This document shows positions 1 through 64,000 of a DNA stretch of 64,000 bases, piece by piece; the first letter of the stretch is position 1; each line of letters starts with the position of its first letter. The notes beneath the pieces are model-generated. The model saw nothing but the letters and a program-made list of their open reading frames with translations. It was not told where the DNA came from and made no database searches. The stretch comes from Shigella phage SSP1, in the sequence record KY963424; one strand, given 5' to 3'. The translations under genes were made by a program, and so were the position numbers.

Positions 1-2
1 TT

Positions 3-2051
3 TATGGTGTGCAGAAAATACCTGGAATACCTATTTTTGCGGATACGGAATTACATAATCCTAATATAGTTTACGTAGTATATGCTTTTGCTGAAGGAGA
101 GATAGACGGTTTTCTTGACTTTTCCTTTGGTGATAATCCTATGATTTGTATGGACTCTAATGATAGCTCTGCTAGAACCTGCTTCGGTGTTAAAAAAGTA
201 GCAGGAGACACCATGCAAAGAATAGCATCAGGAATATCTTCTAGTAGTCCTTCTGTGCATGGCCAGGAATATAAATATAACGATGGTAATGGTGATATAA
301 GGATTTGGACTTATCATGGAAAAGCCGATCAAACTGCTTCTGAAGTATTAGTAAATATAGCGAAGGAGCGTGGGTTCTATCTCCAAAGTATGAACGGTAA
401 TGGACCTGAGTACTGGGATGCTAGATATAAACTATTAGATACTGCATACGCGGTAGTACGCTTTACTATTAATGAAAATAGAACTGAGATCCCAGAAGTT
501 AGTGCTGAGATTCAGGGTAAGAAGATAAAAATCTACCATTCTGATGGTAGAGTAACTGCTAATAGTACTAGTTTAAATGGTATTTGGCAAACACTTGACT
601 ACTTAACTTCAGATAGGTATGGTGCAAACATTGCTATTGATCAGTTCCCTCTCCAACAATTGGTACAAGAAGCTGCTATCTTAGATATTATAGATGAATC
701 TTACCAGGTATCTTGGCAGCCATACTGGAGATATGTTGGGTGGACTGATCCATTAGCAGAAAATAGGCAAATAGTACAAATGAATACTATTCTAGATACA
801 TCTGAATCAGTATTTAAAAACGTGCAAGGTTTGCTAGAGTCCTACGGTGGGGCTATTAACAACTTATCTGGTCAATATAGGATTACTGTAGAAAAATATT
901 CTAATACTCCATTAGAGATTAATTTTCTGGATACTTATGGTGATTTAGAGCTATCAGATACTACTGGTAGAAATAAATTCAACTCAGTTCAAGCATCCAT
1001 CGTAGACCCAGCTCTTAGCTGGAAAACTAACTCTATTACCTTTTACAACTCTAAATATAAAGAGCAAGATAAAAATTTAGACAAAAAATTACAATTATCT
1101 TTTGCAAATATAACTAACTACTATACTGCTAGAAGTTTTGCAGACAGAGAGCTTAAAAAATCTAGGTATTCTAGAACCCTCTCATTTTCTTTACCATACC
1201 AATTCATTGGTATTGAGCCTAACGATGCTATTGCATTTACATACGACCGTTATGGATGGGATAAGAAATACTTTTTAGTAGATGAAGTCGAAAACTCTAG
1301 AGAAGGAAAGATAAATGTTACTCTACAAGAGTATGGGGAAGATGTATTTATCAACTCTGATCAAGTAGATAATAGTGGTAATGATATACCAGATATTAGT
1401 AACAATGTTCTTCCTCCTAGAGATTTTAAATATACCCCTACACCCGGTGGTTTAGTTGGTTCTATAGGAAAAAATGGTGAGCTATCTTGGCTTCCAAGTT
1501 TAACTAATAACGTAGTTTATTACTCTATCATGCATTCAGGTCATGCTGAACCCTATATCGTACAGCAACTAGAAACAAATCCCAATGAACGCATGATCCA
1601 AGAGATAATTGGAGAGCCTGCAGGTTTAGCAATATTTGAAATAAGGGCCGTGGATATAAACGGTAGAAGAAGTTCTCCAGTAACATTATCTATAGAACTT
1701 AACTCTGCTAAAAACCTAAGTGTAGTATCTAATTTTAGGGTAACTAATACGGCTTCTGGGGATGTAACTGAGTTTGTAGGCCCAGATGTAAAACTAGCTT
1801 GGGATAGGATACCAGAAGAAGATATAATAGAAAGTATATTCTATACTCTGGAGATCTATGATTCTCAGAATAGAATGCTAAGAAGTGTACGTATTGAAAA
1901 TCAGTATACTTATGACTATTTATTAATGTATAATAAGGCAGATTTTGCTCTTCATAACAGCGATGCTCTAGGAATCAATAGAAAACTATATTTTCGTATT
2001 AGAGCAGAAGGAGATGATGGAGAACAGTCTGTGGAGTGGGCATCCATTTAA
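3..2051 (+). CDS. Tail tip/baseplate protein, pb3-like, 5'-partial (reading frame is open to the window edge)
   Basis: Long ORF with no in-frame stop upstream of position 9; sits directly upstream of pb4-like and tail-fibre genes; product assigned by gene order and size only. Confidence 0.55.
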   Translation, partial: YGVQKIPGIPIFADTELHNPNIVYVVYAFAEGEIDGFLDFSFGDNPMICMDSNDSSARTCFGVKKVAGDTMQRIASGISSSSPSVHGQEYKYNDGNGDIRIWTYHGKADQTASEVLVNIAKERGFYLQSMNGNGPEYWDARYKLLDTAYAVVRFTINENRTEIPEVSAEIQGKKIKIYHSDGRVTANSTSLNGIWQTLDYLTSDRYGANIAIDQFPLQQLVQEAAILDIIDESYQVSWQPYWRYVGWTDPLAENRQIVQMNTILDTSESVFKNVQGLLESYGGAINNLSGQYRITVEKYSNTPLEINFLDTYGDLELSDTTGRNKFNSVQASIVDPALSWKTNSITFYNSKYKEQDKNLDKKLQLSFANITNYYTARSFADRELKKSRYSRTLSFSLPYQFIGIEPNDAIAFTYDRYGWDKKYFLVDEVENSREGKINVTLQEYGEDVFINSDQVDNSGNDIPDISNNVLPPRDFKYTPTPGGLVGSIGKNGELSWLPSLTNNVVYYSIMHSGHAEPYIVQQLETNPNERMIQEIIGEPAGLAIFEIRAVDINGRRSSPVTLSIELNSAKNLSVVSNFRVTNTASGDVTEFVGPDVKLAWDRIPEEDIIESIFYTLEIYDSQNRMLRSVRIENQYTYDYLLMYNKADFALHNSDALGINRKLYFRIRAEGDDGEQSVEWASI

Positions 2052-4108
2052 TGATTTCGAATAATGCACCAGCCAAAATGGTCTTAAATAGTATAATGAC
2101 TGGATATACAATGGCATATGTCCAGCACTCTATATATACTGACTATGACGTTATTGGCAGATCTTTTTGGTTAAAGACAGGAGAAAGTGTAGATAGACGT
2201 GATTATACTGGTATAGATACTTTCTTCGTAATGATTAATAATCTGACCCCTTCAACCTCTTATGAGATTCAAGGGGCTTTCTACGACTCTATTATTGATT
2301 CTGAACTGTTAGAGGCTAAGATTGGTATCAATCTCTCTAATGAGACTAACTTTAGGACAAAAGAGAAGCCAACAATTGTTGCAGCAAGATCTGAATCAGA
2401 ACCTGTGGATGTTGGGGTAGGTGCACCGATAGTTATCGTAGAAACAACTGGTGAAGCAAGCTACTGTACTATTGAGTTAAAAAGTACAGCTACTGAAGAC
2501 AGTCCTTGGACTAAGTATTACATTGGTGCTTTAGGTTCTACTATTAAATTTGGTGGAGTTCCTATCGGAGATTACAAGATCAGAATATCTGGTCAAGTAA
2601 CTATGCCTGATGGTGTTACAGTTGATTCTTCTGGGTATTATGAATTCCCTAATATTTTAACTGTAGCGTATAATTTTGTTCCTCCTACTGCACCTATCAA
2701 TATTGTTTTTAAAGCTGCACGAATTGCTGATGGTAAAGAACGCTATGATGTTAGAATTGAGTGGGATTGGGAACGCGGTGGCGGTGCTAATGTTCGTGAG
2801 TTCTTGGTTACTTATATAAACTCTGAAGAATACGGTAAGACTGGCTGGGCTAAAGCCCAAAAGATAAACGTTGGTGCTGCTAGAGCTGCAACAATTATAT
2901 CCTTTCCATGGAAAGTTGAGCATACTTTTAAGGTATCATCAATTGCCTGGGGACCAAATAAGCAGGATATAACAGAATCAGCTCCTGTAACATTTATATT
3001 GAATGAAGATACTCCTCTAGACAACAGCTTTGTCAATGAGACGGGTATTGATGTTAACTATGCCTTTATTAAAGGCAGCATGAAAGATGGAGAAATCTGG
3101 AGACAGACATTCTTAATCGATGCAGCTACTGGTGCTATTAACATCGGTCTGCTAGATGAAGAGGGAAAAGCACCTATTTCTTTTGATCCTATAAACCGTG
3201 TTGTTAACGTTGATGGTAAAGTAATTACTAGAGATATTAATGCTGCGAATTTTATCATGACTAACTTATCCGGTAAGGATAATCCAGCAATTTATACTCA
3301 AGGTAAATCTTGGGGAGATAATAACTCCGGTATTTGGATGGGCATGGATAATACCTCTGCCAAAGCTAAGTTAGACATTGGTAATGCCACACAGTGGATT
3401 CGTTATGATGGTGATGTGCTACGTATCTCTAGTGGTGTAGTAATTGGGACACCAAATGGCGATGTAGATATTGGTACTGGGATGCAGGGTAAACAAACAG
3501 TATTTGTTTATAAGTTAGCAACATCTCTACCCGCTAAACCACTAGAACAAGATTACCCGCCTCCTGGTTGGTCAAAAACTCCACCTAACCGTACAGATAT
3601 GACACAAAATATCTATGCAACTACGGGTACACTTGATCCGGTTACTAACAAACTTCTTGAAGGTACTAGCTGGTCTGATGTAGTTCAGTGGAGTGGTACT
3701 GAAGGTACTATTGGTGCAGATGGTCAAAGGGGGCCTGGCATGTATTCCTTAGGTATTCCAGGTCTTGGAGGCTGGGATGATGGACAAGCTAATGCCTTCT
3801 TCCAGAATAACTTTGGTAGTCCACCAGTTAGATATGATGTATTGACTGAGTTTAATAGTAATGCTCCGCAATCTGCATTTACTCGTCAATGGAATGGTTC
3901 CGGTTGGATTAACCCTGCAATGGTTCTTCATGGCAACATGATTGTTAATGGAACTGTGACTGCTGATAAGATTGTGGCAGGAAATGCCTTCTTATCACAA
4001 ATCGGTGTTAATATAATCTATGATAGAAATGCTGCGTTATCAGGGAACCCTGAAGCATACTATAAGATGAAGATAGACCTAAATAGTGGGTATATCCATA
4101 TAAGGTAA
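2051..4108 (+). CDS. Tail straight-fibre/baseplate protein, pb4-like (about 686 aa)
   Basis: ATG overlaps upstream stop (TAATG); size and position match T5 pb4 as recalled; a GTG/ATG at 2036 is an alternative start. Confidence 0.55.
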
Positions 4109-4112
4109 AATA

Positions 4113-4535
4113 ATGAGTACAGAAAATAGAGTAATTGATATTGTTGTTGATGAGAAAGTACCTTATGGTCTTGTCATGCAGTTTATGGATGTTGATGATA
4201 GTGTCTACCCTCCCTCTGAAATACCTGTTAACCTAACAGGTTACTCACTTCGTGGAACTATTAAAGCAAGTCTTGATGAAGATGCAGAAACTTTAGCTAC
4301 TTTTAAAACTCGTATAATCGATGCGGCTCAAGGAGCTGCTGCTATTAGCCTTAGTGTTGGAGATGTTAATAATATTGGTATTAAGGCATCCAAAGAGCGT
4401 GATAAATATAACCCAAGACAACGTTTTGCAGGCTATTACGATATTCTAATGACCCGCGATGTTATTGGTTCAGAAGTCAGTTCTTTCCGTATTATGGAAG
4501 GAAAGGTTTATGTGAGTGATGGGGTAACTCAATAA
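4113..4535 (+). CDS. Small tail protein, 140 aa, possibly collar (p132-like)
   Basis: Compact ORF between pb4-like and tail-fibre genes; same length as T5 p132 as recalled. Confidence 0.45.
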
Positions 4536-7500
4536 TGGCACTTAAAACTAAAATTATTGTACAGCAGATTCTGAACATAGATGACACTACAACTACTGCT
4601 AGTAAGTACCCTAAATATACAGTAGTTTTAGGAAATTCTATTAGCTCTATTACTGCTGGTGAATTAACTTCTGCTGTAGAAGCCTCCGCTGCTTCTGCGG
4701 CAGCAGCAAAAGGTTCTGAAATTGCTGCTAAAGATTCTGAGAATAAAGCAAAAGACTCCGAAATTATGGCGGGTATCTATGCAGATTCTTCCCAAACATC
4801 AGCTACTCAATCCGCAGCTTCAGCAGCAGAATCTGAGAAACAAGCTAGATTATCTCAGAAGAGTGCAGATGCTTCTGCTACATCAGCGGAAGAGTCTAAA
4901 GGATTTAGAGATTCTGCTGAACTAGCTGCTCAGAATGCTGAGAACAGTCGTAGACTTGCTGAACAAGCTAAGTCTGCTGCGCAAGCTGCTCAAACAGCGG
5001 CTGAAACTGCTAAGACTGGTGCTGAAACAGCAAAAGCTGGAGCAGATGCTGCTGCTACAACTGCTGGAGAACACGCTGCTGCTGCGAAACAATCAGAATT
5101 AAATGCTAAAACTTCTGAGACTAATGCTGCTAGCTCTGCTACAGAAGCGGGGGACAAAGCTATTGATGCTACTACTGAAGCAGATCGTGCTAAAGCTGAA
5201 GCAGATCGTGCAACTCAGATTGTTGATAGTAAACTTGATAAGGTAGATATTTCTGGTTTCATCAAAGTTTATAAGACTAAAGCAGAAGCCGATGCGGATG
5301 TTGGAAGTCGTGTACTAGGGGAGAAGATCCTAGTATGGAATCAAACTGATTCAAAATATGGGTGGTATAAGGTCACTGGTACTGCCGAAGCTCCTGTTCT
5401 AGAATTAGCAGAAATAGAGCAAAAGCTAGTTTCTATTAATAACGTTCGTGCAGATGACGCGGGTAACGTACAGATTACTCTTCCTGGTGGTAACCCCTCT
5501 TTATGGCTAGGTGAAGTTACTTGGTTCCCTTATGATAAAGATTCAGGTGTTGGCTATCCCGGTGTTCTGCCTGCCGATGGCCGTGAAGTCCTTCGTGTAG
5601 ACTACCCAGACACTTGGGAAGCCATCGAAGCTGGTCTAATTCCTTCTGTATCAGAAGCTGAATGGCAGGCTGGTGCAATACTCTACTTCTCCACTGGTGA
5701 TGGTTCTACAACCTTCCGTTTACCAGATATGATGCAAGGGCAGGCTTTCCGTGCACCAACTAAAGGTGAAGAAAATGCTGGTGCTATCAAAGAACAAATT
5801 CCTTATATCACCACTGTGAATGGAATTAGTCCTGCTGACGATACTGGAGCTATTAAGCTCCCTTACGTGGCGATGGTTAATGGAACTATTATACCAGATG
5901 AGAATGGAAACCTAGCACTAGGTAACGTTGTTACTAAGAATGTTTGGAATGGTACTGATGGAGAAGTTCTACTTCGTGGTGCTTTTGGTTTAGGTGGTGC
6001 TGGTATTGCGTTAAATGAACCTGATATAGTATCATTTTTTAAGGCTATGAGAGCTTTTGGCTCTGGGTATTATCGCAATGATACGGGATTTGATGGCTTG
6101 CCTGCATACGCTGCAGGTTTCTACTCCAGGGTAGCAGATACTAACTCGTTTATCTGCCCATCGTATGGTAGTGCTTCAGTATTTGTAGCTGCAATCAATG
6201 ATGCTGGTTTAGATAGTGAAAACCCTATTGTTCATACTAATATTCTTTATGGTACTGTTAATAAGCCAGATCTAAATGGTGATACTAATGGAGTTCTTAG
6301 TGTTGGTAAAGGCGGTACTGGAGCTACCACAGTTAGTGCTGCTAAGAAAGCTTTAGAAGTTGGTGGAGTTTTCTGTAATGATAGCCCAGCTGATGCTGCT
6401 TTCAACTCTCTCCAGAGCCCTGCTGGTATTCATGAGTTTAGACTAACTAATGAGGGGTTATGGGGTGTATGGAAGAAGGGGGAAGAAACGGTAGCTGCGT
6501 TGCCTATAGGCTCTGGTGGTACAGGAGCTACTGATAAAGTTGCTGCACGTGATAACTTTGAATTGGGGTATCATAATACTCCTAGATTTACTGGGGTAGA
6601 TCTATCTAATCCCGAAAGCATACCCTATAGTGGTATCCTTAATCTAAACAGGCTAAAGGAATCTGATCAAAATGTTATTACTCAGGGTAGAATCTATCAT
6701 GAGATGCAATCAGATTTGGCTAAAATTACCCTTCATATTAACAATACTTTAAATGGTGCAAACCGTTATATACAGTTTGTAGAAAATGGTGATTTAACTG
6801 GGCTACAGAATGTACATGCAGTTAACTACCTTGCAAGTGGTTATGTTACAGCCCAGGGATGGATCAAAGGCGGGGAAAAAATCTATATACAGCAAACAGG
6901 TGGGGGCAACAGGGAAATTAGTATGGCTGTACCTACTCCTAATAATGACCCTGGTGCTGGTTCTTGGGTTAACTTACTACAGGGTAACTGGTATAACGGT
7001 TACTGGCAAGTAGGTGGTATCCGTGGTAGTGGACCGGACTTAGACTGCCTCCGTATTGGAGTTAACAACTCTGGTACAGATTGGAAGGAATTCAATTTCT
7101 ACAACTCCTATGGTGGCCATATAACTGCTCCAAAAGGTTTTCGTGGTCAGTGTACTCAAGGATATTGGGGCTTAGAGTGGGATTACATGGGCGCCCCATT
7201 TCATGCAGAGTCTGTAGCAAATAATGATGGTGGTTGGTCTCCTATAGTATCGGGAGGTTCTTTATCCGCTGGTGGATATCATTTAAGAATAGGCCTTGGC
7301 TGTATCTCTAATGGTAACGCTGCATGGCCTGACGCTGCTCTTAAGTTAAATGGGGATGGCCAGTTCCACCGTTCATTCAACTTTAGAACAAACGGTAGCG
7401 TGTATACTTGGGGTAATGATCCTTGGGGAGGTAACTATGACTTTGCTATGAACCCTTCTTCAGATAGAGATATCAAAAGAGATATTAATTATGATGATGG

Positions 7501-7885
7501 GTTAGCCTCCTATGAGAATATAAAGCAATTTAAACCTACCACATTTATCTATAAACTAGATAAGTATAATCGTGTACGCCGTGGTGTTATTGCTCAAGAT
7601 CTTTATAAAATTGACCCTGAGTACGTAAAACTGGTTCCTGGTTCCCCTATCATAGAAACTCCAGAACATCATTGCTGTGACGAAAAAACTGAGAACGTAG
7701 AAAGTAAGATCATTGACTATGAGGATGATACTTTAGCTCTGGATATTAACCCGATCGCTATTGATACGGCATTAGCAGTTCGTTACTTGTCTCTAAAGTT
7801 CGAAGAGTCCCAGGAAGAACTGAAGTCCGTTAAGGCAGAACTGGCAGAGTTAAAAGCTCTAGTAGCCACTCTGGTAAATAAGTAA
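4535..7885 (+). CDS. L-shaped tail fibre protein (LtfA/pb1-like) with C-terminal intramolecular chaperone (peptidase S74) domain
   Basis: 1116 aa; Ala/Ser/Glu-rich N-terminal coiled region; repeated GGTGAT..AKKAL motifs; C-terminal DIKRDINYDD...VIAQDLYKIDPEYVKL resembles the self-cleaving chaperone domain of phage fibres and endosialidases. Confidence 0.8.
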   Translation: MALKTKIIVQQILNIDDTTTTASKYPKYTVVLGNSISSITAGELTSAVEASAASAAAAKGSEIAAKDSENKAKDSEIMAGIYADSSQTSATQSAASAAESEKQARLSQKSADASATSAEESKGFRDSAELAAQNAENSRRLAEQAKSAAQAAQTAAETAKTGAETAKAGADAAATTAGEHAAAAKQSELNAKTSETNAASSATEAGDKAIDATTEADRAKAEADRATQIVDSKLDKVDISGFIKVYKTKAEADADVGSRVLGEKILVWNQTDSKYGWYKVTGTAEAPVLELAEIEQKLVSINNVRADDAGNVQITLPGGNPSLWLGEVTWFPYDKDSGVGYPGVLPADGREVLRVDYPDTWEAIEAGLIPSVSEAEWQAGAILYFSTGDGSTTFRLPDMMQGQAFRAPTKGEENAGAIKEQIPYITTVNGISPADDTGAIKLPYVAMVNGTIIPDENGNLALGNVVTKNVWNGTDGEVLLRGAFGLGGAGIALNEPDIVSFFKAMRAFGSGYYRNDTGFDGLPAYAAGFYSRVADTNSFICPSYGSASVFVAAINDAGLDSENPIVHTNILYGTVNKPDLNGDTNGVLSVGKGGTGATTVSAAKKALEVGGVFCNDSPADAAFNSLQSPAGIHEFRLTNEGLWGVWKKGEETVAALPIGSGGTGATDKVAARDNFELGYHNTPRFTGVDLSNPESIPYSGILNLNRLKESDQNVITQGRIYHEMQSDLAKITLHINNTLNGANRYIQFVENGDLTGLQNVHAVNYLASGYVTAQGWIKGGEKIYIQQTGGGNREISMAVPTPNNDPGAGSWVNLLQGNWYNGYWQVGGIRGSGPDLDCLRIGVNNSGTDWKEFNFYNSYGGHITAPKGFRGQCTQGYWGLEWDYMGAPFHAESVANNDGGWSPIVSGGSLSAGGYHLRIGLGCISNGNAAWPDAALKLNGDGQFHRSFNFRTNGSVYTWGNDPWGGNYDFAMNPSSDRDIKRDINYDDGLASYENIKQFKPTTFIYKLDKYNRVRRGVIAQDLYKIDPEYVKLVPGSPIIETPEHHCCDEKTENVESKIIDYEDDTLALDINPIAIDTALAVRYLSLKFEESQEELKSVKAELAELKALVATLVNK

Positions 7886-7891
7886 GAGTAT

Positions 7892-7912
7892 AGGGGAGTA
7901 ATTCTCCCCTAT
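7892..7912 (+). terminator. Hairpin after first tail-fibre gene
   Basis: AGGGGAG-TAATT-CTCCCCT inverted repeat followed by ATTTACT. Confidence 0.45.
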
Positions 7913-7928
7913 TTACTAAGGAAATACT

Positions 7929-10016
7929 ATGTCACGTAATTTAATGCCTAAATCTGGCGCAATGGCGCCTTACGTAGTAGTTAACAGAGACGCTGCAGTT
8001 GCTGGTGTTTTCTCTGTCGATGGAGAGGCTGGTGCTGTTGTACTAACTTCCAAATATCTACAAATTACAAAATATACTACTGATAAAGCTGCTACTGATG
8101 CATCTATTAATAGTATTAATGAATCAATTGGTAATATTAATACTGCATTAGGTGGTATTAATACTACTTTAGGTACTAAAGCTGCTAAAGGTGCTAATAA
8201 CGATATTACAGAATTAAATGCACTGACTAAAGCTATTACTATTGCTCAGGGTGGTACTGGTGCTACTACGTTAGAGGGTGCTAAGAAGGCCTTACAAGTT
8301 GAGCGCCTTCGCCAACAGAGTAATGGAACTTTTATTGTATCTCCTAATGAGAAATATTCTTTATTTATATATGATAGTGGAGATTTTGGTCTACTTGATA
8401 ATTCTACCGCAGCAGTACAAGCATTAAAAGTTGCATTTGGTGGTACTGGAGGAACTACTCCAAAAGCAGCAAGAAAAAATCTTAATGTTCCGGTTGGCGC
8501 CTCGGCTGAAAAAATTGCTGATGGGGAAGATGTTCTAAACTATATTGCGGTTGCAGGTCAAAGTGGATACTATTCATCTGGTGAATTAATAGTTAATGGG
8601 CCTCCTAAGCAAGAAGGTTGGTGGGCCTATAACTTCCACTGTCATGGTGTGGATATTAACGGAGCTGCTCAGTATGGTACACTAAAAGCTACAGGAGCAC
8701 TTGGAAGTACTTGGATCAATATTCTAGATGGTACAGACAACTGGAGAGGATGGAAAGAGCAATTTAATACCCAGTCTATCATACAGTTTTCAAATGGGGG
8801 TACTGGTGCTACTTCTAAAGATGGTGCAAGAACTAACCTGGATATTGACAGATTCAAACAAAGTGCTACTGAGACTATGGTATATGCTCCCGGAAGTGGA
8901 TTTAGAATCACTGCTAGGCCTAATGGGGAATGGGGTACATGGAGAGATGATACCGGTACTTGGGTTCCTTTGGCTATTACAGCCGGGGGTACAGGAGCTA
9001 ATTCTGCCGACCAAGCTAGAAAAAATCTAGAGTTAACAGAGTGGAACCTCTTATCCTCTATGGATGGTAAATACCCTAATGGGTTTAATTTTGACACTCT
9101 TGCTGTAAATAGTAAGTTTACTGTTCCACCTACTGGAGGAAATATTGTTGGTACCCGACCATACCAACAAATAAACGGGTTGGAAGACGCTTGGTTTTTC
9201 CTAGAGACTCTAGTACACCCAGATCCTAACTATAGAATGCAAAGAGCCACCACGTTTACAGGAACTTGGAAAGGTTCAGTAAGCGTACGTATTATGGAGA
9301 ATGGTACTTGGGGTGTATGGCAACAAGCTCATGGGGCTTTGGGGCAATTAGTTAATGCAATCTCTAACCGAGGTGCCATTAGAGTACAGGGGGCTGCAAG
9401 TGGGGAATCTGGGTCACTAATAAGTGGTGCTATTACTGGTGGTTCATTTACTGATTGGAGATCAAGACCTACAGGAGTACTAGTAGAACATACTGGATTG
9501 GATTCTGCATCTTCTGTATTTAAAAGCGTAATGTGGGGTGTAGACTGGTTAGCCGGTATGGATGTAGTAGGCTGGAGTGCCGGCGGTGCACAGTTAAACA
9601 TGTATTGCAGGGGGGCTGAGTTTCGTTTTGATAGCGCTGGTAATGCTGTTGGTGGTAACTGGGTAAGCAGTTCTGATATTCGCATGAAAGCCAATCTTAA
9701 GGAAATTGAGAATGCTCGTGATAAGGTTAAGTCTCTAGTAGGCTATACATACTACAAGAGAAATACTCTAGCAGAAGAAAGAGATACCGTGTACAGTACT
9801 GAGGCTGGTGTTATCGCTCAAGATGTGCAATCTGTTCTCCCAGAAGCAGTGTACAAGATTGAGCCACAAAAAGAAGACAGTATGCTTGGTGTCTCCCATG
9901 CAGGTGTCAATGCTCTTCTAGTTAATGCTTTTAATGAACTTAACGAAGTTGTTGAAAAGCAGCAACAAGAGATTGATGAGCTTAAGAAACTGGTAAAACA
10001 GTTACTTGATAAATAA
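7929..10016 (+). CDS. Second tail fibre protein (LtfB-like) with C-terminal intramolecular chaperone (S74) domain
   Basis: 695 aa; four GGTGAT(T)..A(K/R)KAL/NL repeat units; C-terminal SSSDIRMKANL...VIAQDVQSVLPEAVYKI chaperone-like domain; RBS AAGGAAA upstream. Confidence 0.8.
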   Translation: MSRNLMPKSGAMAPYVVVNRDAAVAGVFSVDGEAGAVVLTSKYLQITKYTTDKAATDASINSINESIGNINTALGGINTTLGTKAAKGANNDITELNALTKAITIAQGGTGATTLEGAKKALQVERLRQQSNGTFIVSPNEKYSLFIYDSGDFGLLDNSTAAVQALKVAFGGTGGTTPKAARKNLNVPVGASAEKIADGEDVLNYIAVAGQSGYYSSGELIVNGPPKQEGWWAYNFHCHGVDINGAAQYGTLKATGALGSTWINILDGTDNWRGWKEQFNTQSIIQFSNGGTGATSKDGARTNLDIDRFKQSATETMVYAPGSGFRITARPNGEWGTWRDDTGTWVPLAITAGGTGANSADQARKNLELTEWNLLSSMDGKYPNGFNFDTLAVNSKFTVPPTGGNIVGTRPYQQINGLEDAWFFLETLVHPDPNYRMQRATTFTGTWKGSVSVRIMENGTWGVWQQAHGALGQLVNAISNRGAIRVQGAASGESGSLISGAITGGSFTDWRSRPTGVLVEHTGLDSASSVFKSVMWGVDWLAGMDVVGWSAGGAQLNMYCRGAEFRFDSAGNAVGGNWVSSSDIRMKANLKEIENARDKVKSLVGYTYYKRNTLAEERDTVYSTEAGVIAQDVQSVLPEAVYKIEPQKEDSMLGVSHAGVNALLVNAFNELNEVVEKQQQEIDELKKLVKQLLDK

Positions 10017-10020
10017 AAGA

Positions 10021-10050
10021 AAACCCCAGTGGATTGCCCACTGGGGTTTA
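10021..10050. terminator. Bidirectional intrinsic terminator between convergent late (+) and early (-) blocks
   Basis: CCCCAGTGG-ATTGC-CCACTGGGG perfect hairpin flanked by A-run upstream and T-run downstream. Confidence 0.7.
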
Positions 10051-10053
10051 TTA

Positions 10054-10320
10054 TTACCTGCTACCAGCAATAATACCTAAATTAAACACTGCTAACATAG
10101 CTCGAAGAGTAGGATCTTCTGAATTACTACATAGTTCGATAAAAGCCTCCTCATCCCAATGGATTACATTGCCTTCACGATCTACTTTGAGAACTACGTT
10201 ATTCATGTCTGGTTCTGCTACCATAACATGATGATATGTAGCGGGATGTTCAAATGATCCTACCATATTAGGATCAACAAAATTATTTACTTCCTGAACT
10301 TCCAAATCCACCTTCTCCAC
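10054..10320 (-). CDS. Hypothetical protein (88 aa)
   Basis: ORF at 3' end of the minus-strand early block; no recognisable motif. Confidence 0.4.
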   Translation of the reverse strand: MEKVDLEVQEVNNFVDPNMVGSFEHPATYHHVMVAEPDMNNVVLKVDREGNVIHWDEEAFIELCSNSEDPTLRAMLAVFNLGIIAGSR

Positions 10321-10729
10321 GATTAGTCTCCTCTAGTTCGTCAACGATTTTAAAATTATGGGTTGAGTAGTGTGGTACTATCACCAACTGACAAAGTCTT
10401 TCGAAATTTTCTAATGTTTGTATTTCAGAACCGTAGTTAAATAGATTCATCTTAATAGTTCCACGATAGTCTGAGTCAATCACTCCTGCGGTGTTTGCGA
10501 TCATCAGATGACGCTTACCTAAAGAGCTGCGAGGAACTACCAAACCGAACCAACCTCGCGGAATTTCCACCGCGACACCGGTGTCAATCATTAAGGATTT
10601 GCCTGGTGCAATAGCACGTAAATCTGCGGCAGGGTTAGTACCAAAGAACGCTCGTAAATCCATACCTGCGGCATCTTCGGAACCAATCTTAGGCATACAA
10701 TCTGGATGAGTTAATTTAATTTTAATCAT
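10283..10729 (-). CDS. dut: dUTP pyrophosphatase
   Basis: 148 aa; motifs AGMDLRA, RSSLGKRHLMIANTAGVIDSDYRG typical of trimeric dUTPases. Confidence 0.85.
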   Translation of the reverse strand: MIKIKLTHPDCMPKIGSEDAAGMDLRAFFGTNPAADLRAIAPGKSLMIDTGVAVEIPRGWFGLVVPRSSLGKRHLMIANTAGVIDSDYRGTIKMNLFNYGSEIQTLENFERLCQLVIVPHYSTHNFKIVDELEETNRGEGGFGSSGSK

Positions 10730-11601
10730 TGTTCTGCAATCTCCAAAATATCTTTTGTAAACTTATCTAATACATCTTGACCTACAGCAGCAATAGCATC
10801 TACACAGTAGGTAGGTAAATCAACCAGAATTAAGTTTCGGTAAAGCAATTCTTCCGAAGCATTTAAATTCTGTATATATTTCTGTTTTCCAGGTAGTGGA
10901 AGCTGATCAATAATATCCAGAACGTTACCAAATTCACGAATAATATTATACCCGCGTTTTGCCCCAATACCTTCAACACCACGGATATTATCCCCTAAAT
11001 CACCCATAATTGCTTTCAGAGAGATAAACTGCTCTACATCGTCAACATTATGATGCTCATACATATCACGAAGATGGTATTCGCGACGTGTTGTAAAAGA
11101 GAAGCGAGAAACTTTATCAGTTAATAAAGTATCCCAGTCACCATCAGTAGAAATCAACCAAACGTGATCATACAGATGTCCAATGAGTTTAACGATATAA
11201 GCCGCCATATCATCTGCTTCTACACCACGAATAGTGAATGTTGGGAATGTAGTTTCACATAGTTCGAAAGCATCTTTCAAATACTCGAAGAACTGCTCAT
11301 CTAACGCTTTCTCCTCTTCCGTACGCTGCGAGTATTTCTCATCTCGATTCCCTTTATACTCAGGGAGATGCTCTAAGCGGAATGCAGACTTCCCTTTATC
11401 TCCTAAAACTATTGTAGTTCTAGCGGAATAAGATTTTGCTAGAGACTGAATAGTGGAAACATAACTTGAGGCAAATGGTTTTTTACTGTTATTATGCTTG
11501 AAGCGAAAGCCTAAGTTAGTTCCATCAACAATCATTAGGTTACGACGGGAAGCCATTTCAGCTTCCTCTTCTTCAATAAATTTTCCCCAGGATTTACTCA
11601 T
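10726..11601 (-). CDS. Flap endonuclease / 5'-3' exonuclease (T5 D15-like)
   Basis: 291 aa; N-terminal MSKSWGKFIEEEE...NLMIVDGTNLGFRF and acidic metal-binding residues characteristic of FEN/5' nuclease family. Confidence 0.8.
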   Translation of the reverse strand: MSKSWGKFIEEEEAEMASRRNLMIVDGTNLGFRFKHNNSKKPFASSYVSTIQSLAKSYSARTTIVLGDKGKSAFRLEHLPEYKGNRDEKYSQRTEEEKALDEQFFEYLKDAFELCETTFPTFTIRGVEADDMAAYIVKLIGHLYDHVWLISTDGDWDTLLTDKVSRFSFTTRREYHLRDMYEHHNVDDVEQFISLKAIMGDLGDNIRGVEGIGAKRGYNIIREFGNVLDIIDQLPLPGKQKYIQNLNASEELLYRNLILVDLPTYCVDAIAAVGQDVLDKFTKDILEIAEQ

Positions 11602-12083
11602 TATTTAATTAAGTCCTCAACAGATGCATGATGTAGCCACGGCTCAAATAAACCAATTACGATTTCCATGTCTTTCTTATTTAACACCATATGGGTACGA
11701 CTCATTAAGTTGTCAACCATCGGGTCTGAGCTATCCAAAGCTATTAACCACTGTCCTCTGTCTTTCTTGAATATTAATGCAGGTTTGGAGTTCATCTGCT
11801 CACCTTCACGTGAGCACTGCTGCCACCACTTCTCTAGAGTGGATTCACCAACATTAAATAAATTACTTGATATATTATCATCTTTATACCACTTAACTTC
11901 GAAGCAGTATTTACTAATGTGTCCGCTTTGTGGTGGAAGGTAGATGTCACCCTTCAATCCGTGGCTCTGGCCAAAAGCACCAGAACCAGGAACACGTTCC
12001 CACTCAAGACCTGTACGTTCACGTAAAATATCTCTTACCTGATATTCACCACGTTTACCCTTCTCTCTACTATCTACAGCCAT
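11601..12083 (-). CDS. Hypothetical protein (160 aa, D14-like position)
   Basis: Conserved position between flap endonuclease and SbcC-like gene. Confidence 0.5.
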   Translation of the reverse strand: MAVDSREKGKRGEYQVRDILRERTGLEWERVPGSGAFGQSHGLKGDIYLPPQSGHISKYCFEVKWYKDDNISSNLFNVGESTLEKWWQQCSREGEQMNSKPALIFKKDRGQWLIALDSSDPMVDNLMSRTHMVLNKKDMEIVIGLFEPWLHHASVEDLIK

Positions 12084-12086
12084 GTT

Positions 12087-13925
12087 TTATTCTAAGTAGG
12101 AAAATCCTTCTGCATCTTTTTTGACAGTAATCTTATGGGCCAATGGATGCGTATGCCCATGAGAAACAATGATAGAATTTAGACTTTCTTCCTCATTTAA
12201 TAATTCAACAAGGGTGTCAAGTCCTTTAGTATCAATAAAGCTAATTACTTCATCAAGGAATAGAAGATTAATATTAACTTTACTAATAGATGTTAGTAGC
12301 ATTCGAATAGCTAACAGAGTTGCTAGGTTGATTCTACTTTGCTGACCAGTAGAGCAGTTCTCCATACTGGTACGGTTTCCATCATTGAAGATTACTACTT
12401 GTAATTTCGTTTCATCAAGCTCAAATCCAAGTGCGAACTTACCGCCAGTCATAATAGAAAGGTATTTATTGATAAGCTCTTCAAATACTTTCACACTATG
12501 CTCTAGTTTATACCCTACCAGATTTTTCAATGCGGCGATCAGAATATCGAGATCAGCAACAGCTTCTGATACTCCATCTAGTTTGGAAGTAATCTCAGAC
12601 ATTTCTGCCTCAGCTTTCTCAATCTGTTCTAGTTTCGCTCTATATTTTGCATTGGCTAATTCAACATTTGCATTATGCTCTTTGGCAATTGCAACCTTAG
12701 AACGTCCGTCAGCGATTTCCTGTTCTAGTTGTCGGATTTGCACCTGTAGGTTTTGCACATTGAGTTCTTCAAAAGAGGCATCACTCATTGAATTTTTGAA
12801 CTCGTCTCTAGCTGCTACTGCTTTATCCAAAGCATCCTTTGCTCTGATATACGTAGTGTACTCAAGTTGTTCTTTCTTCAGCTGTTCTAGCTTGGTTTCA
12901 AGAGATTGCTTCTCTTTGAACAGAGGATCATATTCTGTTCTAGCCATATCCATTGCTTTTTGAGCAGCAGTTATATCCAGATGAGTACCACAAGTAGGAC
13001 ATTCAGTATTTGAAGCCTCTTGCTTGAACTTCTGATAACGTTTCTTGACTTCGCCCGCACGTGAGGTCACAATTGTTAGGTCACGCGTAACACTCGAGAT
13101 CTCTTCATTTTGGTCGGTGGGCGCAGGTAAATTTTTGAAAGGCTCGAAAGATTGTTCGGCAACTTGTACAGCTTTGTCCAAATTACGCAATTTAGTAATA
13201 TTAGCCTCTTGAGACTTGGCTAATGCCGCCTTAATTTTCGATTCAGTAAGTTCTTGTGCTAAGGGTTCTTCGTCAAACTCAGGCACTTCGACTGGTTCCT
13301 GCAAAGTTCCCAGATTATTCTTTCCATTAAGGATTTTCGTAATTACAGCCATTTGGCCCTGCAAATTATTCAAGGTATTTGCTATTTCTTTACGGTCGGC
13401 CTTAATAGTTTCTGACATTTCTTTGTACTGTTCTTGATTGAACAAGTTAACAAGAAAAGCCTTACGTGTTGCATCTGTTGCTTTTAGAAAATCTAGGTTG
13501 GAACCCACTGATTGATAAATTAGTTTGGTGAATGTTTGGAAGTCACCACCCATAATCTCTTCAATCATCTTGTATGTTTGAGTTGCCGTGTGGCCACTAA
13601 TATCTTCTCCATTCTTAATAAGAGTTACTTTAGCAGTTGATTTAACTACTTTATGCAATTCATACTCATCTTCATCTTTTGAGAAGTAAGCGTGCATATC
13701 ATACTCTTTTTTCGGAGAAGACCAGGAGAACAGAGCATCCTTCTTAATACCACGTGAGTTCTTATTATAAAATAGTTCTTCAATAACAGTAGCAATAGTG
13801 GATTTTCCTAACCCATTGCCACCAATTAGTTGGGTAACTGGATTCTTATCGAAATGAATTACGATGTCCTTACCGTAAGACATAACGTTACTAAATTTTA
13901 GTGTCTTAATTGTAATCTTTGACAT
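12087..13925 (-). CDS. SbcC/Rad50-like recombination ATPase
   Basis: Walker A GGNGLGKST near N-terminus, long coiled-coil middle, C-terminal LLFLDEV signature/D-loop; start chosen at MSKITIK (ORF extends to 14006). Confidence 0.8.
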   Translation of the reverse strand: MSKITIKTLKFSNVMSYGKDIVIHFDKNPVTQLIGGNGLGKSTIATVIEELFYNKNSRGIKKDALFSWSSPKKEYDMHAYFSKDEDEYELHKVVKSTAKVTLIKNGEDISGHTATQTYKMIEEIMGGDFQTFTKLIYQSVGSNLDFLKATDATRKAFLVNLFNQEQYKEMSETIKADRKEIANTLNNLQGQMAVITKILNGKNNLGTLQEPVEVPEFDEEPLAQELTESKIKAALAKSQEANITKLRNLDKAVQVAEQSFEPFKNLPAPTDQNEEISSVTRDLTIVTSRAGEVKKRYQKFKQEASNTECPTCGTHLDITAAQKAMDMARTEYDPLFKEKQSLETKLEQLKKEQLEYTTYIRAKDALDKAVAARDEFKNSMSDASFEELNVQNLQVQIRQLEQEIADGRSKVAIAKEHNANVELANAKYRAKLEQIEKAEAEMSEITSKLDGVSEAVADLDILIAALKNLVGYKLEHSVKVFEELINKYLSIMTGGKFALGFELDETKLQVVIFNDGNRTSMENCSTGQQSRINLATLLAIRMLLTSISKVNINLLFLDEVISFIDTKGLDTLVELLNEEESLNSIIVSHGHTHPLAHKITVKKDAEGFSYLE

Positions 13926-14883
13926 ATTTCGCAGCTCTAGCCAAGATTCTATCAATGTCACCTTGAGATAGCTTCTCAACTTCACGGAAGTAAAGTTCAA
14001 GTTCACCTAACATATCAAGATCAACAAGATTTAACTTAGCGTCTTTAGTAACTCGATGATTAATCTTCTTATCTAATAAATCAGAGTCTTTGATAGACTT
14101 TAATTGAACAACGTCACCAGTAACTTCATAGACTACACGATCATAATCACTAGGTTCCATCTCTTCACCAGCTCCGATTGTTTTACGAATCAGTTGTGGT
14201 AAATCACCGAGTTCAATCCATTCTACTTTTAATGTATCGGTATCAATGATAAAGCAACCATTTGTACCTTTTGTGCGTTCTCTATGGAACGATGTAGTTA
14301 ATGGAGACCCTGGGTAGAGGAGTCTAGTAGATCCGATAGTCTGGCTATTAGTATAAGAATGTAAATCGCCAGCAATTACAGTATCATAACAGTTGTACTT
14401 AGTTAGATCAATTTCTGGTTTTACATGTGGAGGGATTTCACCACGAACATGCGTGAAACATAGTTTTGATTCAGATGGTTTCCACTTAGACTTATGGATC
14501 TCATCATACGGAACAATATCAAATTCAGGGGAACGATATGGTTTGGTAATTACTTCCCACTTCCCACTCGTTACTTTATTAATAACTCCCGCATAATGAT
14601 ATAGGCATGAAATAGTTTTAGTTAACATTTCATGATTTCCAGTAAAGATTTTGCCCGGATGGTCAAGTCTTGACATGAACTGTTCAAGCAGTTCTATTTC
14701 TTCTGACGACGGGTCGGCAACATCAAGTATATCACCACCAGCAATATGAAGATCACAGTTATGATTATGGAATATATCATTTAACCGTTCTCCTAGCATC
14801 AGGAAGCGACGCTTCTGCCATTCCTTTGGAACTTTATCTTGTCCTAGTTTGATATGATGATCAGCACTAAATAATATTCTCAT
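13906..14883 (-). CDS. SbcD/Mre11-like nuclease
   Basis: MRILFSADHH, GDILD, GNHE calcineurin-like phosphoesterase motifs. Confidence 0.8.
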   Translation of the reverse strand: MRILFSADHHIKLGQDKVPKEWQKRRFLMLGERLNDIFHNHNCDLHIAGGDILDVADPSSEEIELLEQFMSRLDHPGKIFTGNHEMLTKTISCLYHYAGVINKVTSGKWEVITKPYRSPEFDIVPYDEIHKSKWKPSESKLCFTHVRGEIPPHVKPEIDLTKYNCYDTVIAGDLHSYTNSQTIGSTRLLYPGSPLTTSFHRERTKGTNGCFIIDTDTLKVEWIELGDLPQLIRKTIGAGEEMEPSDYDRVVYEVTGDVVQLKSIKDSDLLDKKINHRVTKDAKLNLVDLDMLGELELYFREVEKLSQGDIDRILARAAKYVKDYN

Positions 14884-14888
14884 TGGTT

Positions 14889-14912
14889 AAAAAGAAAGGG
14901 GCCGAAGCCCCT
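14889..14912 (-). terminator. Intrinsic terminator (minus strand)
   Basis: AGGGGC-CGAA-GCCCCT hairpin with T-run on minus strand. Confidence 0.55.
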
Positions 14913-14919
14913 CTATTTA

Positions 14920-15693
14920 TTAGTCGTCCAGATCGCTTGCAGCTTCTGTGTCAATACCTTTCTGGGAGCCTGCATTGCTATTACCAGATTTGGCATCATC
15001 ATCTTTATTCTCACGACCCTCCATGAAGGCTTGAATTGCTTCTTTCTGCTCTTCATAGGTAGGAACCGGATAGGTTTGTTCCAGAGAAGGAACTTTTTCG
15101 AACTTAATGATGTCGCCATCTTCATCACACATAGCTTCACCGATCAGATCTACGTCTGCAGCATATTGCTTAGATTCTGCACTGTTAGGATCTTGCAGCT
15201 TAATCTGGAACTGCATAGCAGCAATCTGCTGTACATCATACTCAGTATCGAAACCTTTACCTTTTTTCTCGATAGAAATATCAATATCAAACGGAGTTGC
15301 CAGATTCAACTGCTTCATGATAGACTGGATGCCTTTCAGAATCGTAGCCTTGACTTCCATTACTTTCAGTTTGTTATCAGAACGGTCGATAACAAAAGCG
15401 ATATAGTTTTTCTTCGGTTTCAGCGGAACACGATTACCATCTTTATCCAGCTCTTTCTCGAAGAAGCCCATCTCATGAACCGGATCAGCTTTACCACGAA
15501 CAAAGCTCTCTTTGTCACGGTTAAAACGGAGGCATTCGAAAGGAGCTACGTTACCCTCTTTATTAGTCAGCCAATAGACATAACGTGGAAGAACACCAGA
15601 AACGATACGAACACGAGTGATACCGTTGTTGAACTTCAGGAATTCGATTTTATCGTTAGAACCGCCAGTAGTTTCGCCCCAAGACTTAGCCAT
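14920..15693 (-). CDS. Putative ssDNA-binding protein (acidic C-terminal tail)
   Basis: 257 aa; C-terminus DTEAASDLDD acidic tail typical of SSBs; location within replication module; assignment tentative. Confidence 0.45.
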   Translation of the reverse strand: MAKSWGETTGGSNDKIEFLKFNNGITRVRIVSGVLPRYVYWLTNKEGNVAPFECLRFNRDKESFVRGKADPVHEMGFFEKELDKDGNRVPLKPKKNYIAFVIDRSDNKLKVMEVKATILKGIQSIMKQLNLATPFDIDISIEKKGKGFDTEYDVQQIAAMQFQIKLQDPNSAESKQYAADVDLIGEAMCDEDGDIIKFEKVPSLEQTYPVPTYEEQKEAIQAFMEGRENKDDDAKSGNSNAGSQKGIDTEAASDLDD

Positions 15694-15970
15694 ATTTTAT
15701 TTCCTCTTTAAAGATTAATTTCGATTTGTTAATTGCGATTAGTGGGTTAGTGTCGATTACTAAACGTGGTATCCATACTGGAACATATTGTATGTCCAAA
15801 CTAGGATCGTTTGTAAACTTGTATTCGGCATAATTTCGTAGACTTAAAATCCCTAGATATTCTGCCAGTTGTCTATTAGACAATTTATTTGGATTATCAA
15901 CTATTGTTGATTCATTCAAAATGAATGAGGAACCGACCAATAATTGGTGAGCATCAGGCTCTGTAAGCAT
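15686..15970 (-). CDS. Hypothetical protein (94 aa)
   Basis: ORF downstream of tandem early promoters. Confidence 0.45.
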   Translation of the reverse strand: MLTEPDAHQLLVGSSFILNESTIVDNPNKLSNRQLAEYLGILSLRNYAEYKFTNDPSLDIQYVPVWIPRLVIDTNPLIAINKSKLIFKEEIKYG

Positions 15971-16077
15971 TCTTTTGAATAGCTTAATAATTAGGTCGGA
16001 ATTTCCTCTAGCTAGTAAGTATAGCTTTTCATAATCGAAGAATTTAATTTTTGTTTTCTCCTCGAATTTATGTATAT

Positions 16078-16107
16078 ATTATACTAGATTTCGAGAGAAT
16101 TTAGCAA
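16078..16107 (-). promoter_or_regulatory. T5-type early promoter (TTGCTA-18-TATAAT)
   Basis: Reverse complement reads AAAATTTTAGTTGCTAAATTCTCTCGAAATCTAGTATAAT with A-rich upstream region. Confidence 0.6.
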
Positions 16108-16178
16108 CTAAAATTTTTATTTTTCTGCTTCGGACTTTCTTATCAAACCGAAACTTTCTCTCTCAAATTTATGTATAT

Positions 16179-16207
16179 ATTATACATCATTTATGAGCTA
16201 TTGCCAA
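16179..16207 (-). promoter_or_regulatory. Second tandem early promoter (TTGGCA-17-TATAAT)
   Basis: Reverse complement TTGGCAATAGCTCATAAATGATGTATAAT followed by conserved ATACATAAATTTGAGAGAG box; overlaps stop of helicase gene. Confidence 0.5.
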
Positions 16208-17543
16208 ATGCAATTTTAGCTAATTGAACTGCTTTCTCCGGAGTCATAGTAATAGTTTTCCACCCGTTATTACGATATACTGCCATACGTCCAGAAGCCT
16301 GTCTTAGTCCAGTACCACCTTTCATAATTAGATCTACAACAATAGGATCGAGTTTACCCTTGACAATACGTTGAACACGGCCTGCAAGCTGTTCAATGAG
16401 AGATTCATTATTAATAAGACTTCCCATTATTAAACAAGACAGCTCATTAAGGGAAATACCTTCAGAGAAGATACTTTGAGCGGCTGCGAGTACACAAGGT
16501 CCACCTTTTGCTATATCTTCCTGAATTTTTAATCGATCATCTAAGTGGGTTGCCCCTATAATTTCATATGTTGTAACACCACGCTGTGCAAGAGCTTCTA
16601 GTACTGTTTGGATTAACTCTGTTCTGTCACTTACAATGAGTACTTTATGCCCCATATTCACATATAAATGTGCTAGATTTATAATAGTCTCTCGATATTC
16701 AGGATGGTTGTACACATCATTAGCACGTAATGCCCATGGCACATTCTGATTTCCTGATAACTCAACAGGCACGGAGTACCTATGGATTGTAGGTGCAATA
16801 GTATTATTAACCGGCGGGCTAAAGATCTTATATCCAAAGAAATCTTTGAACATAACTTGTAGACCATCTTTTCTTTTTAATGTTCCAGATAGCCCGATTT
16901 TATAGCGAGCACATGATATTTCTAGGAAGTTAGTGAAAGTTGTAGCCACACAATGGTGAACTTCATCAACTATAACAGTACCGAATACTTTAGAAAGATT
17001 ATTCGCATGTTTATTCACTGTTTGAATATTACTGACCACAATTGGTGGGTCAATATTGTATTTCCCGGAACCTATGATGCCTGGTTCAAACCCAAACCAT
17101 TTACGAACTTCTGCCGCCCACATTTCACGAATAGATGTGTTGGTACAAATTACCAAAGTTTTCTGGCCAAATTTATACGCAAGCGCAAGGGCTAGGATAG
17201 TTTTACCAAATCCAGGCTTACCATTAATAATACAGGTATCATCGCATTCTTCGTATATTGGAAGCTGGTCTTCTTCACGCAGCTTGAACTTAGGTTTTGG
17301 TATATCTACCGGAGCTAATGTGCGTTTATCAACTAATTCGTATTTTACTCCTTTAGCATCTAGTAAGTCTAGACGTGTAATAGGAATCCACTTAATCTCT
17401 TTGGCAACAACACCACTATTCTTATACATAATAGGGTATTTACTAGTCATTGTCTCAATGTGATAAGTGGTTTGCTTACTACAATAATCCCAAAGTTCAT
17501 CATCGGGCTTGAAATAGGCTTTATTAGATATAACAACCTTCAT
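16191..17543 (-). CDS. SF2 DNA helicase (DEAH box)
   Basis: Walker A GKPGFGKT, Walker B VIVDEVHH, C-terminal helicase domain. Confidence 0.8.
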   Translation of the reverse strand: MKVVISNKAYFKPDDELWDYCSKQTTYHIETMTSKYPIMYKNSGVVAKEIKWIPITRLDLLDAKGVKYELVDKRTLAPVDIPKPKFKLREEDQLPIYEECDDTCIINGKPGFGKTILALALAYKFGQKTLVICTNTSIREMWAAEVRKWFGFEPGIIGSGKYNIDPPIVVSNIQTVNKHANNLSKVFGTVIVDEVHHCVATTFTNFLEISCARYKIGLSGTLKRKDGLQVMFKDFFGYKIFSPPVNNTIAPTIHRYSVPVELSGNQNVPWALRANDVYNHPEYRETIINLAHLYVNMGHKVLIVSDRTELIQTVLEALAQRGVTTYEIIGATHLDDRLKIQEDIAKGGPCVLAAAQSIFSEGISLNELSCLIMGSLINNESLIEQLAGRVQRIVKGKLDPIVVDLIMKGGTGLRQASGRMAVYRNNGWKTITMTPEKAVQLAKIAFGNSS

Positions 17544-18037
17544 AATTTTATTCTAAGTCTAGGAATTTCAGGCTCCTCTTGATGGACTTGATAAATAACA
17601 GGGCTATTATTTACCAGAATATAGCTTATATAAGCTGGAACATAGGATAATACAAATGGATATGGAACCTTAGCTACATAGCATTGGTATTTTCCGTTAT
17701 AAATTCTAGCTGAATGCAAAACTTTAGAGGTGACAACATCATAGAACGTAGTTTTCTTCCAGTTAATAAGATTTCCATCAGAATCTATAAATTGGCTACG
17801 CTTTGACCCAACTAATTGAGACAACATTGATATTCTACCTCTAATAGGGTAGAGCTTGTATGGTAATTCTTTCCGTTTCTCAAATAGAATAAGCCTACGT
17901 TGAGAAAACGTGCCAGGCAACTTCCTGTTATCTAGCACATATTTATTATATCTTGTTGTAATTACGGAATAATCACCTTCTTGCTCAATTGATACAAATG
18001 CCCGTAAAGCATATACGGGCAATTTGAAATCAAGCAC
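17540..18037 (-). CDS. Hypothetical protein (165 aa)
   Basis: ORF translationally coupled between DNA polymerase and helicase. Confidence 0.5.
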   Translation of the reverse strand: MLDFKLPVYALRAFVSIEQEGDYSVITTRYNKYVLDNRKLPGTFSQRRLILFEKRKELPYKLYPIRGRISMLSQLVGSKRSQFIDSDGNLINWKKTTFYDVVTSKVLHSARIYNGKYQCYVAKVPYPFVLSYVPAYISYILVNNSPVIYQVHQEEPEIPRLRIKL

Positions 18038-20597
18038 CGAGAATCCTTCTCACGTTATCCAAATCTTTACATACAGCAATAAACTTATCATCCTTGTATT
18101 TGCTATGATCTGGATGCTCTTTATCCATTGCAGCTAGTTTCTTATACTCGAACTCTGCATCAAGTAATACACCCTTAACATAACGAGTATATTCATCATC
18201 ATCAATACAAGCGATTGATGGGTGCTGTTTCTTCATCTTACCACAAGAATAGTCACGAGAACCTCCAGCTTCAGAATCTGAATCAATACCAATCGGACAG
18301 CCAGGAATACTGATACCACGGTCTTTTTGAATATTACGAATCAGGATTTCATTGTATTGGTCGATCAAATCCTCACGAACAATAGCAACTACGGAGTCGT
18401 GAACCAGCATAACAATCTTCATCTCTTGTTCTAGGCCAAGAGAGATGATCTCATTATCTGCATCTACAGCCCCTAAAAGGAGACTATCAGAAGAAGCAGA
18501 CTGAATGATTGCGTTAAATCCAGAACGGATTTCTTCACCCTGAACACCACGGTCTTCGGAGTGGATATTATGCAGACGACGTTTACGACCAAAGTGACTA
18601 TAGATAAATCCATGATTCTTGATCTGATCGTGGCACTTATCAATCCAACGCTTAAGCTGTGGGAACTGACCGAAGTAAGTTTCAATGTACTCTTTAGCAT
18701 CTGCAACAGTACACTCTACAAACGGTTCACCTGTCTTAGCAGCCTGTTCCAGAAGAGCTTCGTTAACAGAATGAGCTACTTTAGCTGGGCCAGAACCATA
18801 CAGAATACCAAAGGTGATTGCTTTAGCTGCTTGACGCAGAGCTGGGAATAGCTTTTTAACATCACGAGGCTCGCATTGGAGTTTAAATACCATGTGTGCG
18901 ATGTTAGAGTGGAAGTCAGGGTATTTATCTGGTTCATTTCTCATGTTGATAAATACTTGTTGCATATTTCTATCGCCAGATAGAACAGCAGCATAATAAA
19001 CTTCCGCAGTTGTTAAGTCCCATGCAATTACACGGTATCCTACAGGGGCTACTACACAACCCTTGATAATGGATTCATCACGTGGTAACTGTTGCAGGTT
19101 CAGTTTACCAGAAGAACTCAGACGACCAGAAGTAGTCATATGTTCATGGAAGCCAGTACGAATGCAACCATCAGCATCAATACTCAGAAGAATTTTCTCA
19201 ACGTAAGTAGAGATCAGCTTAGTCAGCTTACGAATCTCTAGTAGAGTCTTAGCAATTGGATGCTGCGTAGACAATTCGTTCAGAGCTTCTGCATCTGTAG
19301 AGTCTGCTCCAGTATCCGTCAATTTACCTGTTGGAGTTAACCCAACATAATCAAACAGAAGAACACGGAGTTGTTTAACAGAGTTTGGGTTAAACGCTTC
19401 GTTCTGATCTTTCTCTAGCTGAACGACTTCTGGGTAAGTATACAGCTTCTCACGGGCTTTATTCAGATTATGAGTTAACTGATACTGAGCTTCTTTCAAG
19501 CGATCAATAGAAATTGGTACACCACGATCCTCAACACGCTGGAGAAATACACAACCAGGCATTAGGACATCATAATACAGGCTGCAAAGTTTTTCATTCT
19601 TCTCAATTTTTGGTAAGAAGAAGTTGTGCAAACGTAGTGTGGCATCAGTATCTTTTGCAGCGTAAGGCCACATAATATCAAACGGAATTAAATCATAGGT
19701 GAAATCTTCTTTCTTGATTTTATGTGCTTTGCAGTAATCCTCCTTGAACTTATCTAGTTCAAAGTCATAGTCACCCATATCGGTATACTTCATTGCTAGA
19801 GATTTCAAGCCATGAGTACCACGACGCTCATCTAGAACATAATGCTGCAACATTGTATCATGGAGCCTGCGTTCTTTATGTGCTTTATCAAAAGTAAGTC
19901 CCAGATGGTACTTATAAAAGTGCATATCAAACTTCAAGTTGTGAAAAACAATAGTGTGGTTTTCACTATCTAGAATTTTCTGGAGATAATATACTGCAAC
20001 CTCTGTGAGACAATCAGAATCGATATACACACCCTGATACTCTTGGTGAGACATAGAAACACCAAGCAGATAACCATCTCGACAGTATAGTGCTGAGGTT
20101 TCGGAGTCGAATGCGACAGGTCCGATAACCATATTATACACCATCTTGATATATTCTTCCGCCTCGTCAGGGTCAGTAATAGGACGGTAATCACCAGCTT
20201 TTGCAATCTTCTCACGACCATTGATAATATCGTGGATATTTTCTACTGTTGCATCGAAAACTGGTTTCATTTCAGGCTTAAAGTGTAACTGGGCTGGGCT
20301 GATACTCGCAATCCAGTTAGCATATCCATTATACTCTACACGTTTACCAGTATAGTCACCAATGCCTTTCTTACCTGCGAAATACAGGAAAGGTTCAGCA
20401 CCTACTAGTATAACAAAATCGTAATCATTCGGATCAAATGGGTTTTCTGGTGTTCCAATAGTAATGTGCTTTTTAAGCAAACGACCGGATAACTTTTCGT
20501 TACACATATGGAATACATCAACTTTCTCGCCGTATAGCTGGAAATGTTTATCGTAACGAGTGTTATTTAGAGCTTTATCAACTACTGCTATTTTCAA
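18030..20597 (-). CDS. DNA polymerase, family A, with 3'-5' exonuclease domain
   Basis: 855 aa; exo motif FDSETSALY; Pol A motif B RQAAKAITFGILYGSG; motif C VHDS. Confidence 0.9.
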   Translation of the reverse strand: MKIAVVDKALNNTRYDKHFQLYGEKVDVFHMCNEKLSGRLLKKHITIGTPENPFDPNDYDFVILVGAEPFLYFAGKKGIGDYTGKRVEYNGYANWIASISPAQLHFKPEMKPVFDATVENIHDIINGREKIAKAGDYRPITDPDEAEEYIKMVYNMVIGPVAFDSETSALYCRDGYLLGVSMSHQEYQGVYIDSDCLTEVAVYYLQKILDSENHTIVFHNLKFDMHFYKYHLGLTFDKAHKERRLHDTMLQHYVLDERRGTHGLKSLAMKYTDMGDYDFELDKFKEDYCKAHKIKKEDFTYDLIPFDIMWPYAAKDTDATLRLHNFFLPKIEKNEKLCSLYYDVLMPGCVFLQRVEDRGVPISIDRLKEAQYQLTHNLNKAREKLYTYPEVVQLEKDQNEAFNPNSVKQLRVLLFDYVGLTPTGKLTDTGADSTDAEALNELSTQHPIAKTLLEIRKLTKLISTYVEKILLSIDADGCIRTGFHEHMTTSGRLSSSGKLNLQQLPRDESIIKGCVVAPVGYRVIAWDLTTAEVYYAAVLSGDRNMQQVFINMRNEPDKYPDFHSNIAHMVFKLQCEPRDVKKLFPALRQAAKAITFGILYGSGPAKVAHSVNEALLEQAAKTGEPFVECTVADAKEYIETYFGQFPQLKRWIDKCHDQIKNHGFIYSHFGRKRRLHNIHSEDRGVQGEEIRSGFNAIIQSASSDSLLLGAVDADNEIISLGLEQEMKIVMLVHDSVVAIVREDLIDQYNEILIRNIQKDRGISIPGCPIGIDSDSEAGGSRDYSCGKMKKQHPSIACIDDDEYTRYVKGVLLDAEFEYKKLAAMDKEHPDHSKYKDDKFIAVCKDLDNVRRILGA

Positions 20598-20658
20598 ATT
20601 TAATCTCCTCTTGGTAAGTAAGTATAACTTCAGTGTTTCTTCTCTAACTTACCAATAT

Positions 20659-20688
20659 ATTATACCAAATCTTTAAGCGATTCAGCAA
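20659..20688 (-). promoter_or_regulatory. Putative early promoter inside 3' end of primase gene (TTGCTG-18-TATAAT)
   Basis: Reverse complement TTGCTGAATCGCTTAAAGATTTGGTATAAT upstream of polymerase start. Confidence 0.45.
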
Positions 20689-21550
20689 CTAAAATTTCAA
20701 TACGTTTTGCTAACATATCAATTTCATCTTTGTTTAAGTCACCTGGATCTTTGCCTTCTGGTAGAAGAAAGTTAGCAACTACAGGTGTTAAACGCGTTTT
20801 TGTACGAATTAATTTGGCCAATGCTTGTGCAGCTTTATTACCAGAAGCATCATTATCTAGTAAGATAACAACAACTTTAACACCAGCAATAATATAAGGA
20901 CTGAACTTATCTGCAATGTTATCTGGAGTGAACTGATGTGTACCAAAGCAGCAAGAAGCATAGTCTATACCATTATCCTCTAGGTTCAGCATATCAAAGA
21001 TACCTTCAACTAGGATAAGAACTGGAGTATTATATCGTACAGGGAAAATCGGTGGTGAAACTTGTTTTGGTTTTACTAAGTATTTAGGAGGGGCAGAACT
21101 GTTTATAGAACGACCCAAAAATAGGATATTGCGTCCAACAGCATCTGTGATTGGGAATACAATTCTGCCTTCCCAGTCTGCTTGGTGTTGGAAAGCAAAA
21201 TATTTCTTCAAGGTCTTAGAACTTATACCTCGGAAATCACCTTCGAAAAGGTAAGCAGATTCAGGAATTGCAAGATTCGTAGATCCATTCCTAATCTCTG
21301 AAATCTTTTTACGTACCTGCGATAGTCTTGGGGACTGTCGGTACTGAGTCTCATTAAAATAATGGTAAATGCTCGGTATACCTTTACCGAAGCCACAACT
21401 CAAGCAGTGCATAATACCTGTTTCAGGATCAATACGCAAACTTGGGTGTTTATCGTCATGATCTGGATTGAGACAACAGATGAGGATGTCCCCACCTGTG
21501 TCTTTATATTCAATGCCTTTCAGATCAAGTAGTTCTGTTATTCTACTCAT
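20660..21550 (-). CDS. DNA primase (DnaG-like zinc-binding + Toprim)
   Basis: CxxC...HCLSCGF zinc ribbon near N-terminus; Toprim-like acidic cluster VVILLDNDASG. Confidence 0.75.
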   Translation of the reverse strand: MSRITELLDLKGIEYKDTGGDILICCLNPDHDDKHPSLRIDPETGIMHCLSCGFGKGIPSIYHYFNETQYRQSPRLSQVRKKISEIRNGSTNLAIPESAYLFEGDFRGISSKTLKKYFAFQHQADWEGRIVFPITDAVGRNILFLGRSINSSAPPKYLVKPKQVSPPIFPVRYNTPVLILVEGIFDMLNLEDNGIDYASCCFGTHQFTPDNIADKFSPYIIAGVKVVVILLDNDASGNKAAQALAKLIRTKTRLTPVVANFLLPEGKDPGDLNKDEIDMLAKRIEILVAESLKDLV

Positions 21551-23019
21551 ATATCGCTGGCCTGTTCACCTGTTGAATTTTCAGCTTTGTCTTTCTTAGC
21601 ACGTTTAGGTTGAGCCGGCTTATCCTTCTCAATAGGGATAACGAACTCAGCTTCCATTTGAGATATATCTTCCATTGCTAGGTTGGTAGTGTTATCCATT
21701 CGCAGAGTTTCCCAGTTCATTTTAGGCATAAACTTCACGCTATCAGAAGAACGAGTCTTAACGAAGTCAAACATAATAGCACCTTGACCATTATCAGCTT
21801 TTGCAGCATTAAGATTAGCAGCCATGTCTGCGGAATCAAGAATCCCCTTTGACATACGTGTTCTACCATCTTGATCGATCTGGTAAGGAGCTACACCAGC
21901 CACGTTATGTTTCTGGCAGATAGATTTGAAAGACGAGCTGACAACCATCTGTTCTTTCCAGTCATACATATCAATGGTTTTAGAGTCTGGAAGTCGGGTT
22001 TGGTTAATATAGTCCAGTAAAGCTACTGTAACTTTATCACCATATCTAGCAACTAATTTATTTAGTTCTACGTCAACTGTTGTAATGGACAGTTCAGGAT
22101 CATAAACAATAATCATAGGAGTATGTAGCTCATACCCTTCTATTAGTTTACTCTCCATATCGTAGAAATCACTCATCTTAGCCATTGTGTACTGTTTAAC
22201 GAAGCTATCGAAAAGCTCTTCACCACCATTAAACATTCTAGCTCTAGTTCTGGCTAATCTCAACAGAGCTGCACCTTCTAGAGTATTATTACGCATTGCT
22301 AGTGCTGATACACCTGCTAACATGGCTAAATTACGCCTAAATACTTCATGTTCTTTCATCTCAATTGAGAAGTATGGAGCAATATCCCCATTCAAATATT
22401 GCTGAACCTGTATGTTTGAACAGATAATGGATTTACCAGTACCACGCCAACCACCAAGCAGTAACGTTTCTGTGCGAGCTAAACCAATTTGAGCGTCGAA
22501 CTCATTACAAATACCAAGAGCGATTAAGTTCAGTTTGGTATCTTCTTCTCTCTGGAAAATACGCATGTTATCTGCGTTGAATACTTTTCCAGTATTCGTT
22601 ACTTTCTCTTCTAATTTTAAGTGAAGGGAGGCAACTCGGTTGAGAATTTCTCCCTGATCCAGCATTGTTAAATCTTGAAGCACGTCTGTTTCTAGAAGCT
22701 TCAGGAATAAATCCTGTGTATATTCGGCTTCTAGGACTTCAAGTGCCTGTTCCATGCTCACTTCTGGAATTTGAGTGTTAGCTAAGACGACTAGAGCTTG
22801 AGAAAGGCGGGCGTTCCTATTAGCTTCAAGCATAAGTGCGTCAATGGACGGCATTGTGTTATATTTTTTATAATAATTCTGGACGGCTTGGTAAATTGAG
22901 GAGAAAGCGTCATTAAAATGATCTTTATGCAGTTTTGAGAATGTTTCCAATGCTATTTGCTTCTGTTCGGAAGCTAGAAGCATCTTCAACACTACAGCTT
23001 GCACGTTAAACAAGGTCAT
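21547..23019 (-). CDS. Replicative helicase, DnaB-like
   Basis: Walker A GGWRGTGKS; RecA-fold C-terminal half; start set at MTLFNV with AGGAGA RBS (ORF extends to 23070). Confidence 0.7.
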   Translation of the reverse strand: MTLFNVQAVVLKMLLASEQKQIALETFSKLHKDHFNDAFSSIYQAVQNYYKKYNTMPSIDALMLEANRNARLSQALVVLANTQIPEVSMEQALEVLEAEYTQDLFLKLLETDVLQDLTMLDQGEILNRVASLHLKLEEKVTNTGKVFNADNMRIFQREEDTKLNLIALGICNEFDAQIGLARTETLLLGGWRGTGKSIICSNIQVQQYLNGDIAPYFSIEMKEHEVFRRNLAMLAGVSALAMRNNTLEGAALLRLARTRARMFNGGEELFDSFVKQYTMAKMSDFYDMESKLIEGYELHTPMIIVYDPELSITTVDVELNKLVARYGDKVTVALLDYINQTRLPDSKTIDMYDWKEQMVVSSSFKSICQKHNVAGVAPYQIDQDGRTRMSKGILDSADMAANLNAAKADNGQGAIMFDFVKTRSSDSVKFMPKMNWETLRMDNTTNLAMEDISQMEAEFVIPIEKDKPAQPKRAKKDKAENSTGEQASDI

Positions 23020-23049
23020 TCTCCTTTGCACGCTTTCGTGCCTTCTAAA

Positions 23050-23095
23050 TGCAAAAAGGGGAAGGAGCATAGCCCCCTCCCCTTAGGTTTAATTT
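23050..23095 (-). terminator. Possible hairpin terminator
   Basis: GGGGAAGG...CCCCCTCCCC imperfect inverted repeat with T-run on minus strand. Confidence 0.35.
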
Positions 23096-23101
23096 ACCAG
23101 A

Positions 23102-23869
23102 TTATTCAGCAGCCGCAGCTTTTGCATCCAGTTTAGCACGCTTAGCGGCACCATCATAGTCCTTAGCAACCAGACCACGACGAGACAGCATAGATTTAAC
23201 ACCACGCTCAGACTTACCAGTTTTCTCAGCGATCTCAGCAACAGTCATGTTAACCAGATCCAGACCTTCTAACAGATCTTCACGAGTTTTAGCACTTGAA
23301 GTTTCCTGTACCGGCATAGCAGCGATACGACCTTCACGAAGCAGGCTCAGAGCTTTACCACGGATCTGCTTAATATTGCGGCCGAAGTGAGCAGCGATAG
23401 CTTCAATAGTAGCACCAGCAACAACCTGATTAACAAAATCAGTTTCTTCATCCGGAGTGAAGGAACGAACAGCAGCAGCTTTTTCAGTTGGCTTAACAGA
23501 AGCGGTCATTTCCAGGCTCAGAATCTTACCCTGTACCTGCTTAGCACCGAACTGACCACCAGCTACAGCAGCAGCGATTTCAGCATAGGTATACTGACCA
23601 GCATGAGCGTTCAGGAAATCAACCAGTTCAGCTTCCTGCTCAGGAGTCCACGGGGATTTCTGTACTTCGTTAGCTTTCTGTACTTCAAAACCTTCTTTAC
23701 GCAGTTTAGAGCCAACAGAGCGAGCAGTAACGTCTTTGCCAGTTTCAGCAGCCAGTTCAGTAGCGATAGCAGCTACTTGTTCTTGAGAGATTACAGCAAC
23801 ACCCAGAGCAGTGGCTTTTGCTTTCAGAGACTCGGTTACACCTTCTACGTTCCAGTTCAGTTTAGACAT
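23102..23869 (-). CDS. Ala-rich hypothetical protein with internal repeats and C-terminal HTH-like segment
   Basis: 255 aa; visibly higher GC and host-like codons (CTG, CGT, GCA) than neighbours; repeated ...EIAAAV/IEAIAAHF...; TVAEIAEKTGKSERGVKSMLSRRGL resembles an HTH. Confidence 0.6.
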   Translation of the reverse strand: MSKLNWNVEGVTESLKAKATALGVAVISQEQVAAIATELAAETGKDVTARSVGSKLRKEGFEVQKANEVQKSPWTPEQEAELVDFLNAHAGQYTYAEIAAAVAGGQFGAKQVQGKILSLEMTASVKPTEKAAAVRSFTPDEETDFVNQVVAGATIEAIAAHFGRNIKQIRGKALSLLREGRIAAMPVQETSSAKTREDLLEGLDLVNMTVAEIAEKTGKSERGVKSMLSRRGLVAKDYDGAAKRAKLDAKAAAAE

Positions 23870-24644
23870 TATTATTTTTCTCCAATAGTTCTTTAATCGA
23901 CAGGATTTCTATCCCATTCGTTTCGGCTTTCTTATAAGATGAGGAAGAACGTTTTGATTCATCCTCACAGATTAGGTATTTGACGTCTTTAGTAACGGAT
24001 TTCTTAACCGTATACCCTAGACTTTCTAAATAGTTTGTTGCATCCGTTCTATTTGCAAAATCTTGCAAAGATCCGGTAATACATACCGCGATTCCGTTTG
24101 GCTGGGCAACTAATTCATCTGTAATTATGATATTAGCTTTTGCACCTCTGATACCAGTTGAGAATTTCCACGGTAGTTCGATAACATCCTTGCCTTGTGG
24201 GGAATTTAGCCAGGCTCTATAGTTTTCTCCAGCCTTGCCGTCAGCCTTCACATCGTGGAAGCTAGTGCAATTTTGGGATAATTTCTTTGCTGCAACCTCT
24301 CCAATTAGAGGGATTCCTAAAGAACCGAGAACTGAATCAAAGTCAATGTCTCCGCGAACTTTAGTATTTAATTCGCTAATTAACTTAGCGGCAACCTTGC
24401 TACCCACGGCTCTAACCAAATCTTCTTCGGTTAGGTAAAACAGTTCTGAAATCTTCGTCAGCTCCAGCTTCTCAATAGTTTTTGGGCCAAAGCCCTTTAA
24501 CTTCATTTTTGTACAGAAGTTCTCAATTAACTTACTTGATTGCGCTGGACAGTTGGACTTATTCCGACAGAATAATTGTCCGTTGACAAGATCTAGCTTA
24601 GAACCACAAGAGGGACATTGTGTTGGAATTTCGATTTTCATCAA
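23862..24644 (-). CDS. NAD-dependent DNA ligase, C-terminal part (zinc finger/HhH/BRCT-like), subunit B
   Basis: CPSCGSKL...CRNKSNCPAQ Cys4 zinc finger, helix-hairpin-helix region, C-terminal BRCT-like fold. Confidence 0.65.
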   Translation of the reverse strand: MMKIEIPTQCPSCGSKLDLVNGQLFCRNKSNCPAQSSKLIENFCTKMKLKGFGPKTIEKLELTKISELFYLTEEDLVRAVGSKVAAKLISELNTKVRGDIDFDSVLGSLGIPLIGEVAAKKLSQNCTSFHDVKADGKAGENYRAWLNSPQGKDVIELPWKFSTGIRGAKANIIITDELVAQPNGIAVCITGSLQDFANRTDATNYLESLGYTVKKSVTKDVKYLICEDESKRSSSSYKKAETNGIEILSIKELLEKNNNV

Positions 24645-24671
24645 ATTTCTTCCTTATCAATTTATATAAAT

Positions 24672-24700
24672 ATTATAGCAAGTATTTAAGCATTTAGCAA
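24672..24700 (-). promoter_or_regulatory. T5-type early promoter in ligase inter-subunit gap (TTGCTA-17-TATAAT)
   Basis: Reverse complement AAAATTGTAGTTGCTAAATGCTTAAATACTTGCTATAAT. Confidence 0.6.
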
Positions 24701-24843
24701 CTACAATTTTAACTAACTTTGCTTACCCTCGCCATAACTTTCTATCCCTCAACTGAATGATAATAGTATATACCTAAGCGGCGAAAATGTCAATAACCAC
24801 TTTATAATTCCGATATGGTAGATGGGTAGCAAAGGGTTATGTA

Positions 24844-25815
24844 TTAATCGTATACTCGCTCTACTATGCACGGGATTACACCACCAGCACGAATTACTCG
24901 AATCTGGCAACCGATCTCTAGATCAAGAGAGTTAATATAATCAACGTTATTAAGAGTCGCTTTAACAATTGTAGCATCATCAATAATTACCGGTTCGAAA
25001 TAACCAACTGGAGTTACTTTACCAGAAGCCCCTACCTGCCACTCAACTTTAGTAAGAGTTGTAATCTCGCCTTCTTCATCCTCTTTAATAGCGAATGCTC
25101 CACGAGGGAATTTATTAGTCCAGCCTTCTCGGAAGAATTTGTTGTTGTCATTAATACGAACAACTTTACCGTCCGTCGGAATCCATTTAAAGAAGGAACG
25201 CACATTAACAACTGTTAAGAAATCTTCATTCTCTAGCCAGAGCATATCTTTTAAATATGATTCTGTAATACCTACAGATTCAGCAGAACACTGGATACCA
25301 TATGCAACGAAGATTAAACCACCTTCCCCGATACGTTGTACGAAATCATCGCTATCTTTGAGGTTAATAGCGCCAGAGGCAAAGTTACGTTTATTTTCTA
25401 CTTCTTTTGTAATTAGAACTTCACCAGTGATTTGAGTAGGTACTTTTTGGGAAATCTTTTGAGGGATATTTAGCAATCTTACGTTGCTTGTGACATCATT
25501 CCCTAGAATACCATTACCACGAGTTAGTGCTTGAACAAAATCTCCATTAATATATAACAGAGAAATCGCACAACCATCTAACTTATCAGTTTCTACCTGA
25601 CCTAATGGATTAAATGGAGGTTTATCTCCACGATTATAATAAACTTTCTGTAAAGAATACATACGATACAGATGTGGAATATCACCTTTAGGCCCGATCT
25701 CTTCTTCTAACGGAAATCTTTTAATCAGACGATCATATTCTTCGTCAGAGATTAAAGACATTCCCTGGTAATATGCTTCTTGACAACGTTTAATAAAGTC
25801 TTTTACATTAGTCAT
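24844..25815 (-). CDS. NAD-dependent DNA ligase, N-terminal adenylation/OB part, subunit A
   Basis: SDEEYDRL and KLDG (adenylation lysine motif) typical of LigA domain Ia/NTase. Confidence 0.75.
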   Translation of the reverse strand: MTNVKDFIKRCQEAYYQGMSLISDEEYDRLIKRFPLEEEIGPKGDIPHLYRMYSLQKVYYNRGDKPPFNPLGQVETDKLDGCAISLLYINGDFVQALTRGNGILGNDVTSNVRLLNIPQKISQKVPTQITGEVLITKEVENKRNFASGAINLKDSDDFVQRIGEGGLIFVAYGIQCSAESVGITESYLKDMLWLENEDFLTVVNVRSFFKWIPTDGKVVRINDNNKFFREGWTNKFPRGAFAIKEDEEGEITTLTKVEWQVGASGKVTPVGYFEPVIIDDATIVKATLNNVDYINSLDLEIGCQIRVIRAGGVIPCIVERVYD

Positions 25816-26014
25816 TCATTTCTACCTGTAGTTCTTTATTATACTGAGTAGTGAGATCGGCTAACTCTTGCGCTTCTTTCAACCACGCATCTTTGTACGC
25901 TTTATCGTTGATTCCACCAAAGTTATCTAGATAGTTATTTCTAGCAGTTGATACTAGGTTTAACTTTGCTTGAATTTTTGGAAGTGTTATGTTCATAATT
26001 GATCCTCTCATCAA
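25808..26014 (-). CDS. Hypothetical protein (68 aa)
   Basis: ORF directly downstream of an early promoter. Confidence 0.45.
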   Translation of the reverse strand: MMRGSIMNITLPKIQAKLNLVSTARNNYLDNFGGINDKAYKDAWLKEAQELADLTTQYNKELQVEMND

Positions 26015-26025
26015 TTTATATAAAT

Positions 26026-26054
26026 ATTATATAACAAAACTGAGTTGAAAGCAA
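26026..26054 (-). promoter_or_regulatory. T5-type early promoter (TTGCTT-17-TATAAT)
   Basis: Reverse complement ATTTGCTTTCAACTCAGTTTTGTTATATAAT. Confidence 0.6.
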
Positions 26055-26081
26055 ATACATTTATAAAGAAAAAGCCAAGAA

Positions 26082-26390
26082 CTAGGCATTCTTGGCTTTT
26101 AGTTCTTCAGCTCGTTTCTGTACTTCATGTAAAACCTCAGATTCGCTAAGAATCTGTGTAAACGCATAGAAAAGCTGTGATGTTGTTTCTAGGGTGTAAG
26201 GAAAAGAGAAGCCAGATTTCGTTGGAAACCATTCATCATTAATATCAAGAAGCCAGTAACGAATACCCATGTATAGATTCCCACGAAATTCAGATACTGT
26301 TAATCTTACTTGTTCTCCCTCCTTCTCCCAAAGTATGATGGACTGGTCATCAACGTGTCCTTCATAGTTTTGATTTACCTGTTCGCTCAT
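26082..26390 (-). CDS. Hypothetical protein (102 aa)
   Basis: ORF with upstream RBS. Confidence 0.5.
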   Translation of the reverse strand: MSEQVNQNYEGHVDDQSIILWEKEGEQVRLTVSEFRGNLYMGIRYWLLDINDEWFPTKSGFSFPYTLETTSQLFYAFTQILSESEVLHEVQKRAEELKAKNA

Positions 26391-26410
26391 TTACATATCC
26401 CAAATACACA

Positions 26411-26430
26411 AAAAGCCCCATATAGGGGCT
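26411..26430 (-). terminator. Intrinsic terminator (minus strand)
   Basis: AGCCCC-ATAT-AGGGGCT hairpin, T-run on minus strand. Confidence 0.6.
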
Positions 26431-26440
26431 AATTGGTTTC

Positions 26441-26737
26441 TTATCGGCCTACTGGAGAAGCACGATCTAACTCTGATTGGAGGCTAGTCACACGACGGAC
26501 TTTCTCGACAGGAATAAAACGGAAGCTATCATTAGTACGAGAGAAGACAAGGATCTCATCATCTTTCGCTTTACGAATACGTTCACGTTTAATACGCTCA
26601 GCCAGATATTTATCTTGGGCTGGATCAAATTCCATCGTACCCTGAAGGTACGTGGTTCCTTTCTGACGAAGTTTCTCGTAATGAAGATAAAACTCACCAA
26701 ATTTTTCACATTGTGCGATAATTTCAGCTTTGGTCAT
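26441..26737 (-). CDS. Hypothetical protein (98 aa)
   Basis: ORF; basic/acidic mixed small protein. Confidence 0.5.
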   Translation of the reverse strand: MTKAEIIAQCEKFGEFYLHYEKLRQKGTTYLQGTMEFDPAQDKYLAERIKRERIRKAKDDEILVFSRTNDSFRFIPVEKVRRVTSLQSELDRASPVGR

Positions 26738-26773
26738 AACTGTATTCCTTTTGTTGGTGGATTTATCTAAAAA

Positions 26774-27184
26774 TTACTTAGTGATAGCTCGGATTGCTTC
26801 TGCCAGATGAGCAGCTGCTTTACCGGTCAGTTTGTCGATAATTGCATCATCCAGAAAATCTGGTGCTAGGCCAGCATCAGAGAATGCTGAACGAAGATCG
26901 GCATGAGCTTGGGCTTTGGAAGTACGAGAACCACCAGAGGCTTTTTCTCCAGTAGATGCGCTAGATTTAGAAGCAGAGCCAGCAGCTTTCTTGATATACA
27001 AACCTGCTTTAGTCAGCTTCATACGAAAACCGTTCGGAGTTACACCATTTTCCTGGGCAATTTCGCTAACAATTTCCATGCTAACACCGGGACGTTCATC
27101 CTCTGGGAATTGCTCCATACGAGCAACGTATTCGGAAGACATTTTTTCGAACAGTTCATCAGTCCACTGAGTTGGAGTAGTCAT
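26774..27184 (-). CDS. Hypothetical protein (136 aa)
   Basis: ORF downstream of early promoter at 27242..27270. Confidence 0.5.
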   Translation of the reverse strand: MTTPTQWTDELFEKMSSEYVARMEQFPEDERPGVSMEIVSEIAQENGVTPNGFRMKLTKAGLYIKKAAGSASKSSASTGEKASGGSRTSKAQAHADLRSAFSDAGLAPDFLDDAIIDKLTGKAAAHLAEAIRAITK

Positions 27185-27241
27185 ATTTTATATTTCCTTA
27201 ATTAAGAATTAAACAGAATAGTTCTTTCAAACTATGAGAAT

Positions 27242-27270
27242 ATTATATCAAGAATTATAGAATTAAGCAA
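27242..27270 (-). promoter_or_regulatory. T5-type early promoter (TTGCTT-17-TATAAT)
   Basis: Reverse complement TTTCAGTTGCTTAATTCTATAATTCTTGATATAAT. Confidence 0.6.
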
Positions 27271-27290
27271 CTGAAATTTTTCGGTAATTG

Positions 27291-27545
27291 CTACACATCT
27301 AGTTCAACAATCTCCCAATCATCAGCCAGAGCCTCGTCTAGGGTAAGGTTTACTTGACGGATAAGCGGGGATTCCATACCGTTCTCCCACACATGTTCAG
27401 TCACTGTACCCTGCTCTACGTTAAATTCTAAAACCACTGTAAAGTGTTTATTGTTTTCCCAGCAATCTCGCTGGAGATATTTTACGTCCCCAGCTTTCAG
27501 CAAATCTGTTAGCTTACTCACGGCGTTTTCCTTTTTCTTTATCAA
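27291..27545 (-). CDS. Hypothetical protein (84 aa)
   Basis: ORF overlapping stop of upstream gene. Confidence 0.45.
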   Translation of the reverse strand: MIKKKENAVSKLTDLLKAGDVKYLQRDCWENNKHFTVVLEFNVEQGTVTEHVWENGMESPLIRQVNLTLDEALADDWEIVELDV

Positions 27546-28218
27546 GTTTCAGGGCAGCCTTAACAGCTTCGTTAATCAACGTAATAATTTCTTCACGAGT
27601 CCATTTATATCCCAGAGATTTTACGTCAACCCCTAGCTTTTCCAGGTGTTTAACAGAAGCCAGCTCGTAATTCATATAATGGACGTTCTGTTGTTTGCCT
27701 TCTGATAGAAGCCATACACGGTAGCAACCAACAGGATTATCCATTGCTTTTTTGATTTCACCGATACACTGGTATCCAGGAACCCAAACAAGCTCACCAA
27801 CTGCAAATTCTTCTGCTACAGCATCATCAGGAATAATTGGAGGATTCAATGGATCTACAATATCGTTCAAACGAAGTAAAGCACCATAGCGTTCCAAAAC
27901 TGATTTGACCATTGCTACAGAGCGATAATTACGATCAGCAATTTCTTCAAAAGAATCACCAGATAAATACTGCTCAATAACGTTAGCTAACTCAATGCCT
28001 TCAATGAGTGTGCCACGTTTCTTTTTCTTCATTTCGGCAACTTGGATCTGGCGGTCTTGCCATTCTTCAATCATCCTTTCCATAGTTGGATTGGATGATA
28101 CGCCGAGCATTTCACATGCTGCTTTCTTAGTACCACCGTTCTCCAGATGCTCTATAACTTTTTTAAAGACTTCATCCGGGATTTCATGGATATGTTTCTT
28201 TCTACGAGAACCAGCCAT
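27514..28218 (-). CDS. Putative DNA-binding protein (HTH), first gene behind PN25-like promoter
   Basis: 234 aa; GGTKKAACEMLGVSSNPTMERMIEEW helix-turn-helix-like N-terminus. Confidence 0.55.
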   Translation of the reverse strand: MAGSRRKKHIHEIPDEVFKKVIEHLENGGTKKAACEMLGVSSNPTMERMIEEWQDRQIQVAEMKKKKRGTLIEGIELANVIEQYLSGDSFEEIADRNYRSVAMVKSVLERYGALLRLNDIVDPLNPPIIPDDAVAEEFAVGELVWVPGYQCIGEIKKAMDNPVGCYRVWLLSEGKQQNVHYMNYELASVKHLEKLGVDVKSLGYKWTREEIITLINEAVKAALKLDKEKGKRRE

Positions 28219-28249
28219 ATTTAAACTCCTCTCTCAAATTTATGAATCT

Positions 28250-28278
28250 ATTATACAGAAAAATTTTCCTGAAAGCAA
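28250..28278 (-). promoter_or_regulatory. Early promoter matching T5 PN25 as recalled (TTGCTT-17-TATAAT + ATAAATTTGAGAGAGG box)
   Basis: Reverse complement reads AAAAATTTATTTGCTTTCAGGAAAATTTTTCTGTATAATAGATTCATAAATTTGAGAGAGGAG, which matches the PN25 sequence as I remember it. Confidence 0.8.
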
Positions 28279-28286
28279 ATAAATTT

Positions 28287-28529
28287 TTACGATTCCTTGA
28301 GCAAAGAAGCAAGTTCAGCATAGACTTTATCTAACTCAAAGCCGATGCGAAGAGACACGTTTGTTTTCCGTTGTTTAAGTAACCACTCGGATATGTTAGG
28401 GATGCCAGCTAATCTATGCGGTACCACCCTACATAGCTTTTCCGAAGTGTCGTAAACAGGAACTTTACGTTCTTTTACTGGGAACTTCCTTGTTTCCCAT
28501 TTTTTATTCTTCACTGTCATTTCTAGCAC
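28287..28529 (-). CDS. Hypothetical protein (80 aa)
   Basis: ORF overlapping end of 929-aa gene. Confidence 0.4.
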   Translation of the reverse strand: MLEMTVKNKKWETRKFPVKERKVPVYDTSEKLCRVVPHRLAGIPNISEWLLKQRKTNVSLRIGFELDKVYAELASLLKES

Positions 28530-31293
28530 CTAGCTCTGCCATTGCTTCATCATGCATATGTTTCTCCTCGTCAGTCATAAACTTATATGGGATTGGCATA
28601 CACTCGATTTTACAATAAGTTCTGTACCAGTCTACAATATTCTCCGTATTCATATCCTTACCAATACCCATCATACCAAGATACATTCTCGCATATTTTG
28701 GGTTAGCACTCTGACCTGTTTTAAGGAAGAAATCTTTCTTTTTACCTTTCAGAGCTTCTATGAATGGTTTGATAGTGACATTTGAACACTTCTTAATATC
28801 TTCCCAGAACATCTCGTGCATTTTATGGAAAAATGCCGCTCGATCATTCGGTTTATCCTTGATATATTGTTCAACATGCTCAACTGTTACATCTTTAATA
28901 GACTCAAGATGATAGTAGCGAACAAGAAGTAGTTTAGCTTCATACGCATCTGCATGGCGTGGAGCACAATAATCAGGAGTTGAATACAAAATAGCTTTGA
29001 TTCGCTCTTCCGTATATTCCTTCCCAGCACCTTCGATAGTTCCCCAGCTTTCACTGAAAATATCAATAGTTGCACCCTGATCAAGCAAGTAATAACGTAA
29101 AGTACTAGTATAGTTCCTAGATTCCAGCTCCCTACGACGTGCGTATAATTGCTGTGCTAACTCCAGCCAACCTTCATCAATGTTATATTGCTCAGAACCT
29201 GCGGAGAATCCACTCGTAGATTTATCAATAAAATAATAAATGTTCTGAGCGCCACGGTCGCGCCTGATTGCTTGAAAACGCATGTTTGGCGCTTGGTTGC
29301 TGGTTCTAGTAATAACGAATACGTTATCAAAATAGTTGAAGTCAACACCACTAGTTACTGATGGACTACATAATAAGCAATCAATTTGTTGGTCAATTAG
29401 CTCATTAGTTGTGTAATCCAGAATACGTCTAATATCTACATCAGACGTAGAGTTTGAGTGGATTTCCTTAACTAACGCACCCGTATTACGACGCAACGCC
29501 ATGCCCTTCTCATTCAGTTCATCTGGACCACAGTCAGATACTAGGATAGATTTCTCACCCATCTCTAGAGAAGTCTGAAGTGCAACCCAAATACTGGATT
29601 CATCAGGGAACTCATAAGCATGAGCTTTTGACAGCATTTTACGGTGGTGATTATAAAATGCAACCGGTTTATCAAAATCAATTAGAGAACCGTAGGCTTC
29701 AATAGTCTCAGCACTAATATCACCATCGGATAAGATTACAGTTTTAGCTGTCATGAGGATGTCACGTAGAACTTGAATACACTCGCGACGTTGTTTAACA
29801 ACTGGGGCGAATAATAGATCATTCATTACAGCGTCACATTCATCAATAAAGATGGTGTCTATTTGACCAATAAAACTTTTGAACTTATGCAAAGAGTGAA
29901 TAGTTGTGGACATACGATCAATAGCTCCACGTTTAAAGTTGAGCATATCTACAGACTTATCATATTGTCCTGCGCTAAATTTCTTAGCGTTTGAAGATAC
30001 CAGCGCTCTAGTATTTGTAACTGCTAAAAAGTTGCCAGGAAGAACCCCTGCGTCCAGCCATTTAGTTACTGCCGTAGTTTTACCAGTACCAAGACTTGCC
30101 TTAACAAATGTTATATGGCCCTTTGGGGGCACAATGTTAATCTTCAGGTATGGAACTTCTGGTGGAGAATCCACTTCTAATTTCTTGAGTGGAACACCCT
30201 TCAGATTTAATGGAATCTCACGTTTAGAATTATTAACAAACGCTTTGAGAGCCTGCTTACGACCGTTATTAAAGTAATCTTGAATATTACGACTGTTATC
30301 TTTAGTTGCAATATATTCAGATAAAGCGGGTTTAATCTCACGTTCTAGCCATGCGAAATCAACACCATCCTCTAATGCTCTATGGTATAGTTTGGGGATA
30401 ATACGCAAGTACACCCCATCATCAGCTTCTTCCAATTCGCTGATGGTTTCTTCTACTTTATCAGAAGCAATCTTTTTGCCTTTAATTTGATCAAGTAAAG
30501 AATAAAACTCTTCCTTAAACTCCCCTCTAGTTGTTTCATAGTCAACCAGATTATTAGGCAAATTTACCTTCGAACCTTTAACATACACCAGACGTGGCTT
30601 ACTCTCCGCTTTAAACGGATCAACAATACCATCGCTAAATAAAGGGTCGGCAAAATAGTGAAGCTGGACAGATGAATAATAAGCTAAGTCGGCAATATCA
30701 AAACCGAATTTTTGCTTACTACTATCATTGATAGACGTAAATAGGAACTTTAACTGACCTTGAGTTACCTTGACGTTAGATTCTAGCATTAAGTGCATTC
30801 GGATACCTGGTTTTAGGCCAGCCGAAGACGATGCATGAGCAATAAACCCTGCATCAAGAGGAAACATGTCCTCACTAATACTATTCAACATCTTAATAAT
30901 GTGGCGGGCCATACCTACAAGATTAAACTTGTCGTACCCACCGGTATCTATGATACCATCCACGTCCATAGCAATAATATTGCTAGGGTTGGATACATTA
31001 AAGTTACCTTTCTTACGTCGCACATTATTTTTAGGTGCAAGACATCGACCTCGTACCGCAACGATATGAGGGTCAGACGTTAAACGTCTCATAAGTGGTA
31101 ACATTTCGGCAAGGCTTTGCGGGTCATGCTCTTCTATTACATCAAATTTGAAGGGCATAGAAGCTGGTTTACCTTCTGGATGCTCTTTCGAGAATCGTTT
31201 GGCAAAGGTATAATCTTCCGCTTTGATTTCTCGCCAAATACCTGTTGCTAAATCACGAGAAAATCCGGCGTGACCTTGGAGGATAGAAAACAC
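28504..31293 (-). CDS. Putative replication-origin-binding protein / SF2 ATPase (UL9-like)
   Basis: 929 aa; Walker A VKASLGTGKTT, Walker B/DExD IFIDECD; large N-terminal domain. Confidence 0.65.
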   Translation of the reverse strand: MFSILQGHAGFSRDLATGIWREIKAEDYTFAKRFSKEHPEGKPASMPFKFDVIEEHDPQSLAEMLPLMRRLTSDPHIVAVRGRCLAPKNNVRRKKGNFNVSNPSNIIAMDVDGIIDTGGYDKFNLVGMARHIIKMLNSISEDMFPLDAGFIAHASSSAGLKPGIRMHLMLESNVKVTQGQLKFLFTSINDSSKQKFGFDIADLAYYSSVQLHYFADPLFSDGIVDPFKAESKPRLVYVKGSKVNLPNNLVDYETTRGEFKEEFYSLLDQIKGKKIASDKVEETISELEEADDGVYLRIIPKLYHRALEDGVDFAWLEREIKPALSEYIATKDNSRNIQDYFNNGRKQALKAFVNNSKREIPLNLKGVPLKKLEVDSPPEVPYLKINIVPPKGHITFVKASLGTGKTTAVTKWLDAGVLPGNFLAVTNTRALVSSNAKKFSAGQYDKSVDMLNFKRGAIDRMSTTIHSLHKFKSFIGQIDTIFIDECDAVMNDLLFAPVVKQRRECIQVLRDILMTAKTVILSDGDISAETIEAYGSLIDFDKPVAFYNHHRKMLSKAHAYEFPDESSIWVALQTSLEMGEKSILVSDCGPDELNEKGMALRRNTGALVKEIHSNSTSDVDIRRILDYTTNELIDQQIDCLLCSPSVTSGVDFNYFDNVFVITRTSNQAPNMRFQAIRRDRGAQNIYYFIDKSTSGFSAGSEQYNIDEGWLELAQQLYARRRELESRNYTSTLRYYLLDQGATIDIFSESWGTIEGAGKEYTEERIKAILYSTPDYCAPRHADAYEAKLLLVRYYHLESIKDVTVEHVEQYIKDKPNDRAAFFHKMHEMFWEDIKKCSNVTIKPFIEALKGKKKDFFLKTGQSANPKYARMYLGMMGIGKDMNTENIVDWYRTYCKIECMPIPYKFMTDEEKHMHDEAMAELGARNDSEE

Positions 31294-31790
31294 AACAATA
31301 CTCCTGTATTGATTAATCGAAATCTTTTCTTTAGGACTATTCAGAAAGAATAGAACAACTATTACTACTATTTACGTAAACATCAATTATCATCAAACAA
31401 TATGAATAAGTTATCATATCTCAGTGCTGTGCTCTCTTCGCTCATATACAGAATAGAACCTAGGTCATTGGCCGCTAAGCCGATTCTATTTGTCCTCACT
31501 ATCCTATTGGTAGGTGACTACTGTACGTGCCGCCATTCGCTGCTCTTTTCGTTCGCACCCCCATATAAAGCTCTGCCTATATAACGAGCTAAATATGCAC
31601 GGTTTGGATTTACCTTTCCGAATTCAGGGTACACAGATCACTTAATTGAAGATTAACTAATGCAATATAAACACTAGTAATAGTTAAAACAACCCTTAAT
31701 GGGGCAGCCTAACTGTTCCGTATCGCGGATTGTAAACAAGAAAAATTAGCAAAATCAATTTTTACTAATGTCTCTCAATTCAATATAAAT

Positions 31791-31819
31791 ATTATATCAA
31801 GATTTTGGGCATCCTGCAA
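31791..31819 (-). promoter_or_regulatory. Early promoter (TTGCAG-17-TATAAT)
   Basis: Reverse complement TTTTACTTGCAGGATGCCCAAAATCTTGATATAAT; followed by about 480 nt leader before the 929-aa gene. Confidence 0.5.
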
Positions 31820-31913
31820 GTAAAATTTTCCGGATGGTGCTATCATTGGTCTTGAGTACGGGTAAAACCGAGCCAAAATGACTCGGTAATCAGAGTTCAG
31901 CCAATAAAAATCA

Positions 31914-32303
31914 TTAGTCATTTAATCCCGGAACATAGATCCCAACACGGTTTAATTGTTCTTTAGCTTCTTTGAGAATATCTGGAGTGTACTCCCAAAT
32001 ATCATCTTCCACCTGTAAAAGATGGGGCGAACAACCGTCATCCGGCACACGGCATATGGCCAAACCACGTGGGTGGAACAAAGAGAAATTTAGGGCAACA
32101 ATTAAACCCATAGCAGACAATTCATTCCAATCCAATTCCCATTCCCCCGCGTAGCCGGATAGGAAAACACCAACACAGGGATCATCTATTTGCTGCTCCG
32201 GAAAAGTGAAGGAGGCTTGTCTTACCCCCAACCAACGTTGTAGCAGCTTCTCCGCACGTTTCACCAAACTAGGATCAATCTGACGCCAATATACTTGTTC
32301 CAT
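31914..32303 (-). CDS. Hypothetical protein, paralog A (129 aa)
   Basis: Shares ...GxxExxxxELxxMGLxxALNxxLF...VPGL(N/T) architecture with adjacent ORF. Confidence 0.55.
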   Translation of the reverse strand: MEQVYWRQIDPSLVKRAEKLLQRWLGVRQASFTFPEQQIDDPCVGVFLSGYAGEWELDWNELSAMGLIVALNFSLFHPRGLAICRVPDDGCSPHLLQVEDDIWEYTPDILKEAKEQLNRVGIYVPGLND

Positions 32304-32312
32304 TGTGCCCCC

Positions 32313-32741
32313 TTAGGCAGTTAAACCTGGGATCATATACCCGAAACGTCGAAGTTTCTGAATCCCCTCATTTACTTCTTCCGGTGAGTAAGACCAACCA
32401 TAACGTTCATTAACCTGAAAACCAGGAGATTCACTAGTTTTATAGTTAACAACGAGGCGATGCTTAGCAGGCATAAACAGCTTATAGTTTAACGCAAAAA
32501 CTAAGCCCATTTCATCTAACTCTTTCCAGCCGACAATCTCTTCAAGACCCTCCTCTACCTGAACAATTAAACCAATACAGGGAGCCTCATCAATATCATC
32601 TTTAAAAGCAAAGGAGATTTCGTTATTCTCACACCATATTTTCAAAGAGTTAATAGCCTCATTATACAGGCTAGCTGGGAGAGTACGCCAAAAGTTAACC
32701 AAAATTGGATTAGCTTCTTTAGAGAATACATTATTGAACAT
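32313..32741 (-). CDS. Hypothetical protein, paralog B (142 aa)
   Basis: Tandem paralog of 31914..32303. Confidence 0.55.
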   Translation of the reverse strand: MFNNVFSKEANPILVNFWRTLPASLYNEAINSLKIWCENNEISFAFKDDIDEAPCIGLIVQVEEGLEEIVGWKELDEMGLVFALNYKLFMPAKHRLVVNYKTSESPGFQVNERYGWSYSPEEVNEGIQKLRRFGYMIPGLTA

Positions 32742-32743
32742 AT

Positions 32744-33256
32744 TTACACCTTAAATTGTTGTAGGGCTTTACACATTTCAAGATCTGGACTAAATTCTAA
32801 CATATAGCTAACAGCTCTTAAATCTTGAAGATTTATCCCAGTTCTACCATTGACTATAACTGTTGGATACTGATACATCATAGCACCGGCATCATCCAGC
32901 ACACACCAATGTTTGAGCCTATGCTTTTCAACGAAGCGAAGAACAGAATTACCCCTAGATAATCCACCCCCAGTAAAATCCGTTGTACCAAGAAAACGAT
33001 CGATAAGGCCTAATCCGGTCATAATCTGAACGTTCTCCATCTCATTTCTGACAGAGAACCAAGATGATACTCCAACAATCATTATCGGAGAAGGACGAAT
33101 AAAGTCCTGAAAAGCCTTGAGAAGCGGTTTGAAAACCCAGTCACTTCCAAAGAAAATCTTTTCATCATCAGGTGCATGATGGTGGGAGATGCTCGAATTG
33201 AGCACCCCATCAATGTCTAGAAAAATAATTGGAATATTACTTATTTCCTGACACAT
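32744..33256 (-). CDS. HAD-superfamily hydrolase (putative nucleotidase/phosphatase)
   Basis: N-terminal IIFLDIDGVL HAD motif I (DxDGx). Confidence 0.6.
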   Translation of the reverse strand: MCQEISNIPIIFLDIDGVLNSSISHHHAPDDEKIFFGSDWVFKPLLKAFQDFIRPSPIMIVGVSSWFSVRNEMENVQIMTGLGLIDRFLGTTDFTGGGLSRGNSVLRFVEKHRLKHWCVLDDAGAMMYQYPTVIVNGRTGINLQDLRAVSYMLEFSPDLEMCKALQQFKV

Positions 33257-34052
33257 AAGGTCTACCCCCTAAATGAGCTTCTACACGAGCAATAAAATCA
33301 GTATCACTGAAAGCATCTACCGCACCTTTACTCCAGTAAGGGATACCGCGTTCTTCCAGCTGGTACATCTCACTACGAGTCATACCTTGATAGCTCGGTT
33401 CCGCCGCTAGTACACTATCATAGTAGTTAACAACCATAAGTTTCGCAGCAGTCAAATTAAGAACAGGAAATAATTCCCAATAGAAGTTAATTACTTGGTT
33501 AGAGCAACCAACCACAATGATCATATCTTGACTAGTAATACCATCAAAAACATTATACATTTCTGCATACGCTGGAGCATGCTCCCCAAAGAAGACTACA
33601 TTAGGTTTAACCCATTTATAATCATCTGGGTCAATAGAATTGTATCCTACATCAATAATCCGTTTATTGCTACTATTGTAGCTATCAGCTACAACAACCT
33701 CTTTTAAATATCCGTGAATGTGCAGAATGTCACTATGTGGAACGCCAGCACGCTCAATAAGGTCATCAACGTTGGTAGTCAAGTTTACTACTTGACCTGG
33801 GTATTGTTTATACCATTCACCAATACGCAAATGCGCAAGATTGGGTTCAACAGTTTTTAGCTCTTCACGACGCTTGTTGTAAAACATATGGGTTTTATGG
33901 TAAAAATTACCACGAAAGGCATGAATATTACACACTTCTTCTAGATCATAATCATCCCACAATGCTTTACCACTAGCAGTATCAGTACGAAAAGCTCGTA
34001 CACCACTTTCAACACTCAAACCTGCACCGCTAATAATAATTAACCTACGCAC
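33237..34052 (-). CDS. SIR2-family (sirtuin-like) NAD-dependent enzyme
   Basis: LIIISGAGLSVESGVRAFR Rossmann/NAD-binding sirtuin signature; 271 aa. Confidence 0.65.
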   Translation of the reverse strand: MRRLIIISGAGLSVESGVRAFRTDTASGKALWDDYDLEEVCNIHAFRGNFYHKTHMFYNKRREELKTVEPNLAHLRIGEWYKQYPGQVVNLTTNVDDLIERAGVPHSDILHIHGYLKEVVVADSYNSSNKRIIDVGYNSIDPDDYKWVKPNVVFFGEHAPAYAEMYNVFDGITSQDMIIVVGCSNQVINFYWELFPVLNLTAAKLMVVNYYDSVLAAEPSYQGMTRSEMYQLEERGIPYWSKGAVDAFSDTDFIARVEAHLGGRPYVSGNK

Positions 34053-34246
34053 TATACGATTCCTCGCTTAAATCCTTCGATAATATTTCGGAGTAAAATT
34101 GCTTCCTCCGGGCGTACCTTTTCTTGCTTAATAAGCATATCCAATCCAGCAATACAACTAGCTACACCAGCATTATAACCAGAGTTCCATTGCTCAATAA
34201 GCATGTTTTCTAGATTACTTTTTAGACTCTGATTCAAGAAGTCCAT
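34052..34246 (-). CDS. Hypothetical protein (64 aa)
   Basis: Small ORF. Confidence 0.35.
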   Translation of the reverse strand: MDFLNQSLKSNLENMLIEQWNSGYNAGVASCIAGLDMLIKQEKVRPEEAILLRNIIEGFKRGIV

Positions 34247-34418
34247 AAAGTTTCTCCTCTAGTTCCATAACACGATTTTCATAAGAAGCACGCAACTTTT
34301 CAATTGCCAGCGCACGCACTGTAACCTCATTAGAATTAATAGCTAACTGGGCCAGGTCTTCTGTTTCCATACGTCCGTTGTAAATTAAGCGATATTTAAG
34401 ATGTTTTACGTTTTTCAT
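34215..34418 (-). CDS. Hypothetical protein (67 aa)
   Basis: Small ORF. Confidence 0.35.
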   Translation of the reverse strand: MKNVKHLKYRLIYNGRMETEDLAQLAINSNEVTVRALAIEKLRASYENRVMELEEKLYGLLESESKK

Positions 34419-34427
34419 TCTTGTTCC

Positions 34428-34709
34428 TTAGTTCTGTACTGTAAACTCATTCTTATCACAGTGAGCATAATAATACCCATACATACGATAAATTTTCACA
34501 GCCTTAGTAGACCCCTTCGATTCTTCATAATCAATCCAGAGCCACTTGTCTTTACCTACATAATGTACCCGAAACTTCTTAACTTTCTTATCATTCCATG
34601 TTGCAACAACACGACGATAATCAAATCCACCCAACCAATCTAGAGCCTTACGTTCTTCACTAGGCTCTCCAAGATGGGAGACATCTACTTTAGGAAGCAA
34701 CTCGCTCAT
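34428..34709 (-). CDS. Hypothetical protein (93 aa)
   Basis: ORF downstream of early promoter at 34738..34766. Confidence 0.45.
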   Translation of the reverse strand: MSELLPKVDVSHLGEPSEERKALDWLGGFDYRRVVATWNDKKVKKFRVHYVGKDKWLWIDYEESKGSTKAVKIYRMYGYYYAHCDKNEFTVQN

Positions 34710-34737
34710 AGCTTTCTCCTCTCAAATTTATAAATCA

Positions 34738-34766
34738 ATTATACATAAATTTTTGGCTGAAAGCAA
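34738..34766 (-). promoter_or_regulatory. T5-type early promoter (TTGCTT-17-TATAAT + ATAAATTTGAGAGGAG box)
   Basis: Reverse complement TTTATTTGCTTTCAGCCAAAAATTTATGTATAATTGATTTATAAATTTGAGAGGAG. Confidence 0.65.
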
Positions 34767-34808
34767 ATAAAATAAAAGCCAGGTCGACTAGCAACCCGGC
34801 TGATTAGC

Positions 34809-36683
34809 TTATTTAGCTCGAATATCCTGATGTTTCACTCTGCCCATAACCTCGTGCTGTTTGCCGGGGTTAAATGGACGAGCACCCGGATTTCCAAGAT
34901 ACCCACAAACTCGACGAGTTACCTCAAGAGTTTCGGGGTCATGATTACCACAGATAGGGCACTTAAATCCATCTTCGGATGCTATTGTTTCACCTAAGAA
35001 TCCACATTTACCGCAAGAATCCACTGGAGTATTAATACCGAAGTAATGAACTTTACTAGCAGCATAATTAATAACCCATTCCAGTGCATCTGGGAATCGT
35101 TTCATATCTGGTAGTTCTACATAGGAAATGCACCCACCAGAAGCAATCGGAGTGAAATTAGATTCATAATCAAATTTCACGTTAGGAGCAACTTTACGTT
35201 CTACATCAAGGTGGTGAGAGTTAGTGTAGTATCCTTTGGACAGAATATCTTCATGCTCCGGGAAATATTCGCGGTCTAGACGACAAAAACGGTCACATAG
35301 GGATTCTGATGGTGTAGCATACAGGCTATAACCTAATTTAGTTTCTTCCTTCTTCTGATCGACTCTATCCCGCATGTACTGCAATACACGCTGAACAAAC
35401 TTGATGCAGGTCTCGGACATTGTGTCTACATCTTTGCCAAACATAAACTGTAGCATTTCATGGCAACCAATATACCCTAGAGATACAGAAGCACGGTTAT
35501 AGAAATGATCGAATACATACTCATCCGGCTCCAAGCGTAACCCAAAGGCTCCTGACATATAGAGGATGGGTGCAGCTTTAGCTTGAATGTATTTTAAGCG
35601 ATCAACTCTCCACTCCAATGCTTTTAACGCTGTATCCACACGTAGCTCAAGCAAATCAAAGAATAGATCAATATTTCCTTCAGCTTCGATAGCAATTCTA
35701 GGCAAGTTTACAGAAACAACACCTAAGTTATTACGACCGGCAGTTTCACCATCTTCTGTAGCAGCTAGGAATGAACGGCAGCCCATAGAAACTTTATAGT
35801 CACCAGTAACTTCCACAACCTTATCATAGCTGATATAATCTGGATACATACGTTCAGCAGTACATTTCATAGCTAACTTCTTGATGTCATAATTAACATC
35901 TCCTGGTTTCATATTTACGCCATCACGAAGTACAAATACCAGTTTCGGGAAGATAGCTGTACGTTTATTGATACCTAAACCATCCATGCGTACTTTCAGT
36001 ATTGCTTTCTGTACTAGACGTGCTTCCCAAGAAGTTCCTAGACCAAAACCAAAGGTAATAAATGGACTCTGCCCATTAGAGTTGAACATGGTATTGATTT
36101 CATATTCTAAACCCTGACAAGCGTCATAGACTTCTTTTTCAGTCATCTCCGTAGCCATTACGGATGCTTTGGCTTCATCCTTAGTCCAACGTTTTGCAAA
36201 CGCATGATTTTTGTCATAGGATTTACGAACATAAGGGGCTAATACTTCATCAAGGCGATCTACAGAAGTACCACCATACTGATGGGAGCTAACCTGAGTG
36301 ATAATCTGAGCAGTAATAGCCGCCGCAGTAGTGATAGAGTTTGGAGTGCTAATTTCAGCATTACCAACCTTCATGCCATTCTTCAACATATCTTCCAGGG
36401 CCACCAGACAACAGTTAGTCATGCCTAATGCAGCATAATCAGCATCATGGAAATGAATATCCCCAATCATATGAGCATTTCGAATCTGAATTGGCATTTC
36501 TTCTAGAATTAGATACTTACTCAACTCACCTGCAAGCATATCCCTTTGTGTAGGGAAACGTTCTGAGGGTTTATTGGCATTATTAAATAGCAGTTCTTCA
36601 TCTGCTGACCCTTCGATAATCTCTTTGCAGTTTCTAATTAACGCCTGCATTTCTTTATACTTTAGTTCTTCATTACGATTCAT
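34809..36683 (-). CDS. nrdD: Anaerobic ribonucleoside-triphosphate reductase (class III)
   Basis: 624 aa; C-terminal glycyl-radical motif RVCGYLG and Cys4 zinc site CGKCGF...CPICG. Confidence 0.9.
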   Translation of the reverse strand: MNRNEELKYKEMQALIRNCKEIIEGSADEELLFNNANKPSERFPTQRDMLAGELSKYLILEEMPIQIRNAHMIGDIHFHDADYAALGMTNCCLVALEDMLKNGMKVGNAEISTPNSITTAAAITAQIITQVSSHQYGGTSVDRLDEVLAPYVRKSYDKNHAFAKRWTKDEAKASVMATEMTEKEVYDACQGLEYEINTMFNSNGQSPFITFGFGLGTSWEARLVQKAILKVRMDGLGINKRTAIFPKLVFVLRDGVNMKPGDVNYDIKKLAMKCTAERMYPDYISYDKVVEVTGDYKVSMGCRSFLAATEDGETAGRNNLGVVSVNLPRIAIEAEGNIDLFFDLLELRVDTALKALEWRVDRLKYIQAKAAPILYMSGAFGLRLEPDEYVFDHFYNRASVSLGYIGCHEMLQFMFGKDVDTMSETCIKFVQRVLQYMRDRVDQKKEETKLGYSLYATPSESLCDRFCRLDREYFPEHEDILSKGYYTNSHHLDVERKVAPNVKFDYESNFTPIASGGCISYVELPDMKRFPDALEWVINYAASKVHYFGINTPVDSCGKCGFLGETIASEDGFKCPICGNHDPETLEVTRRVCGYLGNPGARPFNPGKQHEVMGRVKHQDIRAK

Positions 36684-36712
36684 TACACCCTCCTTCTCTA
36701 ACTAAGACTACT

Positions 36713-36741
36713 ATTATAACTCATTCGAGGGCGGATGTCAA
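36713..36741 (-). promoter_or_regulatory. Consensus sigma70-like promoter for nrdD (TTGACA-17-TATAAT)
   Basis: Reverse complement TTGACATCCGCCCTCGAATGAGTTATAAT. Confidence 0.6.
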
Positions 36742-36876
36742 TATAATTTTTCTCTTAGATATCGTATTTTGATCTGTGCTAAGAAACTTGATCAGAGTGT
36801 CAAAATTTTATTGACACCACCGTAACTTTTGTATAAGATATACACATAATTTAAGAAATTTGACAAGGAAATAAAA

Positions 36877-37368
36877 ATGAACACTGAAATAACACAAGAC
36901 CTACTAAGAACTTACTTTGACTATAAAGATGGAGAATTGTTTTACAAACCAACTTATAAAACCCCTGCAGGAAGAATATCCAAAAAAGCAGGTAAATCCG
37001 CCAGACTAACTCCGAGTAACGGGTACTATCGTATAAATGTACCAAGAATAGGTGTACAGAAAGAACATAGGATGATTTTCCTATATCATGAAGGATACCT
37101 ACCAGAAGTAGTAGATCATATTGATAGGGATAAGGAAAATAATAGGATAGAGAACCTTAGGGCATCTAATCTTCAGGACAACGCTATTAATCGCTCCATA
37201 AGTAAGAGTAACACCTCTGGCATTGTGGGTGTCCATTATGATGAATCGTATGGTAAGTGGGTTGTAACGTATAGGGGTAAGTACTTTGGAAGATTTGATA
37301 CCAAAGAAGAAGCTGCCGAAGTTAATGCTAATGTTCGTGCCCTTGATCAAACCCGTATAAATAGTTGA
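36877..37368 (+). CDS. HNH homing endonuclease with AP2 DNA-binding domain
   Basis: VDHIDRDKENNRIENLRASNLQDNAIN (HNH) followed by GVHYDESYGKWVVTYRGKYFGRFDTKEEAA (AP2-like). Confidence 0.75.
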   Translation: MNTEITQDLLRTYFDYKDGELFYKPTYKTPAGRISKKAGKSARLTPSNGYYRINVPRIGVQKEHRMIFLYHEGYLPEVVDHIDRDKENNRIENLRASNLQDNAINRSISKSNTSGIVGVHYDESYGKWVVTYRGKYFGRFDTKEEAAEVNANVRALDQTRINS

Positions 37369-37451
37369 TTATCTAGTATCACACATCTCCCGTTAAAAGC
37401 AAGCAAATTTTTTATTTAAATGCAATATCATAGGCTTATTTAAAATTGTAG

Positions 37452-37480
37452 TTGCTTTTTACTGTATATATTGGTATAAT
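37452..37480 (+). promoter_or_regulatory. T5-type early promoter (TTGCTT-17-TATAAT)
   Basis: AAAATTGTAGTTGCTTTTTACTGTATATATTGGTATAAT. Confidence 0.6.
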
Positions 37481-37553
37481 ATATTTGTAAGTTGATAAAC
37501 AAGATCTTTTTGTTGATCCTCTGTTAGCGAAGTACACTATAGGAGTGTTATTT

Positions 37554-38306
37554 ATGGGAAAAGCACGTCAAAAAAGAGAGAACCGCAATGGTTCAAGAAA
37601 GCGTGGCAACAAATATGAGAACAACGTAATTCAGGCTGATTTTTCTAATGATTACGCTAATCCAGTTGCTAAATCCCTAGTAGGTAAAAACCGCGAGCAA
37701 AAATCATATATCAATATGATCAAGAACAACACAGTGACTGTGGGTATCGGTGAGCCAGGTACTGGTAAAACCTTTATTCCGTCCGTTCTTGCAGCTCAGG
37801 AACTCGTAGACATTCACTCAGATATTGAGCAAGTGATCCTCGTACGTCCTAATGAACCTCTAGGTAAGTCTCTTGGTATGCTTCCTGGTGATCTAGCGGA
37901 AAAGCTAGAGCCTTGGTTAGAGCCAATAGCTGATGGTATGAAATGGGCCATCGGCGATCATGCGTATAAAGGATATGTCGAACGTCAGAAAATTAAATTT
38001 TTGGCTGTCGAACATGCTCGTGGCAGAACTTTCAACAACTCCTATGTAATTGTCGATGAAGCTCAGAATATTTCCGTTGAGGCAATGATTTGTCTCCTAA
38101 CTCGTGTAGGACAAGACTGCCGTTTAATTATCTGCGGAGATATAGCTCAGAAAGACATTAAAGGTGACTCAGGTCTAGCACTCCTTATGGAAGTCTATGA
38201 AAAATACGAAAATGCCCCATTCTCAATGATCGAATTGATTGATAACGTTCGTTCTGTTGAGTCTAAAGCATTCTATGATATTTTTAAAGACATGGGGAAG
38301 GTGTAA
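37554..38306 (+). CDS. phoH: PhoH-like ATPase
   Basis: Walker A GEPGTGKT, Walker B VIVDEAQN; ATG with AGGAG RBS (ORF track starts at GTG 37545). Confidence 0.8.
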   Translation: MGKARQKRENRNGSRKRGNKYENNVIQADFSNDYANPVAKSLVGKNREQKSYINMIKNNTVTVGIGEPGTGKTFIPSVLAAQELVDIHSDIEQVILVRPNEPLGKSLGMLPGDLAEKLEPWLEPIADGMKWAIGDHAYKGYVERQKIKFLAVEHARGRTFNNSYVIVDEAQNISVEAMICLLTRVGQDCRLIICGDIAQKDIKGDSGLALLMEVYEKYENAPFSMIELIDNVRSVESKAFYDIFKDMGKV

Positions 38307-38307
38307 T

Positions 38308-38550
38308 ATGGGAAACGTCGTTCATCTGAGCCGTAAAACTAAAATACATCGTACTTCACTGAGTGCTGCTAATATGATTACACGTAAGGAAGGGGAAGAA
38401 AGTCCTAAGACAACCCTAGCGTGGAAAATTGTAACCTCAAATCCAAATAAACCATTCAATTATAACGAGTTGAGCACCTCCATAGATATTCTATTAAAAG
38501 AGGCAGCTAGAGCTAAAGTAATTGAACAAGCTAAAAAGCTAGACTGGTAA
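38308..38550 (+). CDS. Hypothetical protein (80 aa)
   Basis: ATG with GGGGAAGG RBS immediately after phoH stop. Confidence 0.45.
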   Translation: MGNVVHLSRKTKIHRTSLSAANMITRKEGEESPKTTLAWKIVTSNPNKPFNYNELSTSIDILLKEAARAKVIEQAKKLDW

Positions 38551-38671
38551 TATACAGGGCCTGGGTATGAAAATACTCGGGCCTTTTCTATCAGAAAATT
38601 TTATTTGCCTAATGACCGATAATAAAGTAGAATATTCCTTAAATCCTGATAACTATAAAAAGGAAAGCCAA

Positions 38672-41002
38672 ATGAGTCATCGCATTGAAAAAGTAATTAA
38701 ACGTGACGGTACTGTAGAAGACTTTGCTCCTGAAAAAATCAATGGTTGGGCAGAGTATGGTTGCAAAACAGTTGATGTAAGTTGGTCAGCCATTACTATG
38801 GCTGCTCAAAAAACTCTGCCTAAAGGGGTTGTAGATTCCGACACTCTGATGGATGCATTAATTAAAGCTGCTGAAAGTCTTATTAAAGATAATCCAGCAT
38901 ATGATGTGCCAGCAAAGGAATTACGTCTTGCGCAAATGCGTAAACGCCTTTATGATTCTTTCGAACCACCTTCTCTACGCTTCTTCCATGATCACATGGT
39001 TAGCGTAGGTGCATGGGAAGACATGAGTGCATGGATTACCGATGAGCAATTTGAAGCTCTGAATCAGGTTATCGACCATGATCGTGACCGTCTTTTTACT
39101 AGTGGTGGGCTGAAGCAGTTCTTTGATAAGTATTCCCGTCGTAACATAGCCACTGGTGAAATCTATGAAACTCCGCAGTTTGCCTACATGGGTATGGCAA
39201 TGGCGATGTTATCTCAACCTAACTGGACAATTCTAGATGCAATCGACCTCTACAACGCAATGTCACTCCACAAAATCAACGTTCCTACGCCGCCACTGGT
39301 TGGTCTGCGCTCTAGTGACCGTGGATTTGCTAGTTGCTGCCTCGTGGATTCCACTGACACGTTGGATTCAATCGACACCGCCGAGCACATCGTCTTCAAA
39401 ATGGTCGCAGCCAGAGCGGGAATCGGGTATCATCTTGAAAGCCGATCAATTGCTGATCCGGTGCGAAATGGGGCATTCCCGCATTCCGGAAAACTGCCAT
39501 ATTATCGACACATTGACCGCTCAGTAAAGGCCAATACTCAGCAAACTCGTGGTGGTTCTGCTACAGTGTCTTATCCGTACTTCGACCCTGAAATCATTCA
39601 ATTGATGCAGGTTAAGCAGCAACGTGCTACAGATGAGAATAAAATCGATAAGATGGATTATTCTCTGAGCTTTAACAATCTTTTGTTAAAACGTTATCTT
39701 AAAAACGAAGATATTACGCTAATGTCATACTTCTATGCTCCAGAAGTTCATGAAGCGTTTTATAGTGATGACGAGGCTAAATTTGAAGAAATCTACGTGG
39801 CAGCGGAGAAACGTGTGGCATCTCTTACAAAGATCGACCACGAAGGAAAAACAGTTCCAGCAGCTCCTAAAGTCTCTGCAAAAGAAATCCTAGATACTTG
39901 GCTACGTATCCGAATGGAAACAGGACGTATGTATGCTCATCACATCGGGGAATCTAATCGTCACGGTAACTTCCTTGATCCGATCCGTATGACAAACCTT
40001 TGTGTTGAAATTACTCAGCCTACACGCCCATTCCATCATATCACGGAACTGTATAAAACAAAAGAACAACTTGATCAAATGAAGCCGGAGGATATTGGTG
40101 AAGTATCTCTGTGTAACTTAGGTGGTGTTGTACTTGGACGCATGGAATCTCTGGCCGAGTGGGAAAAAACTTGCTACATCCTCCTGAAATTCGTTGATAC
40201 AATTATTGAAATTCAGGATTATCCGTTCCCAACTATGGAATATACGGCTAAGAAACGTCGTAATGTTGGTATTGGCCTGATGAACGCAGCAGGTGCAATG
40301 GCAGCAGAAGGTCTGGCTTATGAAGGTATTGAAGCCCGTAACTGGATTCACCGTGAGGCTGAAAAACTGTCTTACTTCCTGCATAAAGCCTCTGTACGCC
40401 TAGCTAAAGAACAGGGCGCATGTGAGTGGTTTGATCGTACTAAACCATCTAAAGGAATTCTGGTAATCGACACGTACAAGAAAACTGTTGATGAACTGGT
40501 ATCCGTAGGTCTAGAAATGGATTGGGAGTCTCTACGTGCAGATATTCTGAAATATGGTATGCGTAACTCTGTTCTGACTGCTCAGATGCCGGGAGAAAGT
40601 TCTTCTGTTCTGTTAGGTGTTACTAACTCTATCGAACCACCTCGTAAGATTGTATCTATCAAGGGTAGTGCAGTTAATAAAGTAATTGCAATTGCTCCAG
40701 GTGCAACCGATTGGGAAACGTTAATGAGCTATAAACTGGCTTATGATGTAGATCGTATCGAGTGGATCAAGTGGGTAGCAACTATGCAGAAATTCTTCAG
40801 TCAGTCTATCAGTACGAATATGTACTATGACTACACCAAGTTTGAGAATGAAATCATTCCTGGCCCAGTAGTAGTTCGTGATTTCATGACTGCTGTTAAG
40901 TATGGGTGGAAAACTTGGTATTATGCTAACTTCAATACCGCAAATGGTGGAGGTGCTGGAGAAGAAGCAGCCGGTTGTGCATCCGGCGGTTGTACTATTT
41001 AA
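38672..41002 (+). CDS. nrdA: Ribonucleoside-diphosphate reductase, alpha subunit (class Ia)
   Basis: N-terminal ATP-cone (IKRDGTVEDF), catalytic core, C-terminal CxxxxC tail; start at MSHRIEK with AAAAGGAAAG RBS. Confidence 0.9.
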   Translation: MSHRIEKVIKRDGTVEDFAPEKINGWAEYGCKTVDVSWSAITMAAQKTLPKGVVDSDTLMDALIKAAESLIKDNPAYDVPAKELRLAQMRKRLYDSFEPPSLRFFHDHMVSVGAWEDMSAWITDEQFEALNQVIDHDRDRLFTSGGLKQFFDKYSRRNIATGEIYETPQFAYMGMAMAMLSQPNWTILDAIDLYNAMSLHKINVPTPPLVGLRSSDRGFASCCLVDSTDTLDSIDTAEHIVFKMVAARAGIGYHLESRSIADPVRNGAFPHSGKLPYYRHIDRSVKANTQQTRGGSATVSYPYFDPEIIQLMQVKQQRATDENKIDKMDYSLSFNNLLLKRYLKNEDITLMSYFYAPEVHEAFYSDDEAKFEEIYVAAEKRVASLTKIDHEGKTVPAAPKVSAKEILDTWLRIRMETGRMYAHHIGESNRHGNFLDPIRMTNLCVEITQPTRPFHHITELYKTKEQLDQMKPEDIGEVSLCNLGGVVLGRMESLAEWEKTCYILLKFVDTIIEIQDYPFPTMEYTAKKRRNVGIGLMNAAGAMAAEGLAYEGIEARNWIHREAEKLSYFLHKASVRLAKEQGACEWFDRTKPSKGILVIDTYKKTVDELVSVGLEMDWESLRADILKYGMRNSVLTAQMPGESSSVLLGVTNSIEPPRKIVSIKGSAVNKVIAIAPGATDWETLMSYKLAYDVDRIEWIKWVATMQKFFSQSISTNMYYDYTKFENEIIPGPVVVRDFMTAVKYGWKTWYYANFNTANGGGAGEEAAGCASGGCTI

Positions 41003-41010
41003 TAAAAACA

Positions 41011-41038
41011 AGGAGATCTTCGGGTCTCCTTTTTCTTT
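41011..41038 (+). terminator. Intrinsic terminator after nrdA
   Basis: GGAGATC-TTCG-GGTCTCC hairpin followed by TTTTTCTTT. Confidence 0.65.
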
Positions 41039-41048
41039 GAAATTTTAC

Positions 41049-41078
41049 TTGCTAATCGCTACCAGATTTGCTATAATA
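41049..41078 (+). promoter_or_regulatory. T5-type early promoter (TTGCTA-18-TATAAT)
   Basis: AAATTTTACTTGCTAATCGCTACCAGATTTGCTATAAT. Confidence 0.6.
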
Positions 41079-41108
41079 TTCCTGAAATAGTGAGAAAGAG
41101 GAAAATCA

Positions 41109-42254
41109 ATGACTACTTTACTAAACCTGAACTGGGATCATACTAACGCTGACCTTTTCCTGGGAGATTCTCTCGGTATCGCAGATTATGTACGTGTAGC
41201 ACATCCAGAACTAGAACGTCTGGCACTTCTGCAACGCTCTCAATTTTGGACTGAAACTGAAATCAGTCTGGAAGCAGATAAGAAACAATGGCCTAATCTC
41301 CCGCGTGAAATTCAGGAAATTACACTCCTGAACTTAGCATGGCAGACTCAAACAGATTCCTTTATCAGTCGTGCTCCTGAAGCAGCTATTATGCCGCTTG
41401 TAAGTCGTCCAGAATTGGAAGGTATGCTCAAGCAGTGGAGCTACTTCGAAGATCTACATAGTCGTGCTTATAGCAATATTATTCGTAATGTGCTAACTGA
41501 TCCAGCAGAATTTATTGATTCTGTAACCAAAAACCAAGAAGCATTCGCACGCATCGCTGATTCTGTTGAACTATTCGATGAACTGTACCAGTTAGGTCAG
41601 TATTTCATCGCAGTACGCGATCATCGTGGCGACAATACATATCCAGAAACTGAGTTCCCTGAAGTTAAACGTGAAACTCAGGCTAAACTATTAGACGCTT
41701 ACTTTGCGATCTATGGTCTGGAAGCAATGCAGTTTTACGCATCCTTTGCATGTACCTTTGCATTAGCAGAGAACGATATTCTGCAAGGTATTGCTAAAAA
41801 TCTGCAATTAATCGCTAAAGATGAAGCTCTGCACACTCAGATGTCCAAAGCAATCATCCAGATTATGTTCCAGCAGTTTGACAAAGACCTGGTGGATGAA
41901 GCAGTGGCTAAAGCACCAGCACAGCTCCTGAAAACTCTGAAAACTGAAATTGAATGGGGTCACTTCATTTTCAAAGGTCGTAGTCTGATTGGCTTGAATG
42001 CAGAACTTCTAGAAGAATATCTGTACTTTGTGGGGCGTAATGCATTTATGCACATCGGTGTAGAATGGCCAAGTAACCTGCCGGTAATCACCAAGAACCC
42101 TATTCCATGGATCATGAACTGGTTGGATACCACTTCTTTACAGCCTGCTCCACAAGAAATCCAGATTGGTGCAGCATATCGTGTAGGTCAGGTAACTGAG
42201 ACCTCTACTGATACTCTGAAAGATCTGGGCAATGAATTTGGAGATTTCTTATGA
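41109..42254 (+). CDS. nrdB: Ribonucleoside-diphosphate reductase, beta subunit
   Basis: 381 aa; di-iron/tyrosyl radical ferritin-like fold; follows nrdA. Confidence 0.9.
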   Translation: MTTLLNLNWDHTNADLFLGDSLGIADYVRVAHPELERLALLQRSQFWTETEISLEADKKQWPNLPREIQEITLLNLAWQTQTDSFISRAPEAAIMPLVSRPELEGMLKQWSYFEDLHSRAYSNIIRNVLTDPAEFIDSVTKNQEAFARIADSVELFDELYQLGQYFIAVRDHRGDNTYPETEFPEVKRETQAKLLDAYFAIYGLEAMQFYASFACTFALAENDILQGIAKNLQLIAKDEALHTQMSKAIIQIMFQQFDKDLVDEAVAKAPAQLLKTLKTEIEWGHFIFKGRSLIGLNAELLEEYLYFVGRNAFMHIGVEWPSNLPVITKNPIPWIMNWLDTTSLQPAPQEIQIGAAYRVGQVTETSTDTLKDLGNEFGDFL

Positions 42255-42784
42255 TAACGGCATTATATGCAGTTGGGCCGAATGGGGAGTTCGGCCTCCG
42301 AGGTAAACTCCCCTGGGGTTCCTTCAAAGAAGAACTAGATGCTTTCTACTCTCAACTGGACGTGTTGAACCCAGATAACATCATCATTGGTGCGGGCACT
42401 TATTTAGCACTTCCAGAAGTTGTTCGGCAACGTATGATTGGAGAATCTGACCTCTTTATTCGTGCGGATCGTCCTCTGCCTGATGATATTAAACATGGTA
42501 TTTACACTCCAATTTCTAAGATTGGGGATACATTACCTACGTTCTTAAAAGATCAACAGACAGTGGTTTTAGGTGGTGCAACATTACTGTACGAAATGTA
42601 TATTCATGGACATATTGAAAGTGCTTTTGTATCAACAATCTTTAGTAATCAAAAACTAGAGGCAGATGTACATCTGGATAATATGATTCTAGATTACAAC
42701 TATGAATCTACTCGTTTAGTTTACGCAACTGGCGCAAACAGTGATAACAGCCTGCGATTTGTACAGGAATTGGTTACTTATTAA
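42251..42784 (+). CDS. Dihydrofolate reductase
   Basis: MITALYAVGPNGEFG...LPW DHFR N-terminal signature; translationally coupled to nrdB and thyA. Confidence 0.85.
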   Translation: MITALYAVGPNGEFGLRGKLPWGSFKEELDAFYSQLDVLNPDNIIIGAGTYLALPEVVRQRMIGESDLFIRADRPLPDDIKHGIYTPISKIGDTLPTFLKDQQTVVLGGATLLYEMYIHGHIESAFVSTIFSNQKLEADVHLDNMILDYNYESTRLVYATGANSDNSLRFVQELVTY

Positions 42785-43623
42785 TGCAACAATATTTAAA
42801 AATTCTAACAGATGTAATTCTACTAGGTGAACCACGTAACGATCGTACAGGAACAGGCACAGTTTCAATTTTTGATTCCTATGCTAAGTTCGACCTACGT
42901 GAAGGATTCCCTGCCGTAACCACTAAACGTCTAGCTTGGAAATCGGTAGTTGGAGAACTCTTATGGTTTTTATCTGGATCTACAAATCTCCATGATCTGC
43001 GAGTATTCACATTTGGGCGTGACGAAGGACAGTGGACTATCTGGACTCCAAATTATGAAGACCAAGCCATAAGCATGGGTTATGACAGGGGTAATCTGGG
43101 GCCAGTATATGGTAAACAATGGCGCAACTTTGGTGGACGAGATCAGATCCTAGAACTCATTGAGGGTCTTAAGAATAATCCACATGGTCGTAGACACCTA
43201 GTATCTGCATGGAACGTTGCCGAACTAGATAAGATGGCACTACCACCATGTCACTATGGTTTCCAGTGTTACGTAAGTAATGATGGATACTTAGATCTTA
43301 AATGGACACAACGTTCTGTAGACTGTTTTCTAGGTCTGCCTTTTAATATTGCTAGCTATGCTTTATTAACACATATCCTGGCAAAACTGACTGGATTAAA
43401 ACCTCGTTATCTCATCTTTAGTGGTGGAGATACACATATTTACAGTGATCATATAGAGCAAGTAGAGGAGCAAATGAAACGTAAACCACGTCCTTTGCCA
43501 ACTCTAGTAATGCCAGAGTTTGTAGATCTCTATGATTTATTAGAGAATAATACTGCGGCTTGGTCCTTCCAACTTGAAGGATATGATCCACATCCCGCTC
43601 TTAAAGCTAAAATGTCCTCTTAA
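42784..43623 (+). CDS. thyA: Thymidylate synthase
   Basis: RNDRTGTGT, catalytic PPCH, and DxxxxxxNxxxY motifs. Confidence 0.9.
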   Translation: MQQYLKILTDVILLGEPRNDRTGTGTVSIFDSYAKFDLREGFPAVTTKRLAWKSVVGELLWFLSGSTNLHDLRVFTFGRDEGQWTIWTPNYEDQAISMGYDRGNLGPVYGKQWRNFGGRDQILELIEGLKNNPHGRRHLVSAWNVAELDKMALPPCHYGFQCYVSNDGYLDLKWTQRSVDCFLGLPFNIASYALLTHILAKLTGLKPRYLIFSGGDTHIYSDHIEQVEEQMKRKPRPLPTLVMPEFVDLYDLLENNTAAWSFQLEGYDPHPALKAKMSS

Positions 43624-43627
43624 CTTA

Positions 43628-43650
43628 AGTAGCCCTTCGGGGCTATTATA
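43628..43650 (+). terminator. Intrinsic terminator after thyA
   Basis: AGCCC-TTCG-GGGCT hairpin followed by ATTATATTT. Confidence 0.6.
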
Positions 43651-43693
43651 TTTGAAATTGTACTTGCTTATTAAGTACAATTTCAAATATAAT
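43651..43693 (+). promoter_or_regulatory. Early promoter embedded in a 15-17 bp perfect inverted repeat (TTGCTT-18-TATAAT)
   Basis: TTTGAAATTGTACTTGCTTATTAAGTACAATTTCAAATATAAT; the two arms are exact reverse complements flanking the -35. Confidence 0.55.
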
Positions 43694-43722
43694 ATACTCA
43701 ATAAGTACAAAAGGATAATAAA

Positions 43723-44106
43723 ATGAGTAAAGAAATTGAATTAGAACAAGCCCTTCTGAATTACTCCAATTACTTGCAGGGTGATAAAGAAACTATTACT
43801 AAGGAACAGGTATTATTAATACTAGACTCTATCACTTCTAAATTCAGGACTTTAGAAGACTACTACTCTGTAGGCAATGGAGATGAGAAGGTAGAGTTAT
43901 GTCTAAATCTCCTAGAAGATATGGGTTGGGATGAGGAAGATCAAGTAGGGTATTTAGGTATATCTACAGAAATTCTAGAAAATACAGAGCATGAAAATAT
44001 ACTTGAAGTAAAGAGCAGAAGTGCTATTCGATATAATACTTATGGTACAGGTATTACAGGAATAAAAGCATTACTTAGTATAGACATAGGATGGTTAGAT
44101 GAGTAA
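43723..44106 (+). CDS. Hypothetical protein (127 aa)
   Basis: ORF with GGATAA RBS-like sequence. Confidence 0.5.
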   Translation: MSKEIELEQALLNYSNYLQGDKETITKEQVLLILDSITSKFRTLEDYYSVGNGDEKVELCLNLLEDMGWDEEDQVGYLGISTEILENTEHENILEVKSRSAIRYNTYGTGITGIKALLSIDIGWLDE

Positions 44107-44647
44107 AAAGTTACCTAGCCAAGAAAGATTAAAAGAAATACTAATCTATGATCCAGATACTGGTATATTTACTAATAAGGTAAGTCGTGGTAGGGGAGGA
44201 AAAGCAGGTTCGCCAGCTGGATACCTAAGAAAAGATGGCTATATAACTATTAAGATAGATAAAATAGATTATTTAGCGCATAGGTTAGCCTTTCTATACA
44301 TGACAGGATCAATACCTGATTTAATAGACCACAAAAATAGAATTAGGTCAGATAATAGGTGGATAAATCTAAGAGAAGCTACAAGCCAGTCTAATAACAG
44401 AAATTGTACCGCATCGAGTAAATCTGGATATCTAGGTGTACACTGGAACAAACAACTACAGAAATGGCAAGTACAGGTGATTGATAATAATGGTAAAAAT
44501 ATTTACGGGGGTGTTTTTGATTACTTAGACCTAGAAAGTGCGGTCATAAAGGCTAATGAACTAAGAAAAACACTTCATGGTAGCGAAGCAGTTATAGAAG
44601 ATTTCTATACCAACTATTACCCACCAATAGAGGAACTTAATAAGTGA
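44099..44647 (+). CDS. HNH homing endonuclease with AP2 domain
   Basis: DHKNRIRSDNRWINLREATSQSNNRN (HNH) and GVHWNKQLQKWQVQVIDNNGKNIYGGVFD (AP2-like). Confidence 0.75.
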   Translation: MSKKLPSQERLKEILIYDPDTGIFTNKVSRGRGGKAGSPAGYLRKDGYITIKIDKIDYLAHRLAFLYMTGSIPDLIDHKNRIRSDNRWINLREATSQSNNRNCTASSKSGYLGVHWNKQLQKWQVQVIDNNGKNIYGGVFDYLDLESAVIKANELRKTLHGSEAVIEDFYTNYYPPIEELNK

Positions 44648-45120
44648 GCGTTTTCCACATTTACACAGATGGTGCTTGTAAGTCTAACCCAGGTCCAGGT
44701 GCTTGGGGTTTTATTGTTTATGATGATAACGACGATCGTTTAGGTTCTAAATCTGGTTATAATCCTAAAACTACAAATAATGAGATGGAACTCACAGCTA
44801 TTGTAGAAGCTTTACGTTGGTCTGTTAAAAAAGATAATAGACCAATTGCTATCTATACTGACTCTGCTTATTGCAAAAATGGCATGGAAAGTTGGATGTT
44901 TTCTTGGCAAAGGAAAGGCTGGAAGAAAGCAGATGGTGAAGTTCCTCTTAATCTAGAACTTTGGCAGGAAGCATTTAAATTAACACAGCAGTATATCAAC
45001 TTTCATAATACTAATCCTACCTTTATTAAGGTTAAAGGACATTCTGGTATTAGTGGTAATGAAGCTGTAGATGCATTGTGTAATACTGTTATTACTGAAG
45101 CTGAAATGGCTGAGATGTAA
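44644..45120 (+). CDS. Ribonuclease H
   Basis: IYTDGACKSNPGPGAWG...TNNEMEL...YTDS...H motifs of RNase HI. Confidence 0.8.
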   Translation: MSVFHIYTDGACKSNPGPGAWGFIVYDDNDDRLGSKSGYNPKTTNNEMELTAIVEALRWSVKKDNRPIAIYTDSAYCKNGMESWMFSWQRKGWKKADGEVPLNLELWQEAFKLTQQYINFHNTNPTFIKVKGHSGISGNEAVDALCNTVITEAEMAEM

Positions 45121-45140
45121 TAAATAAATTAAAAATTCAC

Positions 45141-45169
45141 TTGCTTAAAGCCCTCTAATTTAGTATAAT
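45141..45169 (+). promoter_or_regulatory. T5-type early promoter (TTGCTT-17-TATAAT)
   Basis: AAAAATTCACTTGCTTAAAGCCCTCTAATTTAGTATAAT. Confidence 0.65.
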
Positions 45170-45196
45170 ATTCGTATTGAAAGTGAGGAGGGCTTT

Positions 45197-45481
45197 ATGC
45201 GGATTTATAACTCAAATTCATTAGGATTTAAGCCATTGAGAAAACGTGCACAATCACCTCGTCAAATAAGAAAGGCTAATATTGGTGAGCCAGAAACACG
45301 TCTTCCACCTCCTCCAGAGCAACGTTTAGTTTATCTGGACGAAGAGTTAGCTGAACGCGAAAGAAAAGCTCAAGAAGAGATTGAGCGTAAGAAAATGTGT
45401 ACTGCTCCAGCCTACTCCAAAGGGGCTTATCAGTATATCTATACAGCCGAGGAGGCTAAAGATGCGGGGCGTAAAAAATGA
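45197..45481 (+). CDS. Hypothetical protein (94 aa)
   Basis: ORF with GAGGAGGG RBS. Confidence 0.5.
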   Translation: MRIYNSNSLGFKPLRKRAQSPRQIRKANIGEPETRLPPPPEQRLVYLDEELAERERKAQEEIERKKMCTAPAYSKGAYQYIYTAEEAKDAGRKK

Positions 45482-45927
45482 AGATTACCGAATTTAAAGG
45501 TACTTATAGTTTCTTATCTAACTTTTATTTATCACCAATTACTTTCGAATACCTAAACGAGATATGGCATGCTGATACTGTAGAACATGCTTTTCAGGCT
45601 ATGAAATCCGACCAAAAAGATGATGTAGCTCATGTACTGCGCTCCCTAAATGCAGGTGTTGCCAAACGTAGAGGACGTAAATTAACTCTGCGCTCTGACT
45701 GGGATAAGGTAAAAGATGATGTAATGCTAGAGCTTTTACGGTTAAAGTTTGCAATCCCTGATTTGAGAGACAAACTGTTAGCAACAAAAAATGCAACTTT
45801 GATCGAAGGAAATACCTGGGGAGATACATATTGGGGTGTTTGCCGAGGAATCGGGGATAATACTTTAGGAGTTCTTTTGATGCAGGTAAGGTCTGAAATT
45901 AAAAGAAGCTTACAGTTAATAAATTAA
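45478..45927 (+). CDS. NADAR-family (YbiA/DUF1768-like) protein
   Basis: 149 aa; FLSNFY...EHAFQA...KSDW...GxxxWG pattern typical of the NADAR domain. Confidence 0.6.
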   Translation: MKITEFKGTYSFLSNFYLSPITFEYLNEIWHADTVEHAFQAMKSDQKDDVAHVLRSLNAGVAKRRGRKLTLRSDWDKVKDDVMLELLRLKFAIPDLRDKLLATKNATLIEGNTWGDTYWGVCRGIGDNTLGVLLMQVRSEIKRSLQLIN

Positions 45928-45935
45928 AAATTCAT

Positions 45936-45964
45936 TTGCTAAACGCTTCAAATTCTCGTATAAT
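45936..45964 (+). promoter_or_regulatory. T5-type early promoter (TTGCTA-17-TATAAT)
   Basis: AAAAATTCATTTGCTAAACGCTTCAAATTCTCGTATAAT + CATAAATTGA box. Confidence 0.65.
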
Positions 45965-46002
45965 ATACTTCATAAATTGATAAACAAAAAGGAAAACAAA
46001 TA

Positions 46003-46518
46003 ATGGCTAAGCAGAAAAACGCAAAAACTCAAGCAGCTCCGGCAGTTAAAACTTTCCCGAAGACTGAGGCTAATCGCAAAGCTCGTCTGGAACGTCACCT
46101 GCGTAAGCATCCTACCGATGCTCAGGCTGCGCAAGCACTGAATAATCCGGCTCCGATTCGTCAGAAGCCTAAAGCTAAAAATGCCACCCGTAAATCCTAC
46201 AAAATGGTTATGTATGTAGAAAATTACGGCCACAAATCTGTCCCAGTTTCCCTGAGCTTCAACGCCGGGGCTGAATTGTTCTCTCGTAATGGCATGGCTA
46301 TGAAAGACTATGAGAAAGCAGTTAACCAAAAACGTAAACCAACGGCAGACGTACTACGTGATGCTCGTGGACAGTTTGGTTCTGTTAAGCCAAATATCTT
46401 TGGCGTAGAGTATAGTAAAGATAACGTTCGCGCTCTGTGTTACGGCGTAGGTATTAAGTTCACGGGTGATTCTGCTCGTAAATCTGCTAAACCAGCTCGT
46501 AAGCGTAAAGCGAAGTAA
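46003..46518 (+). CDS. Basic hypothetical protein (171 aa), Lys/Arg-rich termini
   Basis: Strong RBS AAAAGGAAAACAAATAATG; high-GC host-like codon usage. Confidence 0.55.
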   Translation: MAKQKNAKTQAAPAVKTFPKTEANRKARLERHLRKHPTDAQAAQALNNPAPIRQKPKAKNATRKSYKMVMYVENYGHKSVPVSLSFNAGAELFSRNGMAMKDYEKAVNQKRKPTADVLRDARGQFGSVKPNIFGVEYSKDNVRALCYGVGIKFTGDSARKSAKPARKRKAK

Positions 46519-46582
46519 TAGATAAATAGGGGCTTCTGCCCCTACAATCTACTAATTCTCTAACTAATCAAGGATATTTTTT

Positions 46583-46798
46583 ATGTTCTCTAAGAAACCA
46601 CGTTCCGTTACTGAAATCGTTGCTTCCTTTACCACTATCACTGATGAGCTTCAAGCCCGTATTGAAGCTGATCAAAAAATTGCTGCGGATATTCAGAAAC
46701 AGCAGGAAGAACTCGCTTTAAAGTTGGCTGAAACCAACAAGAGTGAAAAATCTGCCCAAACTATTATGGAAAATATCCTTAAACTGCTGGGTAAGTAA
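46583..46798 (+). CDS. Hypothetical protein (71 aa)
   Basis: ORF with AAGGA RBS. Confidence 0.45.
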   Translation: MFSKKPRSVTEIVASFTTITDELQARIEADQKIAADIQKQQEELALKLAETNKSEKSAQTIMENILKLLGK

Positions 46799-46799
46799 T

Positions 46800-47060
46800 A
46801 TGAAAGAAAATAACGCTCGTATTATGTCAGGTATGCTGCAACGCCTGTTCTACGATGGTGCAGTAAAAGCGTACAAAACTGAATTTCCAAATATCTGGAA
46901 ACTAGAGTTTCGGTCATCAGATGACCCAGATTTTTTGTACAACCAAACATTTACTTGGTATGAATATTCTGATGAGTGTGAACAGTTTAGCGAGGGCTAC
47001 TTCGTTACGCCTGGAGAGGCTCAGGCTGCTTTAGAGCATTACTGTCGAACTTGTCTTTGA
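46800..47060 (+). CDS. Hypothetical protein (86 aa)
   Basis: Start MKENNAR coupled to upstream stop. Confidence 0.45.
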   Translation: MKENNARIMSGMLQRLFYDGAVKAYKTEFPNIWKLEFRSSDDPDFLYNQTFTWYEYSDECEQFSEGYFVTPGEAQAALEHYCRTCL

Positions 47061-47065
47061 TAGGT

Positions 47066-47095
47066 AGGGGGCGAAAGCCCCTCTTATTTGGAGAA
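47066..47095 (+). terminator. Intrinsic terminator
   Basis: AGGGGGCG-AAA-GCCCCTCT hairpin followed by TATTT. Confidence 0.55.
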
Positions 47096-47098
47096 ACT

Positions 47099-47335
47099 AT
47101 GCGTAATTTTGTAGCAAAGAATGATTTTAACCGTGCTAGCACCCATAAGTCAGCTAGGGATTATACACGACTTTCTAGTCATGAGGTAATGGATACTTGT
47201 TATGAAGAGCTGGAAGGTAGCTGGAATGAGTGGCCCGACTTCTCTATGGAAGAGAACTGGGATGTCGGTGAGGATATGCTTCCTGGTTTTAAAGACCCCA
47301 AGAAGTGGGAGTCTATTAAAGAGACAGCTCTTTAA
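47099..47335 (+). CDS. Hypothetical acidic protein (78 aa)
   Basis: Start MRNFVAK after terminator. Confidence 0.4.
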   Translation: MRNFVAKNDFNRASTHKSARDYTRLSSHEVMDTCYEELEGSWNEWPDFSMEENWDVGEDMLPGFKDPKKWESIKETAL

Positions 47336-47363
47336 TAGTTTTCTACACAATAAAGGATAAGTT

Positions 47364-48065
47364 ATGAAAGTAAAACCATTTGGTATGCTAGATATTGAAT
47401 CTCTAGGAACTCCAGGAGATTGTGGTACTACTCATATCGCAATGCCTTCTTTCGCTTTTGTGGCTATGCATGGAATTGATAAAGATCCTGATCTAGTATT
47501 TGTTACTTTGGATGTACAAGATCAGCTTAATTCTGGTGCTAAAGTTACAGCATCTACTCTAGCATTCTGGATGGATCAAGCTAAAAATAGCCCGTCTGCT
47601 ATCCACATTATGGAAGCTATGAAGGAACGTAATCCAAAACTGATTGCCTTCCAAAATGGTAAACATCATTGCACTAATAAATTAGGCTCAAACTATGCTG
47701 CCTTCTCTATGGCTCAAAATATTATGGAGTTGGCTCTAGGCGAAAACGCTTTGTATTATGGCAATGGTCCAGAGTTTGATATGACTATCTACTCCGCAAA
47801 TACGTTCCATGCTGGAACCAATGGAGAGGTAGTTCCGTGGAAATTCTGGAATTTGGGCAATGTTCGATCTCTTCGTAATCTCTGGATGCAAACTGGCTAT
47901 AGTTATAAAGCTCTAGAAACCGAAGGTATTAGCTGGGCAATAGCTAAAATGGAGAAGATGGACACCATTCGTTATGGGATCTATCCGGTTAAGCACGACC
48001 CAGCATTCGATGCCCTAGTTGAGAGCTATTGTGTTGCAGCTATGATCGAAAAAATGAAAATTTGA
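47364..48065 (+). CDS. Putative DEDDh 3'-5' exonuclease
   Basis: MLDIESLG (Exo I-like D-x-E) and KHDPAFDA (Exo III H-x4-D) motifs; tentative. Confidence 0.45.
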   Translation: MKVKPFGMLDIESLGTPGDCGTTHIAMPSFAFVAMHGIDKDPDLVFVTLDVQDQLNSGAKVTASTLAFWMDQAKNSPSAIHIMEAMKERNPKLIAFQNGKHHCTNKLGSNYAAFSMAQNIMELALGENALYYGNGPEFDMTIYSANTFHAGTNGEVVPWKFWNLGNVRSLRNLWMQTGYSYKALETEGISWAIAKMEKMDTIRYGIYPVKHDPAFDALVESYCVAAMIEKMKI

Positions 48066-48066
48066 T

Positions 48067-48095
48067 TTGCTTCCGGCTCCAAAATTCTGTATAAT
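48067..48095 (+). promoter_or_regulatory. T5-type early promoter (TTGCTT-17-TATAAT)
   Basis: GATTTGCTTCCGGCTCCAAAATTCTGTATAAT + CATAAATTTGAGA box. Confidence 0.65.
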
Positions 48096-48135
48096 ATATT
48101 CATAAATTTGAGAAAACAATAAAAGGAAAACAAAT

Positions 48136-48318
48136 ATGCCAGTATCTAAAAATGTTCGTAAAAATGGTAAGAAAGCTACTCGTAATCTGGGTATCCGTCG
48201 TATGGCTGAACGTCAATCAGGTATCCAGAAAATCTTTGATCTGCTAAATCGTGCTAATCCTAAAATTGATAACAGTAACGATACTGTTCTGCGCACTCTG
48301 CTGGCAATTGGTCTGTAA
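48136..48318 (+). CDS. Hypothetical basic protein (60 aa)
   Basis: AAAGGAAAACAAATATG RBS. Confidence 0.45.
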   Translation: MPVSKNVRKNGKKATRNLGIRRMAERQSGIQKIFDLLNRANPKIDNSNDTVLRTLLAIGL

Positions 48319-48371
48319 TAGACCAACTTTAAACAAATTCAAATCTCAAACTTCATATAAGGAAACAAATA

Positions 48372-49010
48372 ATGACTACTCGTATTTCTAAAACTCGCGC
48401 TCTGGCAACTATTAAATCTCTGGAAGCTAAAATCCGTAAAGCTACTGAACAGCAGCTTCTGATCGCTGTTGGTGAAGGTAAGGATAAAAACCAGGTTGTA
48501 GTTGGCGCTGCAATCGAAGTAGCTGATCTGTCTACTCGTATTAAGGCAGATTTCCAATCTCTCCTGGATATGATGTCCCAGCGTGATCGTATCAAAGCCG
48601 CTCTGATTAAGAGCAATGCGGAAACAGTAGTTGAGATTGGTTCTCGTAAGATGACTGTTGCGGAAGCAATTGAAGCTAAGCGTTCTATGGAACTTAAAGC
48701 CCAACTGCTGGCTAATATGCGTAAGCAGTTCCATGCCGCTACGGTTAAGTTTAATACGCAGAAAGCACAGTTTGATGCTAAATATGAGCGTTTGCAGGAT
48801 AGCATGGCTACCCGCGATAAGAAAACTTCCGAAGATGAAGTTAAAATGCAGCTCAACCTGCTGGAACTCAAGAATACTCCATTCTTGATTGATCCGCTGG
48901 AACTGGAAAAGCTGATTAAGCAGCATGATGAGGAATATCAGGACTTTGCAACAAATGTTGACTTTGTTCTGTCCGAGTCTAACGCCTCTACCTTCATTGA
49001 AGTAGAGTAA
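48372..49010 (+). CDS. Hypothetical coiled-coil protein (212 aa)
   Basis: AAGGAAACAAATAATG RBS; heptad-like charged pattern. Confidence 0.55.
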   Translation: MTTRISKTRALATIKSLEAKIRKATEQQLLIAVGEGKDKNQVVVGAAIEVADLSTRIKADFQSLLDMMSQRDRIKAALIKSNAETVVEIGSRKMTVAEAIEAKRSMELKAQLLANMRKQFHAATVKFNTQKAQFDAKYERLQDSMATRDKKTSEDEVKMQLNLLELKNTPFLIDPLELEKLIKQHDEEYQDFATNVDFVLSESNASTFIEVE

Positions 49011-49393
49011 TAATTTAAAAGCTAGTAAATCGGTAGACGAAAGCCCAAGCATCTTACCTCGCAGCAGCGGTTGAAATACGAGGTTAAATAGGACCGCTGA
49101 CCATACTATAAAGTATAATCTATTGGAGATTATGTTTATTACACCAGCCTTTTAAGCTGACACGTAAGAACAAAGCGTCGTTGATATTACCGACACAACT
49201 TCAAAGATCAACATTTAAGTATGAAAGCTGAAAAGTTTAAAGAACTCAAACTTCTAAACTTCTAAAGCTAAAAGATGCAAAGTATTCGTTGATGATTCAA
49301 ACCCTAGATCAAAGGTACATGGCTCATAAGATATGGCCTGTGGCGCCTCTAGGCTGTTTATCGGTTTACTAGTTTCACAATTTAAAAATGTAT

Positions 49394-49422
49394 TTGCTAA
49401 TCTACTAAATTATATGTATAAT
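49394..49422 (+). promoter_or_regulatory. T5-type early promoter (TTGCTA-17-TATAAT)
   Basis: AAAAATGTATTTGCTAATCTACTAAATTATATGTATAAT. Confidence 0.65.
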
Positions 49423-49452
49423 ATATTTTTAAATTGATGAAACGAGGCTATT

Positions 49453-49770
49453 ATGACTTTTCATATTTTGATTGATGATGTGCGTAATCTTCACGGAATG
49501 GACATTATCATTCGAACCCCAGAAGCCGCTGTAGAGTTTCTGAATAAAACTGATACCACAGGCCATTTCGTTTATATGGATAATGACTTGGCTGTAGATG
49601 GTATGGAAGGTTATCAAATTCTTCGTTTACTCTTAGAATTTGGGCAGAGACCAAAGAAAGTGGTACTAGTAACCTCGAACCCAGTAGCTAAGCAAAATAT
49701 GCGTAATGATTTGCTTGACTTAGGGTATAAAGAAAATCCCAATCGTGTTGAATATGATTGGCAGGAGTAA
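49453..49770 (+). CDS. Small protein with receiver (CheY-like) domain-like pattern
   Basis: HILIDDV...FVYMDNDLAVDGMEGYQILRLL...VVLVTSNP resembles an orphan REC fold (acidic pocket, phospho-Asp position, T/S, hydrophobic beta strands); tentative. Confidence 0.4.
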   Translation: MTFHILIDDVRNLHGMDIIIRTPEAAVEFLNKTDTTGHFVYMDNDLAVDGMEGYQILRLLLEFGQRPKKVVLVTSNPVAKQNMRNDLLDLGYKENPNRVEYDWQE

Positions 49771-49775
49771 AAAGA

Positions 49776-50225
49776 ATGAAGGCAGCTTTGCTTTTAGTAG
49801 CTGCCCTTACCTTCAGCTTTAGTAGTCAGGCATCGCACGATGCAAAAGAAATAGATTGCATTGCTAAAAATATCTATTTCGAGAGTCGTGGTGAGGGCAT
49901 AAAGGGAATGACGGCGATTGCACATGTTACTAAAAACCGTGTAAACTCCGGTAAATTCCCAGATTCCTACTGTAAAGTAGTATATCAGTCTAACCAGTTC
50001 TCTTGGGTATCTAAGAGACCAAAAGTTGATAAAACTGATGAGGCTTGGCAAACCGCTAAGAATTTAGCTAGAGTGATATACTACGTTGATTTACCACAAG
50101 ATCCTACATATGGAGCACTATACTTCCATAGTGGTAAAGATAAACCTTACTGGACAAAGAAGTTTAAGAAAACAACTAAGATTAAGGGGCATACGTTTTA
50201 TAAACCTGTTGTCACTAAAACTTAA
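49776..50225 (+). CDS. Secreted cell-wall hydrolase, SleB-like (Hydrolase_2)
   Basis: N-terminal signal peptide MKAALLLVAALTFSFSSQA; IAKNIYFESRGEG...AIAHVTKNR core similar to SleB/CwlJ-type hydrolases. Confidence 0.55.
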   Translation: MKAALLLVAALTFSFSSQASHDAKEIDCIAKNIYFESRGEGIKGMTAIAHVTKNRVNSGKFPDSYCKVVYQSNQFSWVSKRPKVDKTDEAWQTAKNLARVIYYVDLPQDPTYGALYFHSGKDKPYWTKKFKKTTKIKGHTFYKPVVTKT

Positions 50226-50233
50226 AAATTTAC

Positions 50234-50262
50234 TTGCTTAAATACTTAAATTTCCGTATAAT
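50234..50262 (+). promoter_or_regulatory. T5-type early promoter (TTGCTT-17-TATAAT)
   Basis: AAAAATTTACTTGCTTAAATACTTAAATTTCCGTATAAT. Confidence 0.65.
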
Positions 50263-50293
50263 ACTTCCATAAATTAATGAGAGGAAGCGAAAT

Positions 50294-50464
50294 ATGAAAT
50301 CAGTTGTAATTATTGGTGTTAACACTCGCGGTATTCGTACTACGAAAACTGTTAAAACTTCTAACGTTGCTGAAATCACTACGAACCCTAAAAAGTTTGA
50401 TTTCGCCAAAGTCTCAGCAGTTATGACAGAACAATCTTTTAACCAAGCGTTAGGAATGAAATAA
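50294..50464 (+). CDS. Hypothetical small protein (56 aa)
   Basis: GAGGAAGCGAAATATG RBS; below 60-aa cut-off of ORF track; stop overlaps next start (TAATG). Confidence 0.35.
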   Translation: MKSVVIIGVNTRGIRTTKTVKTSNVAEITTNPKKFDFAKVSAVMTEQSFNQALGMK

Positions 50465-50907
50465 TGGAAGAGAATATTTTAGATGTTTTGCGTAGAGCTT
50501 TGCAGGATTCTAAGTTTAATGGTTCTGATAAAGAAGTCGCTAAAAGCTATCAGACCATAATTGGGGATCTTCAGCGTATTGATAAAGATTTCATCACTTC
50601 TGAACAATTTGTGTCTTATCTCAAAGCTCAACTAAAAAGCATTAACCAGATGAAAGCTAAACTTCATGGTCAAGATCTTGATAGTTATAGCTTGCAGTCT
50701 GCTCAGTATGAATACATTCTAAATAAGTGGTTGCAGGAGTATCTGCCCCCTCAGTTATCTGATACTGAGATTCGTAAATACTTTGCAGAATTAGTTAAGC
50801 TAAACCCTGGAATTACAAAAGGTATGCTGATGAAAGCGATTAAGGAAGAATTTCCTGGGCGTTATGATGGTGGTACTGCTGCTCAGATTGCTGGCGAATT
50901 TAATTAA
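50464..50907 (+). CDS. GatB/YqeY-domain protein
   Basis: 147 aa; LSDTEIRKYFAEL...GMLMKAIK pattern typical of YqeY/GatB C-terminal domain. Confidence 0.55.
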   Translation: MEENILDVLRRALQDSKFNGSDKEVAKSYQTIIGDLQRIDKDFITSEQFVSYLKAQLKSINQMKAKLHGQDLDSYSLQSAQYEYILNKWLQEYLPPQLSDTEIRKYFAELVKLNPGITKGMLMKAIKEEFPGRYDGGTAAQIAGEFN

Positions 50908-50915
50908 AAATTTAT

Positions 50916-50944
50916 TTGCTAAATGCCTTTAAATTCTGTATAAT
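50916..50944 (+). promoter_or_regulatory. T5-type early promoter (TTGCTA-17-TATAAT) preceding ORF-less region
   Basis: AAAAATTTATTTGCTAAATGCCTTTAAATTCTGTATAAT + CATAAATTAGGGAAC. Confidence 0.65.
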
Positions 50945-51182
50945 ATATTCATAAATTAGGGAACAGCGAGCCGATTACGCTGAACTTGTCTTAATGTAAG
51001 ATGCGTCGAGCACTAAGATTCGTTGAATAGAGTCGGTGGGTTAGTTGTAAAACTAGTACACATGGGGCGGCAATCCCGGTTAGTGGCTAGAACGTGTAAA
51101 ATGAGGCGTCTGAAACCTCTCCCCTAAACTCTTCTCTAATTTATAAATAGTGGGGTGTGGAAATCACTTATGTAGTAACACT

Positions 51183-51254
51183 GCCGTCCTAGTATAATTG
51201 GTATTATCAAGCCGTAACTGGTGGAAGATGTAGGTTCGAATCCTACGGTCGGTA
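51183..51254 (+). ncRNA. tRNA-like element (canonical T-arm, 6/7 acceptor pairs, no recognisable anticodon arm)
   Basis: GTAGG-TTCGAAT-CCTAC T-arm; 5' GCCGTCC pairs with 3' GGTCGGT except one U-U; D- and anticodon regions do not fold canonically. Confidence 0.35.
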
Positions 51255-51754
51255 AGAACTGGATAACTGATGCTTTTAACGTAAAAGCTTCCGAGGTTAG
51301 TTGCGCACTGCCTAAACCACGCGGTAGTTGGTTCCAGACTAACCAACCAGTCTGCTGAATAGTTTTATTACGATTTAACTATGTCCAGGCTAAAGAAGAA
51401 CTTTAGAAGGTATTCTAGGATAGTGAAGTTCTTCCTCCATATCGGAGTAGTTTTTCAAGCTATCCACAAAGTGGGAAATGCTGACATGAGAGATGTCACT
51501 AATGGTGCACAATAGCACAGGTAATTCGCGATAATTCCTGTTGAGTAGCAGCAAAAGGCGGGAAGTCATGACCCCAAGCCTAACCGAGTCCTCAATATAC
51601 CGCAGGACATAACCACTAAGTCACCCTGACTTAAACTGGAAAATAATAGACGTTACCGTATTTTGTCTTGAAATACTTAATGAGTGAGACTTATGACTCT
51701 CCCGGTATCGTCTGTATTTTTAAGAGTTTTTACGAGAGTTCTTAAAAATACTTA

Positions 51755-51827
51755 AACGGGGTGTAGTCTAAGGGAGAGGCAGGAGTCTTCTAAATTCCTT
51801 TATGCAGGTTCGAATCCTGTATGAGCA
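51755..51827 (+). ncRNA. tRNA-like 3' element (T-arm GCAGG-TTCGAAT-CCTGT) at end of ORF-less region
   Basis: Canonical T-loop; no complementary 5' acceptor strand found by eye. Confidence 0.3.
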
Positions 51828-52734
51828 AAAATTGATGCGTAATATCAAACGTTGGGGTATTGGTGCTGCAGTTGGTTTGGTAGGTTTAGTTCTGGCCCTT
51901 AACTCCTATACTGTTGTTCAAGACGGTACTGTTAAAACCCAGACTTTCCTGGGTAAAGTTGACCCTAGCCCAGTATTACCCGGCTTTCATATTGTAAATC
52001 CTTTTGCTTCTTTCGATACTTTTAGTACTAAAGATATTGCTCTAAAATTAGATAAACTTCAGGTTCCTAGTCAGGATAAGTTTAAATCCACTGTTGACCT
52101 GACTGTTATGTTGCAGTTTGATGGTTCTAAGGCACCGATTAACCGTATTAATGCAGGTACTCAGGATCAATCGTTAGACAAATATGTAACTGAAAAATTA
52201 CTGTCTACTATTCGTGAGTTTGGTAAATCTGTACCTAAAGCACAAGATTTGTTTGATGCTAAAATTCAGGCTCAATTGCAAACTGCAATTCAACAGGAAG
52301 TTGAAGAGTATGCACGCCCATATGGTTACACAGTTAAGCAGGTGTTCCTTCAGGATATTACTTTGCCACCGGTAATCATGGAACAGGTACAGAATACCAA
52401 AGTTCGTGAAGAGCAGGTTAATGCTGCTAAAGCTGAATTAGCTCGTGTTGAACAGGAAGCACAGCAAAAAGTTAAACAAGCAGAAGCAGATCGTGAAGCC
52501 CGCAACAACCAAGCTATTGCCAATGAACGTGACGCAGATGCTAAACTATACGCAGCTAAGAAAGAAGCTGAAGCTAACGCCGCATTACAACGTACCATTA
52601 CTCCTGAGATGATTCGCTGGAAGCAACTGGAAGTCGAAATGATTCGTGCTCAGAAATATCAAGGTGGTGTACCCCAGACTGTGGTAGGTACTGGCTACGA
52701 TGGTCAAATGATCATGGATATGCGTAATAAATAA
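51802..52734 (+). CDS. SPFH/band-7 domain membrane protein (prohibitin/HflC-like)
   Basis: N-terminal TM helix WGIGAAVGLVGLVLAL, SPFH-like core, C-terminal Ala/Glu/Gln-rich coiled coil; likely start at ATG 51835 (MRNIKRW); no clear SD. Confidence 0.65.
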   Translation: MQVRILYEQKLMRNIKRWGIGAAVGLVGLVLALNSYTVVQDGTVKTQTFLGKVDPSPVLPGFHIVNPFASFDTFSTKDIALKLDKLQVPSQDKFKSTVDLTVMLQFDGSKAPINRINAGTQDQSLDKYVTEKLLSTIREFGKSVPKAQDLFDAKIQAQLQTAIQQEVEEYARPYGYTVKQVFLQDITLPPVIMEQVQNTKVREEQVNAAKAELARVEQEAQQKVKQAEADREARNNQAIANERDADAKLYAAKKEAEANAALQRTITPEMIRWKQLEVEMIRAQKYQGGVPQTVVGTGYDGQMIMDMRNK

Positions 52735-52759
52735 TACCCGCATGTAACATCTGAAGTAA

Positions 52760-52796
52760 GCCCTGCGTTCCCTGGAGAGCGCAGGGTTTTTCTGTA
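52760..52796 (+). terminator. Intrinsic terminator after SPFH gene
   Basis: CCCTGCG...CGCAGGG hairpin followed by TTTTTCTG. Confidence 0.65.
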
Positions 52797-52812
52797 TTTA
52801 AGATAAAAGAAA

Positions 52813-52850
52813 AGCCCCTAAGTCTTTCGACTAGGGGCTTTATTGTTTGG
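52813..52850. terminator. Second hairpin, potentially bidirectional terminator
   Basis: AGCCCCTAG-TCTTTCGA-CTAGGGGCT flanked by A-run upstream and TTATTGTTT downstream. Confidence 0.55.
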
Positions 52851-53058
52851 TTCTTTAGAACCATATACTCTTATTACAGCAACCACCCATACGGGAGGCC
52901 AACCTTGACTGAAAATCTACTCTAGGGGGCAGGATAAGAGTAGGCTTAAAGGCAAACGGATTGAACGCCGGTATTTGCGTAAACATTGCTGGAGAGCAAC
53001 AACGTGCTACAGGCATTGGGCAGCACGAAACAGATTTTCTGCAACACATAATTCCTCC

Positions 53059-53475
53059 TTAGGAGTTATTACCACCATTTTGAGCTTTTGCAACTTGGCT
53101 TTGGCAGAAGCTATTAAACTTACCCATAAGTGATACAAGCTGTTTCCCATCCTCTGTCTTTGCGAAGTCTTCGAAAAGGGCTAGTACTGCCTGTCCTTCC
53201 GCAGAAACCTGCGGTTGTTGGGTTTGTTGCTGAACTTGCTGCTGCGGCACCTGTTGCTGCATTTGTTGAGGCATTTGCGACTGCCCGCTCATTTGCTGCA
53301 TCATTTGCATAGGACTCACACTTCCAGGGTTTTGCTGGAGTTGTTGCTGCATCTGTTGCGCTTCTGCTAAACGCTGTTGCAATTGTTGTAAGTAGGGGTT
53401 ATCCAGACCCGGAACGGGCTGCTGGGAGCCCATATTTTGATTAAGTCCGTTATTTACAAAACCATATTTACTCAT
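53059..53475 (-). CDS. Gln-rich low-complexity protein (138 aa)
   Basis: About 30% Gln (QQLQQRLAEAQQMQQQLQQ...QQMQQQVPQQQVQQQTQQPQ); RBS GGAGGAG upstream; second gene of minus-strand island. Confidence 0.6.
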   Translation of the reverse strand: MSKYGFVNNGLNQNMGSQQPVPGLDNPYLQQLQQRLAEAQQMQQQLQQNPGSVSPMQMMQQMSGQSQMPQQMQQQVPQQQVQQQTQQPQVSAEGQAVLALFEDFAKTEDGKQLVSLMGKFNSFCQSQVAKAQNGGNNS

Positions 53476-53496
53476 AATGGGCTCCTCCCCTTAATA

Positions 53497-54483
53497 TTAA
53501 GCCGGCAGTTTAGCCTGCAGACCAGCCAGAGTCTGAGTGATAGCACCAAGACTTAAAGCGATTTGATTAATTACCTGACCGTTAGCACCGCTACCCGCAG
53601 CGATTGCTTCACGTAGGCGACATGCGTCTAACTCATCCTGGATACGCGCAGTAGTTACACCAGCTATCGCAGTCTGAAGTTCACAGCAACATTCAGCGAT
53701 CTGACGTTCCAAAGAGTTCTGGTTAGCACACATCTGAGCCTGAACAGCGGCAAACTGGTTATTAGTTTGTAAAGTCTGCTGGAAAGCGATCTGTGCAGAA
53801 TCAAACTTATCTTGTGCACGAGCTATCTGATTAGCTGCGAAAGATTGATCAATCTGGCGAGAAAGATCGAACTGACCCTGAATAACGTTGCGAGTTTCCT
53901 GGCAGATTTGATTAGACAGATTAGCACCCGTACCATAGATCGTAGTTAGTACAGACTGAGTATCACGGCTCTGGTTTTGGGATGTCTGGCTAAAACCATT
54001 GTTAACTGCGCTTAAAACAGCTCCAGTACCCTGGTTAGCTTCTGTACGAGTAGTGTTAATAGCTGCTAGAATACTAGCGGTATCTTGGTTCTGAAGTACT
54101 GCATCAACTGCGGTACCTTCACCAACTACACCACGTCCACCGAATCCACCGAAACCACCGAATCCGCCTGTTAATAGAGCACCGATTAGGATAGCTCCGA
54201 ATAGCCCCATACCTTCACCACCGAAAGCACCTGCGTTTGCTGGGTAACCACCCAGTAGGCCAGGGAAGCCACTAGTGAATACGTTTACTGGTTCTTGCAT
54301 TTTATGTTTTCCATATTTATGACAATGTTCATCATCGTCATCTTCTTCATCGTCGTGTTCGCGATGTTTCTCTTCGTAGGCTCTGACCTTCTCCCACTTT
54401 TTCTTATCTGATTCCTCGTGACGGTGCAGTTCTGCTGCAACGCTAGCGACGGTCTCAGGACTCTTAGCTACTTCTTCTGTCAT
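53497..54483 (-). CDS. Membrane protein with acidic/His-rich N-terminus, glycine-zipper TM (GGFGGFGGFGG) and Gln/Asn/Thr-rich C-terminal domain
   Basis: Start MTEEVAK with AGGAGGTG RBS (ORF track extends to 54543); MGLFGAILIGALLTGGFGGFGGFGG hydrophobic Gly-zipper; long Q/N/A/T-rich tail. Confidence 0.6.
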   Translation of the reverse strand: MTEEVAKSPETVASVAAELHRHEESDKKKWEKVRAYEEKHREHDDEEDDDDEHCHKYGKHKMQEPVNVFTSGFPGLLGGYPANAGAFGGEGMGLFGAILIGALLTGGFGGFGGFGGRGVVGEGTAVDAVLQNQDTASILAAINTTRTEANQGTGAVLSAVNNGFSQTSQNQSRDTQSVLTTIYGTGANLSNQICQETRNVIQGQFDLSRQIDQSFAANQIARAQDKFDSAQIAFQQTLQTNNQFAAVQAQMCANQNSLERQIAECCCELQTAIAGVTTARIQDELDACRLREAIAAGSGANGQVINQIALSLGAITQTLAGLQAKLPA

Positions 54484-54545
54484 TTTTTGACACCTCCTAG
54501 TATATAGAAAATGTGTGTCTCTTTGATCACTCATCCATAACATAT

Positions 54546-54574
54546 ACTTTACACTACCCCAGCGAAAATGTCAA
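54546..54574 (-). promoter_or_regulatory. Host-like sigma70 promoter for minus-strand island (TTGACA-17-TAAAGT)
   Basis: Reverse complement CCCTTGACATTTTCGCTGGGGTAGTGTAAAGT; differs from the phage early-promoter family. Confidence 0.5.
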
Positions 54575-54690
54575 GGGGTCTTTAAAAATTGCCCCCGGAT
54601 TTTTAGTGGGGTCACAAATTTTGGTCCTCACCACTTATCTGCTACCCTTAAGTGCCCTATGATTTTCCTCTAAAAAGTTAAAAAATTTGA

Positions 54691-54719
54691 TTGCTTGAAT
54701 GCTAAATTCTCTGTATAAT
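54691..54719 (+). promoter_or_regulatory. T5-type early promoter (TTGCTT-17-TATAAT)
   Basis: AAAAAATTTGATTGCTTGAATGCTAAATTCTCTGTATAAT + CTATAAATTTGAGAGAGG. Confidence 0.65.
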
Positions 54720-54749
54720 ATATCTATAAATTTGAGAGAGGAACCAAAT

Positions 54750-55268
54750 ATGAATGTTGATGAGCTAACACAGCACCTCTTATCTAGAGGATTTGATACA
54801 GATAAATATCATTGCTGGTTAAGTCCGGAAGGGTGGCTAACTGTCCCGTTGTATGACTTCTCTGGGATGTTGAGAGGCTATCAGACGTATAATCCTTCTG
54901 CTCCAAAAGGTCATGGTAAGTGCCCCTTTGAAGCTAAATATTTTACTTATTCTACTACACAGTGTGTATGGGGACTAGAAACTCTCAATGGAGATGAAAA
55001 AGTAGTATTGATTGCTGAATCTGTATTTAAGGCAGTTGCATTACATAACGCTGGTTATCCAGCCCTGGCAATGTTGGGTTCTTCTCCAGGAAAAGCGTTA
55101 TTAAAGCAACTGAAATTATTACCTTTTAAATTGGTAGCTGTCGGGGACAACGATCCTGCTGGTGAAAAATTTGCTAGAAAATTGAACGGCTTTGTTTCTC
55201 CCGTAGATGTGGATGAGATGTCTACCGAAAACTTGAAAAATTTTCTTGCTATGAAGCTAAATTTCTAA
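54750..55268 (+). CDS. Toprim-domain protein (primase-like)
   Basis: VVLIAESVFKAVAL (Toprim Glu) and VAVGDNDPAGEKFARKL (DxD) motifs; start MNVDEL with GAGAGAGG RBS. Confidence 0.5.
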   Translation: MNVDELTQHLLSRGFDTDKYHCWLSPEGWLTVPLYDFSGMLRGYQTYNPSAPKGHGKCPFEAKYFTYSTTQCVWGLETLNGDEKVVLIAESVFKAVALHNAGYPALAMLGSSPGKALLKQLKLLPFKLVAVGDNDPAGEKFARKLNGFVSPVDVDEMSTENLKNFLAMKLNF

Positions 55269-55289
55269 TATAATATATCTTATAAATTC

Positions 55290-55378
55290 GGAAGAATAGC
55301 ATAACGGTATTGCAGCAGATTGCTAATCTGTCGGTTTGAAATATAGCCTTGTGGGTTCGATTCCCACTTCTTCCGCCA
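55290..55378 (+). tRNA. tRNA-Ser(GCT), type II
   Basis: Acceptor GGAAGAA/TTCTTCC, anticodon loop TTGCTAA, long variable arm, T-arm GTGGG-TTCGATT-CCCAC, encoded CCA. Confidence 0.8.
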
Positions 55379-55384
55379 GATTTT

Positions 55385-55462
55385 GGTTCTCAAGCTCATA
55401 TGGTATGAGCACCCGGCTCATAACCGGAAGGTACGTAGGTTCGAATCCTCGGGGAGCCACCA
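55385..55462 (+). tRNA. tRNA with CAT anticodon (Met or Ile2)
   Basis: Acceptor GGTTCTC/GGGAGCC (with G-U pairs), D-stem GCTC/GAGC, anticodon loop CTCATAA, T-loop TTCGAAT with imperfect stem, CCA encoded. Confidence 0.6.
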
Positions 55463-55480
55463 GTTAAATAGAGGTCACAA

Positions 55481-55669
55481 ATGGATCTATATATAGTTTA
55501 TGTTGTGTTTATTCAAGATAGAGAATACCCGGATGAATATAAAAAAGGATATAGGTTAGCCAGAGCTACCTCTGTAGCCCAAGCTATGGATAAAGTGGCA
55601 GATTATATGATTACGGTAGAAAACGTACACTATATCGACTACCTTGAAGCCTCAAAAGTAATTGACTAA
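55481..55669 (+). CDS. Hypothetical protein (62 aa)
   Basis: ORF immediately after tRNA; weak RBS. Confidence 0.4.
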   Translation: MDLYIVYVVFIQDREYPDEYKKGYRLARATSVAQAMDKVADYMITVENVHYIDYLEASKVID

Positions 55670-55678
55670 GGAGACTAT

Positions 55679-55864
55679 ATGTCTAAGTTTCAAGAACTCA
55701 AGCAAGAGCTAGAAGAATGTGCCTGCCCCGAATGTAGGGGAATTGGTGAAAGTTCTGATGCAGAAGCAGGAGATACTTTTTGCAATATCTGGGTTTGCTC
55801 AAATTGCAATGGTACAGGTATTAATCCTAACTGCGGTATTTCCCTAGATATTGAACGAGGATAA
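55679..55864 (+). CDS. Small Cys-rich (zinc-ribbon-like) protein (61 aa)
   Basis: CPECRG...CSNCNGTG two CxxC pairs; AGGAGACTATATG RBS. Confidence 0.45.
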   Translation: MSKFQELKQELEECACPECRGIGESSDAEAGDTFCNIWVCSNCNGTGINPNCGISLDIERG

Positions 55865-55965
55865 TACCTGTGAAACTAAAAGATTATTATATTGGTTGGT
55901 TTGTAGGATTAGTAGTAGGATTTTCACTAGGCTATAATATGTATCAACTAATAAACTGATTACAT

Positions 55966-56042
55966 GGGGGTGTAATCGAATTGGCATAGGTACTGGACTT
56001 AAAATTCAGGTTTTGTGGGTTCGAATCCCACCACCCCTACCA
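55966..56042 (+). tRNA. tRNA with anticodon TAA (Leu-type anticodon) but short variable arm
   Basis: Acceptor GGGGGTG/CACCCCT, anticodon arm CTGGA-CTTAAAA-TTCAG, T-arm GTGGG-TTCGAAT-CCCAC, CCA encoded; D-arm non-canonical. Confidence 0.55.
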
Positions 56043-56057
56043 AATTAAGGAAATAAG

Positions 56058-56225
56058 ATGTATAGACATCCACCTCCGCCAACACGTCGTTCTAGAGAAG
56101 TTATTCTCATGGAATTGACTAAAAACTTCAAGGCAACCCTTGAAGATAGAGATCTAGGCACGGATGAAGACATTGATTTTATTTGTAGACTATTAAAGAT
56201 GAAACTGGAGAAACAACATGGCTAA
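56058..56225 (+). CDS. Hypothetical small protein (55 aa)
   Basis: AAGGAAATAAGATG RBS right after tRNA; below ORF-track cut-off. Confidence 0.35.
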   Translation: MYRHPPPPTRRSREVILMELTKNFKATLEDRDLGTDEDIDFICRLLKMKLEKQHG

Positions 56226-56424
56226 TCCTGAAATTACCGCACAACGCTTCATGCTTAAAGGCATGATTGCTGAGGCAGGTATAACTCAAGAGGTTGCAGA
56301 TTTTCATAAGCAATTTCTTGATATTATAACTCTAGCTAAAGAGACTGGAGAAAAAGAGCACGGAGCAGCAATTATGGCTATATCTCTTATTAGTCTAGAC
56401 TTGGCTGAAGAATCTGGAGTTTAG
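56218..56424 (+). CDS. Hypothetical protein (68 aa)
   Basis: ORF overlapping previous stop. Confidence 0.4.
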   Translation: MANPEITAQRFMLKGMIAEAGITQEVADFHKQFLDIITLAKETGEKEHGAAIMAISLISLDLAEESGV

Positions 56425-56454
56425 CTCCTCCAAACAGAATTTTTAAAAATGTAC

Positions 56455-56484
56455 TTGCCTTTTGCTTTAAATTTCTGATATAAT
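56455..56484 (+). promoter_or_regulatory. T5-type early promoter (TTGCCT-18-TATAAT)
   Basis: AAAAATGTACTTGCCTTTTGCTTTAAATTTCTGATATAAT. Confidence 0.55.
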
Positions 56485-56514
56485 AGTTATATAAATTGAT
56501 GAAGGAGTTAACGA

Positions 56515-56790
56515 ATGCAAAATCGTGTTATAGCTGCTGGTATTGAAAGTGCAATCTGTAAATCCTGGGAAGGCTGGGAAGGTGAGATTGAATGGCTTTA
56601 TTTCTACGATGTAGAACTTCTGCCGGAAATTAAAGCTAAATGTGTTGAAGCTGGCATGGCTCCAGATGCAAAAGCTGATATTGATATTTCAATGTCTGAA
56701 CTTAAAGGTCGTGTAATCACTGTTAGTGATGAGGGTGAAGAAGTTTTTGAACTTCCGTTCTCCTTAACTGTCACTCCTAAGTTCGACTAG
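56515..56790 (+). CDS. Hypothetical acidic protein (91 aa)
   Basis: GAAGGAG RBS. Confidence 0.45.
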   Translation: MQNRVIAAGIESAICKSWEGWEGEIEWLYFYDVELLPEIKAKCVEAGMAPDAKADIDISMSELKGRVITVSDEGEEVFELPFSLTVTPKFD

Positions 56791-56826
56791 CTAATACAGC
56801 ATTGGGCAAGTTCTTTAAAATTTGAC

Positions 56827-56855
56827 TTGCTCAGTGCCTTAAAACTTGATATAAT
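56827..56855 (+). promoter_or_regulatory. T5-type early promoter (TTGCTC-17-TATAAT) upstream of tRNA-Tyr
   Basis: AAAATTTGACTTGCTCAGTGCCTTAAAACTTGATATAAT. Confidence 0.6.
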
Positions 56856-56979
56856 AGTTATCTAATTTGGAAACATATCTGAATGAGAAGTAATTAAGCG
56901 AGTTGCTTTGAGGGGTAAAGTCAGGAAATCCTGAAATATTCCACCTTGAGTTTAACCGACTTACTTTTCATTCAAATAT

Positions 56980-57060
56980 GAGGGATTGGCTCAGTGGCGA
57001 CGGCGCCTGGCTGTAGACCGGGTATATCACGCGGAGGTTCGAGTCCTCCATCCCTCACCA
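56980..57060 (+). tRNA. tRNA-Tyr(GTA)
   Basis: Acceptor GAGGGAT/ATCCCTC perfect, anticodon arm CCTGG-CTGTAGA-CCGGG, extended variable region, T-arm GGAGG-TTCGAGT-CCTCC, CCA encoded. Confidence 0.7.
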
Positions 57061-57078
57061 AATTACTAAGGAAGTAAT

Positions 57079-57624
57079 ATGCACAATAAGTTAATAAATG
57101 AGCTTCAAAAAAGACAAATAATAACAAAAACTAAGGAGTTTGATATAACTCCAGATTTAATAGTTGAATGTTCAAAAGTTTACTTAGAATTAAGTAACAC
57201 AAAAGCTAAGAAAGTCTCTTTAGGGGATCTTAGATATAACGTTAAACTATTGTGCTTATCATTAATTAAATTTAAACAGGAAAATAAACTTGCTATAAAA
57301 GAAGGCTTCATATATTTTATAGCAAATAAGGCCTGGCCCAATTATTTTAAGATTGGTATGTCAGCTAACCCAAAGAAACGCTTAGCGAACTATCAAACAT
57401 ATAGCCCCTTTAGGGATTATACAATGCTACACTGGTCTTTCTGGTTTGATAGAAAGGAAGGTGAAAAGTTTGTCCATAGTCTCTATCATGATAGAGATCA
57501 TGAATGGGTTAAGTTGCCTCAAAGAAAACTAAATAAAATATTTGAACAAATTAATAAACTTTCTGGTTTGGAACATTTAGTACAGAAAGTTAATAGAGAA
57601 ATAGTTAATGCACCTATCGTCTAA
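57079..57624 (+). CDS. T5orf172/GIY-YIG-like domain protein (mobile-element-type)
   Basis: GFIYFIANKAWPNYFKIGMSANPKKRLANYQTYSP resembles the T5orf172 (GIY-YIG-related) signature; AT-rich codon usage; stop overlaps tRNA-Glu 5' end. Confidence 0.55.
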   Translation: MHNKLINELQKRQIITKTKEFDITPDLIVECSKVYLELSNTKAKKVSLGDLRYNVKLLCLSLIKFKQENKLAIKEGFIYFIANKAWPNYFKIGMSANPKKRLANYQTYSPFRDYTMLHWSFWFDRKEGEKFVHSLYHDRDHEWVKLPQRKLNKIFEQINKLSGLEHLVQKVNREIVNAPIV

Positions 57625-57684
57625 TGGTTAGGACATCAGGATTTCAATCTGAGAATCGGAGTTCAATTCTCCGTGGGTGTACCA
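57610..57684 (+). tRNA. tRNA-Glu(TTC)
   Basis: Acceptor GCACCTA/TGGGTGT (two G-U), D-stem GTC/GAC, anticodon arm TCAGG-ATTTCAA-TCTGA, T-arm CGGAG-TTCAATT-CTCCG, CCA encoded. Confidence 0.75.
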
Positions 57685-57692
57685 GTTTCTGC

Positions 57693-57769
57693 ATTCCTAG
57701 AGTGTTACTGGACAGCATGTCGGTCTCCAAAACCGTACGGTCTAGGTTCGAGTCCTAGTAGGTTTGCCA
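57693..57769 (+). tRNA. tRNA-Trp(CCA)-like (acceptor stem with two U-U mismatches)
   Basis: Anticodon arm CGGT-CTCCAAA-ACCG, D-stem GTGT/GCAT, T-arm CTAGG-TTCGAGT-CCTAG, CCA encoded; acceptor ATTCCTA/TAGGTTT pairs only 5 of 7. Confidence 0.5.
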
Positions 57770-57775
57770 AAATTT

Positions 57776-57850
57776 GCACCTTTAGCTGAGATGGATTAGC
57801 GCTTGCCTGAAGAGCTTGAGAGGTTCGTTCGATACGAACAGGGTGCACCA
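57776..57850 (+). tRNA. tRNA-Phe(GAA)-like
   Basis: Acceptor GCACCTT/AGGGTGC, D-stem GCTG/TAGC, anticodon loop CTGAAGA (stem has two U-U), T-arm GTTCG-TTCGATA-CGAAC, CCA encoded. Confidence 0.6.
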
Positions 57851-57852
57851 AT

Positions 57853-58140
57853 TTGAATGAGCTGCTGATGCATCCTGAAAACTTCTTTATTTACTGCGCG
57901 GATAAGTCGCTGAAACGTAGAATTAACAAAGTCTATCATTATCGTGCTAGTCAACAGCCTTATGTATATGCTTTTGACGGTGATCACATTCCACTAGAAC
58001 AATTATCTTGTGATTACATGATATTGAAGAACTTTGACGAGACGAAGATCTCAAGCGTTCATAATCGACAGAATCCATTAACGTGGAAATATAAGAAGAA
58101 AAAGAAAGGCATCAAATTCTTAAAAAATGTAGTTGCTTAG
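57853..58140 (+). CDS. Hypothetical protein (95 aa)
   Basis: ORF following tRNA block; 3' end overlaps a promoter; weak evidence. Confidence 0.35.
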   Translation: MNELLMHPENFFIYCADKSLKRRINKVYHYRASQQPYVYAFDGDHIPLEQLSCDYMILKNFDETKISSVHNRQNPLTWKYKKKKKGIKFLKNVVA

Positions 58141-58161
58141 TTTCCAAAAGTTCTGTATAAT
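58133..58161 (+). promoter_or_regulatory. T5-type early promoter (TTGCTT-17-TATAAT)
   Basis: AAAAATGTAGTTGCTTAGTTTCCAAAAGTTCTGTATAAT + ACATAAATTGAACTGGAG. Confidence 0.6.
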
Positions 58162-58190
58162 AATTACATAAATTGAACTGGAGAAGCAAC

Positions 58191-58415
58191 ATGACAGAAC
58201 AAGAATTGAATGAACGTAAGCTGGTAATGCTTCGCTTACTAAATATTTTCTCTGGTATGGACGGTGGAATTGACTTTGTTCATCTACGTTCTTTCGTAGA
58301 AGAAGCCGAAGGCGAATCTATCACTAAAATCCTTAAACACATGGGATTACTTTTAGATGCTGCTAATGTGGCTACTGAATATAAACTAGAAGATCTACCG
58401 AAGCGTGTTAAATGA
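58191..58415 (+). CDS. Hypothetical protein (74 aa)
   Basis: Start MTEQEL with GGAGAAGCAACATG RBS. Confidence 0.45.
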   Translation: MTEQELNERKLVMLRLLNIFSGMDGGIDFVHLRSFVEEAEGESITKILKHMGLLLDAANVATEYKLEDLPKRVK

Positions 58416-58603
58416 GAAAGTTAGTTAAATTTAAGTGTTGTGGTTCTGAACATATTTTCACACATCTTCGTGAATTTAAAATGTGTGATTGTGGTAAATC
58501 AGGCTATGACTCAGGAGATGGGTTCTACACCCGTACTCTAGGGAACTTCAATGATCTAGAATTTGAAGATCTCGAAAAACAAGATAAATCGACCGTTGGC
58601 TGA
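58412..58603 (+). CDS. Small Cys-containing protein (63 aa)
   Basis: Translationally coupled; CCGSEH...CDCGKSG; stop overlaps tRNA-Cys 5' end. Confidence 0.4.
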   Translation: MRKLVKFKCCGSEHIFTHLREFKMCDCGKSGYDSGDGFYTRTLGNFNDLEFEDLEKQDKSTVG

Positions 58604-58665
58604 ATGGCTTAGGCGAAGGATTGCAAATCCTTTTTATGTGAGTTCAAATCTCATGCGGTCGTCCA
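58590..58665 (+). tRNA. tRNA-Cys(GCA)
   Basis: Acceptor CGACCGT/GCGGTCG, anticodon arm AAGGA-TTGCAAA-TCCTT, T-arm GTGAG-TTCAAAT-CTCAT, CCA encoded. Confidence 0.75.
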
Positions 58666-58667
58666 AT

Positions 58668-58808
58668 TTGCTGAAAGAATTGTTAAATCAATTCAGGCAC
58701 GCGTAGGAACACTGTCTCCGCAATTGAAAGATGAGGCACGGTTTGGAGAGGTATGCCGCTACACGCTACGGTGCTAACTCCGTCTAGGTGAAAATCCTAG
58801 TCAGCAAT
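58668..58808 (+). ncRNA. 141-nt tRNA-like structured RNA (perfect 7-bp terminal stem, T-arm-positioned hairpin, long insertion)
   Basis: 5' TTGCTGA pairs perfectly with 3' TCAGCAA; hairpin CTAGG-TGAAAAT-CCTAG immediately precedes the 3' strand; no ORF. Confidence 0.35.
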
Positions 58809-58817
58809 ATAAATTTA

Positions 58818-58900
58818 GGGTCGTTAGCCAAGCGGTTTGGCGGTGGACTGTTAATCCATGTCGAAAGACAACGTAGGTTCGAATCCTACACGGCCCGCCA
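58818..58900 (+). tRNA. tRNA with Asn-type anticodon arm (GTT) but extended 13-nt variable arm
   Basis: Acceptor GGGTCGT/ACGGCCC, D-stem GCC/GGC, anticodon arm GTGGA-CTGTTAA-TCCAT (close to the E. coli tRNA-Asn arm as recalled), variable GTCGAAAGACAAC, T-arm GTAGG-TTCGAAT-CCTAC, CCA encoded. Confidence 0.6.
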
Positions 58901-59002
58901 AATTCTGTGTAGAGTTAAGTAAACCGGTAGCCAACCAGCTATCATTGCTGATATCGAATTCAGCCACAGATACCATTTTCATTAATAACTGAGGAAACAA
59001 GC

Positions 59003-59188
59003 ATGTCCAAGAATGTAATTGCACAGTTAGAAGTTCATCGTGATAGCACTATCAACAATATTGAAGTTGAGAAGAAATACATAGAAGAACTTAAACACGA
59101 TATACTAGTAAGTCTCAATCGTCTTAATGTACGAAAAGAGTTTCTTAAAGAACTTAATGCAGCTATTGAAAAACTCAAAGCTGAGTAA
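59003..59188 (+). CDS. Hypothetical coiled-coil protein (61 aa)
   Basis: GAGGAAACAAGCATG RBS. Confidence 0.45.
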   Translation: MSKNVIAQLEVHRDSTINNIEVEKKYIEELKHDILVSLNRLNVRKEFLKELNAAIEKLKAE

Positions 59189-59195
59189 ATGAATT

Positions 59196-59777
59196 ATGCA
59201 CGGAATATTTTTACCTATTCCTATGTTTGATGAATATCTGGTAAGTCTAGATGGGTTAGTGTTCAGTATTAAATCAAATAAAATACTAACCCCAATAACT
59301 AGTAATTATGGATATGTATCTGTACGCCTACATCATAACGGTAGGCAAAGAAATACTGGTATACATAGAATCATAGCATGTGCCTTTAAAAGGTTACCTA
59401 GTTTAGACTCTGTACTAGAGGTTGATCATATTGATACAGATATCACCTATTGGGGATTAAATAATCTACAAGTCCTTACTAAAGAACAGCATTTAGAAAA
59501 AACCCTGAAAGATAAGGGCTATAATAAACTAATACATAATAAACAGTGTAGTATATGTGGTGAACCTATATCACTGAAAGCAGATAAGTGTCAAAAATGC
59601 TCATCACATAAACTGAAAGATCCATCTATTACTAAAGAAATAATAGAATCTACTGTAAAAGAGTTAGGATGGTCTGGTGCTGGAAGAAGATTATCTTATT
59701 CTGATAACGGGTTAAGAAAACGTTATAAAGCATTAGGTGGTGATCCAAAAGAATTAAAAAAGTTAAAGGTACTATAG
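59196..59777 (+). CDS. HNH homing endonuclease (NUMOD4-like N-terminus + HNH)
   Basis: IHRIIACAF...EVDHIDTDITYWGLNNLQVLTKEQHLEKT HNH core; paralog of 62914..63474 with shared C-terminal SGAGRRLSYSDNGLRKRYKALGG; stop overlaps tRNA-Asp. Confidence 0.7.
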   Translation: MHGIFLPIPMFDEYLVSLDGLVFSIKSNKILTPITSNYGYVSVRLHHNGRQRNTGIHRIIACAFKRLPSLDSVLEVDHIDTDITYWGLNNLQVLTKEQHLEKTLKDKGYNKLIHNKQCSICGEPISLKADKCQKCSSHKLKDPSITKEIIESTVKELGWSGAGRRLSYSDNGLRKRYKALGGDPKELKKLKVL

Positions 59778-59842
59778 TCTAACGGTTAGGATACTCCCCT
59801 GTCACGGGAGAGGTAGGGTTTCGATTACCCTTAGTACCGCCA
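59768..59842 (+). tRNA. tRNA-Asp(GTC)
   Basis: Acceptor GGTACTA/TAGTACC perfect, anticodon arm CTCCC-CTGTCAC-GGGAG, T-arm AGGGT-TTCGATT-ACCCT, CCA encoded. Confidence 0.8.
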
Positions 59843-59868
59843 AACTAAACTAGCACGAGAAATATGCT

Positions 59869-60216
59869 ATGATTAATGCTAAAGAAGAATTGTTACTTGC
59901 CCTAAAGAATATTAATTCTGAAGTTAAGTGTATTAAGATAGAATTCGGTTATTATGGGGACAAAGAAGTTTGGGTATTACCCATAGGTTATACAGAAAAA
60001 GATATTGAAGATTTTCTAAATAATCTAGACTTTAAATATGATTCTGGTTTCGGTGGACAATTGCTTTATGGTAACGTATGGTTTACTGATGGAACTTGGT
60101 TAGAACGTGGTGAATATGATGGTTCTGAATGGTGGGAATATAAGACTACACCGGCAATCCCAGAAGAATGCCGAACAATTAATGGTGAAGTAGATAATAC
60201 TTTACGGTTAAACTAA
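59869..60216 (+). CDS. Hypothetical protein (115 aa)
   Basis: ORF with Trp/Gly-rich C-terminus. Confidence 0.5.
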   Translation: MINAKEELLLALKNINSEVKCIKIEFGYYGDKEVWVLPIGYTEKDIEDFLNNLDFKYDSGFGGQLLYGNVWFTDGTWLERGEYDGSEWWEYKTTPAIPEECRTINGEVDNTLRLN

Positions 60217-60220
60217 TAAA

Positions 60221-60329
60221 ATTTCAGTGCAGAACACGGAGCTAGCAATTCGGAAGTGCTGACTCATGATAAGCTGCCTATGTACTTGCTAAGCGGTCGT
60301 GTCCAAGACTCGGACTCTTGCACTGAAAA
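60221..60329 (+). ncRNA. Structured RNA candidate closed by about 11-bp terminal stem
   Basis: TTTCAGTGCAG (60222-60232) is complementary to CTTGCACTGAAA (60317-60328); internal hairpin GTCC-AAGACTC-GGAC; no ORF. Confidence 0.35.
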
Positions 60330-60338
60330 CAATCAAAC

Positions 60339-60459
60339 ATTCTAGCGTGGTTGATGGAGAAACCAGCTTGGCGAGGGCAGAAGCTCGTTCGATTCGAGTG
60401 AAAGAATGGTTCTCGTAAGTCCGCACAAGTGATAACAGGTTCGAGTCCTGTCTAGAATG
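60339..60459 (+). ncRNA. 121-nt tRNA-like RNA (perfect acceptor stem + canonical T-arm, oversized body)
   Basis: 5' ATTCTAG pairs with 3' CTAGAAT; T-arm ACAGG-TTCGAGT-CCTGT; second internal T-arm-like hairpin GCTCG-TTCGATT-CGAGT; no CCA encoded. Confidence 0.4.
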
Positions 60460-60469
60460 ACACTATAAA

Positions 60470-60592
60470 GTTTACTTATTATGTAGGTTCCGATAGATCG
60501 GCGGGTCTATTCTGGCATTTAAGAGAGGTCTCGCAAACTTCTTTGTCAGCCGTGGGGTTCATAGCCTCCAGGTGGCCTACACAATAAGTAAA
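60470..60592 (+). ncRNA. Structured RNA candidate closed by 14-bp terminal stem
   Basis: ACTTATTATGTAGG (60474-60487) pairs with CCTACACAATAAGT (60576-60589) with one mismatch; internal palindromes; no ORF. Confidence 0.35.
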
Positions 60593-60608
60593 TTTATTAA
60601 AAATTCAT

Positions 60609-60638
60609 TTGCTATTCTGCTTTATTATCTGTATAATA
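60609..60638 (+). promoter_or_regulatory. T5-type early promoter (TTGCTA-18-TATAAT)
   Basis: AAAAATTCATTTGCTATTCTGCTTTATTATCTGTATAAT. Confidence 0.6.
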
Positions 60639-60669
60639 TATTTTATAAAGTGAAGAGAAGGAAAGCTAA

Positions 60670-60867
60670 ATGAAGAAAGTTTTATTACTATCTGTATTCC
60701 TACTTACTGGTTGTTTTAAATTTGACTCAACCATTAATAAAGAGTATGAATTTGCTAAAAATTTCTGTGGCGGAGAGAGTAATATAAAGAATTTCTACAT
60801 ATATAGTACAATTCCTAGTACCGTTTATTGTGTAGACGGACGAATTATTAATATTCCTCCACAATAA
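60670..60867 (+). CDS. Small lipoprotein (65 aa)
   Basis: MKKVLLLSVFLLTGC lipoprotein signal peptide with lipobox LTGC; GAGAAGGAAAGCTAAATG RBS. Confidence 0.55.
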   Translation: MKKVLLLSVFLLTGCFKFDSTINKEYEFAKNFCGGESNIKNFYIYSTIPSTVYCVDGRIINIPPQ

Positions 60868-60876
60868 AAGAATTAA

Positions 60877-60952
60877 CAGTGCGTAGCGCAGTTGGTAGCG
60901 TGGGAGCCTTGGATGCTTCGGGTCGCAGGTTCGAGTCCTGCCGCACTGACCA
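60877..60952 (+). tRNA. tRNA-Pro(TGG)
   Basis: Acceptor CAGTGCG/CGCACTG perfect, D-stem GCGC/GCGT, anticodon arm GGAGC-CTTGGAT-GCTTC, T-arm GCAGG-TTCGAGT-CCTGC, CCA encoded. Confidence 0.8.
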
Positions 60953-60958
60953 AACAAT

Positions 60959-61036
60959 TGCGGGTTAGATCTCTGGTAGAGATCACTAGTCTCATAAGCT
61001 AGAAAGAGGTAGGTTCGATTCCTGCACCCGCTTCCA
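60959..61036 (+). tRNA. tRNA with CAT anticodon (second Met/Ile2-type), unpaired 1-72
   Basis: D-stem GATC/GATC, anticodon arm CTAGT-CTCATAA-GCTAG, T-arm GTAGG-TTCGATT-CCTGC, CCA encoded; acceptor TGCGGGT/ACCCGCT with T-T at 1-72. Confidence 0.6.
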
Positions 61037-61056
61037 TTTTAATAGAGGATTTCGAA

Positions 61057-61224
61057 ATGAAAGTATTTCGATTAGTAGTAAGTGACAAACGTTCAGGTAA
61101 AAATACCTCAAAATCCTTACTCGCTCATTATGGTAAAAATTGGGATGAAGTAATGTCAGAGTTTAATACTAATCACCCTTACTTGAAAGTTCACTCTATT
61201 AAAGAAGTATATAATGGTTACTAA
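61057..61224 (+). CDS. Hypothetical small protein (55 aa)
   Basis: TAGAGGATTTCGAAATG RBS; below ORF-track cut-off. Confidence 0.35.
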   Translation: MKVFRLVVSDKRSGKNTSKSLLAHYGKNWDEVMSEFNTNHPYLKVHSIKEVYNGY

Positions 61225-61225
61225 T

Positions 61226-61304
61226 AGATCGCTAGCTCAATAGGTTTAGTAGCATCCGACTTTTAATCGGAAGGTTCTGGGTTCGAGTCCCAGGCGATCT
61301 ACCA
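61226..61304 (+). tRNA. tRNA-Lys(TTT)
   Basis: Acceptor AGATCGC/GCGATCT perfect, anticodon arm TCCGA-CTTTTAA-TCGGA, T-arm CTGGG-TTCGAGT-CCCAG, CCA encoded. Confidence 0.8.
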
Positions 61305-61323
61305 ATTTCAAGAAAAATGTACT

Positions 61324-61351
61324 TGCTTGATGCTTAATTTCTTGTTATAAT
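61324..61351 (+). promoter_or_regulatory. T5-type early promoter (TTGCTT-16-TATAAT)
   Basis: AAAAATGTACTTGCTTGATGCTTAATTTCTTGTTATAAT + ATATAAATTGATGGGGAG. Confidence 0.55.
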
Positions 61352-61589
61352 ATTTATATAAATTGATGGGGAGAAATCCTCATCATAGTTCACTAAGGTA
61401 TTAGCTCGACCTAGGACTGGCTGCCAAAAAGCACGATCCCTACGATTCGGGAGAAGTTCTAGATTAGTCCACTAGATTCAGTGGCAACTGAGTAGTGTAT
61501 CGGGTTTGCGAGATGACGCGGTTCCTTCCGCTTGAAGCGAAGGTGCTGTAGTTACGCCGAGCTAATAGCCTTAGTAAACTAAAGAATTT

Positions 61590-61663
61590 GGGGATATAGT
61601 TTAATGGTAGAACATCTGCTTTGCACGCAGAAGACGAGGGTTCAACTCCCTCTTTCTCCACCA
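61590..61663 (+). tRNA. tRNA-Ala(TGC)
   Basis: Acceptor GGGGATA/TTTCTCC (one mismatch), anticodon arm TCTGC-TTTGCAC-GCAGA, T-arm GAGGG-TTCAACT-CCCTC, CCA encoded. Confidence 0.7.
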
Positions 61664-61668
61664 AATTT

Positions 61669-61753
61669 GGGGCTATGCTGGAACTGGTAGACAATACGGC
61701 CTTAGATTCCGTAGCTTAAATGCGTGGGAGTTCGAGTCTCCCTAGCCCCACCA
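61669..61753 (+). tRNA. tRNA-Leu(TAG), type II
   Basis: Acceptor GGGGCTA/TAGCCCC perfect, D-loop with GGTAGAC, anticodon loop CTTAGAT, 13-nt variable arm, T-arm GGGAG-TTCGAGT-CTCCC, CCA encoded. Confidence 0.75.
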
Positions 61754-61865
61754 AATTTGATGGTCAGAGTAAAATAAACCTACTATCTCGGTTGAGCTGT
61801 TTTAATGGGTTCGAATCCCAGCGAGGCGTAACTGCCTGGTGTGATAGAGGCATCATCTTATTATT

Positions 61866-61956
61866 GGAAGAGCAAATCGAATTGGCGACGAAAACCGCTT
61901 GGAAAGTGGCTGACTGGTAAAACGGCTTGAGAGTTCAAATCTCTCCTCTTCCGCCA
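61866..61956 (+). tRNA. tRNA-Ser(GGA), type II
   Basis: Acceptor GGAAGAG/CTCTTCC perfect, anticodon loop TTGGAAA, long variable arm, T-arm GAGAG-TTCAAAT-CTCTC, CCA encoded; D region irregular. Confidence 0.6.
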
Positions 61957-61978
61957 AACAATTTATATGGTAGGTCAA

Positions 61979-62073
61979 TCCAACGGCTGGCGCTGGACTC
62001 CGACTTGAAATCGGTTGATCGTAGTGATACGGTGTAAGGGTTCGATCCCCTTACCTACCTCCAAATCTTGAAG
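61979..62073 (+). tRNA. tRNA-Ser(TGA), type II
   Basis: Acceptor GGTAGGT/ACCTACC perfect, anticodon arm CCGA-CTTGAAA-TCGG, long variable arm, T-arm AAGGG-TTCGATC-CCCTT, CCA encoded. Confidence 0.7.
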
Positions 62074-62439
62074 TATGCCGGAATCGGTAGACGGGGCTGC
62101 CTAAAAGGTTTATAGGGAACATCCACTCCCTGCAATATACCTCATAAAGCGGCTGAGATAAATGGTCTATCTCGTGAAGGTTCAAGTCCTTCTACTTCTT
62201 GATATATCAATGGCTCAAAGTGTAACGGTGCTATTTGATGCGCTTGGAAAGACTTCCCCGACATGCGTTCGGGAGTAAGCTACTAAGGCTAGAGTAGAAG
62301 AGTTTCGGAGAGCCGCCACAATTGAAAATTCGTACTCGTCTTGAGCTGCGTGCAATAGGAGATAACTTGATTAGTATTCTAGAACATGCTAATTGAGGAA
62401 GGTTTCGCTAACCCTGCGAGTTTTCAATTGTGGCTATAT
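62074..62439 (+). ncRNA. ORF-less segment with degenerate tRNA-like pieces and a 14-bp long-range stem
   Basis: T-arm GAAGG-TTCAAGT-CCTTC without matching acceptor; ...GAGAGCC-G-CCA 3'-end-like motif at 62308-62318; GCCACAATTGAAAA (62314-62327) is the exact reverse complement of TTTTCAATTGTGGC (62431-62444). Confidence 0.3.
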
Positions 62440-62516
62440 CATAATTGGTTAATGATCCTGATTGTGAATCAGGCCTATGTGGATTCGAATTCCACTAGCC
62501 ACCCCAAATTAACTTA
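62440..62516 (+). tRNA. tRNA-His(GTG)
   Basis: Acceptor GTGGCTA/TAGCCAC perfect, D-stem TCAT/ATGA, anticodon arm CCTGA-TTGTGAA-TCAGG, T-arm GTGGA-TTCGAAT-TCCAC, CCA encoded. Confidence 0.8.
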
Positions 62517-62531
62517 AATAGGAAATAAAAT

Positions 62532-62732
62532 ATGGCTGATTTCTGCAAACAATGCTCCATTGATATGTGGGGCAGAGATACTGGTGATCTTTCTGGTTTG
62601 ATTACAGAAGCTGAAGTTAAAGAAGGCTACGGTGCTGTTGTGATTTGCGAAGGATGCGGAGTTATTCGAGTAGATCATGAAGGCAAACGTTTAGAAGATC
62701 CAGAACCAATCGCCACGGTTCCTGTAGAATAA
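62532..62732 (+). CDS. Small zinc-ribbon-like protein (66 aa)
   Basis: CKQC...CEGC two CxxC pairs; AATAGGAAATAAAATATG RBS. Confidence 0.45.
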   Translation: MADFCKQCSIDMWGRDTGDLSGLITEAEVKEGYGAVVICEGCGVIRVDHEGKRLEDPEPIATVPVE

Positions 62733-62739
62733 AAATTAT

Positions 62740-62815
62740 TGGGATGTAGATCAATTGGCAGATCGTCGGCCTCTGACTCCGAAGGTTCCACGTTCGATCC
62801 GTGGCATCCCAGCCA
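62740..62815 (+). tRNA. tRNA-Gln(CTG)
   Basis: Acceptor TGGGATG/CATCCCA perfect, D-stem GATC/GATC, anticodon loop CTCTGAC, T-arm CCACG-TTCGATC-CGTGG, CCA encoded. Confidence 0.7.
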
Positions 62816-62821
62816 AATAAT

Positions 62822-62897
62822 TGGAGAGTAGTGTAACGGTTAGCACAACGGCCTTTGACTCCGTTAATGGTAGGTTCGATTCCTCCTTCTCCAGCCA
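62822..62897 (+). tRNA. tRNA-Gln(TTG)
   Basis: Acceptor TGGAGAG/TTCTCCA, D-stem GTG/CAC, anticodon loop CTTTGAC, T-loop TTCGATT, CCA encoded; near-duplicate of the CTG isoacceptor. Confidence 0.7.
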
Positions 62898-62913
62898 AAA
62901 TAAATAAAGTATT

Positions 62914-63474
62914 ATGAAAATAATTCCTGAATTTCCAAACTATAGTATAACTGAGGATGGTAAGGTATGGTCTAAAAATATTAATGCATTTTTATCTCCA
63001 TATGTTAATAACTCAGGATACCCATGCTATAAACTCCACAAGAATGGTATTCAGTACACACAGTCTATCCATAGATTACTTGCTAGAGTGTATAAGGGTT
63101 TACCTTCACTAGACTCTGAACTAGAGGTAGATCATAAAGATACCGATCCTTCTAATTATAGTTTAGATAATATACAAGTTCTAAGTAAAGAAGAACACTT
63201 GAAGAAAACCCTTCAAGATAGGAAACAGTTGCCTTATAATACTATTTGCCCACTTTGCTCAGGCTACAAAGATCCTGGTGCTTCTAAGTGTAAGAAATGT
63301 TCTTCTTTATCACAAGTAAAAGATAAATCTGTTACCGTAGAACAGATCGAATACTGGGTTAAAAACTATTCTTGGGTAAGAGCTGGAAAGGAATTAGGTT
63401 ATTCAGATAGTGGATTACGTAAACGTTATAAAGCTCTTACTGGTAAAGACCCTAAACAAATAAAATGCGGTTAG
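62914..63474 (+). CDS. HNH homing endonuclease (NUMOD4-like N-terminus + HNH)
   Basis: EFPNYSITEDGKVWS; IHRLLARVY...EVDHKDTDPSNYSLDNIQVLSKEEHLKKT; paralog of 59196..59777; stop overlaps tRNA-Gly. Confidence 0.7.
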   Translation: MKIIPEFPNYSITEDGKVWSKNINAFLSPYVNNSGYPCYKLHKNGIQYTQSIHRLLARVYKGLPSLDSELEVDHKDTDPSNYSLDNIQVLSKEEHLKKTLQDRKQLPYNTICPLCSGYKDPGASKCKKCSSLSQVKDKSVTVEQIEYWVKNYSWVRAGKELGYSDSGLRKRYKALTGKDPKQIKCG

Positions 63475-63538
63475 CCTCATGGTGGGGACTTAGTCTTCCA
63501 AACTAATGGAGAGGGTTCGATTCCCTCTAGCCGCTCCA
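63467..63538 (+). tRNA. tRNA-Gly(TCC)
   Basis: Acceptor GCGGTTA/TAGCCGC, anticodon arm TTAGT-CTTCCAA-ACTAA, T-arm GAGGG-TTCGATT-CCCTC, CCA encoded; short D-arm. Confidence 0.7.
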
Positions 63539-63554
63539 ACTTTAAGGAAACGTT

Positions 63555-63776
63555 ATGCACGTTTTTGAATTTCGTAATAAAAGTACCGATAAACGAGTTA
63601 TTGTTATTGGAGAAACATACCGAGCATACGAACAAACTGACGGCTCTGTTATCCTGAATGACGAGAAAGGAGGTTTTAGCTTTTATCCCAAAGAAACTTA
63701 CGAAGAATTTCGTACAAAGTTTCTTCTACCAGACTGGCTAGAAGTAGCGCAGCAACGAGAACCCGAAGATGGCTGA
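63555..63776 (+). CDS. Hypothetical protein (73 aa)
   Basis: AAGGAAACGTTATG RBS. Confidence 0.45.
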   Translation: MHVFEFRNKSTDKRVIVIGETYRAYEQTDGSVILNDEKGGFSFYPKETYEEFRTKFLLPDWLEVAQQREPEDG

Positions 63777-63933
63777 TAATCTGAAAGTCAAGATCGATAA
63801 ACAAAAGAAACGTGTAGAAGTAGAGATTGGTGAAGAACGTGTAGCCTTCACCTTTGAATTTCTACAACAAATGGCAATGACAGTCATGACTGACAAGTCC
63901 CCTGTTATTGAAAAAGAAATCCCGTTGAAATAA
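63769..63933 (+). CDS. Hypothetical small protein (54 aa)
   Basis: ATG overlapping previous stop; below ORF-track cut-off. Confidence 0.3.
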   Translation: MADNLKVKIDKQKKRVEVEIGEERVAFTFEFLQQMAMTVMTDKSPVIEKEIPLK

Positions 63934-63941
63934 CGGGTTCT

Positions 63942-64000
63942 GCTGGGTTGGCAGAATGGTTGAATGCACCTGATTTGTAATCAGGAGGAGTAATCCCGTT
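63942..64000 (+). tRNA. tRNA, 3'-truncated by window edge (anticodon loop TTTGTAA, Thr-type TGT)
   Basis: D-arm GCA-GAATGGTTGAA-TGC and anticodon arm CCTGA-TTTGTAA-TCAGG visible; T-arm lies beyond window. Confidence 0.4.

What the first reader, a model, noticed from the sequence alone, without database searches (positions are those of the whole stretch)
28222..28290. Near-exact match to T5 promoter PN25, and a promoter family with a conserved downstream ATAAATTTGAGAG box
The minus-strand sequence AAAAATTTATTTGCTTTCAGGAAAATTTTTCTGTATAATAGATTCATAAATTTGAGAGAGGAG matches the T5 PN25 promoter as I remember it. More than 20 promoters in the window share the A-tract, TTGCT(T/A) -35, 17-18 bp spacer, TATAAT, and an initial transcribed box (C/T)ATAAATT(G/T)(A/G) that runs into the RBS. 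The downstream box is conserved beyond what the RBS needs and may be an RNA polymerase or processing signal.
Basis: partly seen in the sequence, partly recalled or inferred. Interest (0 to 1): 0.35.

Follow-up and report, generated by a model that had tools for sequence, protein, structure and literature searches.

The report
T5 PN25 promoter and its early-promoter family
This is the counterpart, in a T5-like Salmonella phage, of the well-known T5 promoter PN25, one of 25 near-identical early promoters; their conserved "downstream box" is the first 7 to 13 transcribed bases, already shown for PN25 to control how RNA polymerase leaves the promoter, so the finding is real but known.

Summary
The quoted 63-mer sits at 28226-28288(-). 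It is identical to the T5 RefSeq feature "promoter P-N 25" and lies in the same position upstream of D2. The window comes from a T5-like Salmonella phage, 97-98% identical to vB_Sen-E22 and NR01.

A scan that ignores downstream sequence finds 26 early-region promoters, against 3.4 sites expected by chance. All 26 map one-to-one onto promoters annotated in T5.

The box is +1..+13 of the transcript. ATAAATT is perfect at +1..+7 in 15 promoters and within 2 mismatches in 24. The word is not enriched in the window overall, but 17 of its 38 copies lie 6-7 nt after a perfect TATAAT.

The box is kept where no RBS follows (tRNA-Ser starts 8 nt after +1). It shows 0/168 substitutions against T5, like the -35 and -10 hexamers. 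It is absent from the mapped T5 late and pre-early promoters. It persists, with drift, in relatives down to 49% polymerase identity.

Most likely it is the initial transcribed sequence that tunes initial transcription and promoter escape at these very tight-binding promoters. For N25, replacing +3..+20 cuts full-length RNA tenfold. A class-specific regulatory role is not excluded.

Novelty: already known. Interest: low.

The parts
28280..28288 (-). PN25 orthologue: A-tract / UP-like element AAAAATTTA (about -45..-37)
   Evidence: In the family the A-tract positions carry 0.9-1.7 bits each.
28273..28278 (-). PN25 orthologue: -35 hexamer TTGCTT
   Evidence: The family consensus is TTGCT(T/A). 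There are 0/156 substitutions against T5.
28256..28272 (-). PN25 orthologue: 17-bp spacer TCAGGAAAATTTTTCTG with an AAAATTTTT tract (the 'spacer UP element' of the N25 literature)
   Evidence: Described for N25 in PMC12464699.
28250..28255 (-). PN25 orthologue: -10 hexamer TATAAT
   Evidence: There are 0/156 substitutions against T5.
28244..28249 (-). PN25 orthologue: discriminator AGATTC (-6..-1); the family consensus is ATATT(C/T)
   Evidence: Numbering follows Klimuk 2020: TATAATAGATTCAT = -12..+2. A at -6 occurs in 26 of 27 core sites.
28231..28243 (-). The 'downstream box' ATAAATTTGAGAG = +1..+13 of the transcript (initial transcribed sequence); the core ATAAATT is 28237-28243
   Evidence: +1..+7 shows 0/168 substitutions against T5.
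28226..28231 (-). Shine-Dalgarno GAGGAG (+13..+18); the D2 ATG is at 28216-28218 (+26)
27514..28218 (-). D2-orthologue ORF (234 aa) driven by the promoter
   Evidence: T5 D2 is 705 nt and lies directly after P-N25.
16059..16119 (-). Family member = T5 P31B; ITS ATAAATTCGAGGA; no RBS nearby
16160..16219 (-). Family member = T5 P31A; ITS ATAAATTTGAGAG; no RBS nearby
20640..20700 (-). Family member (T5 70987-71061, upstream of DNA polymerase); degenerate ITS GTAAGTTAGAGAA
24653..24712 (-). Family member = T5 P-K28a; ITS ATAAATTGATAAG
26007..26066 (-). Family member (T5 65284-65358); ITS ATAAATTGATGAG
27223..27282 (-). Family member = T5 P-N26; ITS ATAGTTTGAAAGA
31771..31831 (-). Family member (T5 58999-59073); ITS TTGAATTGAGAGA; leader of about 490 nt
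34719..34778 (-). Family member (T5 55708-55782); ITS ATAAATTTGAGAG
37440..37499 (+). Family member (T5 53638-53712); ITS GTAAGTTGATAAA
41037..41095 (+). Family member by its upstream half (T5 50061-50135); ITS not box-like (TGAAATAGTGAGA)
43652..43713 (+). Family member (T5 46937-47011); ITS ATAAGTACAAAAG
45129..45188 (+). Family member by its upstream half (T5 46337-46411); ITS ATTGAAAGTGAGG
45924..45984 (+). Family member = T5 P-H207; ITS ATAAATTGATAAA
48055..48114 (+). Family member (T5 44393-44467); ITS ATAAATTTGAGAA
49382..49441 (+). Family member (T5 43067-43141); ITS TTAAATTGATGAA
50222..50281 (+). Family member = T5 P-D/E33; ITS ATAAATTAATGAG
50904..50963 (+). Family member = T5 P16-17 (drives stable RNA X and a tRNA in T5); ITS ATAAATTAGGGAA; no RBS
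54679..54738 (+). Family member = T5 P15a; ITS ATAAATTTGAGAG
55234..55294 (+). Family member = T5 P15b; ITS ATAAATTC, followed directly by tRNA-Ser (starts 55290)
56443..56503 (+). Family member = T5 P15c; ITS ATAAATTGATGAA
56815..56874 (+). Family member = T5 P14a; ITS CTAATTTGGAAAC; tRNA-Tyr 118 nt downstream
58121..58180 (+). Family member = T5 P14b; ITS ATAAATTGAACTG
60597..60657 (+). Family member = T5 P13a; ITS ATAAAGTGAAGAG
61311..61370 (+). Family member = T5 P13b (drives stable RNA 2H and tRNAs in T5); ITS ATAAATTGATGGG; no RBS

Best explanation
The element at 28226-28288(-) is the orthologue of bacteriophage T5 early promoter PN25, in a T5-like Salmonella phage. It drives the D2 gene.

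It is one of 25 early promoters in the window built on one cassette of about 60 bp:
- an A-tract / UP-like element;
- a -35 hexamer TTGCT(T/A);
- a 17-18 bp spacer with an AAATT tract;
- TATAAT followed by A at -6;
- an A/T-rich discriminator, consensus ATATT;
- transcription starting at the A of ATAAATT.

The 'downstream box' is therefore the initial transcribed sequence (ITS, the 'downstream sequence region' of the Bujard laboratory): +1 A-T-A-A-A-T-T, then a T/C-G step with G at +8/+9, then a purine-rich, C-poor run that merges with the Shine-Dalgarno sequence where a gene follows.

These promoters bind host sigma-70 RNA polymerase so tightly that leaving the promoter becomes rate-limiting. 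The ITS sets how efficiently the initially transcribing complex gets through abortive cycling and escapes. Selection therefore keeps it as strictly as the -35 and -10 hexamers.

Shown here: identity with PN25, the family, the position-locking, independence from an RBS, purifying selection, restriction to the early class in T5, and conservation across the virus family.
Taken from the literature: the effect of the N25 ITS on escape.
Inferred: that the same function explains conservation in all family members.

In mRNA promoters, the box plus the SD make up the whole 21-34 nt leader in 16 of the 19 promoters that have an SD-preceded start codon (the other three have leaders of 51-67 nt). A secondary role as an unstructured, AU-rich translation leader is therefore likely for those.
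For: Identity and synteny with the annotated T5 P-N25.

All 26 core promoters map one-to-one to annotated T5 promoter features. These features span about -55..+20, so they include the box.

Information content at +1..+7 totals 6.2 bits, comparable to the A-tract and far above the spacer.

Position-locking: 17 of 38 ATAAATT copies lie 6-7 nt after TATAAT.

Independence from an RBS:
- five perfect-box promoters have no SD-preceded start codon within 150 nt;
- at 55269 the tRNA starts 8 nt after +1;
- purine content (69%) and C content (7%) of +1..+20 in RBS-less promoters match the rest (73% and 5%), against a sense-strand background of 53% and 18%.

Purifying selection between the window and T5:
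- +1..+7: 0/168 substitutions;
- -35 hexamer: 0/156; -10 hexamer: 0/156;
- spacer: 29/442; A-tract: 22/310; upstream flank: 227/2988;
- P(0/168 at 7.4%) is about 3e-6, my calculation from these counts.

The cassette and box persist in Klebsiella IME260, Pectobacterium My1, Proteus PM135, Vibrio pVp-1 and Vibrio D250, whose polymerase identity to the window falls from 78% to 49%.

Literature on the identical sequence (PMC12464699; PMC5961368):
- N25 is rate-limited at escape;
- replacing +3..+20 ('antiDSR') gives one tenth of the full-length RNA;
- purine content of an ITS correlates with productive yield.

T7 A1, whose ITS also supports easy escape from N25, shares the AU start and a GAGAGG run.
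Against: The functional data exist for N25 only; the other family members are covered by analogy.

Large ITS libraries on lambda PR, deoB and lacUV5 associate T's in the first ~7 nt followed by G, and low duplex stability, with slow escape and initial pausing. That describes ATAAATT(T)G. General escape rules therefore do not predict this particular sequence. The box could be a programmed pause rather than an accelerator.

The published swaps changed +3..+20 as a block. They do not show that the most conserved part, +1..+8, is the active part.

The box is class-specific in T5. It is absent from late P-G25 and P-J5 and from pre-early P-H22, all of which are strong promoters. An element needed only for escape would not have to be class-specific.

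From my own knowledge, not checked here: the commercial 'T5 promoter' of pQE vectors replaces this ITS with a lac operator and remains strong.
Confidence: 0.7

Rival explanations
1. The box, together with the ATATT discriminator, is the mark of the early class. A phage protein (pre-early A2, the RNA-polymerase-binding gpT5.026, or the DNA-binding D5 protein) or host H-NS would read it and switch the whole early regulon on or off.
For: In T5 a perfect TATAAT-N6-ATAAATT occurs 18 times in the 71.5-kb early region. Elsewhere it occurs only at the early-type llp promoter and at one unannotated site in the terminal repeat. The mapped late P-G25 and P-J5 and pre-early P-H22 lack it.

Klimuk 2020 report that gpT5.026 lowers RNA polymerase affinity for the -5/+2 non-template strand of N25, and they link the early/late difference to the discriminator.

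The T5 annotation says D5 is involved in shut-off of expression. A2 was suggested to raise polymerase affinity for early promoters (Wang 2005, as cited in PMC10194208).

TTCATAAATT matches the H-NS high-affinity motif tCGATAAATT at 8 of 10 positions.
Against: No binding data exist for any of these proteins at +1..+8. The box is asymmetric, with no dyad.

N25 is extremely active with pure host polymerase in vitro and in uninfected cells, so no phage activator is required.

The H-NS resemblance lies in the A/T part only; the CG of the motif is missing.

The box drifts gradually across the virus family rather than switching with a partner protein. D5 homologues are annotated in IME260, My1, PM135 and pVp-1, so co-occurrence cannot discriminate.
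Confidence: 0.15
2. The box acts at the RNA level. It would be an unstructured AU-rich 5' leader that enhances ribosome binding or stabilises the mRNA, that is, an extension of the RBS.
For: In 16 of the 19 promoters with an SD-preceded start codon the leader is only 21-34 nt, so the box plus the SD make up the entire 5' UTR. +1..+20 has 5.6% C and 71% purine, so little secondary structure is possible.
Against: Five perfect-box promoters have no SD-preceded start codon within 150 nt. One is separated from a tRNA by an 8-nt leader, which 5' processing of the tRNA would be expected to remove. Two correspond to T5 promoters for stable RNAs. Their composition is the same as that of the RBS-bearing ones. 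This reading can therefore be only a secondary role.
Confidence: 0.08
3. The box is a programmed pause. Either it is an initial-transcription pause at the conserved Y-G step (RNA of 7-8 nt), or it is a sigma-70-dependent promoter-proximal pause, caused by the -10-like hexamer TAAATT at +2..+7. The second kind would hold polymerase near +16..+18 over the SD.
For: The first Y-G step has its G at +8/+9 in 18 of 26 promoters, against 10% expected. YG steps and T's in the first 7 nt characterise slow or pausing ITSs. TAAATT keeps the A at position 2 and the T at position 6 of TATAAT (read directly from the sequence; the importance of those two positions is my own knowledge).
Against: Published N25 kinetics describe the native ITS as the fastest-escaping variant tested. 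No pause at +16..+18 is mentioned in the passages of the N25 papers that I retrieved. This rival cannot be tested with sequence alone.
Confidence: 0.05
4. The box has no function of its own. The promoters would be copies of one ancestral cassette, spread by duplication or recombination, and the downstream part would simply not yet have diverged.
For: The whole -50..+13 region is similar among paralogues. Homology breakpoints between the window and T5 fall near promoters more often than at random positions (22% against 6%).
Against: Conservation is position-specific, not uniform. Spacer positions -29..-22 carry about 0.1-0.3 bits each, while +1..+7 carry 0.3-1.3 bits.

Orthologues show 0/168 changes in +1..+7 against 6-7% in the spacer and A-tract of the same promoters.

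The box persists in phages whose polymerases are only 49-58% identical to the window's.

The breakpoint enrichment disappears when compared with intergenic DNA (26% against 22%).
Confidence: 0.02

Closest known systems
Bacteriophage T5 promoter PN25 (P-N 25; NC_005859 63043-63117)
   Same: The sequence is identical from the A-tract to the Shine-Dalgarno sequence (63/63 over the quoted span). It has the same position directly upstream of D2 and after the T5.110 homologue, and the same strand logic.
   Different: It lies in a different phage, a T5-like Salmonella phage 97-98% identical to vB_Sen-E22 and NR01. There is one A fewer in the upstream A run and one extra T between the SD and the ATG. 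T5's HNH gene hegI, which lies two genes upstream, is absent here.
T5 early promoter class (published consensus TTGCTT-N17-18-TATAATA, Wang et al. 2005 as cited in record HQ665011; ATATT discriminator, Klimuk et al. 2020)
   Same: All 25 family members fit this consensus, and each has an annotated T5 orthologue.
   Different: The consensus in common use stops at -6, and the 2020 paper highlights only the discriminator. The transcribed box is included in T5's 75-nt promoter features but is not spelled out there.
Initial transcribed sequence / 'downstream sequence region' (DSR) of N25 (Kammerer et al. 1986; Hsu laboratory)
   Same: It is the same +1..+20 sequence whose replacement lowers productive transcription about tenfold and raises abortive synthesis.
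   Different: The experiments treat +3..+20 of one promoter as a block. This analysis shows that the sharply conserved part is +1..+8, across 25 paralogues and six genera.
T7 early E. coli promoters A1, A2, A3
   Same: They are strong sigma-70 early promoters of a lytic coliphage. The A1 ITS (ATCGAGAGGG) shares the AU start and the GAGAGG run with N25 and supports escape from N25.
   Different: The three T7 ITSs are unrelated to one another. A start-site box shared by a whole promoter class is therefore not a general property of phage early promoters.
H-NS high-affinity site tCGATAAATT (Lang et al. 2007)
   Same: TTCATAAATT at -3..+7 matches 8 of 10 positions, including the central T-A step.
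   Different: The CG is missing, the match is to a short A/T-rich motif, and there is no binding evidence. This is a lead only.

Membership tests
Sigma-70 (housekeeping) bacterial promoter | -35 hexamer related to TTGACA, a 16-18 bp spacer, and a -10 hexamer related to TATAAT | tested here: met
   TTGCTT, 17 bp, TATAAT at 28278-28250(-). The family gives 27 sites against 3.4 expected.
Sigma-70 (housekeeping) bacterial promoter | Transcription by the host holoenzyme starting about 7 nt after the -10 hexamer | not testable with these tools
   For the identical T5 sequence the literature places +1 at the A of CATAAA (TATAATAGATTCAT = -12..+2). For this phage and the other family members the start is inferred.
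T5 promoter PN25 (orthologue) | Sequence identity with the annotated T5 P-N 25 | tested here: met
   63/63 identical over the quoted span, and 96% over 113 aligned columns.
T5 promoter PN25 (orthologue) | Same genomic position: directly upstream of D2, downstream of the origin-binding protein gene and T5.110 | tested here: met
   Relatives annotate D2 or a helicase under the match.
T5 early promoter class | Consensus TTGCTT-N17-18-TATAATA with an upstream A-tract | tested here: met
T5 early promoter class | ATATT in the discriminator (Klimuk 2020) | tested here: inconclusive
   The family consensus is ATaTtT, but PN25 itself has AGATTC.
T5 early promoter class | Early timing of transcription during infection | not testable with these tools
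   Only the location in the early gene region and orthology to T5 early promoters are shown.
Initial transcribed sequence that controls promoter escape (N25 DSR) | Lies within +1..+20 of a promoter that is rate-limited at escape | tested here: met
   The box is +1..+13. N25 is escape-limited according to the literature.
Initial transcribed sequence that controls promoter escape (N25 DSR) | [quoted passage not shown] | not testable with these tools
   Published for N25 +3..+20. Not done for +1..+8 alone or for other family members.
Initial transcribed sequence that controls promoter escape (N25 DSR) | Purine-rich non-template strand (correlates with productive yield) | tested here: met
   71.5% purine in +1..+20 against 53% background. 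The correlation is cited.
RBS extension / translational leader | Always followed by a Shine-Dalgarno sequence and a start codon at a fixed short distance | tested here: not met
   Seven promoters (five with a perfect box) have no SD-preceded start codon within 150 nt. In one, tRNA-Ser starts 8 nt after +1.
RNA processing signal | Occurs inside transcripts at sites to be cut, independently of promoters | tested here: not met
   The 21 ATAAATT copies outside promoters lie on both strands, mostly inside ORFs, with no shared context. The promoter-linked copies are the primary 5' end.
Sigma-70-dependent promoter-proximal pause element | A -10-like hexamer in the early transcribed region on the non-template strand | tested here: met
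   TAAATT at +2..+7 matches 4 of 6 positions of TATAAT, including A2 and T6 (sequence). This is a resemblance only.
Sigma-70-dependent promoter-proximal pause element | A polymerase pause about 10 nt downstream of the element | not testable with these tools
   No pause data were found.
H-NS high-affinity nucleation site | Match to tCGATAAATT | tested here: inconclusive
   8 of 10 positions match; the CG is absent. Binding cannot be tested here.

The most novel reading that the evidence does not exclude
The block from -6 to about +9 (ATATT discriminator, ATAAATT start, Y-G step) is more than an escape-tuning sequence. It would be the cis-signature of the early regulon across the whole family Demerecviridae. 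A phage factor acting on RNA polymerase (A2, gpT5.026 or D5), or host H-NS, would read it to time the onset or shut-off of all early transcription together. Alternatively it would encode a programmed initial pause used for that purpose.
Probability: 0.15. Interest if true: 0.55.

Novelty: already known. Interest (0 to 1): 0.2.

Why it matters
PN25 is a workhorse of bacterial expression vectors and a standard model for promoter escape. Finding its orthologue in a T5-like Salmonella phage is expected.

The modest added value is comparative:
- The first 7-8 transcribed bases are under purifying selection as strong as that on the -35 and -10 hexamers.
- They are kept even where the transcript is a tRNA.
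- In T5 they are restricted to the early class.
- They persist, with gradual drift, in relatives as distant as Vibrio phages.

This narrows the functionally critical part of the much-studied N25 initial transcribed sequence to +1..+8/9. The hundreds of sequenced T5-like genomes also offer a natural mutagenesis series. That series could address why this sequence is favoured, given that large library screens on other promoters associate similar sequences with slow escape.

Tried and rejected
1. Primary papers. Gentz & Bujard 1985 (PMC214212), Kammerer et al. 1986 (PMC1167252) and Hsu et al. 2006 (PMC2528282) are not held in the library. I recall that they already reported homology in the transcribed region of T5 promoters, but this rests on memory and on how later papers cite them.

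2. Literature searches. A search using sequence words returned only noise. Searches for a T5 transcription-start or transcriptome study found nothing relevant. The Klimuk supplement holds only figure legends.

3. Window-wide enrichment of ATAAATT and related words is not significant. Only the positional test is informative.

4. A PWM scan for extra family members with imperfect hexamers found none beyond the 26 core sites. The PWM, built with a small pseudocount, is strict, so weak members could be missed.

5. Promoters as recombination or mosaic junctions. Breakpoints are enriched against all positions but not against intergenic DNA, so this idea was rejected as a promoter-specific effect.

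6. Translation-only, processing-signal and pure common-descent explanations were rejected.

7. NAD-capping determinants were considered from memory. The T/C at -1 and T at +2 do not fit the reported preference, and I did not pursue this.

8. Several fetched loci (L003, L005-L008) did not reach the scripting machine. I analysed My1 and PM135 only by pattern search and re-fetched pVp-1 and D250.
Full report
**What is in the sequence**

Its parts, on the minus strand, are:
- A-tract AAAAATTTA, 28288-28280
- -35 hexamer TTGCTT, 28278-28273
- 17-bp spacer TCAGGAAAATTTTTCTG, 28272-28256
- -10 hexamer TATAAT, 28255-28250
- discriminator AGATTC, 28249-28244
- ATAAATTTGAGAG, from 28243 to 28231
- GAGGAG, 28231-28226
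- the ATG of a 234-aa ORF, 28218-28216 (ORF 27514-28218)

**Where the window comes from**

The window is a T5-like phage of Salmonella, not T5 itself. Its best matches are vB_Sen-E22 and NR01 at 97-98% identity, and several hundred Demerecviridae records match it. It is in reverse orientation relative to the T5 reference. Positions 1-10,000 are late tail genes. Positions 10,000-36,700 (-) and 36,700-64,000 (+) are early genes and the tRNA cluster.

**The PN25 claim**

The T5 RefSeq record annotates 63043-63117 as 'promoter P-N 25', immediately before D2. Aligned with that region, the window is identical from the A-tract through the Shine-Dalgarno sequence. The only differences are one A fewer upstream and one extra T before the ATG. 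The gene order around it is the same. The element is therefore the PN25 orthologue.

Klimuk et al. 2020 give TATAATAGATTCAT as -12..+2 of N25. That fixes +1 at the A of CATAAA (window 28243). The 'downstream box' is thus +1..+13 of the transcript.

**The family**

I defined promoters without using downstream sequence, as TTG-N3, 17 or 18 bp, TATAAT. This gives 27 sites against 3.4 expected, with a maximum of 11 in shuffles. One of them (1823, in the late region, with no A-tract) looks like chance.

The other 26 lie in the early region. Each maps to a promoter feature already annotated in T5: P-N25, P-N26, P-K28a, P31A/B, P13a/b, P14a/b, P15a/b/c, P16-17, P-D/E33, P-H207 and eleven unnamed ones. 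Those T5 features are 75 nt long and span about -55..+20, so they contain the box.

Information content is high in these places:
- the A-tract (AAAA at about -45..-41);
- TTGC-T;
- an AAATT tract and a G just before the -10;
- TATAAT and the A at -6;
- the discriminator (ATATT);
- +1..+7 (ATAAATT, 6.2 bits in total).

It then declines through a purine-rich stretch.

A PWM built from the 26 sites recovers only these sites and nothing in shuffled sequence. One of the 26 (36718) is a TTGACA-type promoter without the box. The family proper therefore has 25 members.

**How good is the box**

Counts:
- a perfect ATAAATT at +1..+7 in 15 promoters;
- at most 1 mismatch in 17;
- at most 2 mismatches in 24;

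ATAAATT is not over-represented in the window as a word (38 observed, 28 expected). However, 17 of its 38 copies lie exactly 6-7 nt after a perfect TATAAT. The rest are scattered on both strands with no context. The positional enrichment is about 80-fold (15/24 against 0.18 expected).

**Is the box part of the RBS?**

In 16 of the 19 promoters with an SD-preceded start codon, that codon is 21-34 nt from +1. There the box and the SD together are the whole leader.

Seven promoters have no SD-preceded start codon within 150 nt, and five of them carry a perfect box:
- At 55269 (= T5 P15b) the box occupies +1..+7 and tRNA-Ser begins 8 nt after +1.
- 50939 corresponds to T5 P16-17 and 61346 to T5 P13b. 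In T5 these precede the stable RNAs X and 2H.
- 16184 and 16083 are P31A and P31B.

The composition of +1..+20 in the RBS-less set (69% purine, 7% C) matches that of the RBS-bearing set (73%, 5%). The sense-strand background is 53% and 18%. The box is therefore conserved for reasons other than translation, although a secondary leader role in mRNAs is plausible.

**Selection**

I compared each window promoter with its T5 orthologue.

| Region | Substitutions |
|---|---|
| -35 hexamer | 0/156 |
| -10 hexamer | 0/156 |
| +1..+7 | 0/168 |
| +8..+13 | 3/141 |
| discriminator | 6/149 |
| spacer | 29/442 |
| A-tract | 22/310 |
| upstream flank | 227/2988 |

At the pooled non-hexamer rate of 7.4%, zero changes in 168 sites has a probability of about 3e-6 (my calculation from these counts).

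One caveat applies. In two promoters (41072 and 43688) the alignment ends before the ITS because of indels, so their 14 sites are not counted. Neither promoter has the box.

Against Klebsiella phage IME260 the same pattern holds more weakly: ITS 4/42 against spacer 28/95.

**Class specificity**

In T5, a perfect TATAAT-N6-ATAAATT occurs as follows:
- 18 times in the 71.5-kb early region;
- never in the late region between 81.7 and 110 kb;
- once at the promoter of llp, which has the early-type architecture;
- once at an unannotated site in the terminal repeat.

The mapped late promoters P-G25 (ITS ATTAAAGAGGAG) and P-J5, and the pre-early P-H22, lack it. Klimuk et al. noted that early and late promoters differ mainly in the discriminator (ATATT) and did not mention the transcribed box. 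The consensus quoted by other annotators is TTGCTT-N17-18-TATAATA.

**Depth of conservation**

The cassette, including a start-site motif, is present in six genera of the family:
- Klebsiella phage IME260: CATAAATTCGAGAGAGG, TATAAATTGATGAGG
- Pectobacterium phage My1
- Proteus phage PM135: ACATAAAGT
- Vibrio phage pVp-1: CATAAAGTTGAGAAACGGAG, CATAAATTGA
- Vibrio phage D250, whose polymerase is 49% identical to the window's; there the motif has drifted to (C/T)A(T/C)AAA-N-T-N-AGAAA

AYAAA at +1 is found in 3/10 to 10/18 of the TTGC-type promoters in each genome, against at most 0.26 expected.

By contrast, the three early E. coli promoters of T7 have unrelated ITSs.

**Mechanism**

The best-supported explanation comes from work on the identical N25 sequence:
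- The promoter forms an extremely stable open complex and is rate-limited at escape.
- Replacing +3..+20 reduces full-length RNA to one tenth and expands abortive synthesis.
- Among tested variants the native ITS escapes fastest, and the authors conclude that it evolved for that purpose (PMC12464699).
- ITS purine content correlates with productive yield.

A family of near-consensus, UP-element-bearing promoters would all face the same escape problem. That explains a shared, selected ITS.

Two things remain unexplained by this account.
- Large ITS libraries on other promoters link T's in the first ~7 nt followed by G, and low duplex stability, to slow escape and initial pausing. The box ends in a Y-G step with G at +8/+9 in 18 of 26 promoters.
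- The box is specific to the early class.

These two points leave room for a regulatory reading, in which A2, gpT5.026, D5 or H-NS would read the box, or for a programmed pause. I rate these readings at about 0.15 and 0.05.

Pure common descent without selection is excluded by the position-specific pattern and by the orthologue test.

**Verdict**

However, both the promoter and its family, including the functional importance of the transcribed part, are established knowledge.

What this analysis adds is incremental:
- the sharply constrained part is +1..+8/9;
- it is independent of translation;
- it is an early-class mark in T5;
- it is conserved across Demerecviridae.

Noticed in passing
window 36713-36741 (-), upstream of ORF 34809-36683 (nrdD): A full-consensus sigma-70 core promoter, TTGACA-17 bp-TATAAT, with an A-tract but without the ATAAATT box (ITS CTTAGTTAGAGAAGGAGG). 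The same arrangement is in T5 at 53884-53958. A 2025 JBC paper states that no natural E. coli sigma-70 promoter has the full consensus.
   Followed up: partly
window 55234-55378 (+): The promoter with its -10 at 55269 has its predicted +1 at 55282, and tRNA-Ser starts at 55290. The primary transcript would therefore carry only an 8-nt leader, AUAAAUUC, which is the box itself.
   Followed up: yes
window 31300-31831 (-); 16059-16219 (-): Promoter 31796 is followed by an untranslated stretch of about 490 nt before the 929-aa origin-binding protein gene (start 31293), with further promoter-like sites at 31734 and 31669. The tandem promoters 16184 and 16083 (= T5 P31A/P31B) also lack a nearby RBS. 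I did not examine what these leaders do.
   Followed up: no
window 41079/41084 and 28517-28524, against T5 50085-49561 and 62816-62321: Two of T5's HNH homing-endonuclease genes, hegH and hegI, are absent from the window. The hegH insertion point lies directly after the discriminator of promoter 41072, so the two phages share that promoter's upstream half but have different transcribed sequences.
   Followed up: partly
window-wide, blastn against T5: Homology breakpoints fall within 60 nt of a family promoter in 11 of 51 cases (22%). That compares with 5.8% of all positions but with 22% of crude intergenic positions. The apparent link to promoters is explained by breakpoints lying in intergenic DNA.
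   Followed up: yes
L002 (T5 NC_005859) about 6040-6210 (+); repeated in the right terminal repeat, L003 about 27607: An unannotated promoter-like site, TATAAT-AACTGC-ATAAATT with a weak -35 (TTAGCC), lies in the large non-coding part of the pre-early region. It is followed by two copies of TTATCCACA, the DnaA-box word, at about 6120 and 6196.
   Followed up: no
window 51183-51254 and 55385-55459 (+): Rfam's tRNA model matches two loci that ARAGORN did not list (scores 35.5 and 40.3 bits). T5 annotates tRNA-Arg and tRNA-Ile2 in the corresponding regions.
   Followed up: no
window promoters generally: about -45..-38, -21..-16 and +3..+7: Each cassette carries three AAATT-type A/T tracts: in the upstream element, in the spacer and in the ITS. 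In PN25 their A/T junctions lie at -41/-40, -21/-20 and +5/+6, which is 20 and 25 bp apart. The spacer tract is known for N25 as a 'spacer UP element'. I did not analyse whether the three tracts act together, for example through DNA bending.
   Followed up: no

What the first reader, a model, noticed from the sequence alone, without database searches (positions are those of the whole stretch)
31300..31913. 600-bp non-coding stretch upstream of the origin-binding-protein gene: candidate origin or long structured leader
Between the promoter at 31791..31819 and the start of the 929-aa UL9-like ATPase there is about 480 nt of untranslated, AT-rich sequence with TTATCAT-type repeats and GC-rich islands (for example 31520..31570). 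Its position next to the putative origin-binding protein makes a replication origin or regulatory leader plausible.
Basis: inference. Interest (0 to 1): 0.35.

Follow-up and report, generated by a model that had tools for sequence, protein, structure and literature searches.

The report
Conserved structured RNA leader before T5 helicase
The 600-bp gap upstream of the phage T5-type D2 helicase gene is a strongly promoted 491-nt leader whose central ~330 nt fold into an RNA structure that is conserved across several phage genera and absent from the RNA-family database searched; nothing in the sequence marks it as a replication origin.

Summary
The window is a T5-like phage. The finding covers the gap between a DUF7415 gene and the D2 helicase gene (T5.108), and is 98% identical to T5. 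The gap, the promoter and the roughly 490-nt untranslated leader are real. The "TTATCAT repeats" are two copies, at chance frequency, and are not conserved.

The region holds a terminator, an extended -10 early promoter, a 5' hairpin and a hairpin with an almost invariant 21-nt loop. A ~330-nt multi-helix domain follows, closed by a ~35-bp duplex, then a small hairpin and the ribosome-binding site.

Compensatory base changes support the fold: 12 pairs within the T5 type and 6 within a second type, against 0-1 in slid controls. The same helices sit at the same positions, with different sequences, in Klebsiella, Pectobacterium and Providencia phages. Wobble pairs place the fold on the strand that has the sequence of the D2 transcript. 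There is no conserved ORF and no Rfam match.

No iterons, DnaA boxes or tandem repeats are present. The gene's "origin-binding" label rests on helicase-core similarity only.

Best reading: an RNA element tied to D2 expression, possibly processed by RNase III. An origin-transcript role is not excluded. Function is unproven.

The parts
31862..31886 (-). Intrinsic terminator of the upstream operon (stem ACCGAG/CUCGGU followed by a U run)
   Evidence: Inverted repeat I21. Maps onto the T5 'terminator' feature 58952-58976 through alignment A1. The hairpin keeps its complementarity in relatives, e.g. CGAGUCAAAAUGACUCG and CCAGAGGAUUAUCCUCUGG.
31791..31832 (-). Early sigma-70 promoter: A/T-rich upstream tract, -35 TTGCAG (31814-31819), 17-bp spacer, TG-extended -10 TGATATAAT (31791-31799); inferred start A at about 31784
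   Evidence: Read from the sequence. Coincides with the T5 record's promoter feature 58999-59073. It is the only part of the region that still matches by BLAST in the Proteus, Klebsiella and Providencia relatives. It is conserved in all loci.
31294..31784 (-). 491-nt untranslated leader of the D2 (T5.108) transcript
   Evidence: No terminator-like site on the minus strand and no second promoter near the gene. No conserved ORF on the sense strand. MFE -129.7 kcal/mol, z = -2.8 on the sense strand, against -98.9, z = -2.2 on the antisense strand.
31729..31784 (-). 5'-terminal hairpin starting at the transcript's first bases
   Evidence: Helix 1 of the consensus fold: 23 pairs, 99% paired. Analogous 5' hairpins with other sequences occur in the Providencia and Pectobacterium relatives.
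31687..31732 (-). Hairpin presenting the most conserved sequence of the leader, the 21-nt loop ACGGAACAGUUAGGCUGCCCC (31701-31721)
   Evidence: The loop is nearly invariant in types A, B, C, E and F, while the enclosing stem changes sequence. The motif occurs exactly once per genome in 31 viral contigs.
31356..31686 (-). Core folded domain (~330 nt), closed by a ~35-bp interrupted duplex: P1 plus its extension, 5' strand 31646-31686 and 3' strand 31356-31396
   Evidence: Inverted repeats I1 and I3. Helices 4 and 5 of the consensus fold. P1 keeps its position but changes sequence in six types. Core length is 319-331 nt in five types at 58-65% identity.
31423..31642 (-). Helix Hb (5' strand 31626-31642, 3' strand 31423-31437), enclosing the inner multi-branch region
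   Evidence: The helix reads CUGUG/CACAG (window), CUGCG/CGCAG, CUACA/UGUAG, CUACAC/GUGUAG, CUAGAA/UUCUAG and UUGCUA/UAGCAA in different phages, always fully complementary.
31447..31493 (-). Stem P5' capped by hairpin P6, GGCUUAGCGGCC (31470-31481), which carries the conserved CUUAGCGG motif
   Evidence: Covariance model R1 gives a single hit in the 64-kb window, E = 3e-13. Helix 14 has four pairs with changes on both sides. P6 varies as GGCU/GGCC, GACU/GGUC and GCCU/GGGU. The same tip motif sits on a perfect hairpin in Aeromonas phage TS3.
31399..31420 (-). 3' hairpin of the core (AUAUGA / UCAUAU)
   Evidence: Two independent compensatory changes within type A: GUAUGA/UCAUAC and GUAUGG/CCAUAC. 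The equivalent hairpin in types B, C and F has other stems and a conserved loop, GUUGCCACC.
31337..31353 (-). Small hairpin CUAUUC-UUUCU-GAAUAG between the core and the ribosome-binding site
   Evidence: Helix 17. Equivalent hairpins are CUAUC/GAUAG, CUUUCC/GGAAAG and CUGUUC/GGACAG in other types.
31291..31305 (-). Shine-Dalgarno AGGAG (31301-31305) and GTG start codon (31291-31293) of the 929-aa D2 helicase gene (28504-31293)
   Evidence: The same start is annotated in slur09 and T5. The protein matches PHROG 3712 full length and Pfam Herpes_ori_bp over part of the profile only.

Best explanation
The region is not empty spacer. It is the transcribed 491-nt 5' leader of the early D2 (T5.108) helicase transcript.

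Shown here:
- The upstream operon ends at a terminator.
- A conserved, TG-extended -10 sigma-70 promoter fires about 490 nt before the gene.
- On the strand that has the sequence of the D2 transcript, the region folds into a conserved architecture: a 5' hairpin; a hairpin displaying an almost invariant 21-nt loop; a ~330-nt multi-helix core closed by a ~35-bp duplex and containing a CUUAGCGG-tipped stem; and a small hairpin just before the ribosome-binding site.
- This architecture is maintained by compensatory mutations within two T5-like sequence types. It is also kept in Klebsiella, Pectobacterium and Providencia relatives, although the core sequence is only about 60% identical.

Inferred:
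- The element acts at the RNA level and is functionally coupled to D2. Most likely it is a post-transcriptional control module that sets how much helicase is made. The conserved loops would be recognition sites for a protein, possibly D2 itself or another early protein, as in T4 autogenous translational operators.
- The long closing duplex is a plausible RNase III site. Cleavage there would separate the folded core from a short, hairpin-protected D2 mRNA.
For: - Identity and annotation: 98% mean column identity to T5 58.9-59.5 kb. The T5 record annotates only a terminator and a promoter here.
- Fold stability: MFE z = -2.8 on the sense strand.
- Covariation, type A (10 sequences including the window): 158 pairs, 99.5% of cells paired, 12 pairs changed on both sides against 0-1 in slid controls. 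0 of 500 shuffles reach the observed values, except for the count of further pair types.
- Covariation, type B (11 sequences): 159 pairs, 6 changed on both sides against 0-1 in slid controls. The helix topology is the same.
- Strand: 249 G.U cells against 3 A.C cells. The same pairs read on the other strand would be only 83.9% paired.
- Cross-type helices: P1, P2, Hb, P5', P6, the 3' hairpin and the pre-SD hairpin lie at matching positions with different sequences in up to seven types. Core length is constant at 319-331 nt.
- No conserved ORF. One type-A variant has no ORF of 25 aa or more on the sense strand.
- Single copy: one R1 hit in the window, and one motif per genome.
- Linkage to D2: a long non-coding gap precedes the D2 homologue in every Demerecviridae member examined, even where the upstream genes differ. 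Serratia has 433 nt, Vibrio about 710 and 860 nt, Aeromonas about 1.6 kb.
- The ~35-bp P1 duplex meets the length requirement for RNase III substrates (established knowledge).
Against: - No expression data were available, so transcription, the 5' end and any processing are inferred from sequence.
- Covariation cannot distinguish RNA from single-stranded DNA of the same sense.
- Pairing of the ribosome-binding region with upstream sequence is predicted in types A and B, but the bases involved are invariant there and the pairing is not conserved in types C, E and F. A direct occlusion mechanism is therefore unsupported.
- Two relatives hint that the RNA may be a separate unit rather than a D2 leader. 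Proteus phage Stubb has a consensus promoter between the folded region and D2. Aeromonas phage TS3 has a strong terminator there.
- A ~330-nt multi-domain fold is larger than most cis-regulatory leaders.
- Homology of the Serratia, Vibrio and Aeromonas regions to the T5 RNA was not demonstrated; the R1 search gave only weak hits.
Confidence: 0.45

Rival explanations
1. Stand-alone structured non-coding RNA. The ~330-nt core is released from the leader, for example by RNase III cutting the P1 duplex. It then acts in trans as a protein scaffold, decoy or catalytic RNA during early infection, and its position before D2 reflects only shared early expression.
For: - The core is a discrete unit closed by a long duplex, with constant length (319-331 nt) and an architecture conserved at only 58-65% sequence identity.
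- Between types A and B the flanks are 100% and 92% identical but the core only 65%, as if the core were exchanged as a cassette.
- Proteus phage Stubb carries a consensus TTGACA-18-TATAAT promoter 67 nt before the D2 ATG, downstream of the folded region.
- Aeromonas phage TS3 has a strong terminator about 90 nt before the ATG, after 1.6 kb of non-coding sequence that holds three CUUAGCGG-type motifs.
Against: - The element is invariably adjacent to D2 and co-oriented with it in all members examined.
- There is no terminator between the core and D2 in the T5-type phages.
- No processing data are available.
- Homology of the TS3 region is unproven.
Confidence: 0.22
2. Origin-associated transcript. 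The promoter and leader form a transcription-activated replication origin. The folded RNA would form a persistent hybrid or primer, as ColE1 RNA II or the phage T4 oriF/oriG transcripts do. That intermediate would be handed to the D2 helicase encoded immediately downstream.
For: - T5 replication origins were reported near the centre of the genome (bioRxiv 10.1101/866236). This locus is at 58.9-59.5 kb of 121.75 kb, about 48.5%.
- A strong early promoter is followed by about 490 nt of non-coding transcript next to the first replication gene.
- A large non-coding region is retained before D2 homologues across the family. In Vibrio phage Brizo and Aeromonas phage TS3 it lies between divergently transcribed genes.
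- D2 unwinds DNA and was proposed as an initiation protein (PMC3632103).
Against: - There are no repeated protein-binding sites and no distinct unwinding element apart from the AT-rich arms of the RNA helices.
- No antisense promoter of the ColE1 RNA I kind was found.
- The GC-skew minimum lies at about 36-38 kb and follows the direction of transcription.
- 'Near the centre' is imprecise and equally fits the strand-switch region about 5 kb away.
- Conserved intramolecular RNA folding competes with RNA-DNA hybrid formation.
Confidence: 0.15
3. Classical DNA replication origin. Double-stranded DNA sites here would be bound by the D2 protein or by host DnaA, and the RNA fold would be incidental.
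For: - The region is adjacent to a gene annotated 'replication origin binding'.
- The flanks are AT-rich.
- One exact copy of CGTTCGCAC lies at 31550-31558.
Against: - No iterons, tandem repeats or DnaA boxes with one mismatch or fewer lie in the region. TTATCAT is at chance frequency.
- The UL9-box-like 9-mer is single, has no inverted partner, and is absent from types B-G, whose D2 proteins are 55-91% identical.
- The conservation pattern is compensatory and strand-specific, which double-stranded protein-binding sites do not produce.
- The Pfam match of D2 covers only profile positions 46-197 of 820. From my own knowledge this is the helicase core and excludes UL9's C-terminal DNA-binding domain.
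Confidence: 0.06
4. A miniature inverted-repeat mobile element, or another selfish insertion, that landed in the D2 leader. Its terminal inverted repeats would give the long stem, and it would have no function for the phage.
For: - A ~330-bp non-coding unit is bounded by ~35-bp imperfect inverted repeats.
- The locus does attract insertions. An HNH endonuclease gene and an 89-nt insert with an 8-bp duplication occur here in some relatives.
Against: - It is single-copy per genome.
- It is present at the same site in all relatives across genera.
- Internal helices, not just the termini, show compensatory change.
- Its length is constant.
- No target-site duplication is evident.
Confidence: 0.03

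Closest known systems
RNase III-processed structured leaders of phage early transcripts (phage T7 early-region processing hairpins; the phage lambda N-gene leader)
   Same: It lies downstream of a strong early promoter read by host RNA polymerase. It has a long, interrupted double-stranded stem of at least 20 bp just upstream of a gene's ribosome-binding site. Plausible consequences are mRNA stabilisation or translational control.
   Different: Those sites are simple hairpins of about 50-60 nt. Here the duplex closes a ~330-nt multi-helix domain with conserved loops. Cleavage has not been shown.
Autogenous translational operators of phage T4 replication genes (gene 32 leader pseudoknot, gene 43 operator)
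   Same: A structured element in the 5' leader of a replication-protein mRNA. This is the proposed logic for coupling the RNA to D2 level.
   Different: The T4 operators are short, roughly 20-40 nt. No binding of D2 or any other protein to this RNA is known. The resemblance is functional analogy only.
ColE1 RNA II, and the phage T4 oriF/oriG and T7 primary-origin transcripts
   Same: A promoter-driven non-coding transcript next to replication functions. ColE1 RNA II is also about 550 nt long and depends on its fold.
   Different: There is no antisense regulator promoter, no identified hybrid-forming or RNase H site, and no mapped origin here. The T4 and T7 origin transcripts do not need a conserved fold.
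Herpes simplex oriS / UL9 origin-binding system
   Same: The downstream protein shares SF2 helicase-core similarity with UL9 (Pfam PF02399, E = 1.3e-7). One CGTTCGCAC 9-mer resembles UL9 Box I.
   Different: There are no paired inverted boxes flanking an AT spacer. The 9-mer is not conserved in sister phages. The Pfam match stops at profile position 197 of 820, and UL9's DNA-binding domain is C-terminal (my own knowledge).
Large structured non-coding RNAs associated with phages and prophages (ROOL, GOLLD)
   Same: A large, multi-helix, covariation-supported RNA of unknown function encoded by phages.
   Different: It has no Rfam match to these or any other family. It is smaller, about 330 nt in the T5-type phages, and is embedded in an mRNA leader rather than lying next to tRNA genes.

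Membership tests
Replication origin with repeated initiator sites (iteron, DnaA-box or UL9-box type) | Two or more repeated or inverted binding sites for the initiator | tested here: not met
   There are no tandem repeats and only weak two-copy direct repeats. TTATCAT occurs 17 times against 18.6 expected. No DnaA box with one mismatch or fewer lies in the region. The UL9-box-like 9-mer is single.
Replication origin with repeated initiator sites (iteron, DnaA-box or UL9-box type) | AT-rich DNA-unwinding element next to the binding sites | tested here: inconclusive
   Stretches of 27-34% GC exist at 31300-31400 and 31600-31850. They coincide with the promoter and with the two arms of the P1 RNA duplex.
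Replication origin with repeated initiator sites (iteron, DnaA-box or UL9-box type) | Replication initiation mapped to the site, or the initiator footprinted on it | not testable with these tools
   The only evidence is a literature statement that T5 origins lie near the genome centre (10.1101/866236). The primary mapping paper is not held.
Structured RNA element (cis-regulatory leader or non-coding RNA) | Secondary structure conserved through compensatory base changes | tested here: met
   12 pairs (type A) and 6 pairs (type B) changed on both sides, against 0-1 in slid controls. Homologous helices have different sequences in up to seven types.
Structured RNA element (cis-regulatory leader or non-coding RNA) | Strand specificity: G.U pairs tolerated on the strand that has the sequence of the transcript | tested here: met
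   There are 249 G.U cells and 3 A.C cells. Pairing is 99.5% on the sense strand and 83.9% if read on the opposite strand. The sense-strand MFE is lower. The fold was predicted on the sense strand, which biases this test somewhat.
Structured RNA element (cis-regulatory leader or non-coding RNA) | Lies in a transcribed, non-coding region | tested here: inconclusive
   A conserved promoter lies upstream and there is no conserved ORF. No transcript data could be consulted.
Structured RNA element (cis-regulatory leader or non-coding RNA) | Effect on expression of the downstream gene | not testable with these tools
   This needs reporter fusions or mutants.
Any Rfam 15 family | Covariance-model score at or near the gathering threshold | tested here: not met
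   The window gives only tRNAs at gathering score. In the region, the best hits reach 14 bits against thresholds of 48-55. Ten relatives' loci give nothing.
RNase III processing site | About 20 bp or more of largely continuous double-stranded RNA | tested here: met
   Helices 4 and 5 give 35 pairs in type A, and helix 5 gives 32 pairs in type B.
RNase III processing site | Cleavage in vivo or in vitro | not testable with these tools
   No data.
ColE1 RNA II-type primer | Antisense regulator RNA and promoter on the opposite strand | tested here: not met
   The promoter scan finds no plus-strand site in 31000-32400. This is a consensus scan only.
Miniature inverted-repeat mobile element | Multiple copies and patchy presence | tested here: not met
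   There is one copy in the window and one per genome in 31 contigs. It is present at this site in every relative examined.

The most novel reading that the evidence does not exclude
The folded ~330-nt core is a previously undescribed family of large phage RNA, conserved across Demerecviridae and perhaps expanded to more than 1 kb in Aeromonas phages. It would be excised from the D2 leader and work as an RNA in its own right in starting phage DNA replication. For example, it could act as a structured pre-primer or loading platform recognised by the D2 helicase. That would make the RNA, rather than a set of DNA repeats, the specificity determinant of the T5 origin.
Probability: 0.15. Interest if true: 0.8.

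Novelty: new member of a known kind. Interest (0 to 1): 0.5.

Why it matters
T5 is a classical model phage whose replication origin and initiation mechanism have never been defined at sequence level. Its reference annotation leaves this 470-nt stretch blank.

A covariation-supported, multi-genus RNA structure sits directly in front of the first replication helicase gene. This gives a concrete, easily mutated target for asking how T5 controls or starts replication. It also adds a candidate large structured RNA family that Rfam lacks.

The analysis corrects a widespread annotation habit as well. The 'origin-binding protein' label comes from helicase-core similarity and should not be used to infer that an origin lies next to the gene.

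Tried and rejected
- Rfam searches of the window, of the region at E up to 10, and of ten relatives found nothing relevant. ARAGORN finds tRNAs only at 55-64 kb.
- TTATCAT repeats, DnaA boxes and tandem repeats are at chance level or absent.
- The UL9 Box I-like 9-mer CGTTCGCAC is single, restricted to type A, and treated as coincidence.
- GC skew has its extremum at about 36-38 kb and follows gene orientation. It is uninformative for this site.
- Coding potential: sense-strand ORFs are short, mostly start with GTG or TTG, and are not conserved between types. Small 'hypothetical proteins' annotated here in some records are inconsistent gene-caller output.
- A small covariance model of P5'/P6 (R1) was used to reach distant relatives. 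It found only Providencia phage PSTCR5 (L031), at E = 0.03-0.1. Serratia, Vibrio, Aeromonas and Proteus were not detected, so family-wide homology is unproven.
- The metagenome pattern scan was too unspecific. It returned 120 mostly random hits and about 7 relevant ones, all of known types.
- Structure-aware MAFFT (Q-INS-i) is not installed, and a full-length model would exceed the size limit. Cross-type helices were therefore verified by script.
- Pairing of GCGAUAC (5' region) with GUAUUGU (between the SD and the start codon) is predicted in types A and B, but the bases are invariant there and the pairing is absent in types C, E and F. It is not adopted.
- An alternative partner for the Hb 5' strand, the GAGAAGUG motif, was rejected by my own reading of the type-B sequences: its changes are not compensatory there.
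- Literature: no paper found describes this region, a T5 transcriptome or a sequence-level origin. The Bourguignon 1976 mapping paper is not held.
- A PDB sequence search with the D2 N-terminal 300 aa gave no meaningful hit.
Full report
**What the window is**

The window is a T5-like phage (Demerecviridae, Tequintavirus), in reverse orientation relative to the T5 reference. A 5-kb query around the finding matches 530 phage records, the best at 97% identity.

The finding's interval is the gap between two minus-strand genes. The upstream gene is a DUF7415 gene at 31914-32303. The downstream gene is the 929-aa gene at 28504-31293, which starts with GTG and has the Shine-Dalgarno AGGAG at 31301-31305.

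That downstream gene is T5.108. The databases name it 'replication origin binding', and Wong et al. characterised it biochemically as the bipolar D2 helicase (PMC3632103). The gap aligns to T5 58.9-59.5 kb at 98% mean column identity. The T5 records annotate only a terminator and a promoter there, and nothing in the following 470 nt.

**Checking the observation**

The non-coding stretch and the promoter are real. On the minus strand an A/T tract precedes -35 TTGCAG (31814-31819). A 17-bp spacer follows, then a TG-extended -10, TGATATAAT (31791-31799). This maps exactly onto the T5 promoter feature.

The promoter is the only part of the region still detectable by BLAST in the Proteus, Klebsiella and Providencia relatives. 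The inferred start near 31784 gives a 491-nt leader.

The upstream operon ends at a hairpin plus U run at 31862-31886. GC content is 27-34% in the flanks and 41-47% in the centre.

The 'TTATCAT-type repeats' are two copies of a heptamer that occurs 17 times in the window against 18.6 expected. There are no tandem repeats and no DnaA boxes with one mismatch or fewer in the region.

**What is actually there**

A repeat scan shows adjacent long-range inverted repeats, 31357-31389 against 31643-31685. The minus-strand RNA folds with these as a long closing stem (MFE -129.7 kcal/mol, z = -2.8). The plus strand folds less well (-98.9, z = -2.2).

I fetched the region upstream of D2 homologues from 34 viral contigs and several GenBank phages. 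All keep a long gap before D2. The leaders fall into sequence types:

| Type | Phages |
|---|---|
| A | T5 and this window; some Epseptimavirus |
| B | other Tequintavirus |
| C | Klebsiella phage Sugarland group |
| D | Providencia phages PR1 and PSTCR5 |
| E | Pectobacterium phage DU_PP_V |
| F | Pectobacterium phage My1 |
| G | Proteus phage Stubb |

Between types A and B the 5' 99 nt are 100% identical and the 3' 66 nt are 92% identical. The core is only 65% identical. Core length is nearly constant across five types, at 319-331 nt.

**Evidence for a conserved fold**

Within type A (10 sequences including the window), RNAalifold predicts 158 pairs:
- 99.5% of cells are standard pairs.
- 12 pairs show changes on both sides that keep pairing, against 0-1 when partners are slid by 1-3 columns.
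- 0 of 500 shuffles reach the observed values for four of the five measures; the count of further pair types is not exceeded.

Within type B (11 sequences), 159 pairs are predicted with 6 compensatory pairs, against 0-1 in slid controls. The order of helices is the same.

Across types, a script confirmed that seven helices sit at matching positions with different but complementary sequences. Examples:
- Hb reads CUGUG/CACAG, CUGCG/CGCAG, CUACA/UGUAG, CUACAC/GUGUAG, CUAGAA/UUCUAG and UUGCUA/UAGCAA.
- P1 reads AACUAUUACUA/UAGUAAUAGUU, AACUGUUAC/GUAACAGUU, GAUUAUUAUACAG/CUGUAUAAUAAUU and CUAACCACAUA/UAUGUGGUUAG.
- The 3' hairpin reads AUAUGA/UCAUAU, GUAUGA/UCAUAC and GUAUGG/CCAUAC.

The fold belongs to the D2-sense strand. 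There are 249 G.U cells against 3 A.C cells, and the same pairs read on the other strand would be only 83.9% paired.

No ORF is conserved on the sense strand, and one type-A variant has none of 25 aa or more.

Conserved single-stranded motifs stand out:
- the 21-nt loop ACGGAACAGUUAGGCUGCCCC, at 31701-31721, found once per genome in 31 contigs;
- the hairpin tip CUUAGCGG, within 31470-31481;
- in types B, C, E and F, the motifs GAGAAGUG and GUUGCCACCCC.

A covariance model of the CUUAGCGG stem finds exactly one site in the 64-kb window, E = 3e-13. Rfam has no match in the window, the region or the relatives.

**Breadth across the family**

Recognisable homologues occur in Tequintavirus, Epseptimavirus, and the Klebsiella, Pectobacterium and Providencia phages. 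Proteus phage Stubb keeps the P5'/P6 motif.

Serratia phage Kamaji has a 433-nt gap before its D2 homologue. Vibrio phages Brizo and D233 have about 710 and 860 nt, and Aeromonas phage TS3 about 1.6 kb. My small model could not establish homology for these.

TS3 does carry three sense-strand TTAGCGG motifs. One sits at the tip of a perfect hairpin. A strong terminator lies about 90 nt before the start codon. Stubb has a consensus promoter between the folded region and D2.

**Interpretation**

Shown: this is a promoter-proximal, strand-specific, covariation-supported structure that is non-coding, single-copy and tightly linked to D2.

Inferred: it works as RNA. My preferred mechanism is post-transcriptional control of D2 synthesis. 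The conserved loops would be recognition sites, and the ~35-bp P1 duplex is a plausible RNase III site. Cleavage there would release the core and leave a short D2 mRNA protected by a hairpin.

A stand-alone, trans-acting RNA is the main rival. The Stubb promoter, the TS3 terminator and the cassette-like core favour it.

An origin-transcript role is not excluded. T5 origins were reported near the genome centre (10.1101/866236), and this locus is at about 48.5% of T5.

A classical double-stranded DNA origin has no sequence support. There are no iterons or DnaA boxes, and the GC-skew minimum is about 5 kb away, at the strand switch.

The gene's 'origin-binding' name derives from a Pfam match to profile positions 46-197 of 820 of Herpes_ori_bp. 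From my own knowledge that stretch is the helicase core.

One curiosity is the sequence CGTTCGCAC at 31550-31558. It is single, and it is absent from types B-G.

A mobile-element origin is unlikely, because the element is single-copy, present at this site in every relative examined, and shows compensatory change in its internal helices.

**Novelty and limits**

I found no description of this element in Rfam or in the papers I could search. It may be among the unnamed candidates of large phage RNA surveys (PMC10690425).

I rate it a new member of a known kind: a structured phage leader or non-coding RNA. Interest is moderate, because T5 is a tractable model and the element sits at the entrance of its replication module.

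All functional statements are inference. No expression, processing, binding or origin-mapping data were available.

Noticed in passing
window 31550-31558 (+): CGTTCGCAC equals the first 9 of the 11 bases of HSV-1 UL9 Box I (CGTTCGCACTT, recalled from memory). It is the only exact copy in the 64-kb window. It is present in all type-A leaders and absent from types B-G. It is single, with no inverted partner.
   Followed up: yes
L011 960-1048, L018 958-1046, L032 957-1045, L196 654-742: An 89-nt insert lies just after the leader's 5' hairpin in a few T5-like phages, flanked by an 8-bp direct repeat (TTTTTCTT). It folds into a stem-loop, and no other copy was found in the window or the fetched loci. 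It could be a small mobile or duplicated element.
   Followed up: partly
L003, L012, L023 (ORF about 430-967); L015 (ORF 308-844); L195: In some relatives a 178-aa ORF lies between the upstream gene and the leader. It is annotated as an HNH endonuclease in phage SP15 (L195). Just downstream of it sits a second promoter, TTTGCAAGGGAG...TATAAT, followed by the same leader start. This locus is a hotspot for insertions.
   Followed up: partly
window ~36.7-36.9 kb: The cumulative GC-skew minimum and a switch of coding strand lie between nrdD (34809-36683, minus strand) and plus-strand ORFs starting at about 36877. In Vibrio and Aeromonas relatives this divergent junction lies directly beside the D2 leader. 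It is an alternative place to look for an origin.
   Followed up: no
L036 (Proteus phage Stubb), about 1434-1463: A consensus promoter (TTGACA, 18-nt spacer, TATAAT) lies 67 nt before the D2 start codon, downstream of a ~730-nt non-coding region that has its own promoter. D2 there need not be translated from the long leader.
   Followed up: partly
L040 (Aeromonas phage TS3), 219-1808: About 1.6 kb of non-coding sequence lies between divergent nrdD and the D2 homologue. It holds three sense-strand TTAGCGG motifs, the first in the perfect hairpin CCCGAAAAGCUUAGCGGUUUUUCGGG. A strong intrinsic terminator lies about 90 nt before the start codon. This may be a much larger version of the RNA.
   Followed up: partly
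window 28504-31293 (-): The 'replication origin binding' label of this gene family rests on a Pfam match to positions 46-197 of the 820-position Herpes_ori_bp profile. GenBank records name the same protein variously as primase, helicase, D2 protein or origin-binding protein.
   Followed up: partly
window 51183-63538 (+): A cluster of tRNA genes (20 Rfam hits, 18 by ARAGORN) lies on the strand opposite to the replication genes, as expected for the T5 tRNA region.
   Followed up: no
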